This document shows, one piece after another, positions 1 to 64,000 of a DNA stretch of 64,000 bases. Below the pieces are notes generated by a model, which did not search any database, had not been told where the DNA came from, and saw only the letters and a program-made list of their open reading frames with translations. How positions within the stretch are numbered: the stretch's first letter is position 1; each line of letters opens with the position of its first letter. Both the position numbers and the translations under genes were made by a program. This stretch comes from Nemertoderma westbladi (lineage: Eukaryota > Animalia > Xenacoelomorpha): contig JAUCBJ010004437.1 of the NCBI GenBank assembly GCA_032718475.1, positions 22,939 to 86,938 on the forward strand. Direction: 5' to 3'.

Positions 1-1399
1 AGCTTACACTCTTGAATGGTGAGATTGCTCCCGAACGGTCCGCGTCCGTTGGAAAATGTGTTTCGCTAAATAATTCTACCATTCGCGAACTTTCGCAAGA
101 TGAAAAAGCGGTAGCGTCCATCTTCATTATTTTCCTCTCTATTACCGAATGTAAATAATGGTATTCGATAATGGTAGCCAATTGATTTATCGCCTTACTA
201 AAAATACTAATTTTTCACTAAAATTATTAACAGGAAATCACTAAAATATTCAGTTTCCACTAAAATCTATTAATTAACATTAAATATATTAATTATAAAT
301 TATTGCTAAAATGTGGGAAAGGGCAGGTTACAGTGCCACGTTATTCTAATCTAAATAATAAAGGGATTTTATTACAACAGGCCGTAACAGATTTATTTTT
401 GATGATTCAAAAATATATTTTAGTGATAATTAAATTGAGTGGAGGAAATATATATTTGATAACGAAAAAATTTACTGAAAAACAGGAATTGTTTTAGTGA
501 CCAATAAAATTAATGGGTTTAATACAGGCTACAGTAGTATCAATACAAGTACAACAGTACATATAGAGACATGCAAGGCATAACTACCGACCTTAAGTTG
601 AAACTGAAAGCTTTTTGATAAACATGAGTTAAAGTACCGGCACTGCTACTAATAGGCTAGAACTAAGTTTAGTAACAGTTTATGAATACTGATATTTTTT
701 AAGGGCAAGTTGAAACTAAGTTAAGTCAATGCTCTTACTAAAATCAGTTGTTTTTAGTAACAGATAGCTCTTACTAAACATACATACCTAGTTGCAGCTC
801 TTACTAAAAGCTGTCACTAAGTAGCTGTAACTAATACTAACTCTATGAATACCGCCCCTTTGCACGGAACTACCTTATTAATTATCTAGTAAATGCCATT
901 ATAATGCAAATCAAACACCCTCTTATTTGTTACACTGATTCCGGGGTCTAACACAAATCCTCGACAGGCCACTCGTGGACCAACAGCAGGTTCCCTGAGC
1001 GAAACCGGAGGTCACGTGGGAAGGGAGGTAGGCATTTCTACTAGGGAAGCGCCTAAGGGATCGTATAAGGGTCTTTCGACTATCTAACACATACACCCGA
1101 CGAAAGATATCCCTCTAGGTTAGTTACCTTTACTGGAGGAGATCCCTTACACAGTTAAACTTTTAAATCCGTAGTTGTTCCTAGTAGTAGGTATTTTAAT
1201 ATTATGTGTTCTGGGATTTAATAAGTATTCGTTTGTTCTTTTACTGTAGTATTGAGAAATGGTAGTTGTAGTTCCTTAACTGGTGTACTGTACTTAGATT
1301 AAATATATATTTATAGTGAAATCTTAATACAAAGTATTCTCGTAGAGCTGTCAGTGTAGGTAGTTTTGCTTTCGTTCGTAAATCGGTTGGTATTCTGCG

Positions 1400-1865
1400 G
1401 ACTGATCCAACCAATCTAACTGTCTACAGATTTATTGAATCACATCAGAAAATTATATAATCCCATTACAAGGTACCTTCCGAGGTGCTATTAATTTCGC
1501 ATAAACATGCTTCGCTATTGCAGTTAGATTACCATACTCCCAAACTTGGTTTAATCCATTTGGGTGTCCTATGAATTTGGACACCGTCACTTTAGGAGGC
1601 CCTTCCAGATATTCTAGGAGAAATCGAAGCTTTTCACCATTAGATACTGTAAAACTGAGTTTTGTATATTATCTTTATAATGTCTTTCCTCTATCCTCTT
1701 TCGTAAATGCAGTATGGAAATATTCATTTAAAAATATAGCCTTTTCGATATCTGCTGTAGCAAACAAACCAAATTTCTAAAAGATTTTGGGGTTACTATG
1801 GGCATCACTTGCAATTTTACGTTCGTAGGCGTTCGAAAGCATATTTGTTTCTAGCTTGCTTGTAG
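1400..1865 (-). mobile_element. Degenerate CR1-type LINE ORF2 fragment (left part, split by the outer LTR element); left boundary approximate
   Basis: Minus-strand translation gives FATADIEKAIFLNEYFHTAFTKED, a typical CR1 linker motif. Joined across the TGTAG TSD with 32168+, it reads ..AYKQARNK. Confidence 0.7.
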
Positions 1866-3017
1866 TGTTTGCGCTTTTAAGACCTTTGACAGTTTAACCT
1901 GCCAAATTAGGATGTCTTTTAGATGATATATAGTCTTTAGCCTATGACGAGTATTTGATACACTACATTAGCCGAAGCCAGTCTATGCGCAATCATTCAC
2001 CCGCTGGATATACCCGGGAGACTGAATTCGGAAGCTTAATGATTGATGGTGTAAGCCTACTGTATTATTCGACTGATCGTAATATATAATCTCTGACAAA
2101 TATTATTCACTTTCGGGAAATATTAACAGTTCCTTTAGGACGTGGCGCTCTAAATATGTAAACAGAGTTATGACTTAAACTAGACACAACGAAAAGGCTA
2201 TAGATTCACGTATATGGCGCATTCTTTAGGAGATGCTTTGTTATCAGTTACACTCATACACAATGCTGCACAATACTGCACACTAATCTGCCGACCTTCA
2301 CTAAATTTGGTCACGTATAAAGAGAGCAACATACAATTTATGTGAATTTATGGCATATGAAATAGCATTAGATTCACTTCAAACCACTTAACATAGGTCG
2401 CAATCGTTTATCTGTAACCGGTCTCTCTAACCTTTAGTATATCAAGAAGATTGGGATGTCGGACTATTGATCAGTATTCCAAATATAATCTTCCATCAAC
2501 AAATATAATGAATAACCGACAGTAAAAGCAGTAATATTAGTAATTTATGGATAGTGAGTGAGTAAGTGAGTAGATAACAGATATATGTTCTATAATTAAG
2601 CCTACTAATGTAAGACTAAAGACTGAAACACGGAGGTGCCAAAAGCCGGTGTTCTTAGGCTCTGGGCAAAAACATAACACTGAACTACTGAGTTTCTGTA
2701 TCCACCTCCAACACAGAAACAAAAAACGCTCTGATTGGTCAACCGAACAACGAGAGAACAAAGAAACAAAGAAATGTCGACGTGGCAATATCAGCTGTTA
2801 GCCGTCGTCATGGTAGCGACACTGTTTTCAAGAGTATCTAGCTTATCGCGTCACGAGATTGCGGATTATGTCCTCTAAAGTACAAATACAGAAGAAATGA
2901 CTTTTATGTCCTCTAAAACACCAGTGCAGTAAGGACACGGCCCTTTTATGCCTGGTAAACCAACCACAGAGTACTTTACGGGGAAAATAACCGGCTAATT
3001 ACGCAAAAGCTTTTACA
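1866..3017 (-). repeat. 3' LTR of outer element (1152 bp)
   Basis: Direct repeat of 31021-32167; about 6 substitutions and 2 small indel patches seen by eye. Confidence 0.97.
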
Positions 3018-3025
3018 CCGCTCCC
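3018..3025 (-). other. Polypurine tract of outer element (GGGAGCGG)
   Basis: Purine-rich run abutting the 3' LTR on the minus strand. Confidence 0.7.
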
Positions 3026-3488
3026 AGAAAATGGGATTTAAGTCTATAAAATATAACAAATCACAGTTTCTAAAATATAAAGATACTCTAAACAGTTAGT
3101 CTTTCTTACGCAGACGGCGTTTACGCAGTTTTTTGAGGCTAGCAAGAGTCCTTTTCTCTTTGGGGGGAGCCACTTTACTAGGAGGGCTATAAATCCTGGG
3201 TGAAGGGTGCAATATGATTGCATCAGAAGGTGTAGGATTATGGTCGGGGTATCCGCCGTTTCGATATGCTTCTCCTCGAGCTGATTTTCCTCCGCTCGTA
3301 GCTGGATACGTTCATCCAAAAACTCTCGCAGAGAATGGGGTTGTCTAAGTTCGATATCTTCTTAGAGATTCTGGATTTCACAATCGAACTGAGATAAAGA
3401 CAATTCGTTTATCGCTTGGACTTGCTGTTACAACTTACGTTTATCTGAACAAACGCAGGTTTCCTTTCTGATCTTTGTAGAATAGCGT

Positions 3489-4619
3489 TTAACTCGTTTG
3501 GTACAACGTTCTCCGCCACTCTGGTGACAGGTTATATCGTGTCAAGCCGGGACGATGGTAAGGGTTAAACGGCGATATTAAATGTCCGCGTCCCAATCCG
3601 GCTAGGTAGAATGGGCTAATATCTAGGAAGCCCACAACTAGGGTGCCACCGACTAATTGTTCAGGTAACACTAGATCTTTGAGCAGTGAGTACAGCTCGG
3701 GAGGATCCGTCATACTAATAGGATCAAGAGTCTGAAGTCTCACTAGGGAATGAGGAGTTCTGATCGAGTATTCCGAAACTCTGATCATTGGTTTATTTAA
3801 GGATCGTCTGAGTCGAACGAGCGTAGGTGATACATCGAACAAGTTTCGCTCGAAACTCCCGTAAGTATAGCGAGTAAAACCGTGTTTAAAGCAACGTCTC
3901 CGCGGATGTTTATGTCTTTCCGTTTGTTGGTTGGGTCTTGGGCATTCATTGCAATAATACCCAAAAACGTACGTCTTGTAGGGGAAACGCGAGTGATCTT
4001 TCTCCAGCTTACAATATTCCTCCATCCGTTCGAAGCTATTCGGTACAACAGGTAGCGGTCGATCGGCGGTAAGATACATCATAGGGGAATAGAGCCGTTT
4101 GAGTTCTACCATGCGGTCATGATGTATACCTTGAGGATATCGAGTTTCTAGATTTTGTTGACTGGCAATATTGAGATATGTTTCTATCAGGAATTCCAGA
4201 TAATCGTTGAAGTCGCTGCGTTTATCCGGCTCCTCAACGTCTTCTCTTTCGAGTCTGTTTCGAATAGAATTCTCGTGTTCCATTCTCGGTTTATCGTTCC
4301 GCCTCCGCTGGGTAGGATATTTCAATCGTACCATTTCCCTTTTGGTGTCGACATTGTCCGTATTGTGTAAATCGATAGGATGGCCAGTAGTTAAGAAGTC
4401 CACATACGTACCATTACGATGCGTATAGCGAGCGGTGAATTTCTTATAGTCCAACTCACGCGTGAGCTGCTCTTGGGACATTGGCGGTTCGATATAACGA
4501 CCATCGTCCTCCACAGCAGTTGGACCAGCGTCGCCGTGTATCAAGCTATCAACAAACGCTTGTAAAGGTAGAGTATATCGCTCCCTGATACCAAGATCAT
4601 CTTCTATCAACTCAATCAT
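3489..4619 (-). CDS. Accessory ORF of outer element, 376 aa, unknown function; a degenerate continuation runs to about 3250
   Basis: Open ORF between integrase and 3' LTR. No signal peptide or TM segment. Cys/His cluster (CNEC..H.H...CFKH). Homologous to 53430-54325. Confidence 0.75.
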   Translation of the reverse strand: MIELIEDDLGIRERYTLPLQAFVDSLIHGDAGPTAVEDDGRYIEPPMSQEQLTRELDYKKFTARYTHRNGTYVDFLTTGHPIDLHNTDNVDTKREMVRLKYPTQRRRNDKPRMEHENSIRNRLEREDVEEPDKRSDFNDYLEFLIETYLNIASQQNLETRYPQGIHHDRMVELKRLYSPMMYLTADRPLPVVPNSFERMEEYCKLEKDHSRFPYKTYVFGYYCNECPRPNQQTERHKHPRRRCFKHGFTRYTYGSFERNLFDVSPTLVRLRRSLNKPMIRVSEYSIRTPHSLVRLQTLDPISMTDPPELYSLLKDLVLPEQLVGGTLVVGFLDISPFYLAGLGRGHLISPFNPYHRPGLTRYNLSPEWRRTLYQTS

Positions 4620-6274
4620 ATCTGCTATATAAATTTATCCATATTATAATGAGTTTACATTTAGGCGAGCGGGCGTCGCTGCCTACCCCTCTCTGCCCCC
4701 GGACAGTGCGAGATCCTCAGCGCTGATGTACTTTCGCCGATGTGCCTATCGCCAACGTCGTAGCTGCACAACGACTACAACAACCAGCACGAGCCACTCC
4801 ACCGTCCGTCCCAAAGGCTTAGATATACTTCAGGTTCTTACTGGAGAGTTAGGGTTACTTTCACAATTGCGACTCGCTACTGTAAACACACCTTAGTAGT
4901 AACATTCACCTACAAACGCACAAATTCCACGTAACTGTCACAAATTGTACACATTCTATCACACATTCGGGTCATTTGTCCGTTAGTCAAGTGCCTTCCA
5001 GAATGTCACGTTGTTATTATGTATCTTTAGATACTAGCGGTGTGCTATTTATTCCGTATGCTATTCAATGGGCAAGCCTGTTATTGTTCTTTTAACTCAC
5101 TTCTAATTCTAGCGTGGTTGTTGCCATGGTGACATTATGGAAAGCTAGCAGTAGAATTAGGGTAATTCTCATGCATACAGATCTGGGATGCTATTTAATA
5201 GTAATTCTTTAATGGTCAATATCCCCTTTATACATGATTCTATGAATTTTATCGGCTATTGACTATACATTGGAGATTCTCGCACACAAATACACTTAAT
5301 AGAGTGAATCTCCGCTCCCATGATCTATTAATTAATGGAATTTTGGGAATGTTATAAATTGTATAAAATGACAATTTATTAAATTCATCGAAATATCTGA
5401 ATTTAAATTTATTCCCGTAAATTTTATTATTTAATGTTAAATAGACACAATTTTATTCCAGAACGTGTCTGGGGACTGGGATCCTTGATTCTAGGAATTT
5501 TGTCCTTTTAAGAGTATCGGTAAGTGCTACGATATCTTAATCGACTAGAATTTTAAAGGATCTGATATTTGACAGATTTTTGTAAATATTAATAATTAAT
5601 ATTTAGGATGGGCACCAGTTTATTCCAGAACTTGTCTGGGGACGTTAACCATTGATTCTAGAAATTTGTCTTTCAAGTATATCGGTGGGTGCCGCGATAT
5701 CTTAATCGACTAGAATTACATATGGTCAAAGGGTTTAACAGATTTATTTTGCGTTATACGCTACTGTTAAAAGGACATCACGCTACTATATGTATTATTT
5801 AATATACGGTATGAGAGCAATATCGCACGAAGCAATGTCAGTGTGAAGAGGCAAGTCGTTTCCAAGGTCTACCCAGAGCTTGGTTTAGCCGAGACACGAG
5901 GATCTGAACTTTGCATTCCTAATACTCTGCCTACCAATAATACTTGAATATTGTAGTGGCTTTATTGTACTTTAATAAGTACGAAGATTTCATCTTACTG
6001 TAGTCACGTATTGATAATGTAATACGGGCAGTAAGGAAAGAGAAAAATTAATTATTTCTCGCCATCACACTAAATATATAATATAAGTAATTACGTACGT
6101 AATAAACACTAATATATTGCACTAATCTACTAAATGATCACTAAAATAACATGTTACTAAATAAAATTAAATAAAACGATTAAAATAAAATTACATAATA
6201 ATACATACATAAATATAAAAATAAAACAAATACAAATATAAAGTAATATGGTCACACACCCACTCCAGCCGTTG

Positions 6275-9200
6275 TTAAGTTGGGGAGTCCCTAAATGTTT
6301 GTTGGATTAGGGAGGTGGTCGTGGGAAGAGTATCTTGTCTCCCATAGTTTCCGGAGAGTTCTCTGTCTCTTTCCAGTAAACATAAACGTCCCACTGGGCG
6401 ATTGAGCTGCTGCGTCTCGAAGACAATTCCCGGTTTCTTGAAGTTACGTCGCATGACGACGAGTTCTACCGATCGCACCAAACCGTCATCCGAGATGTGC
6501 GTCTCGATTATACGACCTGTCTGCCACCGCTTACGTGGAAGATCCACATCCACAATAAGCACCATGTCTCCAGCGCTGACGTTTTCTTGCTGCGCAAACC
6601 ACTTAGTTCGAAGTTGTAGCGTGGGCAGATAATGTTTTTCGAAATGGTCAGCGAAACGACGGGATAACAACTGCATGAGTTGCCAAGTTTGTCGGCAGTA
6701 CTCGTCTCCGTCTGTGATTTCCGATTGTGGGAGCATGGCTACAGGTTTCTTCAGTAGGAAGTGCGCGGGTGTTAGCGCCTCCAGGGAATCGGGACTCGAT
6801 GAGACTGGCATAAGCGGTCTCTCGTTGAGATAGGCGGCGATTTCTTCCATTAACGTCCGCAAAAGTTCGTCGGTGAGATAAGCGCGGCAAGGCACTATAA
6901 AATGAAATGCTGTCTTCACACTTCTTATTAATCTCTCCCAACTTCCTCCCCACCAAGGGGCGTCGGCGGCGTTGAAGGTCCAACTAGACGCTGTTACTCG
7001 TAGTTGGTCGTCCACCTGTCTTTGGTTCCAATCTTTGACGTAAGCTGTGATTTCATTGTTGGCACCAATGAAGTTTGTTCCCTTATCAGATCTCATCGTG
7101 TTACTAGTGCCAAAGCGAGCGATCTGTCGTCGTAAGCTTAATAGAAAGCTGTTGGTAGATAAATCGTTCACCATATCGAGATGGATGGCTCTACAAGTCA
7201 TACAAACAAAGATTACACACCATCTCTTGACTATAGTCCTAGCACGATATACTTCAATAGGGCCAAATAAATCCACACCGGTATTAGTAAAGGGTGGTTC
7301 ATAAAAGCTTACTCGTTCCCTAGGTAATTCTGCCTCTCGCTGTGTTAAAGGCCTACTGAATGCTTTCCTACAGGGTATACAGTTCCTAAGAACTTGGTTC
7401 AGAGCTCTACGGGGTTTATAAAAATAATAGCGAGTTCGAATTTTGCTAAGAACTCATTCTCTACCAGCATGATAAAGTTTGCTGTGAACATCTACAATCA
7501 TCTTGACTTGTATTTCAAGATTTCTAATGAGTATGGGGAACTTAGTATCAAAGGATAATGGGGCATTCGTTAACCTTCCTCCAACACATATCAACCCATC
7601 TATCATTGTGCTAGAGAAACGATCCCTTAAGCGCATCTGTGGATTTCTCAACAACAGGAAATACTTATCGGAATCTTCATAGCATTGTAAGAGTCTCAGC
7701 ATCTGTTTGTTGGTTTCTTCATGCTCCTGATAACTGATCTTCTCCTTCAGAAACTTGTCGGGTATCTTATATTGGGGAAGATCTTTAATAACATGGACCT
7801 GCACTGATGTTATGGGAGCGGTATCACCTTTGGCCTTCATCCCGGAGTAGTGATGGTGAAAACATCTCTTTAAATATGTAACGGCTTTACAGAGCCGATT
7901 CCAGGAACTGTAGTGATGTATCGCTCTCTGCAGAAGAGGTGAGAGTCCTTGCGAGACGTCTGGTATGCCAGATTTCCAATCTTTATCACGGATTTCCACA
8001 ATGGGTTTATTTGTGGCTGTGGGTTTCTGATCCAAAGCGTCGTCTCCGGAAGTATGTAGTACAGACAGATCTACTGTGGGTTTGAATAACTTCGATTTAC
8101 TCGCCTGAGTTTTAGGTTTGACTTTCTCCGCTCCCTTGGCCTGTCTAATTTCTGCTGTAGTAAGATGAGGAGGCCATTCTTCTTCTTCTTGGTAGAGGAA
8201 GTCGGGTCCACCTAACCAGTCTGGAGTATCTACCAGTTCTTGTGGAGTTGCTCCCCTGGAAGCGAGGTCTGCTGGATTAATCGTTCCGGGGCAATGTCTC
8301 CATTGATCCATCGTCGTGCGACTGAGTATAATAGCTACTCTGTTGGTAACGAAGACGCTGAACTGACAGACTTCATTGGTTATATACTCCAACACGAGTA
8401 AAGCGTCGGTCCAATAGACAGTTTTCTCCAGGGGATAGTCGATCTGTTCTGTTACATTCCGGCCGATGGCTGTAGCGTATAGAGCCGCTTTTAACTCCGC
8501 TCGAGGAACTTTCAACTTGTTGTTTATCAATGCCTTAGAGGTAACCAAGGCGACTTTGATTCCGTCCGGAGTTTCCACCCTTAGGTAGGCTACTATACCT
8601 ATTCCCATATCGCTGGCGTCTCCAAACACATGGAGTTGATATGAATACGTAGGGAGAACATGACCAAAATATGAACGGGAAATTATAAAGTTTTCGATGG
8701 CTGGTAGAGAATCTTCCCATTTCATCCACTTCTTTAATAATTCTCCCTTAAGTGGATCGTCCCATGAGTGGTTTTCAAGCCACATTTGTTGTACTAAACT
8801 CCGAGCAATCAATATAACTGGGCTAATAAATCCCAATGGATCGAAATAAGTGCTCAGGATACTTAAACAAATCCGTTTAGTCCGAACTGGATTATCTCGC
8901 TGTTTTAATTGGAAAAACAGGATATCTCTTTCTGTGTCCCATTTCAAACCAAGGGTCTTAGTTTCTGGGAGATCATCCTTTATTAGATCTAGGTCTTTTG
9001 TTCCCCGATCTTCAACCGGGATCAACTCCAGAAACTCACGGGAGTTGCTAGTGAATTTAGTTAATCGAAATCCTCCTTTCTTTAAGCATTCTACCGTTCC
9101 TTTAGCGACCTCAATGGCTTCTTCTACTGATGGAAGGGACTTCAGATTATCGTCCATGTAGATGTCTCGTTTGATATTGTCGATCACTTCTTTAGAGAAG

Positions 9201-11562
9201 GCGTCTCGGTTGTCATCCGCAGTGGTGCGCACCACGGAACAGGTGTTTGAAGGGCTCGAGATTATCCCAAAAGCTTGGATGGTCATCCAGTACTCCACAG
9301 GTTTCTTATTGAGGTCTCCTTCAGGCCACCACAAAAATCGTAGGCTATCTCGATCCCTATCCAGCGCTTTGACTTGTAAGAACATGCCTTCTATATCTGA
9401 GGCGAAAGCAATGGAATATTGTCTTAATCTTAATAGTATTCCCAACAAGGATTGGAGTAAGTTGGGTCCGGGTAACAATTCAGAATTAAGAGATTGGCCC
9501 ATATAAAGTGTGGAACCGTCAAACACCACTCGTACTTCATGGGGTTTACCGGGTTTGGGAACGTAATGGTGAGTTAAATAATACGTTCTCTCAGTTATAG
9601 GGGTTTCTGCCGGTACTAGCTCCGCATATCCCTTGCTAATAAACTTCTTCAACTGCGTTTGATACATTTCTTTAGCTGAAGAATTTGCCGTAAGGCGTCG
9701 ATGTAGTTGAGCAATTCTTTTCTCCGCCAAAGGTCTGTTGTTAATGAACTTTGGTTCTCGCTTTCGGAAAGGAAGACCGATCTCATATCTACCTTGATCT
9801 TTAAGAAAACGAGTAGTTGTCGCTTGGATCTGCTTGGCTCTTTCTTCCTCCACCGATAGGGCCTTATCGTAGGAGTTGGGCTCTACGACTTCTTGAGTAA
9901 AGAATCTCACGGCGTGTTCATCTCGAGTCTTGGCATTATAACGTTCAATGACGTCATTAAGCTCGTCGTTATAGTCGTCTCGCTCGGATGGGAGAAGGAG
10001 TTGACATAAGTTCACTTGATTTTGCCAAGTCTCGCTTTCCTTAAGGAGATCGATGGCATTCTCCTCATCAAAAAGTTGATGTATATCGTCGTTGTCTGAG
10101 GAGTATGGAGTTCCCTCAGTTGGATCGTCGAACTCACTGTTCTCAACTTCCCATTCTCGCACTTGATATACTTGATCTTTCGGTAATCTTTCTATGAGAG
10201 TTCTACGGGAAGGGCCAGTAAAGTACCAACCTACTCTAGTTCTTACCGCATAGGTTTGTAGTGGCTGCGGTTGAGCAGGCCGTTTCTCCAATGTCTCGAG
10301 CGCCTCATGCGCGTTTTGGCCGATGAGTATTTGCACTCCAGGATAATCAGTCTGGAATCGAGGTATCTTAAGATATTGAATGCTCTCATCCTCGTCCCAA
10401 TTATAAAGGTCTGCTTGAGTAGTAGCGAAATTCTTTATAGCCACCATTTTCACTGACCTTATGCTACGTTCTCCTAGTTCGTCCTGGGGGGTGGACAACG
10501 CACCGACATAATAATCCGCGGTTACTGTGGATTTCCAAACTTGCATAATTCCCGACATGTTTAGCTTAGTTCGGAACTTGGGTTGTCCAGCGAATATGTC
10601 TTCGGCTAGCTCTTTGTCGATGAATGTTCCTGTACTACCTGAGTCAAGGAGGGCGTTCACTACATAACTCCTTTTTGGTCCGTGGACCCTTACCTGTACC
10701 ACAGGAAATTCTCTAATCCCTACATTGGAAGTTGGCGCTTTCCAAAATGGTTGTTGATCAGAAGTAGTTAGGGTAATGTCGCTGTCCGTATCCTTTTCAT
10801 ACATGAGTGCTCGATACACTGTGGTATTTATTGTGTAACAGGATTCGTTTTCGTCGGAGAACTTGTCTGTATAGAATCCTTCCATCTCAGATTGATCAGT
10901 GTCGTTCACATCACTGAATTGGACATGTAGTTCGGAATCACTTACCTGACTCGGACTATTTCGCTCGAATTCCGTGTGCAACAAGATATGATGTTTCGCA
11001 CCGCACTTGGCACATCTTGTGTCAGAGTAACAGGTTCGCCGTTGGTGTCCATGTCTGAGGCAATTATAACACAACCGCTTATCCCACATGACTTCACGTC
11101 TCTCAGTTAATGATTTCTTTAGAAATTCATCACACATATTTAAGCGATGGGTCCCATCACATAGCGCACATTTCGGTTTGATGTTACTTACCTTACTCTG
11201 AGTAACATTGTGTACACTTGTCTTTTCTTCTGGCTTTCTCACCTGAATTCTCTTGGGAGACGTAGGAGGAGTTTTTCTTACCTGTTCTCTCCTGTCATTG
11301 GTTCGAGACTTGAATTTACTTACCTGATCTTTAGGCATTTTATTGACATAATAAGATCTGTCAGTGTCTTTCCCGCTATCTTCTCCTTGAGAAGTCTGGC
11401 TTTCGCCGTCGTCTGTATAACACACTGGTGTTACCTTTCTCCTAGAGACGGGTTTTTCACTTACCTTGTTTTCCGGTGTCTTCTCTCTGGACAGTTTTAG
11501 GAGCTGTAATTTCACTTCTCCATCTAGGAATGACATGAGATCAGCCATGGTAGGGTCTCGTC
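6275..11562 (-). pseudogene. Outer element gag C-terminus plus pol (zinc knuckles, protease, RT, RNase H, integrase) with one in-frame TGA at 7454-7456
   Basis: CALCDGTHRLNMC, CYNCLRHGHQRRTC, CAKCGAKHHILLH (BEL triple knuckle); LLDSGS; YMDD; FGDAS; H..HAG..CIPC; VDLFGP, SDKGTNF, WERL. ORFs 7454-11548 and 6275-7276 are in the same frame. Confidence 0.95.
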
Positions 11563-12100
11563 TGTGACGGGATCCAGGAGGGATCCCGATTTATCCGATG
11601 TGGTATTTAGTCCACGCGTCCCCGCCGTGTATAAGAGTGAAATAAAGATAACTGAGTTCTGAAGTTCGGTGTATAATAATAGGTTATAGGATATAGATAT
11701 ATTGTGAATTATACGGTAGGCGGGATACGGTAACTAAAGTCCCGTGATCCCCTAACTAAACTAATTGGCTGTACCCTACGCTAGCACTGCTGCACTGAGA
11801 TAACTGAATCACTGATTAATAGGTTATTGGTTATATTGCACGGTGGCCTTACTGCTACTCAATCGATGCCATTCCCCCCTCTGATTGGTTAATACCCTTG
11901 TTGGCGCCCCGTGGAGTATTCCCGTTCACTCCACCTATTTCCTCTGGGTTAGGGGTTTGGCCCCTGACCCTCTATTGTGTGCTTCCTTCCCACTCTTATT
12001 GGGATGGCACGAGTTGGTTAATTGCCCAATCTCGTGGCTCCCAATATTGCTTATCGGCTTATAACTTTATGGGGTGTTGGCGGGATTGAATAAGCTAACA
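11563..12100 (-). repeat. 3' LTR of inner element
   Basis: Direct repeat of 25451-25988; TG..CA ends. Confidence 0.98.
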
Positions 12101-12110
12101 CTCCCCCCCA
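12101..12110 (-). other. Polypurine tract of inner element (TGGGGGGGAG)
   Basis: G-rich run abutting the 3' LTR. Confidence 0.85.
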
Positions 12111-12985
12111 TGCTATCTTCCCGGTAAGAAGATAGCATCAACCAAAAAAGTGCGTTACAATCCCGCTGGATCCCGATCTAGTATCGGGTGTGGGGTGGAA
12201 TTCTTTTCTCTAGGAGCCGGTTTTCCAGGCCGCCCCCTATGGGTATGATAACGCTACCCTGTGTGCCTGGCGTCTCATGTCGGGCCGATCGCGCTCACCT
12301 CTTCACACGACCTTTGTTTCCCCAACACTTTCGCCCTATCTCACCTTCACTCTCACCCTAGCTCTCTCACATTCGGACCTCCCCGTCCCTTACTCAGCCT
12401 CTTATCCTCCCCCCCCACACTCTAGAATCGCGTCCGCACTCTCTCTGCACTCCACTCTATCACTTCGATCCTCAACCTCACTTTGACTGTTTTTATCTCT
12501 CCTGACGAACCTCCCCCCCCTCTCGTGCCGTCGCACTCAAGAAGTGTGAAATTGTCAGTTGTCTCGTCCATAGTGCCATAGTCAGTTATTCCCCCCAGTC
12601 CCACTAGCTAGTTGAGAAGGGTTGTATGACTATAGTACTTACTCCAAACGTATGTATTTTACTGCTAATCACTACGTACGTACATACAAATTGCACTTAT
12701 ATGATTATTTGCATTAATTAAATTTGTACTTAATAGTTCGTACGTTACATGCGGCGCCTTCCAGGCGCACCACTTCCCAGTCTCAGTCTCATTCCCTCGT
12801 CCCCGGGAACTTATCTGTTCCTCCTCACGTCCTCTTCCCTGGCCCGTTTCTTGGTTATCACCGCTCCTCTGGCATCATCCGCTTTCTGCTTCCGGACCTT
12901 CGCTGCCACTTCCTTGCTGATCCCGGTCGTCGGCTCCTTGGGCGCTGGTGTTATTAAAGCCCGATACCGCTTCGCCGGTGGCCCC

Positions 12986-15349
12986 TCAGAATGGCCTGGT
13001 TGTCTCCCTCGTGTGGCGTCCCATAGGATCATTTTCATTGCCTTTGGTACGTACGTGTTCCGCCAAGAAATCCCTAAACTCCCTCCGGTTCTCTGGTGTC
13101 CACCTGTCCAGGTACCGTTGCGTATTCATAACTCCGGCGAACGATGCCGCCGTTGCTACTTCTTGATAGGTAAACGGTAGCCTTCGCTTTATGATTTCCA
13201 TGTGGGTCTCCTGGTTTATGAGGAAGAAACCCCACTTGAACTCTTGGGCCTTCATGCGCTGGCGCGTCATGGCCCCGACGTCGGCCCACTCCTCGAGCCT
13301 CGTGAACTTCTCCTCGTCGCTCATCCAGTCGCACTCGCGTCCGTAGTGTCCCCGAAAGTGGCACTTTGGACATCGGTTATGCAACCGTGGACACGCCCCC
13401 ATCCTGTGACTTGGTTCTCTACAGTAGAGACAAAAGGTTCCCCGTTGGAACCGGTATAGGCAGCTGCTTTCCCGATGGGTCTGTCTCCCACAGTAGTCGC
13501 AGCCGAGTACCAATGTCTCGCGTCCCACCTCGTCTTTCGTCCCAAGCGATCTCCGCGGTCTATGGAGTCGCTGGTAGGCGAACTTCTCTACGTTGCTCTC
13601 CCTGTTTACGTCTATCCCTCCGCCCCTCTCGGGCATCGTCTCCCCGAATACTATCCGTGGTGCCGTTCCCGGTTGCTCGCCCAACCTGATGGTGCTCCCC
13701 GCGAAATCCATCGCCGGCTCCTCGTGCACCCAGGTCCGCTTGCCGGATCTGTTCCAGAAGGCCCTCGCCCCACTGGCCGTCACCACCCTTCCGCCAACCC
13801 AGTCCGTGTCCGAGTGGCCTATCCTCTCGATGGGCGGCATCTCTCCGAACTCGTCGTCGTCGTCCTCCTCTTCCGGTAGTGTCTCCAATCCTGGTATCCC
13901 GATGGATCCACTATGTCCCTTCCCGCCTTGGCTCTCGCCCGTAGCTCTCCATCCCTCCAGCTCCCTTAGCTTCCTTGGCGGTTGGTCGCCCTCGGCGCCC
14001 GCTGGTATGGGTATCGTGTGCAACCCCGACGTCGACTGTTTCGGCGATCCCACCGTCCATCCCAATTCTCGCCCTAGAGACTCCCCCGAACTCCCTGACG
14101 AAGTCCAATGAAGTTCGTCTAGGCCCGCCTGTTCCTCGAAGCCGTAACTCTGTGCCCTGGCCTCCTCTTCCCTCTCCTCTGCTTCTATCCTCTCCCGTCT
14201 AGCGACTTCTTCCAGTCGCTTTGCTTCTCGTCTGTCCGCCTCTAGCTGCTCCCATCTCTGATACGGTGTATCTGTCTCCCCGTCTACCAGATGTCGGCTG
14301 TTGTAGTACACCGACTCGCCCTTCAGCCCCGGGTGGTCTACCAGACCGTCAAAGGCCACTTTAAAGGCTCTCCTGTAGCTTAGGGGTGATCCCGATAACA
14401 GAAATGCCCCTGGTTCCCTTTCGATAACTACGGTCATGAATAAGTTAAGCAAACTTATCATCATCCAGTCCTCCTGCAGGATATATCGCTTCTGATATAC
14501 CTTTATCGCTCCTCTGCGAAACTGATATACCTCCTGCTTTCCCGGTCTCGCTCCCCACTTCAGCGAGTTCGCTAGTTCTGCTCCGTATTCTTCCCTAAAC
14601 TTCCCCCAATCCATTGGTTTGTGGCATACGAGCCCCAATAATTGGCCCATCGCCACCGCCCCGCATTGGCCTGAGTTCTCGACCACCCCCAATCCATCCG
14701 GTGCCGTCATAGCCATAAAGACTTTCTGCATATCCAGGAGGTTGGTGGCGTCCGGACCGATGATCCTCTCCGCGTCCTCGCGAATCGCCGATCCCACTTT
14801 CGTCGTCGACTTCTCTCTTACTAAGACTTGTACCGCTTTTGGCAACCGGTCTAATTTCGGCCCGTCCTTCTTCCCATACGTCCCTAGGTCGAATAAGAAG
14901 ATGTCCCCATTTGGCGCTGCCAAATGCAAGAGTATGGTCCTGGCCGACCCTGCCGTTCCTCGTCTCGAACCCGCTTCGTCTTCCACGGTTCCCTCGTCAT
15001 CTAGGATCATATATCCTCCTCTGTTGACGGACTCTATGAATCTTTTCCAGTCCTTCCTCGGCGATTCCCTCGGATACTTCGGAATCCCGAACTTCGCCTC
15101 GTCTCCTCTCACCACGTAGTGGAAGTGTTGGAAGATCGCGTTGTCCAGCGACGGCGTCCCGTAGGTCCCGACCAACCGCTGTTCGTGCGCCTCCCGGAAG
15201 TGATCCTGCAGCGCTCGTGCCGCGTGACCCCTTTCCAACCTCTCGTAGTATCCTCTCGTCTTCTCCTCTGGGTGTCTTTCGGTGAAATCCACCAATATTT
15301 CTTTTCCTCCTGACTCCGCCTTCCTCTTTCTGATCAGCTTACTCGCCAT
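12986..15349 (-). CDS. Accessory protein of inner element: WRN/Mut-7/EXD-like DEDDy 3'-5' exonuclease domain, acidic linker and three CCHC-type zinc knuckles
   Basis: ExoI YMILDDEG; LLHLAAPNGDIFLFDL; LPKAVQVLVREKSTTKVGSAIREDAERI (ExoII); LLDMQKV; ExoIII-like QKRYILQED. C-terminal CDYCGRQTHRESSC, CLYCREPSHRMGAC, CPKCHFRGHYGREC. First ATG at 15349. Confidence 0.8.
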   Translation of the reverse strand: MASKLIRKRKAESGGKEILVDFTERHPEEKTRGYYERLERGHAARALQDHFREAHEQRLVGTYGTPSLDNAIFQHFHYVVRGDEAKFGIPKYPRESPRKDWKRFIESVNRGGYMILDDEGTVEDEAGSRRGTAGSARTILLHLAAPNGDIFLFDLGTYGKKDGPKLDRLPKAVQVLVREKSTTKVGSAIREDAERIIGPDATNLLDMQKVFMAMTAPDGLGVVENSGQCGAVAMGQLLGLVCHKPMDWGKFREEYGAELANSLKWGARPGKQEVYQFRRGAIKVYQKRYILQEDWMMISLLNLFMTVVIEREPGAFLLSGSPLSYRRAFKVAFDGLVDHPGLKGESVYYNSRHLVDGETDTPYQRWEQLEADRREAKRLEEVARRERIEAEEREEEARAQSYGFEEQAGLDELHWTSSGSSGESLGRELGWTVGSPKQSTSGLHTIPIPAGAEGDQPPRKLRELEGWRATGESQGGKGHSGSIGIPGLETLPEEEDDDDEFGEMPPIERIGHSDTDWVGGRVVTASGARAFWNRSGKRTWVHEEPAMDFAGSTIRLGEQPGTAPRIVFGETMPERGGGIDVNRESNVEKFAYQRLHRPRRSLGTKDEVGRETLVLGCDYCGRQTHRESSCLYRFQRGTFCLYCREPSHRMGACPRLHNRCPKCHFRGHYGRECDWMSDEEKFTRLEEWADVGAMTRQRMKAQEFKWGFFLINQETHMEIIKRRLPFTYQEVATAASFAGVMNTQRYLDRWTPENRREFRDFLAEHVRTKGNENDPMGRHTRETTRPF

Positions 15350-15861
15350 TCCGAACACTACACTCGCTCACCTGTAGGGTGGTGCCTTAGCAAGGCGCAA
15401 TACAGATGAGTGATGTATTAAGATGTTTCGTACAGTTCGATAATGGCCTACTTTTCTACTTAACTGCGCCTTTCAAGCTTAATTTAATCTAATTAATTTC
15501 GGAGCTAGTAAATCAGCCTAATTTACAATTTCCGTCCGTTACTTTTATTATGTTCTAGAACGACTTTCCTTGTGTTACCACTATTTTCCGATTTTAGCCC
15601 TATTCTATTTATTTATTTATTTTGCTTTGATTCTACTGTCCTACTACTTACTACTGCCTATGGATTTATTCTATTCTCTCTCTAATCCATATTCTGGCCT
15701 ACTCAGTGGGCCTATGCAGTACAGCAGTATGCGTCGTGTGGCCACACGATTTATCCAGCTGCACTCATATGCCCCCCTCTCGCTACTAACTCTACTTACT
15801 GCTAATTAATATCTATATCCTATTTACCCCTTTTATCTCTCACTCTCTCTCTCTAACTAAT

Positions 15862-16550
15862 GGTACTACGTACCTACTAACTCTAACTCTAACTAGGTAC
15901 TATGTACCTACTAACTCTAACTAACTATTGGTACTACGTACCTACTAACTCTAACTAACTATTGGTACTACGTACCCTCTAACTCTAACTCTATCTAGGT
16001 ACTACGTACCTACTAACTCTCTAACTATCGGTACTACGTACCCTCTAACTCTAACTAACTATTGGTACTACGTACCCTCTAACTCTAACTCTAACTAGGT
16101 ACTACGTACCTAGTAACTCTCTAACTATCGGTACTACGTACCCTCTAACTCTAACTCTAACTAGGTACTACGTACCTACTAACTCTCTAACTATCGGTAC
16201 TATGTACCCTCTAACTCTAACTAACTATTGGTACTACGTACCCTCTAACTCTCTAACTATCGGTACTACGTACCCTCTAACTAACTAACTCTAGGTACTA
16301 CGTACCTACTAACTAACTAACTCTAGGTACTACGTACCTACTAACTAACTAACTATCGGTACTATGTACCCTCTAACTCTAACTAACTCTAGGTACTACG
16401 TACCTACTAACTAACTAACTCTAGGTACTACGTACCTACTAACTAACTAACTATCGGTACTACGTACCCTCTAACTCTAACTAACTCTAGGTACTACGTA
16501 CCTGCTAACTAACTAACTTTAGGTACTACGTACCTGCTAACTAACTAACT
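15862..16550. repeat. Tandem array of 21 units of 32-34 bp with hairpin core GGTAC-TAC-GTACC and CTAA repeats
   Basis: Counted directly; lies between the integrase stop and the accessory ORF. Confidence 0.95.
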
Positions 16551-16654
16551 TTTATTTTTATTTTTATTTTATTTGTGTGGGAAGGGCGTCTCGCCCTCAA
16601 TCCCACCCCCCTCAGTCCAAGACTTGGACGACTAAACTCCACTCTAACTCCGCT

Positions 16655-19600
16655 CTAAGGTGCTCCTTCTAAGAGACAGCATTTACCTACCGCTCTCCTG
16701 TAGGTTTTTCTGTCCTTCGCACCTATCTTTCCACCTATCCGCACTTCTACCGATCGGACTCTTCCGTCCTCGTCGGAGTAGGTGTCTACAACTCTCGCCA
16801 ACCGCCATTGGTTGTTGATGATAGTATCATCCGTGACGATTACGAGATCTCCCTCTCTTAACTCCCTGTTCGGCTTCCTCCACTTGCTTCGCTTATGGAG
16901 CGTGGGTAGGTATTCTTCTACCCACCTCCTCCAATACTCTGCGCTAATTGCTTTAGCTACTTTCCAACTTTGGCGGGAGTGTATATCATCTGGGTCTACA
17001 CCCCGCATATCGATGGTCGCTGGCCTTTCCATCAGGAAATGGCTAGGCGTCAACACGTCTAATGACTCAGGGTCATCATTCTCCGGGTATAGCGGTCTGC
17101 TATTAATGATCCCCTCGCACTTCGCAAGTACTGTCCGTAAGACGTCTTCAGTGACCATGTGGGTGTTCATCAGCTTCGTCATTAGACGTTTTGAACTGCC
17201 CACGAGTCTCTCGACGCATCCTAATGTATGTGGTGCATACGGCGTCCTTCTCTCCCACTTCACTTGTCGTCTTCTCATGGCCGCCCTGACTTCTTCTCCC
17301 TCCAAGATGTCTATGGCCTCTGCCATCTCACTCTCTGCGCCCACAAAATTGGTGCCGTTGTCGCTATATATCACTGCGATCGTCCCACCTTTGCAGTCCC
17401 TAAACCTTTCTAAGGCGTTAATGAATGCTGATGCGGTTGCATCTTGGGCGAGTTCTATCCCTACCGCCGCGTATTGTTGCATACGAAGATAATACCGTAG
17501 CGTTTCTCCGTGTGTCGCATCACCTTGATCTTTATCGGCCCGAACATGTCCACACCGCAATGCGTAAATGGCGGGTCGTGCTGTCTTAACCTACTCGCCG
17601 GTAGTGGTGCCATCTCCTGTACGGCTCGTTCCTTCTTCGCTCGTCGGCAGGTCTGGCACTGCCCCACTACCGCTTTAACCTTCTTCCTTAGTTGTTTGAC
17701 CCAATAGGTCCTCCTTATCTCTGTGAGGGTTCGGTTGGTGCCCCCATGCAGTATCGATTTGTGGGAGTCCCATATGATCTGGTGGACTATAGGCGATCCT
17801 GTGGGAACGATGATGGGTTTCGGTGGCACGACTATACTGTTGTTGTATCCCACCCTAGAATTCATTACTAGAATCCCATCCTCGTTGAGTTGTGGCGACA
17901 GCGTGATCAACTCGCTATCCCGTCGGAGGTGCTGTTGGTTACCGACGCGTTCCACCTCGTCGCCGTAGTTCTTGCGTTGTTCATAGCGGATCACTGCCTT
18001 GGCCGCTCCTTCCAGATCTATGGTTGTCCTGGTCTTCTTGTCCTTGCCGACTCCCGCAAGGAAATTCCCAAAGGCTCTCCAGTACGCCACTAGTTTCTTG
18101 GTCTTATACCAACTAGAACTGTAGCTGAGGAGTTTATCCGTCGGGTTATCGCACAGTTCCCTTCCTGGTTGCACGTCCCTAATCTCCCTCACCATCTGGG
18201 AGTATATCTCTTCTCCCTCTGAATCTCCTTCTCCTTCTGATACTGGTTCCGAGCCCGGGTCCACCTTCCTCATCGGCGGCCAGGCCTCTCTATCGCTCAG
18301 AAATTGTGGCCCATGTTGCCACAATACTTCCTTCTTCAGGAAAGTGTGGCGTTCCACGCCCCTCGACAGCAAGTCCGCTGGGTTCTCATCTGTTGGGCAG
18401 TAGTGCCACCTTTCTAGTTCTGTGCTCGCCCTTATTTCGTCCACTCTATTCGCGACGAATATCGGGTATCTCGTCTTTTCGTTGTGTAGCCAACCAAGCA
18501 CTACCATGGAGTCCGTCCAGTAGTGTGTCTCCACTATGTTGGGAATTGTATCCACTAGGTAGGCTGTGGCTCTAACTCCTAGTCTCGCAGCTGTCAATTC
18601 TAACTTGGGAACAGATGCTGAATCTGGCGGCGTTGACTTAGCTTTGCTAAAGGCAAGTCTGGGCTTGTGAGGCCCCTCTCGTTGTACTAAATAGAGTGCC
18701 GCTCCGTATGCCTCTAACGACGCGTCGGAGAACATATGTAAGTCCAGATTCGTCATGTTCCCGTCCGGAAAATACACTCGCGGCATGTTGTATGTTCCCA
18801 TCCTCTCCAAGTCTCCTGTCCATTTGCTCCACTGTTTCTTGATGTCCTCTGGTACCTCTACATCCCACTCATCCTTCAATTTATATACTCTCTTGAGTAT
18901 CTGTTTCCCCGTGACTAGTAGTGGGGATGCTAGGCCTAGGGGATCGTATATCCTTGCTATATACGATACATAACCCCTCTTCGTATGGGTGTCTGCGCCC
19001 TCCTGGCTCAGCTGATACTTCAGTTCGTCTGTTTTCCTATCCCACACGATTCCCAATGCCTTCTGCTGGGATTCCGTTCTCTTAATCGCCATGTCCTGTC
19101 CTTTGGCTGTTGTAGGGTTGTCCATGGTCGATTCTGGTTTCTTGTCTTCTATTTCCTTGATAAATTCTTCTGAACTGGATTGGAATTTGGTCAGGTTGAA
19201 GCCGGATCCTTTCAGGATGTCGCGAACCTCGCGCCCTGTTTCCAGTATCTCCTCAACCGTATTTCCAGACTCCATACCGTCGTCTACGTAGAAGCCGCGT
19301 CTGATCATATCGACGGCCCTACTGCTATATCTATCTTCCTTCCCCTTTACCGTGTCTCTCACTGCCATAGTCGTCGTAAATGAGGACGACTTGGCCCCCA
19401 TGTTTTGTACTACCATCTTATACGCTGGTATTACCGGCGGTTCTTCTTCGCCGTTATACCATAAGAAGCGTTGACTGTCACTATCTTCTTCCGTTACACG
19501 TACCTGGTTGAACATGCCTTCTATGTCACACGTGAAGGCGTGTTTCCCGTTTCGAAACCTAAGTAACACCTCTATGCCCGAATTGTAAATATTTGGGCCT

Positions 19601-22600
19601 TCCAACAGGTAATCGTTTAAGCATTTTCCGTCGGTCTTTGCCGATGCATCGACTACCATCCTCAGTTTACCTTTCTTTGGGTCTAATGCTACGTGGAGTG
19701 GCAGGTAGTATGTCCTGTCCGTATTCGGCTCGTCGACCGGTAACTCCACGGCCCATCCTTTCTCGACGTACTTCTTAATGGTTTTGTGAATGTACTCGTT
19801 CTTCTCGGGGCTCCGTTTTAGTGTTTGTTTCAGCTTGCGGAGTCTCGTGAGTACCATCCCTCTATTATCGGGTAGCGGTATCTTCGGTAGTTTCCATACC
19901 ATTCCTATTGTATACCGCCCCTCATCACACGTCATCGATTCCTCCACGCTTTGTAGAGCCTGTTTGTCTTCTACCGAGGTCCCGACCCCGGTCTCTTTCA
20001 GTCCCTCAAAGTCTTGCCTGAGCAGTCTTTTAAGCTGCTCCTCTGCACCCTCATCACCCATTTCCTGCATTGTTCCCGCGAACATGCATCCTGATGTCTC
20101 CGACATCCTGAATGGTATCTTGCTCTTAATTGGACCACTCAGCGTCCACCCGAATGGCGTTAGTATAGCCACCGGGTCGCTCTGCTTGTCTTCGCCGAAG
20201 ACCGTTTGCATTCTTTCGTGGGCCGTCGGGCAGTCCATTCCTACTATGATGGATACCTTCCTAACGTCCACGTCTGGGATCGAGAAGTCAATGTCGTCCA
20301 GGAATTTGTATTGCTCGACCTCGATGTTGGTTGGCCGCCTGGCATTGATGTTAATTGACTCTATTACTTGGATGGGATCGATGGTTGCCCCATAATCGCA
20401 TCCTGGTGCTACTGCTGCAATTGCGCACCGTCCTGTCCTCATCTCTAGGATCTCATCTTTGCTAGAGATGGTTGTTACCGCCATCCTGCTTGGCCTTGTT
20501 CTCAATCCTATTTCTTCGGCTACCCATTCCTCTACTAATGTGAAGGCAGCTCCGCTATCAACCAGCATCAGTGTTGTTACTGATCGATTGCCTTCCCCGA
20601 TCACTCGTACTGGTACTACTCCAAGTAGCACTGTTCCTCTCTTCTTCGCCCCTACTGTGCTCGTTGCCATCGTCTGGCCTCTCCTTTGGCCAAACTTGAC
20701 CGGCTTCTCTTGGCATTCCCTGGCCTTGTGTCCACTCTTCACACATCGCGAGCAGATTTTATTGCTCGACGCGTAATCTATCTGGTCTTGCCTCGGTAGC
20801 GCCTGCCAGTACCTGCAGTTCATGGTTTTATGAAGCGCATTTGCGTGTAACTGGCATTTGCTCTTTGGGTCGTAGCCCTCTTTATACAATGCATTGCGTA
20901 TCGCAGTTATGTTTGTACCAAAGTCCCTACTGTTCTTATTGACTGGATTTGGCCTACTGGACGTACTGGGGTTATGTTTATTCATGTTGTTATTGTTCCC
21001 CTGTCCGTCCCTTGATGTTGTCTTATCTTCGTTTGTCTGTGGACTTGCAGTCCCCTGCGTCGCTGCATATGGCAATGATTGCCTGAGTCTCGGTAACGCG
21101 TTCGATGTGTTGTGCTCTGGTTTTGGTCTATGGTAGTCTGTCTTTGGTCCCTTTCCCAGGCTGTCTTCACTATAGACTGGGTCCGTTATTAGTTCGGCCT
21201 CGTAATTTAAGAAGTTTGACATTTCTTCTAAACCTGGTTCCGCACCCTTCTTGTCTCGGGTGGAGAAAGCGATCTTCCTCCATTTGTTGCGCAGCCAGCT
21301 CGGTAGTGCCTGCGCTATCGTGGTGATGTTATTGGACGCGTTGAGCTCGTATGGCGCGTCTAGCGTCTTCAGCACGATCAGCGCCTTCTCGACTTTGTTA
21401 GCAAACGTCTTAATGCTAACGGGATTATCCTGTAGCCCACCCGATGTTATGCCTCTCAGCGTTTGCCTGATGATCTTGGCCGGGTGCCCGTATTCCCTAT
21501 CCAGTGCCCGCCATGCTGTCGTGAAGCCGCCCTCTATTCCCTGATATTGCCTCACGATGTTGTATGCTGGGCCTCCCGTGTACACATGTAGATACTTTAG
21601 GCACTCCGCCTGCGTCAAGTTTTTTGTTAGTATTTCGTTACTATACATTCGCCGAAACTGTAAGTATTCTTCCGGCCTGCTCCCATCGAATTTGAACGGT
21701 TCCGCGGGTGGTAATTCGATCCTCGTTTTCAACGCATCGATCAACGTGGCCATCCCCATTGCCTGCGCTTCTAATGGATTCGACGGGTGCTGTATAGTTT
21801 CCCCTGTCTGGTGCGGTTCGTCCGTCCTATTTCTTGATCTTCTCTGACTCGGATATGTCATCGGGGGTAGCGGCCCCCTCCATATGTCTGTGTCACACGA
21901 CCTGTTTTCGTCCAAGGGTTTCGTTGTTCTTGCTACCATCGGGGTATATTGTTGATATTGTGATGGGGGAATGTCACCCTGTCCCCCCCCCCCACCGGTA
22001 TGTCTGGTACTGGGGTTGATGTTAATACGTTGGGGCCCATGCACCTATCCGCAACAACTCCCCCCTCCCCTGGGTATATGTTATGTCCCTGCATGCTGTA
22101 GTCATACTGCTGTGCTGGTACCGATATAGGCCTATCAGCTTCTGGCCTACCCGCCGGTATGTATTCCGCGACTTCCGGGTTTAATTCCGTCGTTCGCGCT
22201 ATCCTATCGCCTATATAGCCTCTCTCAGTATGGCCTACGGTATGTGCAGTAAGGCCTATACTATGTCCTACAGTCTGCATGTGTTGTTCGGGATCGAAGT
22301 TTATTCTTCTTGAATAATCCTCCCCGCGGCTACCGTAATCTCGTCCGGAAGGTACATTCCGTCGGAAAGTTTCTCTCCGACCCCCCTCTCTACTGTTCTC
22401 ATCCTCGTACTGGCACATCGCGTACCCTTCTCTCGGCGTGCAATGCGCCTCGCCAGGTCGCATCTCTCCGGGGCGACGGCAATCTCCCGGAGTCCGACCC
22501 CACTGACTCTCCGTTCTCATCTCGACTACCGACGGCTCGCTGTCCGTCCTCGCTCTTCTATCGTTTGCGGCGATACTTCTACTACTGTCTTCCTTTCTTC

Positions 22601-25371
22601 TCCTATCAGTGGAATATTCCCGCTCGCGAGATCTCTCGTCGACCTCCCGGTTAAACCCCACTGTTCTTCTTTCCTCCTCTGGTCGGGCTCGACGCTCCGT
22701 CCGCCCTCTCGCGACGTCAACCTGTCCTTCCCTGCCCGGTCGCACGTCGCTGGGGATACTCGTAATCCCCCTATTACTTTCCGTCACCGGTTGTTGCGGT
22801 TTACCTATTTCGGCCCTCGCATTATCCGCTGACGGCTGTGGGACACTCTCTGCCCCCCCCCCCCTTCTCGCCGCTAACTCTCTGTTGTGGGGCCCTCGTA
22901 GCCCCCCCCCCACTCGCTACATCTAACTTCGCTACCTCTTTCCCCGCTATTATATACCTCTCTAGTCGACACATCAACCCTACCACGGTCGGGTCTGTTC
23001 ACCCCCGCCTCTCCCTCTGCTATTGCGTGGCCTACCAGGCCCTCTACTCCCTCCCTACCAACCACGTGGCTTACCAGGCTCTCTGCTCCCTGTCTACTAA
23101 CTACGTGGCCCACCAGGCCCTCTGCTCCCTGTCTACTAACTACGTGGCCTACCAGGCCCTCTGCTCCCTGTCTACTAACTACGTGGCCTACCAGGCCCTC
23201 TGCTCCCTGTCTACTAACTACGTGGCCTACCAGGCCCTCTGCTCCCTGGTTATGTAGGCCCGACGTGTTTGCATTAATAGCACCTATATTAGAAACGGAA
23301 TCAATTTGCTCGTTTGAAACAAAACCATTTGCATTATTCTGCGCGACTACGTTATTTGAGTTATTTTGTAAATTCGGGCATGGGTCATTATTTAAATTAT
23401 TCGAATTATTTTGCGTAATTGCGTTATTTAAATTATTTTGTAGGTCCGAGTTCGGATTATTATTTTGATTATTTGAATTATTTTGCGTAACTACATCAAC
23501 ATTAGGATTATTTTCTACATTAGTATTGGGATTGTTCTGATTTAAATTTAAATTACTACCACTAGGCAAAGTATTTCCTGCAATAAAGGTTTGATTAGTG
23601 TTATCCCATACGGTACTATTAATATCAACAACGTCTACAGTACCAATATTATTATTACCCCCCCCCCCCCCCCCCCGTTCGTACGGTTGCACCAGTCTTG
23701 AGTCTGTCGTGCGGTCCCTGTCAGTGGGGTATTAATAAATGTTTCTACGGCCCCCGGCTCCCTAAAAATACCCGAGCCGGCCCCGCTTTCAGACGGCGCT
23801 TTTCGCACGAGTTGCAACTCGTGCGCCCGTTTAATCTCATCTCCCGCAGACTCACTCTGTAGTCTCTCTATTTTCTTGTTTTCTCCCTCAGTCTCTGCCA
23901 CTCTTCTCTCACGCTCCCGGGTGTCCCTAATGGCCGACTCTGCAGCACTCTTAATACTCTCCCTTCGTCTCACTTCGCGCTCCTTACGTTCCTTTTCCTC
24001 TCTCGCCTCACGCTCCTTGCGTTCCGCCTCACGCTCCTTGCGTTCCCTTTCCTCCCTTGCCTCACGCTCCTTGCGTTCCCCTTCCTCTCTCGCCTCACGC
24101 TCCTTGCGTTCCTTTTCCATTCTCGCCTCACGCTCCTTGCGTTCCGCCTCACGCTCCTTGCGTTCCGCCTCACGCTCCTTGCGTTCCCTTTCCTCCCTTG
24201 CCTCACGCTCCTTGCGCCCCCTTTCCTCTCTCGCCTCACGCTCCCTACACTCCCTTTCCTCTATCTCATCATACTCCCTTAGGCTTTTCAAAGCCCTTTC
24301 GGCCCTCTCTCCTGTTTCTTTAAGCAATGCCGTTTCCCTCTCTAACCGCACTCTCCCTTCCTCTAGCCGTTCCTTCATTTCTCTATGATCTTTCGCTGCC
24401 ATGCTGAGACGATATTCGGCACCTATCTCTCTCACCGCTCTTCCTTTCGCGGAGGATGTAACAGACTTATCGGTTACGACGGATTTCCCCCGCCTTCCCG
24501 ACCTACTGATTTCCCCCCGCTTCCCGGAGCTTTCTCCGACCGACGAGGCCGAATCCTCGGGGTTAACCTCGGATTCGCCCCCTTCGGGTTCCCTCCAGCC
24601 TACTGGTTTTACTCCCCGGGCATCGACCAAGTATGGCCCTATGTACACTGACGCTGCACTAGGTTCCATACTCCCACACTCCCATAGTTCAAACAGTTCC
24701 CCGGCAATCCCGTGTGCTCTCGTTTCGGCTAGTTCTCTTTGCCCAAAACGTATTAGGTAATTTATGTGTCTATCCGACTCACCTAGTCGCTTTCTCAGTC
24801 TCACCTCGTCTACCTTCGCCCCTTCCTTCTTGGCGTCCTTTATCATCCTTCGGGTCGCGTTGTAGGCCCGTCGAAGTCGCTCTGATACCCCGACGTCCTC
24901 GTCGCCGACCTCTCCTCCGGCCCTCCGGGTTCGACGTCGTACCGGCGGCTCCACCGTCGCCGTTCCGGTGGGCCGTCCGTCGCCCTCGGCCTGTTGCTGG
25001 CCGGCGACATCGGTACCAATCTCTCCTCCGTCTCTTCGCGTCCGGCGTCGTACCGTCGGCCCCACCGTCGCCGTTTCGGTGGGCCGCTCGTCGCCCTCGG
25101 CCGGTAGCTGGCCGGCGACATCGGCGCGCCGTTCTCCGTCTCGTGTCGACTCGTCTCTTTCTCCCTCGACCTCGTTCTCTCTATCCTCCGGCTCGAGTCC
25201 CTCTCCTCTCAACTCGGATTCTGATTCCAGACGGTCCCCCTCATCTTGGACTTCCGGGTCACCCGTTACCGATGGCTCCGGCGTCGTGGGCCTATACCGC
25301 CTGGTCGCGGCCTCGCGGATCGTTTGATCTTCGTCCGGGGTCCGCGTCGGTGTCTCGCCCGATTCACTCAT
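16655..25371 (-). pseudogene. Inner element gag-pol polyprotein, broken by frameshifts (three at G-runs, one 1-nt loss near 17467)
   Basis: Consecutive ORFs 23635-25371, 22874-23692, 21933-22913, 17461-22044, 16655-17560. BEL gag core (PFKFDG..YLQF), CSRCVKSGHKAREC, LVDSGA, FYVDD, FSDAS, HGG..CQTC, VDMFGP, SDNGTNF, VERLV. Confidence 0.93.
23026..23248 (-). repeat. 39-bp coding tandem repeat (QGAEGLVGHVVSR, about 5.5 copies)
   Basis: Visible tandem units; only one minus-strand frame is open across them. Confidence 0.9.
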
Positions 25372-25450
25372 CTCGTTTGTGGCTGATGATTCGGCTAGCT
25401 AGGTTACAGTTCTTGATGTTCAACTAGGGCGGCAGCTCGGATTTAGTTAC

Positions 25451-25988
25451 TGTGACGGGATCCAGGAGGGATCCCGATTTATCCGATGTGGTATTTAGTC
25501 CACGCGTCCCCGCCGTGTATAAGAGTGAAATAAAGATAACTGAGTTCTGAAGTTCGGTGTATAATAATAGGTTATAGGATATAGATATATTGTGAATTAT
25601 ACGGTAGGCGGGATACGGTAACTAAAGTCCCATGATCCCCTAACTAAACTAATTGGCTGTACCCTACGCTAGCACTGCTGCACTGAGATAACTGAATCAC
25701 TGATTAATAGGTTATTGGTTATATTGCACGGTGGCCTTACTGCTACTCAATCGATGCCATTCCCCCCTCTGATTGGTTAATACCCTTGTTGGCGCCCCGT
25801 GGAGTATTCCCGTTCACTCCACCTATTTCCTCTGGGTTAGGGGTTTGGCCCCTGACCCTCTATTGTGTGCTTCCTTCCCACTCTTATTGGGATGGCACGA
25901 GTTGGTTAATTGCCCAATCTCGTGGCTCCCAATATTGCTTATCGGCTTATAACTTTATGGGGTGTTGGCGGGATTGAATAAGCTAACA
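25451..25988 (-). repeat. 5' LTR of inner element
   Basis: Direct repeat of 11563-12100. TATAA-like box about 30 nt upstream of a TCAGT Inr-like motif near 25694 (minus strand). Confidence 0.98.
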
Positions 25989-28844
25989 TCGTCGTTGTTG
26001 TTCCATCATATATAACACTTTCTTATCCCAGCGTGTACCTACTCCACCCTTCGGTAAAGTAGAAGCCACTGCTCTAATAACCATAGCATTCTGATACTCA
26101 TGAGACTTACCTAGCCAATCTAATTGTCTGCAGATCTCCTGAATTTCATCGGAAAACTCTATAATTCCGCTGCTAATAAACTTTCGGGGCGCTACCAACT
26201 TTGCATACAAATACCCAGCTATGTTATTCCTATTACCATACCTGATGTTTCGTGTATCCCAAACTTGTCTTAATCCGTCTGGATGTCCAATAAACTTTAA
26301 CGCCATTAACTTGGGAGATCCTTCCAAGCACTCGATGAGGAATCTAAGTTTCTCTCCATTAGATAGCACAGAGTTCTGTATGTTATCTTTGTAATATTCA
26401 TTAAAAGGTAACCATTTCATCTCATCTCCATTGAACTTGACGATCTCTCCCACCTTTACCGCTTGCCGGGCTTCGGTTCTAGCCATTTGACGCGTAAAAC
26501 TTTCTTGGGCCATCGTGTTGTTTAATATCGAGTTATCGGTATATAAATTTCTCGGATTATGATCCGGTCTATAGGGAATATCATTATCAACAGGTCTATA
26601 ATTACCCTTAATAGGGTTCACTATAGGAGTTTCTACTTCGCTAGCAGTATAGATGCGTGTAGGCTCCACACCTTGCGCATGAGATACTTCAGACCTAACA
26701 GGTTGACACATTGTTACAGGGGGTGGTGGTATACCGTTTTGTGTATTTACTAATTTATCGCGTTCTAGCGCGATACTTTGCTGCACTTCTTGCAACTCTA
26801 GCCTACTTTCCCTTACTGTGCCCTTGAATTGCTGAACGGTCTCCTGCATCTGTCCGAGCAGGAGATCCATCCCCCGTCGTCTCTCATCCACCCATTCGAC
26901 CACCGAAGCGGGATTCGCCAACGTTGTAGCGGGCGGACAAGGGACAACGGGCGACAAATCATGAATATTTCGCTCAGAGTCCAGGGCATGAACTGTCTCA
27001 TGGGCTGTTCTGCTGGGCACAGGTAGCTTGGTACTGTGCAAAGGGAATTTAGAGGTAGGTTCAGGGAGTACAGGTGTCTCTACCACCGAAAGGGTGGCTT
27101 CGGGAACAGGCCTAATTATTTCAGGCTCATCTACTATAGTAGGGAGTCTCTCTATTGTAATTATTTGGTCTGTGGGTTCTGTACTACCTAAGTTGGTGTT
27201 ATTTAGTTGCCTTCTAACAGCTGGAGGCAAATCAGGCAATTTCTGACGGTGGGATGTTCTTTTACGTCTGCTTAGGTGAGATCTATTTCCTTTGCCTTCA
27301 GTATCGGTGGTATTGCCTTCCTCAGATGATGTATATCCCTGTCTTTTGGGAGTAGATCGATTCATCATCTACATATTACTAGCTGTTAACTGTTTATTTA
27401 TGCAGTCTTGATTCTCCTGAATATTTTCCAATTCTAATTGGGCAATCTCTTCAGCCGCTATCCGCTCCGCTTCTGCCGCTGCTCTTGCCGCTTTTCTTTC
27501 CATTTCGGCTGCTTTTCTTTTCGCTTCTGCCTCTGCCGCTGCCGCTTTTCTTTTCGCTTCTGCCTCTGCCGCTGCCGCTTTTCTTTCCATTTCGGCTGCT
27601 TTACTTTCCTCTTCGGCTGCTTTCCTTTCGGCTTCTGCAGCTGCTACTGCTGCGTTCTTTCTGTCTTCTATGCGTTTTTTCTTCACCCTTTCTTCTTGGT
27701 CTCTAGCGATGCAGAGTTGTTCATCGAATTTAGCTTGGTTCGCCGCTAACCTATCCACGCCGATGGCGTCAAGCACACGCTGTGCTCCTTCACTATTAGG
27801 GCTAAGTCCATTTAGCCTTCTCCTCAACTCTTCATCTCCCAAAAAACGCTGATAGTCTGACAGATAGATGTCAATGGCATCCCTCTTATGCGGTTTCTCT
27901 GCCGTCGCTTCACTTTCCACTTGGGAAAAAGTAGCGTCTGTTGATTCTCCATGGGTTGAGCGCTCCTCCAGCTGAGCTTTCCACTGAGCTGTTCCTTGAA
28001 CCTGGAGACTCACCCGTTGAAACCAAGTCTTTACGGCAACTTGCAACGACGTGTCTTGTCTTCTTTTAGAAGCCTCTTCAAAGGCTGATAATATTAGCCT
28101 GATTCGCAGAATTCTTTCTCTAACTTGATAAAGCAGTTGTCCCTGCTCTTGAGGTCCTTGAGGTTGTTGAAATAGTTGTTCTTTTACTCGCTCCATAGAG
28201 CTGAAGAATCCCTGTGCGTATCCGGCTGCGGACCTCTTCCACATAGCTGGATCGATGGTTTCCTTGGCTACTCCCATCCGGTGTATGTCTTCCCAGGCAG
28301 CTTCTGATAAATCAAACGGGAGTCCGGGTCCGGGGAAGTTCCATTGCGACTCGACCATAGACTTCAGTTCTTCCCTTGTGTATCCCTCATAACTATCTTT
28401 AGTTGATCGCTTACTTCTCGCCCAATCGATCTGGTGTTCTTCCACCGCGATCAATAACCTAGTGAGTACGGCTGCAGGAAGGATGAGAAGGGGATCCGAA
28501 TAAACCGCATCCGTCATCCTTGCTCTGCGCTCGGGTGTCAGCTCTACAGTATCTTCACTACTGGAGCTGTCGGGCCGCTGAGAAATAAGTTCTTGACTCG
28601 CGGGTTGTTGCTGTTCCGCTGCTTCTTGGTCCCGCTTGACCTGAGCTCGAGTGCCTATGATAGACCTATGATGTTGGACCAGCCTAGGTTCTGTTATTAC
28701 TACTGGAGGGATGACCTTCCTCACAGTGGGAGGTGAACTGAACTTAGGACTAGACGGTTCTACACCTCTATCTGAGTCGCAGATAGTTACATCTAATAAA
28801 CTGTCTGACAGGTTCTGCTTAGTATCAGACATGTTGGTTTGCAC
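25989..28844 (-). pseudogene. Outer element gag N-terminal part (coiled-coil extension plus BEL gag core) with one in-frame TAG at 27369-27371
   Basis: ORFs 27369-28844 and 25983-27368 abut in frame (ATG TAG ATG ATG). IVKFNGDEMKWLPF..EKLRFLIECLEG is the BEL gag core motif. Truncated by the inner LTR. Confidence 0.9.
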
Positions 28845-30169
28845 AGTTGAATGCCTACTGCTATATTACAGTCTAAGCAAGTCTAGTAATTCAGAATTAA
28901 CTGCTAGCCTAGTAATTAATTACCGATACTGCTACTCAGTGTAGCGTGATATATATATAATGTTAGAATACCGGTATGCTTATGGTATATATAAGTATTA
29001 TTACAGACTAGGTTTTTTACAGAATACCGGTATATAATTTTAGCACAAATATATATAAATATATATAATAGGCCTATCGTGGATACCGGTATGCAGTTTA
29101 CACTTATATAAGTATAATTATTAACTAAAATTAATTACAGAATACCGGTATGATTTCAGCTTAAGTTTATGAAAATAAAGATAATAAGCCTATTGTAAAT
29201 ACCGGTATATCAATTATTTTAAATAATTGAATTTCTGAATTTTAAGGGTTACTTGGTTACTTTAACTTACTTTATTACCGTTATTTAAGCAGTAGTCCAA
29301 CTGATATTGAGACCTAATTGTTATATGGCAGGCCTACTATTTATAAATCGTTTGAGTTGATTTATAATATATATATACCCGTTTAATGGGTTTTGTCAAT
29401 GTTTGAAATAAATGTTATTATTTCTGGGGGAGTCACTACACATAAGCTGTGCGCTCTCAGTGGAGTGCTACTTGTTAGACACTAAAACAAATAATTCTAA
29501 TTTACCTAAGTTACTTAATACTACAAATTACGTACAATTCGGGTTGAGATTACAATCTCTAAATAAACACAAAAAATTTAATTACAAATACACAAATACA
29601 AATTTTTAGGGTAATTTTACAAGAAGTCTACTAACCAGCCTAACAAAGGGTTAGAATATCTGGTTATTACAACGGACAGGTTACTACGGTATTTGAAAAT
29701 AATAAGTAGTAGTAAATATACTGCGTTGTCCAGATAGGAAAATACCACCGCCTGACGACCTATAACCGTATCGCTATAGGTACTACGTTATGTATCACGG
29801 AGTGTCCCTACCTAGAAGTTAATTACTGCGGTCTACCAGAACCAACGTGCCTATTAACCACTTTACAACACAAATACACTGCCTACACACTAATTGCTTT
29901 CGGAAAGCACTGTACACTAAACCCTAAATTAGGTACAAGTACTTGTATGACAAATAATTAGTAGTTAAAAATACTTGAACAGCTAAAAGAACCACGGTAT
30001 CTGCCGGAGTGACCAAAGCACAAAATCTCCAGTCTTTACCTACGCCGAGCAGCCCTGATGTAGTACCGGGGTTAGTTTAACTATAACGGTATGTATAACA
30101 AACACAATTACTGTAGGAATAAACTTGGGGATATGAATGTTGCGAATAATCGCATAAACTCTGAATAAT

Positions 30170-30740
30170 AAATATTACACTACGCGTACAGACTATTCAA
30201 ACAAAATGCAGACCAAATACTGACAGACTACTATCAAGCCTAAACAAACTACGGTATATGCAGACTCCGAAATGGTTAAGTAGTATGCGTTCTAACCCAG
30301 TAGTACGACTTATTCTTTAGATGGGGATTTACCTTACAGCTATGGCTGCCCCTACTTCCTAACCGTTCTTTATTGGACAGATGATCTACACACACCGAAA
30401 TTTCCTCAAACCCAACAGCAGCCAGACAACTATCCAGCCTACAAATTATCTAAATAAAATTATACGCTACCCGTACAGACTACACAAACAAAGTACAGAC
30501 CAAATGCTGGCGGACTCCTATCAAGTCTAAATAAACCACAGGACATGCAGACTCCGAAATGGTTAAGTAGTATGCGTTCTAACCCAGTAGTACGACTTAT
30601 TCTTTAGATGGGGGTTTACCTTACAGCTATGGCTGCCCCTACTTCCTAACCGTTCTTTATCGGACATACACTCTACATGTACTGCAATCCGTTCAGACCT
30701 AATCAACAGTTAGCCAACAGTCAAGCCTACAAATTATCTG
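30170..30740. repeat. About 287-bp tandem duplication in the outer element's 5' leader
   Basis: cagactccgaaatggttaag.. starts at 30261 and 30548. Confidence 0.9.
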
Positions 30741-31020
30741 TACAATCTGAGCAGGCTTACACGCCTTCTGCTCAATACTGGCCTATAAATAAATAAAACT
30801 GACAGAAATAAGTAAGCTCCAAAAGAAACAAGGGGTGTACAGTCCCTAATCTCTTAAACAGCCTACCGGTATACAATACCACAATCGAATAATACTGCTG
30901 TACTTGTACTGTAAGTAAGTACCGGTCCGGATGATCAGGCAGTCAGGCCTACTGGTTACCGGTCGACCGGTACTTTCGACTAGATTGCTTACACCGCAAT
31001 CCAGAAGCAATATCTGTTAT

Positions 31021-32167
31021 TGTTTGCGCTTTTAAGACCTTTGACAGTTTAACCTGCCAAATTAGGATGTCTTTTAGATGATATATAGTCTTTAGCCTAT
31101 GACGAGTATTTAGCCATTAGTCATTAGCCGAAGCCAGTCTATGCGCAATCATTCACCCGCTGGATATACCCGGGAGACTGAATTCGGAAGCTTAATGATT
31201 GATGGTGTAAGCCTACTGTATTATTCGACTGATCGTAATATATAATCTCTGACAAATATTATTCACTTTCGGGAAATATTAACAGTTCCTTTAGGACGTG
31301 GCGCTCTAAATATGTAAACAGAGTTATGACTTAAACTAGACACAACGAAAAGGCTATAGATTCACGTATATGGCGCATTCTTTAGGAGATACTTTGTTAT
31401 CAGTTACACTCATACACAATGCTGCACAATACTGCACACTAATCTGCCGACCTTCACTAAATTTGGTCACGTATAAAGAGAGCAACATACAATTTATGTC
31501 GGGCATATGAAATAGCATTAGATTCACTTCAAACCACTTAACATAGGTCGCAATCGTTTATCTGTAACCGGTCTCTCTAACCTTTAGTATATCAAGAAGA
31601 TTGGGATGTCGGACTATTGATCAGTATTCCAAATATAATCTTCCATCAACAAATATAATGAATAACCGACAGTAAAAGCAGTAATATTAGTAATTTATGG
31701 ATAGTGAGTGAGTAAGTGAGTAGATAACAGATATACGTTCTATAATTAAGCCTACTAATGTAAGAATAAAGACTGAAACACGGAGGTGCCAAAAGCCGGT
31801 GTTCTTAGGCTCTGGGCAAAAACATAACACTGAACTACTGAGTTTCTGTATCCACCTCCAACACAGAGACAAAAAACGCTCTGATTGGTCAACCGAACAA
31901 CAAGAGAACAAAGAAACAAAGAAATGTCGACGTGGCAATATCAGCTGTTAGCCGTCATCATGGTAGCGACACTGTTTTCAAGAGTATCTAGCTTATCGCG
32001 TCACGAGATTGCGGATTATGTCCTCTAAAGTACAAATACAGAAGAAATGACTTTTATGTCCTCTAAAACACCAGTGCAGTAAGGACACGGCCCTTTTATG
32101 CCTGGTAAACCAACCACAGAGTACTTTACGGGGAAAATAACCGGCTAATTACGCAAAAGCTTTTACA
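31021..32167 (-). repeat. 5' LTR of outer element (1147 bp)
   Basis: Direct repeat of 1866-3017. Confidence 0.97.
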
Positions 32168-32958
32168 TGTAGGCTATGAATAAAGAAAATGTTTTTTTAT
32201 TTTTGTACCTAATCCAAGCTTCTTGTTCCTTAATCCTTATTTTGGATTTGACGATTCCATTTATCCACTTAGGTTTACTGCCTGACTTAGTTGGAATGTT
32301 ACGTTTACATGTGGAAACCAGCTCTTTGTGAAATAGGTCCCATAATGAATGTATGTCTAACTGCTCTAAGATGAAAGCCCAATGTGGGTGTGTTGATCAT
32401 GAACTCGTCATTGGTCAGGATTAAATCTAACAGACTAGGGGCACAGCCATTACGATACAGAGTGGGTTTATCAACATGTTGGAAGAGAAAGTTGTCCTGA
32501 ATGCAAGATATGATATTGGTTTCAAAATTCTCATTTGAGGAAAGTGTAGTTCAACATGTATTAGGCATGTTGAAGTCTCACAATAAGAACATATCTTTCT
32601 TTGTTGGCGACACAAGCATTGTCAAGCAACTCGCATATGCCCTGTGTATTAGATTCTGGATTTGATGGACTGCGGTAGATGCATCCCATTACAAGGGAGT
32701 CTTTTAGGTTGCTGCTGTAAATCCTTGTCCATAATGATTCAAGTAGGCTGGTAGGTTGTTGTGTAGAGTTTCTAATGAAGGGAACTTTGTAGTCAGTTGC
32801 AATGCAACACACCATCCTTGACGACATAAATTATGATCCCACGATAACATTGTTTAATTTGAAAGTTAGTCTGAGTAGAATACCCAGCCCAAACAGCCAG
32901 TAATTATTTTCGGATATACAGTAGAAAGTGTTATGTATTTGGGTAAAACTAACACCTC

Positions 32959-33002
<44 letters not shown>

Positions 33003-33110
33003 AATTATATCAGGATTGCTATCTCAAACTGAGACCTGAAGTTCAGAGAGTTTATTGAGTAGGTTGTCTGCATTAGTGTACACGATCCTCAGATTATGAT
33101 TATCCGTAAT
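32168..33110 (-). mobile_element. Degenerate CR1-type LINE ORF2, AP-endonuclease region (right part)
   Basis: LRIVYTNADNLLNKLSEL..PDIIAI..TEV, LESLW..GCIYRSPS, KPKWIN; multiple stops and frameshifts. Confidence 0.8.
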
Positions 33111-33569
33111 AGATATTTGAAATGCCCCAGAGTGGTAAAACGAACTCAGATCCTGCGGGCCTGACTTTGATGAACTTAGATCTTTGTGAACTTAGGTCCT
33201 ATATAGGTCCTAACTATAGATCCTAACTGGGTGAACGTAGATCCTAACTGGGTGAACTTAGATCCTAACAAGGTGAACTTAGATCCTAACAAGAGAAGAT
33301 TAGAGAAGAAAGCTAAGATAACTTAGATCCCACGTGTACTGTGCGTTGGCCACGTTCTATCGATACTATATAATATATTTGTACTGTGTTACATTAAGCA
33401 TATAAAAGTACTTATAATGATCTAATGCAAATAAGTCATACACTCAAAGTAGATGCGATCAGTGACTCCCCAACAAACTATAATTTGCCCATTAATAGCT
33501 AATTTGTTGCAATGTATTATGATGGTAGGATCTAAGTTCGTTTCCCATCAAGTTGATAATATTTACAGT

Positions 33570-33856
33570 ACTGCTACTACTACTTGGATCGGCATGCTGC
33601 ATTGCAGCTGCATTTTTAAGAATGCTGTGCCGGCTTGTCAACAAAATTGCACCGCCACAACTCCCTATCACCCATGACATTTGCTAGATCATCCGCATCT
33701 TTAAGGCCAGTGTCCTTTAAGATGCGTCTCAAGAAAGTCATGGGCTGTCCACCATGCTTATTCACTCCATGAGGCTGCCAAAGTACAAGATTATGCACTG
33801 GCTGGTCCTCACGGCGAAAGCAATGTCCTGCAAAGCGGAGGCGATTTTGTTCTAGT
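33570..33856 (-). mobile_element. RTE-like LINE 3' fragment
   Basis: Matches 55325-55640 (HNLVLWQPHGVNKHGGQP..DRELWR); (TAG)n tail. Confidence 0.85.
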
Positions 33857-34475
33857 GTACTGCAGTAAAGTCTGAAGGTCCTGCGATGGCCTACAGGCCT
33901 ATCTGCCTATGGCAGTATGGCTGTAAGGGAATGACATTTCACATTAACACAGCCACGCTACAGCAATATATAATATAATAATAATATACTGTATGTAAGG
34001 TGGGATCTAAGTTCGTATAGTCTGGTCGATTTAGGAGCAATTTTAGGTATACCAGGAAAAAAATGTTACTAAGCCAAGTTTGGTATAATTAGAAGCGCAA
34101 ATGTATGCTCTTTAAGAATATCGAAAGTCCTCCGCAGCATACCTTGGGCAACTTTTTTTATAGCCATTTTCGTGAACCCTATCCATAAGTATAATTAATT
34201 AAAATTTACTTGATCTTCACTTGGAATATTTCCTTGTTGCTAAGAGACAATGTAATAATTATTCTGAAAATATAATGGGGTATGGTAAATTCCATATAGA
34301 CATCATCTCAACATTTCACAATAAAAAATTCCGTTCTTTCGTCACTTTCGGGCACCGGTAGAACACTAGCTATTATGGTAGCTAGCTAATTTTTCAAAAA
34401 ATTCAATATTAATTTTTTTAAATGGAAATATTTCATGATGAATTTATTTCATTATGAAAGTCTAGAACAGCAAAG

Positions 34476-34895
34476 TTGTGGCTTTCTTATATTGAGTGTG
34501 TTAACACCCTGAAGTTGTTCATTCGTGCAGAGAGAACTGGAGATTGGAATACGCATCTTGTAGCAGTTGGGAGGATCATAAATATATTTGCGGCAACAGG
34601 ACATTTTAATTTTGCGAAGAGTACTCACTACGAAGAGTCTTGTATTTGCAATGGATACTGGAATTGCCTAAAAAAACACCAATGGTTCTATCGGCAGTTC
34701 TCACAGTATGGGTTTCACTCTGTGCGGCGCAGTGATCGTTACTGGGCCAGCTTATGGACTAATCTTATCATCGAACAAGTCATGATGAGATCTATCAAGA
34801 GCAGAGGAGGTCTTACTAGAGGGCGAGGGATTACAGAATCTGTTAGATTGATGTGGGTATACAGTATCCATGAATGTGCCATGAATGAACATTAA
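34476..34895 (+). pseudogene. Transposase fragment (Academ-like)
   Basis: FIRAERTGDWNTHL..FAATGHFNFAKS..HSVRRSDRYWASLWTNLIIEQVMMRSIKSRGGL; superfamily assignment from memory. Confidence 0.65.
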
Positions 34896-35173
34896 TTATT
34901 ACAGGTATGGTTTAATAAAAGGTGTATAGATGCAATTGTTCCACTAATTTTGATTTTATTTTTTTCTATAACTACAGTAACACCGGTAGCCTACCTACAT
35001 TACATAAGCAGACTGTATAATGTGTATATTATACACTTTTCAATATTTATATTATAAATTGATTATATTTAATAATTATTATATATTTTGTTTAATAAAC
35101 TATCATTCCTTCAATTTATTAATTGTAATAGAGGGAATAGGAGTTACCATTGTAGGAGTAGGGGTGGTCCCTT

Positions 35174-35846
35174 TGTAAGCGGATTCAATTCCCTTGCATT
35201 ATCCACCCGAAAATGGGACCAGTGGCATTTTACCAATACAGTTGGCGATACGAGATTACCAATAATATTCTCGCCTCATAACCAACTTTGGGGGAGGGGG
35301 GCGACACAAGCCCTAAAGCCACAGAGAGAGGTGAGAGGTCAAACCACCTCGGAGGGAGAACACAGTTAGTGAAGGCTATCGGTGGGGGGAAACACTCACA
35401 GGGAGTGCCAAAGTGACAATTAGTATATAAGCCAATAGCAGGCAGGGGAGCACGTGAACAGAGATAGGAAAGCATCCATTGGGTACAGAAGGCCAAGTAG
35501 AGTAAGATGAGGTGAAACCAATATCTATGTGTATCAATCATATAGTTATTCTGTATTACTGGTTTACCGGTCAGTTCATTAATCGCAGAGTTGCAGACCG
35601 GTTATAGTTTTTGACTGTCATCACCAACCAGTATCTATTACTGATTTACTCCTGTATTCTGTATTACTGATTTATCGCAATCACATACTAATTCTGTGCT
35701 ATTATCATTTGGAACATTAACATTGAGGAACACAAACTCTGTTATTTTCCCCTACGGCTTTCAGCCAAAACGACATTAGCTCAGCAGCCCAGCAGGATGG
35801 TGACGCGTACAAATCTAACCCGGTCGGGATCTACGATCCCGTCACA
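35174..35846 (+). mobile_element. Solo LTR (673 bp) related to the inner element's LTR
   Basis: TG..CA ends, TSD CCCTT (35169-35173 and 35847-35851). Ends TGTAAGCGGATTCAAT and GATCCCGTCACA resemble inner LTR ends TGTTAGCTTATTCAAT and GATCCCGTCACA. Confidence 0.88.
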
Positions 35847-36250
35847 CCCTTTGCCTCAAGATGGCGAAATCGATGGTAGATATGGTGAATCTAACGGTTG
35901 CCATAGTAACTGAGACTTGAAAATATTATCAATGAATTTTCCATAGTCGATATAGTGGGGTTAGGAGTTGGTCCCGTTGCCTCAAGATGGCCAAATCGAT
36001 GGTTGATATGGCTAATCTACCGGTTGCCATGGTAACTGAGAATTGAAAATATGTTCAATGAATTCTCCGTTGGCGATATAGTGGGGGTAGGAGCTAGCCC
36101 AGTTGCTTTAAATGTATTTATATCTATTCTTATTTCGGTTGCTATGGAAACGGGATTCGTGAGAGTTGCCCACCCTATTGAAGAGAGGACTTTTCAGATT
36201 TCGAAAGAGGGGATCTTAGTGATTCGAAACATACCAAATATAGCTTAGAG

Positions 36251-36640
36251 TTACGCCAACAGAATGAAAAGACTGAACTGTAAATCACTAGAGGAGCGAC
36301 GTATACAGATAGATCTGGTAGAAATGTATAAGATTATACGTGGCCTGTCCCCTCTCAGTGGTAAAATTATGTTCAAACCGACCATCTCGTCTAATCGTAG
36401 TAATGGTGCAGCTATCTTTATTCCAAGGTCATCTAACTGCATACACCAGAACCATTTCAGTGTCCGTAGGATATCCGTGTGGAACAGTTTACCATCTAAA
36501 GTAGTCCTCGCTAATTCCCTAAATGTATTTAAATCGAATCTAGAAACCGTAAATTTAATTATGCATTGCAGCGGTTCTTGGAAAAACACATTTAATGATG
36601 TCTATACCCCGCCTTCCATTGTCACCAAGTAAATACATTA
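36251..36640 (+). mobile_element. CR1-type LINE 3' end fragment
   Basis: SLEERRIQIDLVEMYKIIRG..HFSVRRISVWNSLP..SLNVFKSNL. Confidence 0.85.
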
Positions 36641-37437
36641 AATTATTATTCCTAATTCTAATTAGCACTCTTTATTACTTTATAGAACTCATAGTTGAAA
36701 TAAATAAATAAATTTTAAATATTGCGGTTTAATTTCGTTTGATTGTCATACAGTATGTATTAGATAGAATTAACCATATATAAGAGTGCATTCAATTTTA
36801 CCATTACGTCCTTTAATATTCATGTTCATTCTGTCAATTTTAAATTTAATTTTATTTAAGTATTATTTACACAGCACATCTCTGTGGTGCTTTTTATCTA
36901 GCATGGCTGAGTGCAAATTTTAATGTGTATAACTAACTATATTACCGGTACCTTTAACGAATATGTCATTAAACAAAACAATTTCAAACAATTTCAGCTT
37001 GGTAACATTTTTTTCCGGGTATTATATTGTCTTATCGACCAGACAGCCAGACTAGCAGACTAGTATGGGAAGGTTCTAACAGTCTAAAGTTCGTATGTCA
37101 GTATGTTGAGGATCTAAGTTTGTATGTTGAGGATCTCAGTTCCTATGGCTATATGGGAAGGATCTATGTTCAACCAAAATCTAAGTTCGTTCAGGATCTA
37201 AGGTCAGAAGGTGCTCTGGGATCTATAACAGGGGAACACCCCAGAAATCTGCTGTTCTCCTGTAGTACTGTAGTAGGCCTATTGCTGTACTGCAGTACTG
37301 TAGTAAGCGTATGCAAAATCTGATAAACATAGCTCAGTAGGTACAGCAGTAGCTGCATAGTTCGGTGCAGTCAGGCAGTAGTCCTGTAGCCGGTACCGGT
37401 ACCCTGCAGCCCTGGTAGGCCTATATAAATATAACAA

Positions 37438-37652
37438 ATGGCTTTACGTGATAGAGCCCCAGAAGATTTGAAGTCGAAGGTTTACATCGGGAATCTGGGA
37501 ACCAGCGGGTCTAAGAAGGAGGTTGAACGCATATTTTCTCGATTCGGTGATATCAAAGACGTTTGGTTAGCCCGAACACCACCTGGTTATGGTTTCATTC
37601 AGTTTGATGACGCCGTTGATGCTAAAGATGCTTGCCGAGAACTCGATGGAAC
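37438..37652 (+). CDS. SRSF7: SR splicing factor SRSF7/9G8-like, coding exon 1 (RRM)
   Basis: KVYIGNL (RNP2), PPGYGFIQF (RNP1), DAKDACRELDG; donor AC|GTGAGT. Confidence 0.9.
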
Positions 37653-38701
37653 GTGAGTTGAAGACTGGAAGATTTACTGATTTATTAATTCTGTAATTGA
37701 ATTGTAATTTTGTATACCGGCCCAGCCTGCCAGTCAGCCAGTGGCCTGCCGCTGCCGGCAGACCGGTAAAATGGTAAATATTGCATATGGCTGTATGGCT
37801 GTATGGTGAGCTGGTACCGGCAGTCGGTGAGAAGTCAAAAATTGGACTTGAGTCCAAAATTGGACTTTGACTCCAGTTCAAGTCCAAATTTGGACTTCTG
37901 TGAGTCCAATATTGGACTTCAAATCAGCCAATTGTTCCAGGGCCTTGGGTAATTGGATCGGGCGGGATTTAATTTTTTTAATCGAAAGTATATCAAAAAA
38001 TAAGAGTTTTGAACAGGGGGACCTGAAATTCACCAGGGGGAACTTTTTTTATAAGGCTTTGAATTATTACAAAAGTCCAATTTTGGACGTGACATTGAGA
38101 ATCAAACTTAAAGGTACATGAAGCATGACAGAGACAGATGAGAGACAGCCAGACAGCTATTAAGTTATGGAAAGTTACCTTTGCATGTATCTTTGTATGT
38201 ATCTTCAGCGTACTTTACTTAGAATATAATGGCAGAATGGTACATTCTAGCATTCTAGGTACTTTGTACTTTACTTTTAGTATATTGTTTAGTTTACATT
38301 CATGTTATTTCTAAGATTCTAACCTTACAGCCTTATGTCCCCAGGACTTTAGGACTAGATTGGATTATGCTCCAACAAATATCAGAATATTTAATTACAA
38401 ATTATATTTGGTGGAAACTGGTAGCAATGCTAGGTTTGCCAACTGCAGCTGCTGCTAAGGCTAACTATAGTACAAGCTACACTACGATTTCGTCTAAGCC
38501 TATGGGAGCCCTATCAGAAAGAAATACTACAAGTTGATGCTACTACCATCTCTTCTAATTTTTCCATACAACAGGAAGGGTATTTTAAAACGGCTGGATA
38601 ATGAAAGGGGATTAACTGATTAACGTGTTGGGGTCTTCACATAATAAAACATGAACCAATTGGGGGAAAGGAACAGGTTACAGAGGCAGGCTTTTCTAAC
38701 T

Positions 38702-38882
38702 AAAACAATAAATGGCCACTTTTGACTTTACCAATTGAAGGAGCCCTATCACCACATACAGACATAGGGCAGTAGGGCATGTGCTTATACAATGTATAAG
38801 CACATGCCCTACTGCCCTATGTCTGTATGTGGTGATAGGGCTCCTTCAATTGGTAAAGTCAAAAGTGGCCATTTATTGTTTT
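38702..38882. repeat. Perfect palindrome, 90-bp arms, 1-nt spacer (38792)
   Basis: Arms are exact reverse complements when read directly. Confidence 0.95.
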
Positions 38883-38934
38883 GTTTGTTTTGTTATTGTT
38901 TATAATATACATACAGAAGCAGGCTTTTCTAACC

Positions 38935-39345
38935 AACTACTACTACAATCGGCATGCTGCATTGCAGCTGCATTATATATATACAATATAGGCCATATTA
39001 AGTATGCTGTGCCGGCTTGTTGACAAAATTGCGCCTCCACAACTCCCTTACAGCCTTATCACCCATGACATTTGTTAGATCATCCGCATCTTCAAGGCCA
39101 GTGTCCTTTAAGACAGTAAGAAAGATGCTTCTCAAGAAAGTCATGGGCTGTCCACCATGCTTATTCACTCCATGAGGTGCACTGGCTGACCTCACGGCGA
39201 AAGCAATGTCCTGCAAAGCGGAGACGGCTTTGTTCTAGTGTCAAGCTTCAGAGCTTGGGGGAACCAATGAGACACCTCCAACTCCAACTCATGTTATATA
39301 GCGTCTGGTTGGAAATGTGTGCATTGTACTTGACACAGTGAACCT
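38935..39345 (-). mobile_element. RTE-like LINE 3' fragment
   Basis: Homologous to 55235-55640 and 33570-33856. Confidence 0.85.
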
Positions 39346-40336
39346 AATCCAAACAATTAGTCAATAAACATTAACTCAATAACATAATAGGTTACAGTTT
39401 ACAGTAGTCTTATTTTTGCCTTACGAAAATACCACAGGTATGGGTATGAATGAACTAGGCCTATACAGCTATAACTCAACTCCCCGCCTGCCCGCGGTAC
39501 GGTATACTATACACTGCTAACTGGCTACAAAAGTAACTACTGATGTCTGACTGTATGTATGCGATCCCTGCTTATAACTGTATAATACTTAGAATAATTA
39601 ATTTGATCATTAAAATAATGTTGCATTGTAATTATGTAATATGCATGATATGTATGTACTGATGCGGGATGCAGTTTTAATTTAAATACCGATATATACA
39701 GTATACAGTATGGGTACACATGGCAGCATGGAGTTGTACTAAAGTCCAAAAATGGACTTCGGAGTCCAAAATTGGACTTGAAGTCTAAAATTGGACTTGA
39801 AGTCCAATTTTTGACTTCTCACCGACTGACCGGTATGGCTGTATGGCATGGCAGCATGGCGCGCGTGCATGGCGTGATTACCGGTATTTTTAATATCTTT
39901 ATACATACGGTAATAAATAATATTTACATAATATTAATTAATATTAATAATAATTAGGCTAATATTAATTATTAATATTAATACATAATATTTACCGGTT
40001 ATCTTTATTACCGTATATATTTCTGTATTTTCTTACCCTTACTATTTTTAATATCTGAATATAGGCTATTACTGTATTACTACAGTTATGCTGTTATGTA
40101 TGGCTATGATGACTAGATGAAACATATCAGTACAGCAGTATACCAGTATCAGAGTATACAGGCTGACAGGTAGGCCTATCAGCCTATAGGGCAGGCCGCA
40201 GGGCCTAATGCTTAAACCCTACAACCCTAACAGCCTAAACAGCAAGGCAACTAGGGCCTAAATACAGAAATAAAAATGCATCGAGCGTACGTCACCTACG
40301 TACAGACGTACCGTAGCCTAGTACATGTCAGCATGT

Positions 40337-42179
40337 CAGTCACTGATCTATGCCAAAATTGGCATTTTTCAAAATTGGAAGTTTTCATGCCAAAATTGGA
40401 ATTTTTGATATATTTTCTGTCCAGGGTCAGCCAATATTGGCTGGGGTTAACTAAATTTTGCAAAAAAAAATTATATTTTGATGCATTTAGACTGTTTAGA
40501 AACTTTTGACCGAGATAAAAAAAAATTCACCATGCTTTTGGTTTTTTATGATTAAAATTTTGATACTGTAACCTCTAGTTCCAAAATTGGAAGTTTTTGA
40601 CCTGCCGTTTTTGGCATTTTTTATTCTGATAGAGGAAGAGCAGCTGCAGACTGGCAGAGAGAGTGGTTGTAGTTGCTGAGTTGCAGCTTGCAGGCATATA
40701 TCTGTATATTGGTATATTTACCGAACTTTTGTTGTAAATGTATCAGTGTCATGCTGTGACAGCTGTGATGTGACATTATACATTCTAGTGAGTTGCATGT
40801 GCTTGTGTTCGTAGTCCAATATCCGAATACCTTAAGTGTTAACCTTGATATGATATCTTCTTAACTACCTAAGAAACGCCCTGCGCTGGGCCATACAACA
40901 ATGTAAGATTTGATCACATTATCAATTTCAATAGTTTGTCTCAGTTTGTCAGTTTGTGTATAACTATACATTCTGTTCTGACCATTTTTTTAAGAATTCG
41001 CTATCACCATCACCTGCTTAGCTTGAAGAAGACTTAGTTCCAGTTGTTGTGTTAGTGTTAGTACTTCCAGACAGCCAGAGGTGGTCATTCATTACCAGTG
41101 CCTTTTGTTTTATTGAATGCCGACTTTGTGCCACACATCTACCTGTCTACTGCATAAGTAACCGCTTTAGATCCTAGAGCACCTTAAACCCTGAACGAAC
41201 TTAGATCTTGGGTGAACTTAGATCCTTCCCATTCGAACTTAGATCCTTCCCAGGCAGCCAAGCGAACTTAGATACTTCCCATGCTGCCATCGAACTTAGA
41301 TCCTTCCCATATGAACTTCGATCCTCAACATACGAACTTAGATTCCACCTTGCATATATCTGTATCAGTATATTGCTGTACCATAGCTGTGTTAATGTAA
41401 AAACGTCATCCCCATACTGCCATAGGCCAGCAGACCTTGGCCTACTGTAAATATTATCACGCTTGAAGGGGAGCGAACTTATAGATCCTAACTACCATAA
41501 TAATAATAAATATAGGCCTACATTGCACCGAATTAGCTATTAATTTGCAAATTATAGTTTATTGGTGAGTAACTAATCGCAACTACTCTGAGTGTATGAC
41601 TTATTTGCATTAGATCATTATAAGTCTGTAAGTACTTTTATATGCTTAATGTAAAATGTAACACAGTACAATACTATAATATCAATTGAACGTGGCCAGC
41701 ACTACATGATGTGGGATCTAAGTTCGCCTCTCCTCTAGCAGTCTAGCGTGTGCTAAGGAATTTGTATAAATTTGGGATCTAAGTTCACCTAGTTCAGTAG
41801 TTAGGATCTAAGCTCCCCCAGACTACCGGATAGGATCTAAGTTCACTTAGTTAGGATCTAAGTTCAACCAGACTGCCAGATATAGGCTATAGTCTATGTT
41901 CGCATATATAGGACCCAAGTTCGCATAGATATAAGTTCCTCAAACTGTCAAAGTCACGCCCTGCAGGATCTAAGTTCGTTTACCGAAATATAATGCATTA
42001 TACGGACTAATAAATTTGCATGAAAATAGATTAGTTCAAACTGTCAAAATACATTATTAATCTAATAACTGGCTGACTGGTGCCTATCAGTACTAGTTCC
42101 AATTTTGGAATTAATGCCGAAATTGGAATAAAAACTTCCATTTTTGAAAACTGCCAATTTTGGCATAGATCACTGACTG
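40337..42179. mobile_element. Non-autonomous DNA transposon, CAGTC termini, 5-bp TSD (hAT5-like)
   Basis: TIR CAGTCA(C/G)TGATCTATGCCAAAATTGGCA; TSD CATGT; CCAAAATTGG repeats. Confidence 0.85.
41162..41985. mobile_element. Foldback-type element with inverted arrays of GAACTTAGATCCT
   Basis: Forward copies at the left end, reverse-complement copies at the right; second copy at 33133-37232. Confidence 0.75.
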
Positions 42180-42636
42180 CATGTAGTAGTATTCAGGTAC
42201 GGTATTGTCAGATTGTAAGAAGGTACCGATGCGTTCTGTAGTTAGGCCTACCGTACTGTATTGCTATCGATAGCCCTGGCAGCTGGCAGCTTGGTTGTGC
42301 GCCTTACTGCATACTGCTGTACTGCCTTACCCTGTCTCTCTCTGTCCTAACTATTTATAATTGTATGTGTGGTGTATACAGGCCTATGTTAATAAATTCA
42401 TAAAAGACGTTACAGAGTTAGAACTGTAGAAGTTACTTACTTCTTTTGTTCTACATGCATATATAATATTCGTATTGTTATATATATATATATCTATATT
42501 CTCTAGATATATCTATATTTCGATTATTTTTCTATACTCGAGGGAGGGGCCACGGGGGTTGAGGCTAAAGCAGGAGATAAGCCGCCCATTACAGTCATAT
42601 CAGCGTATAAATATCTTTACTTCTGTCTTGTTACAG

Positions 42637-42825
42637 TCGGATTTGCGGACAAAGAGCTATTGTCGAGATGGCGAATGGACCCCGTTCTAGTGGGGGTCGC
42701 CGCGGCGGTGGTTACCAAGGCGGCGGCGGCGGTTACCGGGGTAACGATGGACGCGGTCACGACGGCAGGGACGAGCGTTGCTACGATTGCGGACGATGGG
42801 GTCATTATTCCAGACAATGCACCAT
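42637..42825 (+). CDS. SRSF7: SRSF7-like coding exon 2 (RRM end, Gly-rich linker, CCHC knuckle)
   Basis: Acceptor ttgttacag|; reads RICGQRAIVEMANG..CYDCGRWGHYSRQC in phase; donor AT|GTAAGT. The knuckle distinguishes SRSF7 from SRSF3. Confidence 0.92.
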
Positions 42826-43813
42826 GTAAGTTATACGCAGAAGGCGGGTAATAATAGTTTATATTTATTTGTATCATCAGGAATTGAAGTGATCGTAAAT
42901 CTATGTTTGTTAGATTTTTGAACTTGAACCTAAAATTTATTGAAATATGGGCGTCTGCTGTTTTGGAAAGTTTTGAAAATTCTATGGAATAATTGCTTTG
43001 GTACCATGCATAACATGTGGTCATCATTGACAATTTTTTAATACTTTTGTTGGTCCGATTTAATAAATTTTGTTTAAATTCAGTTCATTAAGGTGAGAAT
43101 TTTATTTAAATTATAGTTGATGATTGATCAACTAAGGTTAACCTACAATAACTAACCTTTTAAATATTATACGATACCGATACCGGTACCATTACGATAA
43201 ACTACAGATGACAGAGTTCGGTAACTATTAACCGGGGTGTACCATAGTAAGTAATAAGAGCCGAAATTGAACTTGTATCATGTGAATAATTTATCATTTA
43301 CCGACTGAACACTTCCCATCTCTTGTTTTTGCTCGTATATACCGGTACAGTCCTGTCCTGTCTTAACATTTTTTTTATGAAACAATAAATTAATAAAACT
43401 ATTAGTTGCTTTTTTTTCTTTTTTTACTATTATGGTTGTATTTCTAAAATCAATAAATGTGTATTTTATTATGTTTCGTGTGGTACAGACATATAGAGAT
43501 AGCAAATTTTAAATATTACCGGTATTAGAATTAACAATATACATAAGGACTAATTCGATAAAGTATTCGATCGATAAATAATCATTCGATTATAAAAAGG
43601 TTAAGAGGGGAAACTCAGCGTTTTTTTTCATTCCTTTTCAGTTTTGCGAAATTCAACTACTCAGTCCGATTTGTTGCGTTTTAAACGAATTGACAAGCTT
43701 TTAGCACAAGCGAAAGGGGTGCTAATCTAAAACGTATTTGATTGTATTAAAGTGCCGTACATCCGTAAGATTGTAGATATAGGTAACTCCTCGTGCGTGA
43801 ACTGTATGCTGAA

Positions 43814-44402
43814 TAGTGTTGCATCGAGATCCCGATCCCGAAGGAAAAATATGGGGATTTTTCGGGATTTGCTATATCTTAATTTATATGCCCTGCAGCT
43901 TAAAATTTATACAATTGTATAAAAATTTACAATTTTTCCCAAATAAAAAGAAAATAATAATAAAGTATATAAGATAATGGGAAACGGTTTTGCTTTTACA
44001 ACTACGTACAGTGATACAGAGATAAAAATGTATATATTTTTGCTTTTTATTGAATATGATAAACATTTTTATGTGGCAGCGATTCAGTCAGACTGTAGTA
44101 GATTATTAAAAATGTTGCAGAAATTATATTAAAAACGTAAGTGAAAAGGAATACCGGTATACGTGGGAAATAAACTATACCTGTGGACCATTTGAAAAAA
44201 AATCAGTTGACATTTTTACATATCTAGGCATCTTTTAATGCATGAGATTTCTCGAAAGTTTTTTTTACCAGGGTAGATAGCTATTTCAAGTGGATGAGTA
44301 AGGCCGCAATAAAAATATAAATCCCGATCCCGAAAATCGGGATCCCGCCAGTTATAATACCGAATTCCGAAAATTGTGGATCCCCATACCGTTGAAACAC
44401 TA
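43814..44402. mobile_element. hAT-like MITE (TAGTGTT..AACACTA) with ATCCCG repeats
   Basis: Short TIRs and subterminal GATCCCGATCCCG; TSD degenerate. Confidence 0.6.
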
Positions 44403-44963
44403 AATGTTAAATAATTAGCTAAAAGTAGTTTTCTGTACTAATTTTGAAATTGGTGAAAAAATAGCTTTTTTTAACAATTTTCAGAGAAAAAATAGTGAAA
44501 ATTGTTTTATTATTTCACTCTTTTTTTTTAATATTATATTGTGAGGGATGAACGGCGGATTTTTTAAACTAGGCTAATTATTGTTAGGTTGCTCCCATAA
44601 ACATGAACAGTTATTCTGATAAAGGTAATTTTGTAATAAACACATGTATCTAATCACAAGTCACTATATATTAGTGTTTAAACGGGATCCCGATCCCGAA
44701 AAACCGGGATCCTGGCGAAAAATCCAATGTGTTGCTTGGGTGTGTCGCTTGCTTTGCCCCCCCCCCCCCCCCCCCCCCACCCACATTACAGGCTCTATAC
44801 TATATTACTATACGAAAATGGCATACAGGGGGGGGGGGGGGGGGGGGGACTTAACTTAAAACCCAAATAGAATTAGTGAAGTAAATAATTTTAATAGCTG
44901 CCCATCGTGCACATAGAATTATCCCTAAAAGTAGCTTTCGAATGATATATATATGTTTATAAG

Positions 44964-45532
44964 TAGGGATGTCCCGGAATTCCGTTCCGGCCGGAATTCC
45001 GGCGGTATTTGCCCAATTCCGGTTCGGGCCGGGATTGCCGGAATGGGGTCAATTCCGGCCGGAATTTTACCGGAATTGCCAGGTACCTAACTAGTTTGAT
45101 AGTTGCAATTAGTTTGTTAAATTATTATCAACATTTATATATTTTTTAAACATTATTACCAATTATATCGTTTAAGATACTTTTCAACACTTGTAAAAAA
45201 GTATAGTACAAAAAGTATAGTTTTCTTCGACCGTTAGAGCTAACATTTAAGGATGAAAGGCATAGATGCCCCCTGGTTAGCCCCTTCAAACCATTCGTGC
45301 TGAATCGAAAATTGCCTTGGCCCACATGCTGGGATCGAACCCACAACTTCCAGATAGATTGGAAATCAATGCAACCACTATATACACCAAGGTGGAACCT
45401 AACTAACCTATCTAACGAGGGAATTTAGTGTAGGTCACTAATTATAGAAAATTTCGGTTCCGGCCGGAATATTCCGGCATGTTGAATTCCGGTTCCGGCC
45501 GGAATTAAAATATCGATTGCGGGACATCCCTA
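44964..45532. mobile_element. hAT-type MITE
   Basis: TIR TAGGGATGTCCCG; exact 8-bp TSD TTTATAAG; CCGGAATT repeats. Confidence 0.9.
45300..45392 (-). mobile_element. tRNA-derived SINE-like head
   Basis: Minus strand TGGTGTATATAGTGG (A-box-like) and GGTTCGATCCC (B box); no intact cloverleaf. Confidence 0.55.
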
Positions 45533-45964
45533 TTTATAAGTTTTGAAAGAATACATTTTTGACGAAATCTCCCCTTAAAAGTTGGCCACTTTTAGTGATT
45601 TTGAGCCAATTGCAAAATGATTTTAATATAACTTTATCTTTCTTACTAATATATATTTCAGAAGTGTAAGATAAAATGAGTGTTACCAAAAACCCGCCAC
45701 ATATACTAATAACTTTAAGGAATTTAATCCAAAATTGCAATCCCGATCCCGTAAAACGGGATCACGAGAGTGACAATCCCGGTCCCGATCCCGGAAATCC
45801 CGAGTTAAACACTAGTATATCCAATTTTTTACGAAGGATGACATTAGCAAATTAATAGGAGTCACCTCACCAACCATTTTGGACTCAGCACCATCCACAA
45901 AGCGTATATTTGAAATATATTGGATTAGTAAGGTAAGCCCTAGTCACCGGGGGAATCATATTTT

Positions 45965-46447
45965 TGAGTTGATAAAAACAAATGAAAATATACCGTACAC
46001 GGTGACAATTAAGTTTATATTTAATTTACAGGATGGTAATTATAAATAAATATAAATAAATAAATATATATAAATATGTTTGAATAGACAAATTTTCGAA
46101 CAAACAGTTCTTCATCAATATATTCTGCTACTAATGCATTACTGTAAACTGAAGGCTGTATGACGGAAAGACGGTACTTAGTGGGTCATATTAACTCTAG
46201 ATTGAAATGGATGGAAATTTGAATTATTATACAGTTTACAGTAACGGAAGGGTAGACTTAATAGAGAACTGTTTGTTCGAAAATTTGTACATTCAAATAT
46301 ATTTATATTTATTTATAATTACACATACATATTACATTACAATTATTATTACAAATATTATTATTACAATTACATCACACATATTATTAAATATACACTT
46401 AATTGTCACCGTGTACGGTCTGTTTCCATTTGTTTTTCACTACTCAA
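45965..46447. repeat. Imperfect long inverted repeat (old MITE-like)
   Basis: ACCGTACACGGTGACAATTAAGT and CAAATTTTCGAACAAACAGTTCT recur as reverse complements at 46265-46420. Confidence 0.65.
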
Positions 46448-48583
46448 CAAAGCGTATATTTATTTCGGACAGATTTTTAAACAAGACTTTTCAAATTTAA
46501 TTTATTAATTTTAATTATTTAAATTTTCGAACAATAAACAAGGAAGCCAAAATCATTTTAAACCAATACCAATAATTATATGGTTAACCTTTTTGTTAAT
46601 TACTAATTTTGATTCAATTTATAAAATATAGACAAATAGTACAAAAATAAACTGAATAGTTCTAGTACAAGTTCTATTCAGAAAATGGAGACATTTCTTT
46701 TTGTGAGTAGATGATCAGTTTAATTAACATGAGTAGTAGCTACTCATTGTAAAATAGAATACGTCATTATGTATTGCCTTTGCCTGTCATAAAATAAAGC
46801 CTTTGGTTATAGTACAGGTGTCGGTATGCAATACATAATTACATTCAACTATTGTTTACCCGATTATCAAGCTGCTTAATACCTTCAGGGTAGTTACCAT
46901 ATTGGCTCGTCGATTGATCTAATGTCGCTCGTTTCGCTCATCTCAACCCGTTTCGGTTCGCCGACCAAACTTCTGTGTGTGGTTTATTGAGATAGTTGAT
47001 TTCCGTTGCCACGACAACGTTGTTCGGTTGCCCAATCTAGTTTTGGTTGATACACATGATTGCACAGCGACACCTAGCGACACCATACAGAATCCACGTT
47101 GCGCTATACTTTGTTGCTGTTGTTCGCTCGTGTATGGTAAAGTATTTTTTTTCAATATTTGAGACACTTCCACGGGATTTGGTTATCATTGATTTCTGAT
47201 TAAAAATATAAAGTGGATTGAATAACTAAATTAGTAGTTAAGTAAGATTTACGCGTGTGTGATATGCACATTACATTGTATAATTAATTATTTTCCAAAT
47301 GATTTTACACTTTAATATCCAAAATATGTGTTAAAGAGCCAACAAGATGAATAATACTAAACTTTTACCGGTACCGATAAATGTATTTAGGATGGTAATG
47401 AATCAGACAGTCTATAATTCGCACCCGAGTTTTATTACGTTCGTTTATGATTCAATAATGTATAAAATTACATTGTTTACTTACTGTATAAAAAATTTAC
47501 TTTACAATACTTACAAAGACTTACTGCAACTTTACAACACTGAACATAGTTGAAAAAACTAAAAAAACTGTCCACTCTAAGCATTTAGAACAGCTATAAA
47601 TATTTGCTGTATTTGTAAATGGATGTCATATAATGCCCCTGGTACTTTTAATATGTGAACCCACCCCGGATGTTATGTGTTCAGTAAACATTATACAGAT
47701 ACTGCGATAGATACACCATGGGCATACATGCTCGATCAGCGATCTGGGGCAATCTCTGCTTCTCAAGACCAGACAGAGTCAATGACTAGCCGGCGAAGGA
47801 AAGTAATTGTCTTGCCAATGGCATGAAGCTTCAAACAACGAGGTTGCCATGAGATACGGCCGATTCTCACGGTAACAGCAGTGAGTTTTAAGTGGCGGAA
47901 TTGTGCTGAAGGGACCGTAATTGTAGATCTCTTTGCTTGCGATGCGTAACCAACGTCCTGCACTCCTCTCCATGTAACAGTCTGGTATGTGTATTTACCG
48001 TCACTATTGTCATCAACATGAACTACAGATATAGTCGTAGAATAGAAGTAATTTTATTTATATCGCTAATCTGCTAGTCAAAATCAATATTTCTTGGGAG
48101 TTAGTTGTCCTTGGGCTGAGCTATTAGCAAAATTACAAACATTGGAGGCGTTGCCAATATTAGGGATCAAAGACAATTATGGTACTTTTACAAAAAACCA
48201 ATCAATCTCGTGCAATATAATTTACCTTCTCAACAATCACATCACAATTTCACATATTTTATATTCTAAGTTAACGTACGTAATTGGTGTGGGGCAGGGT
48301 ATTATAGTTTTCAATTGAAGTGCAAACAAACACTATATACACTAAGTTGAGTAAAGTTGCTATTATTATTTGTGTGTTTTAAAATTGACTAAAGGCGTTG
48401 TTTAATATACCAAGCAAGATAATTACAGTGTAAATATATTGTTGGAGCTACCAGTCGTTCTCTGAAGTATTGTTCTACTAACTAACACCCCATAGGTTAG
48501 GTGGTGTGTCTAACTCTGTAACTAACACCCCATAGATAGGTTAGGTGGGTGGGTGTCTAACTCTCTAACTAAATATCTCGCAG

Positions 48584-48694
48584 GTTCGGGGGACGAAGAC
48601 CGTCGTACCAATCCAATTATCGTGGGGGAGGAGGATATGGTGGGGGAGGGGGTTACAATAGCAGAAGATACAGGAGATCCCGTTCGCGTTCCAG
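48584..48694 (+). CDS. SRSF7: SRSF7-like coding exon 3 (Gly/Tyr-rich, start of RS domain)
   Basis: Acceptor tctcgcag|, CTAAC branch site upstream; FGGRRPSY..RRSRSRSR; donor AG|GTAAGG; phases match. Confidence 0.88.
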
Positions 48695-49204
48695 GTAAGG
48701 CCATGATAGACCACGACCACGTGGTTACAGTCTATAGCTACAGAATCTACTGTCTAGGCGTAATGGCGCATGCGCAAGATTGGTAATAATGTTCGTTTGA
48801 GTTCGATAGTTAATTAGATAATCTTAAATTTATATTATTTTTCCAGATGGGGGGGGGGGGGGGGGGGGGGGTGGAGAGGAGGGGGGAACTGGACGGCAGT
48901 GGATGCAATAAAACTTAATCCCTATCCAGGGGAAATTCGATGCAAATAACAGCTAATTACTTTTAAAAATAAAACTGTAACCTGTTCTATTGCGTTTAGT
49001 TTATTGTTTTGGTTAAAATAACGTGCCACTGTAACCTGCTCATTTCCCTAAATTGAGAATTTAACATTGAGGCGGGATATTAATTCGCCAAGGCGTGTTT
49101 TGCGTCCAGTTCCCCCCCCCCCCCCCCCCCCCTGTCTCTATTTTTCAGCATGATTTTAGTCTTTTTATTTTTTGAAATTAATTTATTATTGATTCTCTCC
49201 ACAG

Positions 49205-49472
49205 GTCTCGTTCCTACGGACGCCGCCGTTCCTACTCCCGTTCCCCGCGACGACGTTCCCGAGGTCGCCGTTCCGACAGCTCCCGATCGGGTTCCCGCTC
49301 GCTGAGCCGCGGCTACAGACGCTCGGGGTCGGGAGACCGGAGGTCCCGGAGCGTGTCCCCGCGTAGACGCATGTCCCGCAGTGGGTCCCCGCGTAGACGC
49401 ATGTCACGCAGTGGGTCCCCGCGTCGGTACTCGGGGAGTCCGCGCCGCTCGCGGTCCCGTTCCAACCCGTAG
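49205..49472 (+). CDS. SRSF7: SRSF7-like coding exon 4 (RS domain to TAG); spliced CDS 783 nt, 260 aa
   Basis: Acceptor ctctccacag|; SRSYGRRRSYSRSPRRRS..SRSNP*. Confidence 0.88.
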
Positions 49473-50703
49473 TAGTGGGTGTGTGGAACCCGTTCCAACC
49501 AGTAGAGGGTGCCTGGAACCCGTTCCAACCCGTAGCGGGTCCGTTACAACCACTATAGGAGAGACTTGTAACCTGCGACCTACGAATCTACAACTTTTAT
49601 AGTTCCTTTGACTTCTGATTCATTATGAAACTGTATTTCTTTACAAATATGTTTTTATCTGTTTCTGTAACTCGCATATTAGAGGTTGTTTATCGTTCCT
49701 CACAATATGTTAAATGCTTGATAACGATAGTGTTCCGTTGTACCGCCCTTTACTGTAAGTTGATGTCCAACTAGGGTTTTGCAGATGATACATTTTAATG
49801 TTTTGAAATTACCAAACTTAAATGGTTAAAATATAATTATAGATATAGTATTGACATTGACAATATTAGTTTTTGTTGAAAAGGTAACATTATTGACAGC
49901 TATAAATTAGTGCAATATAAGCGAATATAATATAGTAGCAATATAATATGTAACACTGCCGTGCAATGTAAAAAGACCGTAAGTCGCATTTTTCCAAAAT
50001 TCACCTTTTCTGGGTCTAAAAAATAAAAAAAAACTAAAAACTAATTTGCGTTTTACTCGAAATGACTTTTTGTGACTTGCGTTCTTTTTACATTGCACGG
50101 CAGAACAGTAGATGGCCATAAACAAAAATAACTGTTTAAGTGGTGGCAAAAAAAGTAGACTTTTTTGTCGAGCGTAGCGAAACAAATAAGAAAGTATATA
50201 AGACAAAAAATGTTACTTTTTGCGATTTTTTGCGATTGTATTATTAGGTATTTGGTAGACATTATGACATTTTAATATACTGTAGTATGTGACAAACGGT
50301 CAGAGACCCACAACATCAGCATCGGCCGCTAGGAGGCGTTAAAAATTATACCGCTAGTTTTTTTATTTATTTAAGAATATTACATAAACTCGCAGAGTTG
50401 CAGAGGACGGTCACTTTAATTTCCAATTCACAATACAATATACAACTGTATACAAGTACAGACGATTAGGTATCGTTTTAGTACAATGAAAGCGAACCAA
50501 GAGGAAAGGGTTGTTGTTTGGCTGTAGCCTGTAGGTTACAGCCTGTTTATTGGTTCTGTATTAATAAAATAAAAGGGTTTACTGCATCCTGATTTAAATT
50601 CAATTATGAAATAGTGTTTAAAGTTGATTTAATACAGTAGAATAAGACGGCTACTACTACTACAGTATGTGTGCCCATGACCGGGATTTTTGGCATTAGT
50701 ATA

Positions 50704-51460
50704 CACCATGTCACAGAATATAGTGTCGTAATTCAGTGACAATTCATCTCCCGACCACTAACTGGGTGAGCCAGAATTTTTATTTTTGCTTTCAATCTTT
50801 ATAGCTACATGCGGTTTGTTGGTTGTTTGTTGGTACCAATGGAAAGCTGACCGTGCAAGGATTCCAAATATGTAAAAATATTTTAATTTGGTTGGGAAAT
50901 AGCTGAGATATGGGCATTCGAATTTTGCATGTATTTGCTTCCGCTGCAGGCCATTTATTCTATTAAATAAATACATCATATTCTGTAATTTTTGTTTATC
51001 CAAATACGTAGCTTGGCAACAATGCATTACATCTTCAATCATACTATTACGTAGCTATTCATACATTTAAAAAGTGTTCCAGAATATGGTTTATTTATTA
51101 AATAGAATAAAATAGCCTCGCGCAGGTGCAAAACCATACAACATTTGAACGCTCATATCTCAGCTATTATTCAACGAAATTCAAATTGTGTTACATATTT
51201 AGAATCCTTGCATGACCAGCTTTCCATAAGGTAGAAGAATAACTGCGGTGTAATTGGTGTAATATCGCTGGAGACACGTTTTTTAAACGCTTGTAGCTAA
51301 AGATTGAAAGCAAAAATAAAAATTCTGGCTCACCCAGGCAGTGGTCGGGAGGTGAAACTATCTCTGTTTCAAATTTCATGCAATCTCATTAAGATTTGTA
51401 GAAAAATTAGGGGGGGGGGGCGTGTCACTGAATTACGACACTATATTCTGGGACATGGTG
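50704..51460. mobile_element. Tc1/mariner-like MITE
   Basis: TIR CACCATGTC(A/C)CAGAATATAGTGTCGTAATTCAGTGACA flanked by TA; longer internal inverted repeats. Confidence 0.8.
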
Positions 51461-51799
51461 TAGTACAGTAAGTATGCCCAAATTAAAATAATTTAAAGTT
51501 ATTAATCATATTTGATTATCGGTTTATATCATGAGGTTTCTTGTTCTAGAACAAATAATTGACCCTCTGACAGTAAGATGGTAGGTAGTAATTTTGATTT
51601 TGTGTTAACTAGTACTTTATATTAGGTAGTGAAAAAAGTCATAATTGAAAACATTTTACCAACTTTTTCTTGTGAAAATGTCTCTTATTATAAATTTATA
51701 AATTATAAAGTGCGGTATTTTAAAATTATGGTGTAAATGGCCAAGGAAGGACGGAGGGGAATGCTCACAAAACTATAAACTGCTCCAGGTGCTGTCAAT

Positions 51800-54325
51800 G
51801 GTCCATCGAAGTATAAACGTGAATAATGATCGCCGTAAACCTGTTGATAATTAAGCAGATTTCCCACTTTAAAATTCCATCCATATTCTTAGAACGCTAA
51901 ATGTCCGATGGAAGTTCCTTGAACATTATTGATACCGCTAGGCGTAGTAGCGTACATGGTTCAGAAAAATCCTCGACCTTTCGCCCAAGGTGCTATCAAC
52001 TGTGTGTCGACGAATGGATATGGAATATTATCCATATTTATAAAATCGTTCTGAAGATCTCCATAGATCGCTGAACTGAGTTTAATAATTATTTCGTTGA
52101 ACAACATCTCGAGCACAGGTTGGGGAAGCATAGATCCATCTATTCCCATAGCTGGTTTCCATTCTGTGTCATTGACATAACGCTATGCGAGTTAAACTGT
52201 CCATGTCGGAGTCTCTTTTGGGTCTCTGTGAGGGTTTCAAAAAAGAGTATTCGATTGCATCAGGCAAGCGCGAGTGAAGATGTGCATAGAACCGGCTAGT
52301 CCTAGAATGTGGATCAATCGAGTTATCCCGAGTTCTCCAACAGGAATACTGCCTTGATCATCATATGTCACAACACCATACATTTCAATAATGTTTCAAG
52401 TTATATTCCATTCAGCTGTGGCTCTTTCCAAAGTCATATCCACAGGATGCCATAATGTCGCTCTGTCGCAGGCGTTAGGTAGATCACTATATTTTAAATA
52501 ATGCGTCGTGTGTGTATTTTCTTCCCCCTAGCATTGTGCTTCCTCGAATAACACGTCCCAGTTCGAATGGACTAATTGGGTTTTGATGAATCCATTGAGG
52601 TTGTACGGAGGGAACGCATCATTCTCTATTCTGGCAACATTGTATGGTTTTCGGAATAAGTTTGATTTAATTAACTGATCATGGTCAAGATGTATTTAAA
52701 GCTGCTACAGCTCAACGAGATCAAGGGGATTTATCAAAGGAAGAAACCTTAGGCTGTGTGTAGGATCTTCGGGTTTCACCATGTCATATTGCGCTAAATA
52801 ATCTTTGATCCCGTAAAATGAGTTTTGTAAGGGTTTAGCTCTCATATTAACCTTTTTACCATACGACGGACAAGGTCTGCTTGGTTGTTCGGAGTTTCAA
52901 CGAGAATACCATCTACACGAGCAGTTTCGATCGGGGATAATCTCGCGAGATCGCAAATCGGTACGGACTGGTTGAGGTTGCGCAGTGGCAAAGAGTTGAT
53001 TGCTGAACTGAGGGATCATCGAGGGGTGGATGATGGTTTTAGAATAGAGGTCAGTCATGAGTACCTGAGTTTCAGGTTGCACTAAAGCTGCTTCCTCTCT
53101 CTCGTCCATTTCAATATGTTTCTCATCGAGCTGATTCCCCTCTTCCTGTCTCCGAAACCGATCGCCCAAAAACTCTTGTAGCGAGTATGTATGCCGAAGT
53201 TCAATATCCCTTTCCAGTTCTTCAATTTCTCCATCAAACTGAGTTAAAGAGTGTTCTCTCACAGCTTGTACCTGATGATGTAATTTGCATTTGTCTAAGA
53301 CATCGTGAGTTCCCTTTCCGATCTTTTGACAGATCGCTTCAAGTGCATTCTTTACTTCACTTTCTTCCACTTCAGTAACAGGTTGGATTGGTGCCAAACC
53401 AGGCCAATTATACGGGTTGACAGGGGAGATCATATTTCCTCATCCCAATCCGGCTAGGTATGTAGGGCGAATATCCAAGGAACCGATTCGCCACAAATTA
53501 ATTGTTCAGGTAAAACCAGATCTTTGAACAGAGAGTATGACTCAGGAGTGTCAGTTATACTTAGAGGATCGAGAGTTTGTGGTCGCACCGAGGGGTGAGG
53601 GAGTCTGACTGAGTATTCCGGAACTCTGATCATAGGTTTACTTTAGGATCGTTTGAGTCGAGCGATCGTGGGTTGCACGTCGAACAAGTTTCGCTCAACA
53701 CTCCCGTAAGTATAGCGCGTGGAACTATGTGTAGCGCAACGTCTCCGCGGGTGCTTATATTGTTCTGTTTGTTGATTGGGTCTAGGGAATTCGTCACAAT
53801 AATACCAAAGATGCACATCTTGTAGGTGAAATGCTGGTGACCTTTCCCCCGTTTTACAGTATTCTTCCATCTGTTCGAAGTTGTCCGGTACAAAAGGTAG
53901 TGGTTGATTCGCCGTAAGGAACATCATAGTAAAATCGAATCGTTTGAGTTCGATCATGGGTCAGGATGTATACCTTGAGCATATCGAGTTTCCAAGTTCT
54001 ATTGACTAGCGTTGTTGAGATAAGTTTCTCGCAGGAACTACAAATATTCGTAAAAGTTCGTGCATTTGTCAGGTTCTTCTACATCTTCTCTTTCGAGACG
54101 ATTTCTAATAGAGTTTTCATGGTCGATCCGCAGCTTGTCATTTCGACTCCGTTGTGCATGAAATTTGAATAGAATCATCTTCGTTTCCGTATCCAAATCA
54201 TCAGTATCGTGTAAATCGATAGGATGACCAGTAGTTAGGAAATCCATATACGTACCATTTCGATGAGTATAGCGAGAGGTGAATTTTCTATAATCTAATT
54301 CATGCTTAAGCTGTTCCTCAGTCAT
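51800..54325 (-). pseudogene. Degenerate, longer homolog of the outer element's accessory ORF; left boundary approximate
   Basis: LDYRKFTSRYTHRNGTYMDFLTTGHPIDLH, ENSIRNRLEREDVEEPDK and PRPNQQTE..KHPRRRC match 3489-4619. A mostly open frame continues to about 51800. Confidence 0.85.
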
Positions 54326-54349
54326 CGCCCATTGGTGGTTTGATGTTTT

Positions 54350-55640
54350 TCGAAAAAAATTGTTAGCATACTTTCAATATATGGGATACCTGATGAAATT
54401 ATTGCAGCAATCAGATCAGTATACGATGGTTCGACAACATTTGTGTCTACTGTTGACGGTGACACAGAACCATTTGAAGTGTTATGGGGCGTCCTCCAGG
54501 GAGACACATTTGCACCATTCTTGTTCATAATTGTGGTTGACTATGTTCTACGCATGTCCTTAGATCATCATAATGATGATGGGGTGATGATAACTCCACC
54601 TACTGGCTCCAGAAGTCGAGGAAATCCTGCCAAGTACCTAACTTATCTTGGCTTTGCTGATGACTTAGGAGTACTCTCAGAATCACTTGAGAGAGCCCAA
54701 CGGCTCCTCAGCTAATTAGAACATGCTGCTTCTAGTGTTGGTCTTTTTATTAACTCCAGAAAGACCAACATTTTGACAGTTAACTTTGAAAGTCCTCAGC
54801 AAGTCTCTGATCGGATGAGCATAAGCTCACAGGATGGTATGCTTGAGCATGTGGACGACTTCTGTTACCTGGGATCATGGATCCGGAAGTCAGGTGAGGA
54901 CTTTCGAATATGTAAGGGAGAGGCATGGGCAGCCTTGAATAGGCTTTCCAGGATTTGGAAGTCACATAGAATTAATCGAAAACTTAAGGTCAGATTATTT
55001 AGAGCAGCAGTATTTCCAGTACTCCTCTATGGCGAATATGTAAGGGAGAGGCATGGGCAGCCTTGAATAGTCTTTCCAGGATTTGGAAGTCACATAGAAT
55101 TAATCGAAAACTTAAGGTCAGATTATTTAGAGCAGCAGTATTTCCAGTACTCCTCTATGGGAGTCCATGTTGGGCTCTAACTGCTGAGGACACCAAATCT
55201 CTGGAAGGCACATTCACAAGAATACTACGCCGGGTTCACTGTGTCAAGTACAATACACACATCTCCAACTACAGTAGACACTATATAACATTTGAGGTGC
55301 TTCATTGGTTCCACCATGCTTGACACTAGAACAAAATCGCCTCCGCTTTGCAGGAGATTGCATTCGGCGTGAGGACCAGCCAGTGCATAATCTTGTACTT
55401 TGGCAGCCTCATGGAGTGAATAAGCATGGTGGACAGCCCATGACTTTCTTGAGACTCTTCTTAAAGGACACTGGCCTTGAAGATGCGGATGATATAGCAA
55501 ATGTCATGGGTGATAGGGAGTTGTGGCGGCGCAATTTTGTCGACAAACCGGCACAGCATTCTTAAAAATGCAATTATAAAAAAAATAAAACTGCAATGCA
55601 CCATACCGAACCTACTGTAGTAGTAGTAGTAGTAGTAGTA
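54350..55640 (+). mobile_element. 5'-truncated RTE-like LINE (RT and 3' end), with a stop and a 128-bp internal tandem duplication
   Basis: GVLQGDTFAPFLFIIVVDY, FADD, VDDFCYLGS; 54905-55032 repeated at 55033-55160; (TAG)n tail. Confidence 0.9.
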
Positions 55641-56270
55641 CAGTAGAATGTAGTGAACTGGCTATATTACGATGGCTTTGTTTCAATACCCAGTACAAAG
55701 TATTGCTTGTTTTTTCTCAGTACTGATTTGTTATAGGTACACTTCCCTCATAATTTTTAAGGTAGCTAGTTTTTGCTATTTCTTTAAATGGATATGTTCT
55801 AGAATATGTTAGTTATGTTATTTAAAAAAATGAATAAAAATTGTTATAGAACAAGTATTGTTGTGTTCTAGAATATTTTTAAAAATAATAAAGAAAATAA
55901 TGTATTATTTTCTTTATTGTTAAATTATCTAGAACATCTTAGCTATTCAGAACTAGATTTAAAAAATGTTCTACTGCATTTAGTTTGCATAGTGCAATAC
56001 AACCCAACCCCAAATAAACCTACTGTAAACAAACATAGAAGGCCTACGTACTTGTAGAGTTGTGAATCTTTGTGTATAATCTTCTTATTTAGCTATAATA
56101 TTCTTAGCTATAAATTTTAGCTACAGAAAAACTACTGTCCTAGGAGATATAAATGCAACTTCATTAATTAAAAATATATCTCTTAACTATAAAATCTCTT
56201 AGCTATAAAATAAACAACTAATTTATAATAGCAAATTACTGTATATCAAATACCTTCAAATATCTTCACA

Positions 56271-57086
56271 ATGCAATTATTCCCGCGAAATGCAATGCAG
56301 GAAGTAGTCATGTGGATGTATGCTTTAATCTTCATTCATTCATTGTTATCATATGTTGCTGCGTTTGAAATAACACCGGTGCCGGTTGTAGAGTGTAAAT
56401 CAGGTTGTCCTGCTATCATCACTAGTGCTGGTGGTAGCGGGGTGTGCCATTCTTGTGAAATCAATGGCGAAGAGAGATTTGAATGTCCGAAGGATTACCC
56501 GGAATTGCTTGACTATCAAGCAAAATGTAAGGAATTAACGGATGAACTATGGGGAGATGCAATGACAACGATCATTATTGTAGTTATAGTCGTGGTGGTG
56601 GTTATCATTTTGAGTTGCATAGGGGTCGGCGTTGGATGTTGCTTGTATAGTAGAAGTAGACGTCGTCAACGAATGCTGATACACATGCAGCAAGGACAAG
56701 GGGGTATGATGATGGGCCAAAGAATGGGGTCACCTGGTATGGGTGTACCAGGGATGGTGGCCCCAGGGATGGGGGCACCAGGGATGGGTGCACCAGGGAT
56801 GGGGGCACCTGGGATGGGTGCACCAGGGATGGGGGCACCAGGGATGGGTGCACCAGGGATGGGTGCACCTGGTATGGGGGCACCAGGGATGGGGGCACCA
56901 GGGATGGGTGGACCAGGGATGGGTGCACCAGGGATGGGGGCACCAGGGATGGGTGCACCAGGGATGGGGGCACCAGGGATGGGTGCACCAGGGATGGGGG
57001 CACCAGGGATGGGTGCACCAGGGATGGGGGCACCAGGGATGGGTGCACAAATGATGGGGGCACCAGGAAAGGGGGCACAACAATGA
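56271..57086 (+). CDS. Single-pass type I membrane protein, Cys-rich ectodomain, (GMGAP)n cytoplasmic tail; start may be a downstream Met
   Basis: Hydrophobic N-terminus (MWMYALIFIHSLLSYVAA), six ectodomain Cys, TM IIIVVIVVVVVIILSCIGVGVGCC, SRSRRRQR stop-transfer. Repeat variation is mostly at third codon positions of this frame. Confidence 0.85.
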   Translation: MQLFPRNAMQEVVMWMYALIFIHSLLSYVAAFEITPVPVVECKSGCPAIITSAGGSGVCHSCEINGEERFECPKDYPELLDYQAKCKELTDELWGDAMTTIIIVVIVVVVVIILSCIGVGVGCCLYSRSRRRQRMLIHMQQGQGGMMMGQRMGSPGMGVPGMVAPGMGAPGMGAPGMGAPGMGAPGMGAPGMGAPGMGAPGMGAPGMGAPGMGGPGMGAPGMGAPGMGAPGMGAPGMGAPGMGAPGMGAPGMGAPGMGAQMMGAPGKGAQQ

Positions 57087-57789
57087 TGACACGAGTATCA
57101 TTTCACTGTCTGCTACCAGCTTACCCGGCGCATCCGCAACTCTTAAGACAGTCCCAACTCTTAACTACAGTATTTAATTAAACCATGTAGGCCTAGCACT
57201 TAACTATCATTCAAAGATAAATAAATTATATTCGATGTTTATATGTGAAAAAAATATATGCAGTTTATAACTAACGTCGTCTTTTTTTACATTCGAAAGT
57301 GTTTGTCGATTTTGTCGGTGGTGAGAAGGTCGATATTGTTGTAATCTGATTCCAGAATGTATCTCTAGTTGAATATCAACCTAACTTCTCACTCGCACTG
57401 AAGTTCGGCCAGGGAACCTGCTGTCGGAAGAACCGGTCGAGAAATATGGATGAACCCAGAGGAAGTACCTTGAATAAGAATGGTTGTGTGACTTACAACG
57501 TATTGTTTCTGGTATCAAATAGTCATGTTATCTTACCAATACACTAATAATGTTATCGCAACTAAGTTGCGAACAACGTTCAAACCAATAACTAAAGCAA
57601 ATATGCCAATAAAGGGTTAGCGGTAAAGAGGTGATATTTAATACAGAAACTACAATTTACGAATGAGCTCTACTGTACATCCAATATGGACATGTTAAAT
57701 ACACCAATAATATCAATCATACCTGGTTAATCTACCATTAGCACATTTAACTTTTTTTTGGGTACAGCTTTTGCAAAGTCGGCAACGAC

Positions 57790-57860
57790 GTCTAGGTGGG
57801 ATCGAACGGGTGACCTCCGAGTTGGAAGTCTGACACTCTAACCATTCAGCTAGCGGCTCA
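57790..57860 (-). mobile_element. tRNA-derived SINE-like head
   Basis: Minus strand TAGCTGAATGG (A box) and GTTCGATCCC (B box); acceptor stem does not pair. Confidence 0.6.
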
Positions 57861-59890
57861 GGTGAAATATAGACCTGGAAATACTAACTGATACCTTGTA
57901 TGTCCGCAATATACCTCATCATGGCTTCCCATCTGTCATCTACCCCTATTAGTACTAAAATGAAGGCACCTATACACTTTTTGGTGATCCCTGCGATTCC
58001 ATTGCCGCTAAGCATAACACTTGAGAGTCCAATGGTGTGCCTATGTATATCTTAATGCCGTTTTATAGGGCTCCTCCATAGTAGGCTTCGTGGCTTTAGA
58101 CTTCCTATCTTTATAACAACGATATATAGGGTTTCTTCTTTGTAGACTATGTTTCTTTAGACAGCCTCTCTTTAAAGCGGTAAAGGATATCACAAAAAAT
58201 ACAGAAAGAATTAAAAAGATGCTCAATGCTCATTCGTCCTGAAATAGTCAATTTAGTAGGTGTGAAGTATAAAAACCTTCAAAGTAGATTGAAAATATTA
58301 TCGAGATATTGCAGAATATTGCATTGGATATGAATATTGGATATTATAAATCTCAATATAATATATTGAATATTGGATAATATGGATAAGTATTGCATTG
58401 GATAAGGCCAAGTCAACTCTACTGTTTACTGCAATGGAAGACTGAATCGGCCTATCTTTTTGTGCACCAACTCGATAACAATATTACACTACTGTTACTT
58501 TTAATGGGTTTTCACTTAATAGAATCTAATTACTGTAGATAATTGCTAGCAGGTGGAATAATAAGCCTGTTATAGATTATCTAAGGATATCTGAAGCATC
58601 GCTTTTAGTAGTCCCTATATGGCTTCACACTTCAATATTATGTACAGCCGGCCTGCACCTCTTGCGGAATATCCCAAGAACTAAGAATCACTCCAGTCCT
58701 AATTAGAAGATGTCTACATACACTAAATCAATGATTGCAATTGCAATGATTATTGATTCTGTGGCATAATTTAGTGATATGCATAAATTGTGACACGGTG
58801 ATGTTGAGTTGAACATTACAAAACCTTTTAATACTGTATCTTTAACATTATTTTCTCTACTACTTTTGAAGGTGGTTCTACACCGACGAGTATATTCCTG
58901 ACGAAGTGGCATAAATAAAAGTATAAATCGAATATACAGTCCCAATCCCAATAAGCATTAACTTGGTCGTTTTGGCGGCCAAAATGACCGCAATCGCCAA
59001 AAAAATGTAGTGTATTCCTATGGGCTGTTTGGTCGTTTTGGCTAAGCGATTTAACTATAGTCCAGCCAAGTCCAGACAGCCCGTCTCCTTGGCCATCCAT
59101 TTGGTTGCTCTGACTAAATGTCGGCTTGCTTTCATTTTTATTATTGACAGATTGCTAACTTACCTGAAGCTGAGTCGGGCCTTCTAGAAATTATTTGATT
59201 ATCTCTGTAAAGCAAAGTTAAATAGAATAAAAGGCATTCAGCAGCACGGGATTGGAGGCTGACTGGAGGCTGAAACAAAAACAAGATTTACAGTAGAAAT
59301 TATGATATTGGGAGAGTTCTAGAAAATATAATTTGCTGCAATCTTGGACGTATTTGTATTCTCCTCCTTACATTTAGAAAAGCTACAAAAATTTGTTTTA
59401 GCTACCGGATTTACATTACTTAATGTTCACTCTTTTAAATTATTTTTTTATATCTCAACCGATAGTGTTTTTTAATTTTTATGATTACAATTTTATATTT
59501 ATTTTTAAGCCCTCTGAAACTACCTCATGAGAGCGCTATATAAATAGTTAAAATAGCTAAATAATAGTAATAATAATACAAGAAGTAACAAAAAGTAACA
59601 AAAAGTAAGTAGGCCTACAGAACCAGTATCTAAACTACTAGCCGGAGCTCATTAAATTTTTAAACAGATACCACAAAATTTGTTAACTTACTTAGCAAAG
59701 AAGTTACAATTACGTATATTAACCTAATAATTACCTTGAATTACCTTTAATTGCAGAAAATACCTTTTTATTACCATAGTTACAGTACATAGCTGCTATA
59801 ATACAGTATAATGTACGGTACATCACTTTGGTTGTAATATTTTTCTGCATTTACAACTACCGGTAATTTATTACCAATATATTAGTAATA

Positions 59891-60481
59891 ATGTGGATTT
59901 ATACTTTAATCTGTATTGATGTACTTTTGTCATATATTTTTGCAAATGATATAAAAAATAAGATGAATTGTCCGAAAATCCCTGGGTTTGGCATCTTCGA
60001 ATGCAATAATCAATGTGCTAGCTCAAAAGAAGAAGCAATTCGCTTAAACAAAACATGTAATGCGAATAATCAGGGGGTGGCAGTGTTGTTCACAGAGAGC
60101 GTCACACTCATCATTGTACTTGTGATAGTGGCCATCATCTTGGGAGTCGTCGGAATTTGCGAAAACAAGAGACGTAATCGGCGACGCAGACTGAAGCGAA
60201 TGCAATACGGACAAGATGGGATAATAATGGGGATGGGACAAGGGATGGGTGCAACGGGGATGGGGGCACCAGGGATGGGGGCACCAGGGATGGGTGCACC
60301 AGGGATGGGGGCACCAGGGATGGGTGGACCAGGGATGGGTGCACCAGGGATGGGTGCAAATGGGATGGGTTCACCAGGGATGGGGGCACCAGGGATGGGG
60401 GCACCAAGGATGGAGGCTCCAGGGATGGAGGCACCATGGATGAGGGCACCAGGGATGGGGGCACAAATGATGGGGCAGTAG
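59891..60481 (+). CDS. Paralog of 56271-57086 (196 aa): signal peptide, Cys-containing ectodomain, TM, GMGAP repeats
   Basis: MWIYTLICIDVLLSYIFA vs MWMYALIFIHSLLSYVAA; TM followed by KRRNRRRRLKR; same 15-bp repeat. Confidence 0.8.
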   Translation: MWIYTLICIDVLLSYIFANDIKNKMNCPKIPGFGIFECNNQCASSKEEAIRLNKTCNANNQGVAVLFTESVTLIIVLVIVAIILGVVGICENKRRNRRRRLKRMQYGQDGIIMGMGQGMGATGMGAPGMGAPGMGAPGMGAPGMGGPGMGAPGMGANGMGSPGMGAPGMGAPRMEAPGMEAPWMRAPGMGAQMMGQ

Positions 60482-60520
60482 GAAATGGGGAACCAGATAC
60501 TTGGGCACCCGGGATGAGAG

Positions 60521-60720
60521 CACCAATGGGGGCAGCTCAATGGGAGCACCAATGGGAGCGGCTCAATGGGAGCACCAAGGGGGTGGCTCAATGGGAGCAC
60601 CAGGGGGCGGCTCAATGGGAGCACCATGGGGGCGGCTCAATGGGAGCACCAATGGGGGCAGCTCAATGGGAGCACCAATGGAGGCAGCTCAATGGGAGCA
60701 CCAATGGGGGCAGCTCAATG
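60521..60720 (+). repeat. About 26-bp minisatellite (CACCAATGGGGGCAGCTCAATGGGAG, about 8 copies)
   Basis: Visible tandem units of variable length, mostly not a multiple of 3. Confidence 0.85.
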
Positions 60721-61099
60721 GAAGGGGGATTAGGAATGGGAGGAGGGGAATAGTGGGTCCAGTAATTATATATTGCGTTGATAATCCAAAGATAACTTCA
60801 TACAATAACAACCACAGAACATATGTAGTAGAGTCGGGGAGTTTAGTAGAGAGATAAACGTATTTATGTAGTAGGCCTAAGTCTCAGTTTATATTGCTTT
60901 TTTTAAAAATAAATTTGTTTATCATTAATTCTCGCTTTTTCACTAAAAGGCACTGAAAGTCTGTAACTTTACAGCGACCACAGAACCGTTTACCCGGTTT
61001 CTTTATCTTTTTACATTCCTGGAACTAAATCAAAGTACAGTAGCCCGATATTTATTATATACTAATACTAACTACCGTCTATTAACTATTCAATTCAGG

Positions 61100-61750
61100 A
61101 GCACTGGTGTCGTCGCGATGTAACCTGCGCGGCGCACTACTCTTAGTGTATCAGATGTAGTGAAAACTCCATTACAAACCCCACACCACACCACTACGCC
61201 ACTTGGTGCGTGACCCACGCAAATAATGGGATGTCACATGCACAACCGTAAAAAGCACCCTGGATCGAACCTAACCCATAACAGTGGAATAGGGTTTATC
61301 CGAAGAGTGTTGTATTCTATCGGCAATTATTCCCAGGAGTCTGTTCGCCTGTGGGGCCAGCACACCAATGCAGGAAACCACGAAAGGCGAGAATTCTCAT
61401 CGACGTGCCCACGTGACTGCAGCAGAGTAAAATCTCTTCTTCTCATCCTCCACGGCATCCAATACGGACATGGAAGAGCGAGTAACATAGGACTCGGCGT
61501 CAAGATTGGTTCATCGAATATCGAACAACGCCTGAATCTGTCTGTTAAACTACAAACCCGGCCACGTTACTTCGCACGCACTGGTCTACGCTTTCCCTAA
61601 TGACATTGCGTGGCACGAATGTCTTCAGCAACACAACCATGTTCTTACACACCCATAAATTGTAGAATGATACCCCGGTTAGTGGCAGTTGCGTGAGACG
61701 GTGGCAGTTAATAGCGCCATGATTCCGATTAAATGTTGCACTCAAGGTCT
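61100..61750 (-). mobile_element. CRE-like non-LTR retrotransposon 3' fragment (restriction-like endonuclease region), degenerate
   Basis: Minus-strand translation ALFDIR*TNLDAESY..EDEKKRFY..FSPFVVS..PYSTVMG*VRSRV..LRGSRTKWR. Confidence 0.75.
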
Positions 61751-62386
61751 ACAGTAACTAAAGACAACATTTATATTGGAAATCGTAATTACAGTATTAG
61801 TAATCCCTTGAAGTTGAATCCTTCAGCAAGAAAAACCTTGTATAACAACCTCAGTCTCGATAGTTATACGGTTTATTTAATATCACTTCATTTTTGATAC
61901 AGAAAGTATTATGCAGAAAACAGATATGGAGTGGTTGGCCCTCAAGTGTCGATTACCTCATGGTTAGGCTGCAAGTTATTTTGGCAGATATTGGCAAATT
62001 CGTAACTATTAATATTAAATTATTATTCAACTTTTTAAACCCATTATTTCTTCTATTTCCTCAACGAAATTCATATGTTTTAGTCTTTTACATTTGAAAT
62101 TATAGCACCTTTCCATTTTTGCTATATTTTTGTTAACGATATTTTAAGATTTAAAGTAAGTAATAGAAGGGTTAAGAATACATTTAGGGAAAACTGTATC
62201 AATCCTATTACTACCCACCTCCCACTGAAAAAAGTTCACAAAAACGTAAGGGTATATAATATAAACTCTCTTATCTGCCTTCATTTTATTGCCATACCTA
62301 AACTTAAACACACATTTTTTCATAGTTTTCCAACAATTATGGTAATTATGGTAATTTAAACAACATGTTACTGTATAGCATATTTA

Positions 62387-63553
62387 CGGAGCCCCTAAAG
62401 GGACATGGGTTTCCCCCTTTTTTTTCTAAGTCCGGCCCGGAGATACTATCTCAGGCCCGGAGATACTAAGTCCGGCCCGGAGATACTATCTCAGGCCCGG
62501 AGATACTAAGTCCGGCCCGGAGATACTATCTCAGGCCCGGAGATACTAAGTCCGGCCCGGAGATACTAAGTCTCAGGCCCGGAGATACTAAGTCCGGCCC
62601 GGAGATACTATCTCAGGCCCGGAGATAAAATACAGAACAGGTTCATAGATGTTATAGCGCTGACACAGCAATCAACAGAAACAAATTGCAGCCAATCAGC
62701 TAACTGGGTTAATTCCAGATCAATGGCTGTTCTACAAGTACAGACATCTTGACGGGAACATGGAAATTAAGTTTCACATTTCAATTTGAGAGATATTTAA
62801 TATGGAGACACAAGAGTATTGTTAGCACAGCACAATACAAAGTAATTACATATCTGGAGGGAGGCATGACCCCGTGCCTTTGAATAAAAGCCGACCTACC
62901 AACGGGCATTTACTTAATGATAATACCCTTCTACGGCTACATAAATGAACTACCAATAATAAGAACATTCCATATTATTTGGAGGCAATGGCTGAATAGC
63001 CGCGTAAAGTTAAACTGCAACAGAGGTGTATGTAAACCGAAACAAATAGGCCACGGTCACTCACAAAGGCCTGAATGAGATGATATGAGTATGACAAGCA
63101 GCTTTGAAGTATTGGCTACCCCATAAACTATAGTAACTGTATGAGATGGCAGAGTATCTCCGGGCCTGAGATAGTATCTCCGGGCCGGACTTAGTATCTC
63201 CGGGCCTGAGATAGTATCTCCGGGCCGGACTTAGTATCTCCGGGCCTGAGATAGTATCTCCGGGCCGGACTTAGTATCTCCGGGCCTGAGATAGTATCTC
63301 CGGGCCGGACTTAGTATCTCCGGGCCTGAGATAGTATCTCCGGGCCGGACTTAGTATCTCCGGGCCTGAGATAGTATCTCCGGGCCTGAGATAGTATCTC
63401 CGGGCCGGACTTAGTATCTCCGGGCCGGACTTAGTATCTCCGGGCCTGAGATAGTATCTCCGGGCCGGACTTAGTATCTCCGGGCCTGAGATAGTATCTC
63501 CGGGCCGGACTTAGAAAAAAAAGGGGGAAACCCATGTCCCTTTAGGGGCTCCG
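62387..63553. mobile_element. Non-autonomous DNA transposon with TA TSD and subterminal 20-bp tandem arrays
   Basis: TIR CGGAGCCCCTAAAGGGACATGGGTTTCCCCC; 10 left and 18 right inverted copies of GGCCCGGAGATA units. Confidence 0.93.
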
Positions 63554-63927
63554 TACATATTTGTTAGTACTAGAAACTAGACAAATTTTTATCGGTACAT
63601 ACTATTGATGCTTACAATTATTATTACTAGTATAATTTCAAGCATCACGTTTAAACATATATCGTGTTAATTTAACTTGTGCCAGTTATTCAGTTTTTAT
63701 TTTAAAGAACCAGTTCAACCGTTCTACAATGTTCATACTTTTATTGTGCCCTAGCACAAGAAAAGACCTGAGCCCTAGACCCTGAGCATTAAACTTTATT
63801 ATCGCAATATTTCCAATATGCGAACTGTATGTACAGTACGTAATTCAGTAATACATAATAAAATAATTTCTATAATATGTTTAGATGGCAATAATTATGA
63901 CGAGTCGTTAAAAACATGTTTGCTCTT

Positions 63928-64000
63928 TGTTCGCGCTTTCAGACCTTTGGCAGTTTAACCCGCCAAATTAGAATGTCTTCTAGATAATAAATCTGTTTTT
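63928..64000 (-). mobile_element. End of another LTR related to the outer element's LTR (runs off the window)
   Basis: TGTTCGCGCTTTCAGACCTTTGGCAGTTTAACCCGCCAAATTAGAATGTCTT aligns with 1866-1920. Confidence 0.85.

What the first reader, a model, noticed from the sequence alone, without database searches (positions are those of the whole stretch)
12986..15349. BEL/Pao retrotransposon encoding a DEDDy 3'-5' exonuclease with three CCHC knuckles instead of Env
Seen: motif order and spacing match WRN/Mut-7/EXD2-type exonucleases (LDDEG, LLHLA..IFLFDL, LP..V..LV......KVG..I.ED, LLDMQ, Q..Y...ED), followed by an acidic linker and three zinc knuckles, in a very young element. ExoIII reads Y-x3-E-D rather than Y-x3-D, so activity is uncertain. 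Known: Mut-7/Nibbler-family enzymes trim small-RNA 3' ends, and I recall DEDDy accessory ORFs reported in bdelloid rotifer retroelements; I know no BEL/Pao case. Inference: an element-encoded anti-silencing nuclease acting on piRNA/siRNA, an RT proofreader, or an enzyme that trims the element's own RNA primer.
Basis: partly seen in the sequence, partly recalled or inferred. Interest (0 to 1): 0.88.

Follow-up and report, generated by a model that had tools for sequence, protein, structure and literature searches.

The report
BEL/Pao retrotransposon carrying a knuckled exonuclease
A recently inserted BEL/Pao jumping gene carries, where an envelope gene would sit, an intact extra gene whose protein is predicted to join an RNA-trimming nuclease domain to three RNA-gripping zinc knuckles, and which likely helps the element against the host's RNA silencing, although no activity or target has been tested.

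Summary
An intact 787-aa ORF (12986-15349, minus strand) lies between integrase and the 3' LTR of a young BEL/Pao element (11563-25988; 538-bp LTRs with one mismatch; 5-bp target duplication), itself nested in a second BEL/Pao element. The ORF has no membrane segment, has three CCHC knuckles, and shares codon usage with its own pol. Standard profile and homologue searches find nothing. A DEDDy (RNase D/WRN-type) domain at residues ~104-310 is supported by ESM Atlas features (25 of 30 hits PF01612), by a home-built profile (0 of 2000 shuffles score as high) and by a family-guided fold, which is partly circular. ExoI D117/E119, ExoII D192 and Y289 are present, but Glu293 occupies the ExoIII Asp column, so activity is open. 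The subfamily is unresolved: WRN, Nibbler, EXD1, Egalitarian and trypanosome RNase D tie. The best working model is trypanosome RNase D, an exonuclease with CCHC fingers that trims RNA 3' ends. DEDDy third genes are published for rotifer Ty3/gypsy elements; I found no BEL/Pao case in print. Verdict: new variant of a known kind. Linkage in other copies and the substrate are untested.

The parts
11563..25988 (-). Inner BEL/Pao LTR retrotransposon, 14,426 bp, nested in the gag-pol region of an outer BEL/Pao element
   Evidence: LTR pair and 5-bp target duplication at 11558-11562 and 25989-25993; Pfam domains
25451..25988 (-). 5' LTR, 538 bp, TG...CA
   Evidence: 1 mismatch to the 3' LTR
11563..12100 (-). 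3' LTR, preceded by a polypurine tract
25442..25450 (-). Primer-binding position without a tRNA-type start; 9 nt complementary to LTR 25618-25626 (self-priming signature)
   Evidence: 9 of 4000 dinucleotide shuffles of the LTR hold the word; no tRNA gene in the window
16655..25398 (-). gag-pol (Gag, protease, RT, RNase H, integrase), split over five frames in this copy
   Evidence: three breaks fall at single-base runs of 10-19 nt, one near 17467 in integrase does not
15853..16550 (.). Tandem array of a ~32-bp unit, about 21 copies, between pol and ORF3
   Evidence: TRF, repeat family D3
12986..15349 (-). ORF3, 787 aa, intact, in the env slot
   Evidence: codon-usage correlation 0.79 with the inner pol, -0.19 with the outer pol
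14420..15040 (-). Predicted DEDDy (RNase D/WRN-type) 3'-5' exonuclease domain, residues ~104-310: D117 (14999-15001), E119, D192 (14774-14776), Y289, E293 (14471-14473), D294
13502..14419 (-). About 300-residue linker with a charged helical-looking stretch (362-400) and an acidic run (493-501)
   Evidence: sequence; no family hit
13331..13501 (-). Three CCHC zinc knuckles (residues 617-630, 640-653, 660-673)
   Evidence: ESM Atlas gives zf-CCHC-type clusters at 0.85-0.86, a lead only
12989..13330 (-). C-terminal 114 residues of unknown type
   Evidence: no match
12101..12240 (-). Structured 3' UTR end with a long hairpin abutting the polypurine tract
   Evidence: z -3.26, 0 of 200 shuffles fold as well

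Best explanation
ORF3 is an intact accessory gene of this BEL/Pao element that encodes three CCHC knuckles behind a predicted DEDDy exonuclease domain, and it likely works as an RNA-gripping 3'-5' trimmer that would blunt the host's small-RNA silencing of the element. Shown: position, intactness, knuckles, no membrane segment, codon usage matching its own pol. Predicted: the RNase D/WRN-type fold and the register D117/E119/D192/Y289/E293. Inferred from trypanosome RNase D: the knuckles hold single-stranded RNA and feed its 3' end to a two-metal site, with E293 or D294 replacing the usual ExoIII Asp. Inferred and weakest: the substrates are unprotected silencing RNAs (siRNA, or piRNA precursors before 2'-O-methylation), and the protein is made from a separate, probably spliced, transcript.
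For: ESM Atlas: 25 of 30 hits carry PF01612 (best 0.94, 172 shared features; family on 34% of that cluster's members); the other 5 are unnamed clusters, best 0.95. Profile from 100 bacterial PF01612 members: 12.0 bits, 0 of 2000 shuffles as high, reversed sequence -2.5. Global HHalign score 16.0 against a maximum of 8.98 in 126 shuffles. The family-guided AF2 model has pLDDT 71; its top Foldseek match is T. brucei RNase D (E 1.6e-3, TM 0.51) although that protein ranks low against the guiding alignment. In TbRND the CCHC fingers drive RNA binding and cleavage (PMC7797062 passages). A host-facing role is suggested, by inference only, by recurrence of DEDDy ORF3s in rotifer LTR elements and Penelope-like Terminons, which replicate differently (PMC5408684), and by the outer BEL/Pao element, in which no such gene was detected.
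Against: No Pfam, PHROGs, NCBIfam or PDB sequence hit for the domain even at E 10, and no true homologue in any protein search. The single-sequence fold failed (pLDDT 32), and the good model was fed a DEDDy alignment, so the fold match is partly circular. Three narrower profiles did not separate the domain cleanly from shuffles (14, 55 and 415 of 2000 as high). The conserved-column count was unremarkable (8 of 16; 5 of 97 shuffles as high). The ExoIII Asp is a direct metal ligand in TbRND, whose D230A mutant is nearly dead, and here the column holds Glu. EXD1 and Egalitarian match the model as well as active enzymes do. Nothing here identifies a substrate. Mature piRNAs are methylated and protein-bound (recalled), so they are poor substrates.
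Confidence: 0.38

Rival explanations
1. The domain has the DEDDy fold but little or no activity, and the protein is an RNA adaptor in the manner of Egalitarian or EXD1: it binds the element's RNA through the domain and knuckles and helps export, localise or package it.
For: Glu in the ExoIII Asp column. Egalitarian and EXD1 are among the top structural matches. EXD1 and Maelstrom are inactive DEDD derivatives that keep RNA binding (PMC5408684 discussion passage). Cer1 encodes its own RNA-export protein (PMC10309623 title and passages). Earlier AI notes report dead DEDDh cargo in other retrotransposons (unchecked).
Against: ExoI Asp and Glu, ExoII Asp and the ExoIII Tyr are all retained, and a second acid (D294) is adjacent. 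Rotifer ORF3s also carry a D-to-E change and were judged intact.
Confidence: 0.27
2. The enzyme is active but works on the element's own RNA: it trims the 3' tail of the self-primer back to the duplex at the primer-binding site, or matures the 3' end of the transcript.
For: The element has no tRNA-type primer site; 9 nt next to the 5' LTR pair with the LTR itself, as in self-priming Tf1/Tj1 (PMC4600332 passages). Knuckles could carry the protein into particles. The rotifer paper proposed processing of element RNA 3' ends.
Against: The outer BEL/Pao element has an 11-nt signature of the same kind (5 of 4000 shuffles), and none of its ORFs scores against the DEDDy profile or resembles ORF3. The transcription start is unknown.
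Confidence: 0.2
3. The enzyme proofreads reverse transcription by removing mismatched DNA 3' ends.
For: The fold is shared with Pol I proofreading domains, which appear among the structural matches.
Against: It is a separate ORF, not fused to RT, and the closest matches by identity are RNA-acting proteins. No precedent in the paper searches.
Confidence: 0.04
4. The N-terminal domain is not DEDDy; the motif likeness is chance or very remote, and ORF3 is a nucleocapsid-like accessory protein like Cer19-ORF2.
For: All library HMM and homologue searches were negative. The Atlas calibration was not measured for parts of proteins. Six home-built profiles were tried before the best was quoted.
Against: Independent agreement of Atlas features, local HMM and global HHalign; colinear ExoI, II and III motifs, with gap-free spacing across the ExoIII helix.
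Confidence: 0.08

Closest known systems
DEDDy-type ORF3 of bdelloid rotifer LTR retrotransposons Juno and Vesta and of Athena/Terminon elements (PMC5408684; abstract and passages read)
   Same: RNase D-like DEDDy gene in the env slot of an LTR retrotransposon, no membrane segment, one catalytic Asp changed to Glu, activity undemonstrated.
   Different: The hosts there are Juno/Vesta LTR lineages (Ty3/gypsy, recalled) and Penelope-like elements; here BEL/Pao. Motif there DEED, here D-E-D-E. The paper mentions knuckles for Gag and Pol and a Cys-His-Cys motif in some DEDDy ORFs, but the passages seen describe no triple knuckle on ORF3. Homology could not be tested.
Trypanosoma brucei RNase D (TbRND; PDB 7c42-7c4c; PMC7797062 passages)
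   Same: DEDD exonuclease domain followed by tandem CCHC fingers; top Foldseek match and highest identity (17-22%) to the model.
   Different: Cellular guide-RNA trimmer with four fingers on a 28-residue linker and a canonical ExoIII Asp; here three knuckles, a ~300-residue linker, Glu at ExoIII and an extra C-terminal part. No evidence of common descent of the architecture.
WRN exonuclease, EXD2, Mut-7/Nibbler, EXD1, Egalitarian, NrnC (PF01612 group)
   Same: Colinear motifs, including the Lys-x-Gly...Asp of ExoII and Gln-x2-Tyr of ExoIII; VIA Z 10-11.4 at rmsd 3-4 A over 160-178 residues.
   Different: 10-17% identity, insertions between ExoII and ExoIII, below any curated cut-off; no subfamily can be chosen.
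Cer19-ORF2 (C38D9.2, F15D4.5) of C. elegans (PMC7084138 section 7 read)
   Same: An extra gene between the LTRs with zf-CCHC knuckles; Cer19 is a BEL/Pao element (recalled, not from a call).
   Different: Described only as nucleocapsid-like; no exonuclease domain mentioned in the passages seen; homology not tested.
Gypsy elements with Rrp6-like exonuclease-HRDC-knuckle ORF3
   Same: Exonuclease plus zinc knuckle as a third gene.
   Different: Gypsy host, Rrp6-like domain with HRDC; here BEL/Pao, no HRDC seen, three knuckles.

Membership tests
BEL/Pao LTR retrotransposon | LTRs TG...CA with a 5-bp target duplication | tested here: met
BEL/Pao LTR retrotransposon | Pao-specific domains and order PR-RT-RH-IN | tested here: met
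   PF05380 E 5.3e-40, PF03564 E 4.9e-11, PF18701 E 3e-25, all over cut-off
BEL/Pao LTR retrotransposon | RT phylogeny within Belpaoviridae | not tested
   no reference RT sequences were fetched
DEDDy 3'-5' exonuclease (PF01612 group) | ExoI D-x-E after a hydrophobic strand | tested here: met
   D117-D-E119; HHalign aligns it to the family's DTE; MAFFT used D117 and E123 instead
DEDDy 3'-5' exonuclease (PF01612 group) | ExoII Asp, 8 residues after the invariant Lys | tested here: met
   K184 and D192 in invariant columns
DEDDy 3'-5' exonuclease (PF01612 group) | ExoIII Y-x3-D | tested here: not met
   Q286 and Y289 match, but E293 is in the Asp column and D294 follows
DEDDy 3'-5' exonuclease (PF01612 group) | Score above the family's curated cut-off | tested here: not met
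   no Pfam hit at E 10
DEDDy 3'-5' exonuclease (PF01612 group) | DnaQ/RNase H-like fold | tested here: inconclusive
   Atlas 25 of 30 hits PF01612; guided model pLDDT 71, Z up to 11.4 but partly circular; unguided model failed
DEDDy 3'-5' exonuclease (PF01612 group) | Two-metal 3'-5' exonuclease activity | not testable with these tools
   needs an assay
WRN/EXD2/Mut-7 subgroup | Closer to these than to EXD1/Egalitarian/TbRND/NrnC | tested here: inconclusive
   rows tie within about 1 Z unit; no tree possible without eukaryotic sequences
Rotifer DEDDy ORF3 pool | [quoted passage not shown] | tested here: met
Rotifer DEDDy ORF3 pool | DEED motif | tested here: not met
   D-E-D-E here against DEED
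Rotifer DEDDy ORF3 pool | Clusters with Juno/Vesta/Athena ORFs in a tree | not testable with these tools
   sequences not held; the one supplement file held had 694 characters and no hits
Env glycoprotein | Transmembrane anchor and glycosylated ectodomain | tested here: not met
   maximum hydropathy 1.3, one sequon
Cer19-ORF2-like proteins | Sequence homology to C38D9.2/F15D4.5 | not tested
   sequences were not returned by any search

The most novel reading that the evidence does not exclude
BEL/Pao elements have independently acquired an active, TbRND-like nuclease with a non-canonical D-E-D-E site that destroys or mis-trims piRNA/siRNA precursors, that is, a transposon-encoded enzymatic suppressor of small-RNA silencing; it would be one of several parallel captures of DEDD nucleases across retroelement classes.
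Probability: 0.25. Interest if true: 0.85.

Novelty: new variant of a known kind. Interest (0 to 1): 0.55.

Why it matters
DEDDy third genes of retrotransposons are described for rotifer elements and have no shown activity in the paper read. A case in a different superfamily, with RNA-binding knuckles and an altered active site, suggests repeated selection for an RNA-end-processing or RNA-binding function common to unrelated retroelements. The gene is intact, intron-free and soluble by prediction, so the open question (do transposons encode nucleases against small-RNA defence?) can be tested directly. The protein is invisible to Pfam and to homologue searches, so such genes are probably being missed in annotation.

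Tried and rejected
Library scans of ORF3 gave nothing for the domain: Pfam, PHROGs, NCBIfam, PDB sequences. Homologue searches: 0 of 2240 candidates, 0 of 151, 0 of 158 at E 10; all three were limited to proteins near the query's length. The 1.84-billion-protein scan gave one hit, a 19-residue stretch matched 14 times, rejected as a repeat artefact. Related loci: none for ORF3 in metagenome or viral contigs, none for pol. tblastn of the domain: no phage hit and one plasmid hit at E 3; 52 of 401 bacterial genomes gave weak short matches at E up to 1, judged noise. The single-sequence fold was unusable. Global HHalign against the WRN-like-only alignment failed. The conserved-column test was not significant. 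CERV of Cer1 was considered and dropped: it has H, M and G domains with a C4 loop. No tRNA or Rfam family in the element. A recalled report that Klenow fragment tolerates Glu at ExoIII could not be found and is not used. The wide VIA search was not run because the machine was busy. No expression or copy-number data were obtained. Earlier findings by place and by sequence were empty, as were word searches for a BEL/Pao exonuclease.

Full report
The locus. The window holds two nested BEL/Pao retrotransposons on the minus strand. The outer one spans 1866-32167 with LTRs of about 1150 bp, 98.3% identical, and a 5-bp target duplication. The inner one spans 11563-25988 with 538-bp LTRs that differ at one position, end TG...CA and are flanked by a 5-bp duplication. 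Both carry the Pao-specific domains PF05380, PF03564 and PF18701. The inner gag-pol is split over five frames. Three breaks coincide with single-base runs of 10-19 nt and may be assembly errors; one near 17467 in integrase does not. No whole genome is held, so other copies could not be examined.

The observation. ORF3 runs from 15349 to 12986, 787 aa, between a 32-bp tandem array (15853-16550) and the 3' UTR. The longest frame in 1000 shuffles was 282 aa. There is no membrane segment. Codon usage correlates with the inner pol (0.79) and not with the outer pol (-0.19), which fits a resident gene rather than a fresh host capture (inference). A possible splice acceptor lies 22 nt upstream of the ATG (sequence printed); it could equally be read as a donor, so a spliced transcript is an inference.

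Is the N-terminal domain DEDDy? Against: no hit in Pfam, PHROGs, NCBIfam or PDB sequences at E 10; no homologue among 2240, 151 and 158 candidates; one artefactual hit among 1.84 billion proteins; a failed single-sequence fold (pLDDT 32). For: in the ESM Atlas 25 of 30 hits for residues 60-330 carry PF01612 (best 0.94, 172 shared features, family on 34% of that cluster's members) and the other 5 are unnamed clusters, the best three fungal at 0.95; the tool's calibration was not measured for parts of proteins. I then built profiles from bacterial PF01612 members. Three narrow ones did not separate the domain cleanly from 2000 shuffles (14, 55 and 415 as high) and a pooled one barely did (5.5 bits against a maximum of 5.3). 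A WRN-like set, whose seed hits WRN, EXD2 and Mut-7 structures, gave 9.1 bits with 1 of 2000 shuffles higher, and a 100-sequence profile gave 12.0 bits with 0 of 2000 as high and -2.5 for the reversed sequence. Global HHalign gave 16.0 against at most 8.98 in 126 shuffles, while a count of conserved columns matched was not significant (8 of 16; 5 of 97 shuffles as high). AlphaFold2 with 59 bacterial DEDDy sequences (50 WRN-like and 9 of the 37 short RNase D-like ones fetched) gave pLDDT 71, pTM 0.65. Foldseek found nothing at E 0.001 or better in PDB; the rows shown down to rank 29 were all T. brucei RNase D, EXD2, Egalitarian, EXD1 or Nibbler. The top viral match was a Pandoravirus 3'-5' exonuclease (E 9.6e-4). 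VIA gave Z 9.3-11.4 for the 50 rows shown, all DEDD-type or polymerase exonuclease domains. This structural match is partly circular. Taken together I put the DEDDy fold at about 0.9.

Active site. D117-x-E119 aligns to the ExoI motif in HHalign, although MAFFT chose E123. K184 and D192 fall in invariant ExoII columns, and Q286 and Y289 in invariant ExoIII columns. The stretch F277-W295 aligns without gaps to the family's W...L...Q..Y...D.W, which puts E293 in the Asp column with D294 next to it. In TbRND this Asp binds the A-site metal directly and its Ala mutant leaves only trace activity (PMC7797062 passages), so the change matters. Activity is perhaps 60% likely (judgement).

How it most likely works. 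The best model is TbRND: an RNase D domain plus CCHC fingers, in which the fingers supply RNA binding and greatly raise cleavage. TbRND was the top Foldseek match and had the highest identity, although it ranks low against the guiding alignment; this is suggestive only, since the rows tie. The substrate is unknown. I favour host silencing RNAs because DEDDy third genes recur in elements that replicate differently and because the neighbouring BEL/Pao element shows none. The main rival is a non-catalytic RNA adaptor like EXD1 or Egalitarian. Primer trimming deserved a test: the inner element has no tRNA-type primer site, and 9 nt next to the LTR pair with the LTR (9 of 4000 shuffles), as in self-priming Tf1 and Tj1. 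But the outer element has an 11-nt signature of the same kind (5 of 4000) with no DEDDy-like ORF detected, so the signature does not depend on this gene. Proofreading has no support.

Known and new. PMC5408684 (abstract, outline and passages; one small supplement file searched; figures not seen) describes DEDDy ORF3s with a DEED motif in rotifer Juno and Vesta elements and in Terminons. PMC7084138 (passages and section 7) describes knuckle-bearing Cer19-ORF2, and the bioRxiv paper 10.1101/2024.05.01.592119 (passages) calls these proteins nucleocapsid-like; whether they hide a nuclease domain was not tested. PMC6338049 (passages) lists the DnaQ-like domain as a known LTR accessory domain. PMC6431247 gave no whole-word hits for my terms; PMC10309623 and PMC3601003 were seen as passages. 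Four searches (listings only, apart from the papers named) returned no paper on a BEL/Pao DEDDy gene; the library lacks most subscription journals, and Repbase was not searched. Unchecked AI notes of this scan report exonuclease-plus-knuckle ORF3s in gypsy elements and self-priming signatures in other BEL/Pao families.

Verdict. A real, intact accessory gene; DEDDy-like fold probable; subfamily, activity, substrate and family-wide linkage open. It is a new variant of a known kind: a different superfamily, triple knuckle and altered ExoIII.

Noticed in passing
window 25442-25450 with 25618-25626; 31010-31020 with 31724-31734: Both nested BEL/Pao elements have, directly after the 5' LTR, a sequence complementary to their own LTR (9 and 11 nt, different letters) instead of a tRNA-type primer site: a Tf1-like self-priming signature.
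   Followed up: partly
window 11744 and 25632: The single difference between the inner LTRs lies 6 nt upstream of the primer-complementary word; may be chance.
   Followed up: no
window 3489-4634 (-): The outer element has its own third ORF (381 aa open frame) with no family hit and no likeness to the inner ORF3.
   Followed up: partly
window 53392-54334 (-): Decayed copy of the outer element's third ORF, 54-65% amino-acid identity, so that orphan gene belongs to a multi-family group.
   Followed up: no
window 12101-12240 (-): Strongly folded 3' UTR end with a long hairpin abutting the polypurine tract (z -3.26); candidate packaging or processing signal.
   Followed up: partly
window 21933-25398 (-): Very long low-complexity region ahead of the Gag domain, with charged, Asn-rich and 39-bp repeats.
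   Followed up: no
window 56232-57086 and 59867-60481 (+): Two related open frames with a Cys-rich N-terminal part, a hydrophobic segment, a basic patch and GMGAP-type pentapeptide repeats; look like paralogous single-pass membrane protein genes.
   Followed up: no
window 62380-63572: 20-bp tandem arrays in inverted orientation to each other.
   Followed up: no
window 1387-1647 (-): Fragment of another BEL/Pao gag, 64% identical to the outer gag, just outside the outer element.
   Followed up: no

Follow-up and report, generated by a model that had tools for sequence, protein, structure and literature searches.

Members of the Belpaoviridae, whose replication is poorly understood, are described by the ICTV as having a genome of 4-10 kb and an 18-nt site that pairs with tRNA-Arg or tRNA-Gly of the host (PMC8742986). 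The stretch of DNA analysed here (64,000 nt from Nemertoderma westbladi, contig JAUCBJ010004437.1, called the window below) contains two elements that share with the Belpaoviridae (Semotivirus) the TG...CA LTRs, the polypurine tract (PPT), the content and order of the gag-pol domains and the optional extra ORF. In contrast to the ICTV description, the inner of the two is 14.4 kb long and has no site for a tRNA 3' end: as the first-pass annotation of this DNA had stated, no tRNA primer-binding site with UGG follows its 5' LTR, and the first TGG in the leader occurs only at +222. How, then, would such an element start its minus-strand DNA?

Two nested BEL/Pao retrotransposons

The window holds two nested LTR retrotransposons, both on the minus strand, and the inner element sits within the gag region of the outer element (Table 1). 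Both are BEL/Pao elements by their Pfam domains, which in a Pao-type gag-pol with the order PR-RT-RH-IN comprise DUF1759, Asp_protease_2, Peptidase_A17 (5e-40), Integrase_H2C2 and DUF5641. The BEL/Pao hallmarks, TG...CA LTRs, a target-site duplication and a PPT, are all present. The closest database homologues of the inner element are about 35% identical to it, and PF05380 is found in all of them.

Since the two inner LTRs are identical at 537 of 538 positions, this copy of the BEL/Pao retrotransposon is young and moved recently with its present leader. An empty insertion site at 25989 was found in three contigs of run X1 (contigs of guessed type, 28% of the words, with a depth of 0-1.5 at the inner motif). 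The gag-pol of the present copy is broken into five reading frames, by decay or assembly error.

Table 1. Positions in the window of the two elements and of the sites discussed in the text
Feature	Position	Strand	Details
Inner element	25988 to 11563	-	14.4 kb
Inner 5' LTR	25451..25988	-	538 nt, TG...CA; 537/538 identical to 3' LTR
Inner 3' LTR	11563..12100	-	
Inner polypurine tract	12101..12110	-	
Inner target-site duplication TCGTC	25989..25993	+	other copy 11558-11562
Inner gag-pol region	16655..25371	-	DUF1759, aspartic protease, Peptidase_A17, Integrase_H2C2, DUF5641
Inner extra 3' ORF	12986..15367	-	793 aa; downstream of pol
Inner primer-binding position GUAACUAAAUCC	25439..25450	-	without TGG; abuts 5' LTR end (...GUCACA)
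Inner putative self-primer GGACUUUAGUUAC	25618..25630	-	LTR nt 359-371; 3' end 167 nt from LTR end
Putative self-primer copy in inner 3' LTR	11730..11742	-	
8-nt partial second copy of motif UUUAGUUA	25641..25648	-	AG immediately before
Predicted 8-bp hairpin	25456..25476	-	immediately ahead of inner LTR end
TATAA (LTR nt 266) and TCAGTT (LTR nt 294)	25690..25723	-	upstream of inner motif
Second TATAA (LTR nt 413) and TCAGTT (LTR nt 446)	25538..25576	-	downstream of motif; rival start site
Outer 5' LTR	31021..32167	-	1147 nt; target-site duplication TGTAG
Outer 3' LTR	1866..3017	-	98% identical to outer 5' LTR
Outer primer-binding position AUAACAGAUAU	31010..31020	-	
Outer putative self-primer AUAUCUGUUAU	31724..31734	-	LTR nt 434-444

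The primer-binding position of each element is complementary to its own LTR

The leader of the inner element had been said to pair with a segment of its own LTR, in the register needed for priming. Both statements hold: nine Watson-Crick pairs are followed by a bulged C and three more pairs, and the 3' base of the LTR motif pairs with the first base past the LTR. The chance of such a match, put at about 2e-3 by the first-pass annotation, agrees with dinucleotide shuffles of the LTR, in which at least nine pairs in register were reached in 14 of 5000 (p about 0.003). No other start position in the inner leader reached nine (0/563). The inner duplex has a predicted energy of -11.5 kcal/mol; placed on 11 other LTRs (their first 538 nt), the same 12-mer gives values between -5.7 and -8.1. 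A search with ARAGORN returned no tRNA genes within the window. With nine perfect pairs, the inner match is the weakest among the positive cases, which counts against a model of self-priming.

The outer element shows the pattern in different letters. Its primer-binding position forms 11 of 11 pairs with its own LTR, a match equalled in 5 of 5000 shuffles, and when the primer sites of the two elements were swapped only 5 nt matched either way. Eleven pairs were reached at one of 563 other positions in the outer leader. The putative outer self-primer is 703 nt from the LTR end, and the leader has a TGG at +18, around which tRNA-like context is absent by eye. Run X1 gave one contig only at the outer motif; in this relative of the outer family one of the 11 primer positions is altered (31729), with the partner base outside the view, and the altered base counts against the model unless the binding site changed too.

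It had also been claimed that complementarity is kept with different sequence. What stands of this claim is that the same pattern is found in two distant families; compensatory changes, on the other hand, could not be traced. Because the RT-RNase H regions of the two elements are 34% identical (about the identity of the inner element to its best database relatives) and their LTRs have no mutual blastn match, the claim describes a pattern only.

Own-LTR matches are common in BEL/Pao relatives

A scan of metagenomes had 468 confirmed matches; the best 79 loci of these, from 15 of the 64 parts of the collection, gave 68 families. The LTR end was fixed by aligning both LTR copies in 11 families, and ten were tested after L063, with a 63-nt match and a PPT and LTR start that were not clear, had been left out. 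Leaders were scored at offsets 0-4 for matches to the LTR, both in its contiguous form and in spliced form. An own-LTR match of 10-15 nt was found in eight of the ten families, including L035, whose LTR end was corrected by hand to the divergence point of its two copies after the match was known. In the cross-element control with all 12 elements (offsets 0-4, splicing allowed), at least 10 nt was reached in 2 of 132 pairs and 9 nt in 6 of 132. The own match was contiguous in L003 and L032; in the other six of the eight (L006, L016, L024, L035, L047 and L069) it was formed only across a GT-AG intron, in each case a predicted one. L042 had an own score of 8, which rose to 13 once any GT was allowed, and L071 had an own score of 4 and a TGG-type site 5 nt past the LTR end (L071:56-75), the sole such site among the ten families.

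Among the nine positive relatives the distance between the LTR end and the start of the duplex is 0-4 nt; in the two window elements it is 0. The primer would end in ...AC-3' in the inner element and in seven of the nine relatives. The putative primer lies 71-175 nt from the LTR end in the relatives and 167 nt from it in the inner element. In L016, L032 and L035 the LTR ends in ...TATA instead of ...CA, and the duplex starts 2-4 nt from that end.

Another 31 families, whose LTR ends are unknown, were scanned blind and gave own matches of at least 11 nt in 5 of 31 as against 20 of 930 cross pairs (nominal Fisher p 8e-4). Counting against the model, 18 of the 31 had no match of at least 9 nt in the scanned stretch, which may or may not include the LTR. 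Plausible matches of 10-13 nt were seen in 10 of 14 hand-picked loci, a set that had no control; the L010 5' copy, L029 and L072 had no match, and L001 matched in coding sequence only. Scans of viral contigs returned no relatives, and the junction of LTR end and primer site had no exact match in them. In a midpoint-rooted FastTree tree of 90 sequences and 563 columns, from which loci with short matches were excluded, the families with the signature are scattered throughout, and the inner and outer elements, which are not sisters, sit on long branches with weak support; for these reasons no lineage or single origin is claimed.

Taken together, the feature in the window is real and is part of a pattern common among the sampled BEL/Pao relatives. 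The self-priming reading of the first-pass annotation thus gains support, since the register is right and independent BEL/Pao families show the pattern much more often than the cross-family controls do.

A primer predicted to be assembled by splicing

For many of the relatives the sequences predict a primer that arises when an LTR intron is spliced out. The best evidence that an LTR intron would be spliced comes from the pair L009 and L010. The 3' LTR of L010 (L010:7400-8083) carries a 168-nt GT-AG intron that is exactly missing from its close relative L009 (L009:1-40); the two share the same primer site, and its 11-nt complement is uninterrupted in L009 alone. When any GT/AG was allowed, a GTAAG donor was found at the best junction in five of seven families, with GTRAG accounting for 12 of the 397 GT dinucleotides in those LTRs; splice-site quality played no role in the selection of junctions for this count.

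The inner and outer matches are contiguous, i.e., not of the splice-built form. A splice-built primer for the inner element reached 7 nt at best at offset 0 and was not adopted. At offset 1, inner junctions gave 9 nt (GTAAGG donor) and 11 nt (GTGAAC donor) with a weak acceptor, and these may be chance.

We lean towards the view that a large part of BEL/Pao needs no tRNA and uses its own RNA as primer, and that in many families host splicing of the LTR intron builds the primer, only spliced RNA starting reverse transcription. The window elements would represent the intron-less form, which may stem from reverse-transcribed spliced RNA, as L009 appears to from an L010-like parent.

Promoter motifs and predicted folding

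A motif scan of the inner LTR revealed promoter-like motifs on both sides of the self-primer motif. We take the upstream TATAA and TCAGTT to be a candidate TATA box and a candidate initiator. The two are 28 nt apart, which suggests that transcription begins near 25693 and that the primer is about 76 nt long. Neither AATAAA nor ATTAAA is present in the inner LTR by the same kind of scan, and this counts against the model, as does the downstream pair of TATAA and TCAGTT.

When the RNA was folded from four assumed starts, the pair probability of the inner helix was 0.4-0.98, with 0.92-0.98 from LTR nt 296, and 1 of 100 shuffled 12-mers folded equally well. The outer helix was formed from three of four assumed starts and had a probability of 0.0 from the most upstream one (LTR nt 330), which counts against the model. 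In both window elements the predicted pairing runs past the core duplex.

Proposed mechanism and its alternatives

From these sequence features, the inner element likely primes its minus-strand DNA in a Tf1-like manner, with the 5' part of its own transcript (LTR nt 359-371) in place of a tRNA. Transcription would start upstream of the motif, perhaps near 25693, and the 5' part of the RNA would fold onto the primer-binding position. A cut just 3' of ...GUUAC, probably made by the element's own RNase H by analogy with Tf1, would yield a new 3'-OH that primes strong-stop DNA across the last 167 nt of the LTR. Plus-strand synthesis would then copy the primer and regenerate the binding site, which would explain why the site in each family follows its own LTR. 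The inner and outer elements would carry a ready-made primer that makes splicing unnecessary. The model predicts exact RNA ends, namely a fragment ending at 25618 for the inner element and at 31724 for the outer element. We consider self-priming from the 5' part of the transcript to be the best explanation, ranked above a structural role of the pairing, then priming by the 3' copy or in trans, and then chance.

We consider it unlikely that the pairing, as a real RNA structure, serves some other function (packaging, dimerisation or control of translation, like the U5-leader stems of retroviruses) and that priming is by half of a host tRNA or a different small RNA that also fits the site. The extension of the predicted pairing beyond the core in both elements would suit a structure of this kind, yet the duplex begins at or within 4 nt of the LTR end in every positive relative and exactly at it in the window elements. 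Half-tRNA primers are known in Ty1/copia lineages, according to the available text of PMC6317226, and family L071/L078, with a TGG site 5 nt past the LTR and no self-match, indicates that tRNA-type priming occurs among the relatives. A host primer, however, would fix the sequence of the site, whereas the sites vary by family and each tracks its own LTR. Rfam gave no matches at 25000-32300, a result that excludes only a recognisable RNA gene there.

Alternatively, transcription could start downstream of the motif, and self-priming could use the 3' LTR copy of the transcript or a second RNA that is packaged with it; we regard this as quite improbable. Besides the downstream TATAA/TCAGTT pair at LTR nt 413/446, such a source would be consistent with the AATAAA or ATTAAA found 6-93 nt past the primer in six of nine relatives, which places the primer probably also near the RNA 3' end, and it would explain the retention of the intron in many families. 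However, a cut at the 3' copy would destroy the repeat needed for strand transfer in cis, and in four relatives (L003, L024, L035 and L069) the donor or the motif is preceded by a TATA-like motif, which fits a start upstream of the primer. That the inner match is a chance one in a degenerate primer site is very improbable. In favour of chance, a single-element p of about 0.003 is attainable in a genome-scale scan, the match is AT-rich with nine perfect pairs only, and the gag-pol of this copy is split by frame changes. Against it, the neighbouring outer element independently shows the pattern, the near-identical LTRs mean recent movement with the present leader, and the pattern is common in relatives.

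Comparison with known self-priming elements

In the available text, Tf1 RNA begins with 11 nt that pair with the primer site, and RNase H releases them by a cut between nt 11 and nt 12 (PMC7175516); the same self-priming is proposed for Tj1 of S. japonicus in the available text of PMC4600332. In these portions, Tf1/Tf2 of Schizosaccharomyces pombe, Tj1 and the Tf1/sushi group are described as likewise lacking a tRNA site, and a segment of about 11 nt in their LTR can pair with the primer-binding site (PMC7175516, PMC4600332). Both window elements have an LTR segment of this type, complementary to the primer site and with a 3' end that, on pairing, adjoins the LTR end. Tf1/sushi elements, however, have a Ty3/gypsy chromovirus pol, whereas the window elements have a Pao-type pol; thus, the window elements are not members of that clade but may work alike. 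While the Tf1 primer is the very start of the RNA in the text available, the inner primer would extend to about 76 nt if the upstream start is right, and candidate starts lie on both sides of it. The splice-built primer predicted for BEL/Pao relatives is not described for Tf1/sushi in those texts.

Self-priming has also been predicted, likewise from sequence, for Tcn1 (gypsy) and the TAR/Houba/Osr-1 (copia) plant lineages, which belong to other superfamilies and hosts and not to BEL/Pao (available text of PMC6317226). The fungal GalEa copia elements (Conserved Hairpin Site) resemble the inner element in having no tRNA site, but unlike the inner element they have no LTR complement, none having been found in the text available from PMC5445492.

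By term searches of the available text, the words primer, PBS and tRNA are absent from a BEL/Pao survey (PMC3118150), as are PBS, tRNA and priming from the Sinbad paper (PMC554778); the available parts of PMC3601003 and PMC8220671 held nothing further on priming. Full-text literature searches returned no report of self-priming in BEL/Pao from the text open to them; most subscription journals, Repbase, GyDB and supplements lie outside their scope, and an earlier mention is possible. If the model is true, self-priming extends to a third superfamily beyond certain gypsy and copia lineages, and annotation of primer sites by tRNA matching overlooks many intact elements. Splice-built primers, if true, would couple the onset of reverse transcription with the spliceosome of the host.

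Other features of the window

The N-terminal part of the product of the inner extra ORF is RNase D-like by eye, by a motif that we take to be that of RNase D. This identity was unsupported by searches of Pfam, PDB sequences and homologues, and a single-sequence model had a pLDDT of 30. The C-terminal Cys/His knuckles of the same product had weak PDB matches only (E 0.17-3.7). A tandem array of a 32-34-nt unit lies at 15819-16572, between the inner pol and the extra ORF.

The 3' ORF of the outer element (3489-4634, minus strand) has a relative at 53106-54334 with 54-64% amino-acid identity, and a degraded gag fragment akin to the outer element is found at 1387-1681, just past its 3' LTR. At 63927-63992 the window edge cuts off the end of an LTR akin to those of the outer family (87% across 67 nt), with no primer-like site after it. 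Tandem arrays of 20 nt in inverted orientation occupy 62380-63572.

Follow-up and report, generated by a model that had tools for sequence, protein, structure and literature searches.

Two nested elements in the window

The window, by which we mean the whole 64,000-nt stretch of Nemertoderma westbladi DNA analysed here, contains two nested long terminal repeat (LTR) elements, both on the minus strand, which were found by self-comparison of the window. The outer element has the following features.

1866-32167, minus strand: outer BEL/Pao element, 15.9 kb after subtraction of the inserted inner element
1861-1865 and 32168-32172: outer target duplication, TGTAG
31021-32167, minus strand: outer 5′ LTR, 1147 bp, TG...CA
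31882-31890, minus strand: CCAAT box
31772-31776, minus strand: Inr-like TCAGT, preceding the outer motif by 40 nt; two more at LTR 327 and 335
31724-31734, minus strand: predicted self-primer (the outer motif), LTR 434-444, 703 nt before the LTR end
31010-31020, minus strand: outer primer binding site (PBS), 11 nt, adjoining the LTR, without TGG
25983-28865, minus strand: gag-side frames of 498 and 461 aa with DUF1759, a stop between them, interrupted by the inner insertion
6275-11590, minus strand: protease-RT (YMDD)-RNase H-integrase frames with Peptidase_A17 and DUF5641, a stop between them
3489-4634, minus strand: outer accessory ORF, 381 aa, no family match
3018-3025, minus strand: purine-rich tract adjoining the 3′ LTR
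1866-3017, minus strand: outer 3′ LTR, 1152 bp
2574-2584, minus strand: copy of the outer motif in the 3′ LTR

The inner element is composed as follows.

11563-25988, minus strand: inner BEL/Pao element, 14.4 kb
11558-11562 and 25989-25993: inner target duplication, TCGTC
25451-25988, minus strand: inner 5′ LTR, 538 bp
25618-25630, minus strand: predicted self-primer, LTR 359-371, 167 nt before the LTR end
25439-25450, minus strand: inner PBS, 9 exact nt adjoining the LTR, a bulge and 3 more pairs
25393-25675, minus strand: predicted long collinear stem, LTR 314-371 with leader +1 to +58
16655-25398, minus strand: gag-pol in several frames with DUF1759, protease, RT (YVDD), Peptidase_A17, integrase zinc domain and DUF5641
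12986-15367, minus strand: inner accessory ORF, 793 aa
11563-12100, minus strand: inner 3′ LTR, adjoined by a purine tract
11730-11738: copy of the inner 9-mer in the 3′ LTR

Both nested elements are young: the outer LTR pair is 98.3% identical, and the two 538-bp copies of the inner LTR differ at a single position. Reading frames are broken in both. The summed contig depth of the outer element exceeds that of its flank by a factor of hundreds, which suggests a highly repeated family, although this depth figure is not a copy number. Many variants occur among the aligned contigs, and the 40 variant rows listed, of 1476, fall outside both motifs. The leader of the outer element contains a 290-bp tandem duplication (30160-30739), and a 32-bp tandem array (15849-16550) lies between the inner pol and the inner accessory ORF.

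To our knowledge, BEL/Pao is the least studied of the LTR superfamilies. The outer and inner elements belong to it by their Pol. Both encode BEL/Pao-type domains, namely DUF1759, protease, RT, Peptidase_A17 (E = 3e-36 and 5e-40) and DUF5641, in the order protease-RT-RNase H-integrase, and both have TG...CA LTRs and a 5-bp target duplication. The RT region of the outer element has 120 homologues, with identities of at most 42%; nearly all carry the same BEL/Pao families, and those with a named source are from sea urchin, corals, fish, molluscs, a schistosome and insects. In RT-RNase H, the two elements are 34% identical. According to the ICTV profile of the Belpaoviridae, members have an 18-nt PBS for tRNA-Arg or tRNA-Gly and a length of 4.2-10 kb (PMC8742986), whereas the elements of the window, at 14.4 and 15.9 kb, lack a tRNA-type PBS and carry extra ORFs. 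We treat the PBS and length traits of the profile as descriptive and base the placement on Pol.

Complementarity between the PBS and the LTR

The first-pass annotation of this DNA had reported that the 11 nt following the outer 5′ LTR are an exact complement of a segment inside the LTR, with zero spacing and no UGG, and all of its coordinates (31010-31020, 31724-31734 and 2574-2584) were reproduced. LTR 434-444 has its exact reverse complement in the 11 nt that follow the 5′ LTR with a spacer of 0, and folding adds six pairs with bulges (31735-31741 with 31003-31008). In the inner element, 25442-25450 exactly complements 25618-25626 (LTR 363-371), and a bulged C and three further pairs follow. 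The polarity is that of a primer, because the 3′ base of the motif pairs with the first base past the LTR and the 3′ end faces the LTR end. Both motifs end in A-pyrimidine. TGG is absent from the first 16 nt after either LTR, and neither tRNA genes nor Rfam matches were found within the window. AATAAA and ATTAAA are absent from both window LTRs.

A criterion for self-priming given in the accessible part of one source is a PBS-LTR complementarity of at least 10 nt located 0-5 bp from the LTR (PMC6317226). The outer match lies within these limits, and the inner match, at 9 nt, falls below them when they are applied strictly. The chance of about 3e-4 originally assigned to the outer match is too low, since composition-aware null models give 1.4e-3 to 3.9e-3 at offset 0 and 3.8e-3 to 7.9e-3 with offsets of 0-5. 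For the inner match, the same type of model gives 1.7e-3 to 6.8e-3 at offset 0 and 0.8-3.9% with offsets. The joint chance of both matches at offset 0 is approximately 1e-5. The duplex energies are unremarkable, with 5% and 9% of matched 12-mers being equally stable.

Pairing in relatives

Relatives were drawn from metagenome contigs (80 loci) and genome bins (20 loci); none was found in viral contigs. The twenty contigs from bacterial genome bins (L081-L100) encode BEL/Pao Pol, several of them as whole elements, and are likely animal host DNA. The 3′ end of the LTR was visible in both copies at 19 of the 100 loci, and these 19 relatives together with the two elements of the window constitute the two-copy-defined set (n = 21). 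Seven more loci had a whole 5′ LTR whose end was placed by eye, and these are biased by how that end was chosen. A uniform rule, in which the match is either contiguous or continued across a GT-AG joint at an offset of 0-5, was scored on all elements.

Under this rule, pairing of at least 10 nt (10-15 nt, within 0-5 nt of the LTR end) was found in 16 of the 21 two-copy-defined elements, against a background of 0.42% among 4004 internal 30-mers. When each PBS was compared with the LTRs of other elements, 9 of 420 cross pairs reached at least 10 nt, and five of these were between sister families. The set includes near-duplicates (L057/L077), and L002 and L006 have a common site. The five misses are the inner element (9 nt); L088, which has one mismatch in both LTRs; L023 and L042, in which the LTR end was misplaced and correction by eye gives 11 and 12 nt; and L027, which has a TGG-type site, as does its sister L045, and pairs over just 4 nt. 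Among the seven by-eye elements, six conform to the rule outright; the remaining one does so with a weaker donor, whose copy in the 3′ LTR of that element is canonical. A match was present in 3 of 30 single-LTR contigs, many of which lack one of the two sites.

Covariation between the PBS and the LTR had been suggested as a check on self-priming, and matched changes were indeed observed. L082 and L084 differ in three letters of exon 1 and in the facing letters of the PBS, and L030 and L034 have seven letters in common and differ in four, on both sides. Three or four pair types are found at each of positions 3-11, counted from the primer end, in a 26-row table, which comprises all rows rather than independent families and in which the last two pairs are invariant because the script imposed them. 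The A-pyrimidine end occurs in 21 of 24 unconstrained matches and lies one pair later in the remaining three. Moreover, 17 of 22 relatives have AATAAA or ATTAAA downstream of the predicted cut and before the LTR end, which is the placement needed for strand transfer.

Such pairing could also be structural, serving RNA circularisation, packaging or a translation switch, with a host RNA, for instance a half-tRNA, displacing the helix to act as the primer. The inner stem is far longer than a primer needs, and half-tRNA primers without TGG are known in Ty1/copia, according to the accessible part of the same source that gives the 10-nt criterion (PMC6317226). However, all 26 matches place the start of the helix 0-5 nt from the LTR end, and 22 of the 26 are 10-12 nt long; the 3′ end is directed toward the LTR end. 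Approximately two dozen different PBSs each match their own LTR, a pattern that a common set of tRNAs would not yield, and the tRNA-type relative has no helix. We therefore consider the structural explanation unlikely. The proportion of pairing relatives, the changed letters and the matched changes instead support the earlier proposal that both nested families self-prime, and on this comparative evidence we estimate a probability of roughly 0.8 that both elements prime reverse transcription with their own RNA, in a manner similar to Tf1.

A putative primer interrupted by a predicted intron

When only contiguous matches were counted, 4 of the first 14 relatives had matches of 9-11 nt (Fisher p = 5e-4, 12 families). 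In many other relatives the contiguous match, following a pyrimidine tract and AG, ends at 6-8 nt. When a GT donor was connected to this AG, 14 of 28 elements had a longer match of 10-15 nt, and every one of them exceeded all of its approximately 190 own internal controls. The splice rule was fixed after the idea of a splice joint was in hand and was widened once to allow AAG. The TCAGT sequences at the start of the short matches in relatives had been candidates for initiators; they were ruled out, being pyrimidine tracts with AG acceptors.

In most relatives, the match thus becomes complete only when a predicted GT-AG intron of the LTR is removed, and the upstream exon would supply 3-9 nt of the primer. 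The two elements of the window represent the unsplit form. No splice-made primer was found for them under the uniform rule, and a search with any GT and any AG returned only the weak donors GTGAAC or GTTATC. The predicted splice-made primer pertains to the relatives and not to the two copies in the window. In L024, the 3′-LTR copy of the predicted donor is canonical, and the 5′-LTR copy departs from it at a few bases (509-530 vs 7766-7785).

Phylogenetic position

Quick trees place the pairing relatives, including one Schistosoma protein, in a clade with SH-aLRT values of 96-98. The elements of the window lie on long branches outside this well-supported clade, and the outer element is about equally distant from the tRNA-type L027 (41% identity) and from the pairing relatives (38-43%). 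The evidence from the relatives therefore applies to the window by analogy. A single clade uniting the window elements with the pairing relatives is neither rejected nor demonstrated, either with the inner element (AU p = 0.25) or without it (AU p = 0.47). The notion of a self-priming BEL/Pao lineage, put forward in the first-pass annotation, is supported by the comparison with the pairing relatives, to which the two elements on which it was based may or may not be joined in one clade.

This uncertain tree position would suit the view that the two matches in the window are due to chance, that another primer is the true one and that only the relatives self-prime, as would the unremarkable duplex energies and the modest single-element probabilities obtained with offsets (0.4-3.9%). 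Nevertheless, both matches lie at offset 0, share the A-pyrimidine end and the length seen in the relatives and lack TGG, and their joint chance is very small, as given above. We regard a double coincidence as most improbable.

The contiguous relatives do not form one clade (AU p = 2e-24), and five changes of state are counted. Their scattering among the split ones fits repeated intron loss, with no firm root. The clade of the relatives may lie near the Sinbad/Sailor lineage, as judged solely from the Schistosoma protein inside it (see also the accessible part of PMC6238403); Sinbad was described from S. mansoni, according to the part of PMC554778 that is available.

Position of the predicted primer in the transcript

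The first-pass annotation had pointed to Inr-like motifs upstream of the primer motifs and deduced that the primer may be internal to R. Such motifs do exist: counted from their A, TCAKT motifs precede the outer motif by 40, 97 and 105 nt and the inner one by 58, 67 and 75 nt. However, initiators are not enriched within 120 nt upstream of the primers (8 of 24 elements vs 7.1 expected, p = 0.42), so the motifs do not support an internal primer.

An internal primer nevertheless remains plausible on other grounds, because otherwise the 3-9 nt contributed by the upstream exon in the spliced relatives would represent a very short first exon. The predicted stem of the inner element is also consistent with it. 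This stem is collinear over 58 nt, with most pair probabilities at 0.9-1.0, and begins just after the TCAGT cluster. Among 16 LTR windows it has the highest stability, and its part outside the core has p = 0.066 (197 of 3000 shuffles as stable). In shuffle tests, neither element of the window shows a significant continuation of the helix past its core. The outer helix is predicted with a probability of 0.5-0.98 for transcripts starting at LTR 392-434 and of at most 0.02 for starts at LTR 326-334.

In another form of self-priming, transcription would start just downstream of the motif, and the primer would come from the 3′-LTR copy or from the partner RNA of the particle. Initiator-like sequences of the type BBCABW occur three times at 4-16 nt past the outer motif (LTR 448, 456 and 460), and L024 has a TATA-like box 15 nt before the primer start. 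However, such short matches are common, with 21 in the outer LTR, and splicing in the 3′ copy alone would tend to erase the template intron, which most relatives retain. Pairing between the leader and the sequence upstream of the motif is also weakly favoured (mean z of −0.6 to −0.7; 3-4 of 23 at p < 0.05). Priming from a 3′-copy or partner RNA is, in our judgement, decidedly unlikely.

Proposed mechanism

According to the reading that we prefer, in which the 5′ end of the RNA primes its own copying, transcription would begin within the 5′ LTR, either at the motif or upstream of it. The motif would then pair with the PBS, closing a loop of 703 nt in the outer element and 167 nt in the inner one. 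The RNase H of the element would cut once, just 3′ of the motif and after the conserved A-pyrimidine, and RT would extend the freed 3′ end back to the cut. The cDNA would next transfer to the 3′ LTR copy, which would serve as the template for restoring the motif and all other sequence upstream of the cut. Since a single cut 3′ of the motif would be enough, as it is in Tf1, the 3′ trimming considered previously is unnecessary.

For most relatives, removal of the LTR intron by splicing would generate the motif. We propose that its position upstream of the cut allows this intron to persist, since it is recopied from the 3′ LTR. If the 3′-LTR copy itself were spliced, the intron would be lost, and unsplit forms such as the two in the window would result. 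We believe, with moderate confidence, that a large branch of BEL/Pao elements in marine animals does entirely without tRNA priming and uses instead a primer of approximately 11 nt from its own RNA, which is made mostly through host splicing of an LTR intron, so that splicing licenses replication. The primer would form the 3′ terminus of a longer, capped fragment that a single cut after A-pyrimidine sets free, and unsplit forms would arise repeatedly.

Accessory open reading frames

The inner accessory ORF resembles a DEDDy-type 3′-5′ exonuclease in its language-model features: 24 of 30 atlas hits fall in PF01612-bearing clusters (score 0.92, 164 shared features). Three Cys/His knuckles can be read from its sequence. 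Pfam, PDB sequence and homologue searches gave no usable match for this ORF, and one representative match to it proved to be a repeat artefact. A single-sequence fold reached a pLDDT of 31. According to the accessible part of one report, ORF3 of the bdelloid LTR elements Juno and Vesta is a DEDDy exonuclease (PMC5408684). The inner element likewise has an extra DEDDy-like ORF after pol; unlike these elements, it belongs to BEL/Pao and its ORF carries knuckles, and the likeness is one of features, with the fold only predicted.

The outer accessory ORF is unrelated to the inner one, and no family was recognised for it. A decayed relative (53392-54334, minus strand; 54-66% amino acid identity) lies elsewhere in the window, with no LTR or pol matches nearby. 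A role for the accessory proteins in primer processing had been suggested. However, the distance from pol to the 3′ LTR is only 121-783 nt in 17 pairing-type relatives, and searches of the 100 loci with either ORF gave no match. The accessory ORFs are thus missing from these pairing relatives and are therefore not general priming factors.

Comparison with known self-priming elements

The accessible parts of the relevant papers describe a similar arrangement in Tf1 and Tf2 of Schizosaccharomyces pombe, Tj1 of S. japonicus, the Tf1/sushi group and Tcn1, in which the PBS adjoins the 5′ LTR and complements an 11-nt LTR stretch (PMC4600332), and a cut by RNase H between bases 11 and 12 of Tf1 frees the primer (PMC7175516). 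The Tf1/sushi group has a Ty3/gypsy chromovirus Pol, whereas the Pol of the window elements is of the BEL/Pao type, and they are not members of that group. In addition, the primer of Tf1, as described there, is the first 11 nt of the RNA, whereas that of the window elements may be internal, with a loop of up to 703 nt, and that of the relatives spans a predicted splice joint. The TAR lineage of plant Ty1/copia (Houba, Osr-1) is also comparable, as its self-priming was predicted from complementarity of at least 10 nt at 0-5 bp; it differs in its copia domain order and plant hosts, and the accessible text mentions no splice-made primer (PMC6317226).

Our literature search, which covered few subscription papers, found neither self-priming in BEL/Pao nor a splice-made primer; an earlier remark is possible, for instance in Frame et al. 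2001, Repbase Reports or GyDB. The accessible portions of four papers (PMC554778, PMC3118150, PMC6238403 and PMC8556966) do not mention PBS, tRNA or priming terms. This is likely a known mechanism in a superfamily where we did not find it in print.

If our reading is correct, LTR elements have abandoned tRNA in all three superfamilies, BEL/Pao being the third with self-priming, and the relatives would provide the first primer made by the spliceosome. The elements would be beyond silencing by tRNA fragments at the PBS (our extrapolation from the accessible part of PMC7472051), and scanners for PBSs would be expected to find nothing in them. The splice-joint form would link replication to host splicing and predicts a named joint and RNA end for each family, which can be checked in existing RNA data from marine invertebrates.

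Other features of the window

Approximately 220 nt past the outer 3′ LTR lies a related gag remnant (1387-1647, minus strand, 64% identity), beyond which the sequence is AT-rich and possibly LTR-like. A third LTR end of the outer type (63928-63992, 86% identical) runs off the window; no PBS follows it, so it belongs to a 3′ or solo LTR. The right flank of the outer element (32173-32998, plus strand) ends with a run of 37 A, like the 3′ end of a non-LTR element. Inverted arrays with a 20/40-bp unit (62426-62627 and 63153-63514), approximately 525 nt apart, are perhaps a foldback-type DNA element. Finally, 15-bp repeats at 56724-57078 and 60241-60721 (plus strand) encode Met-Gly-Ala-Pro-Gly in two open frames, which are possibly exons of a host gene.
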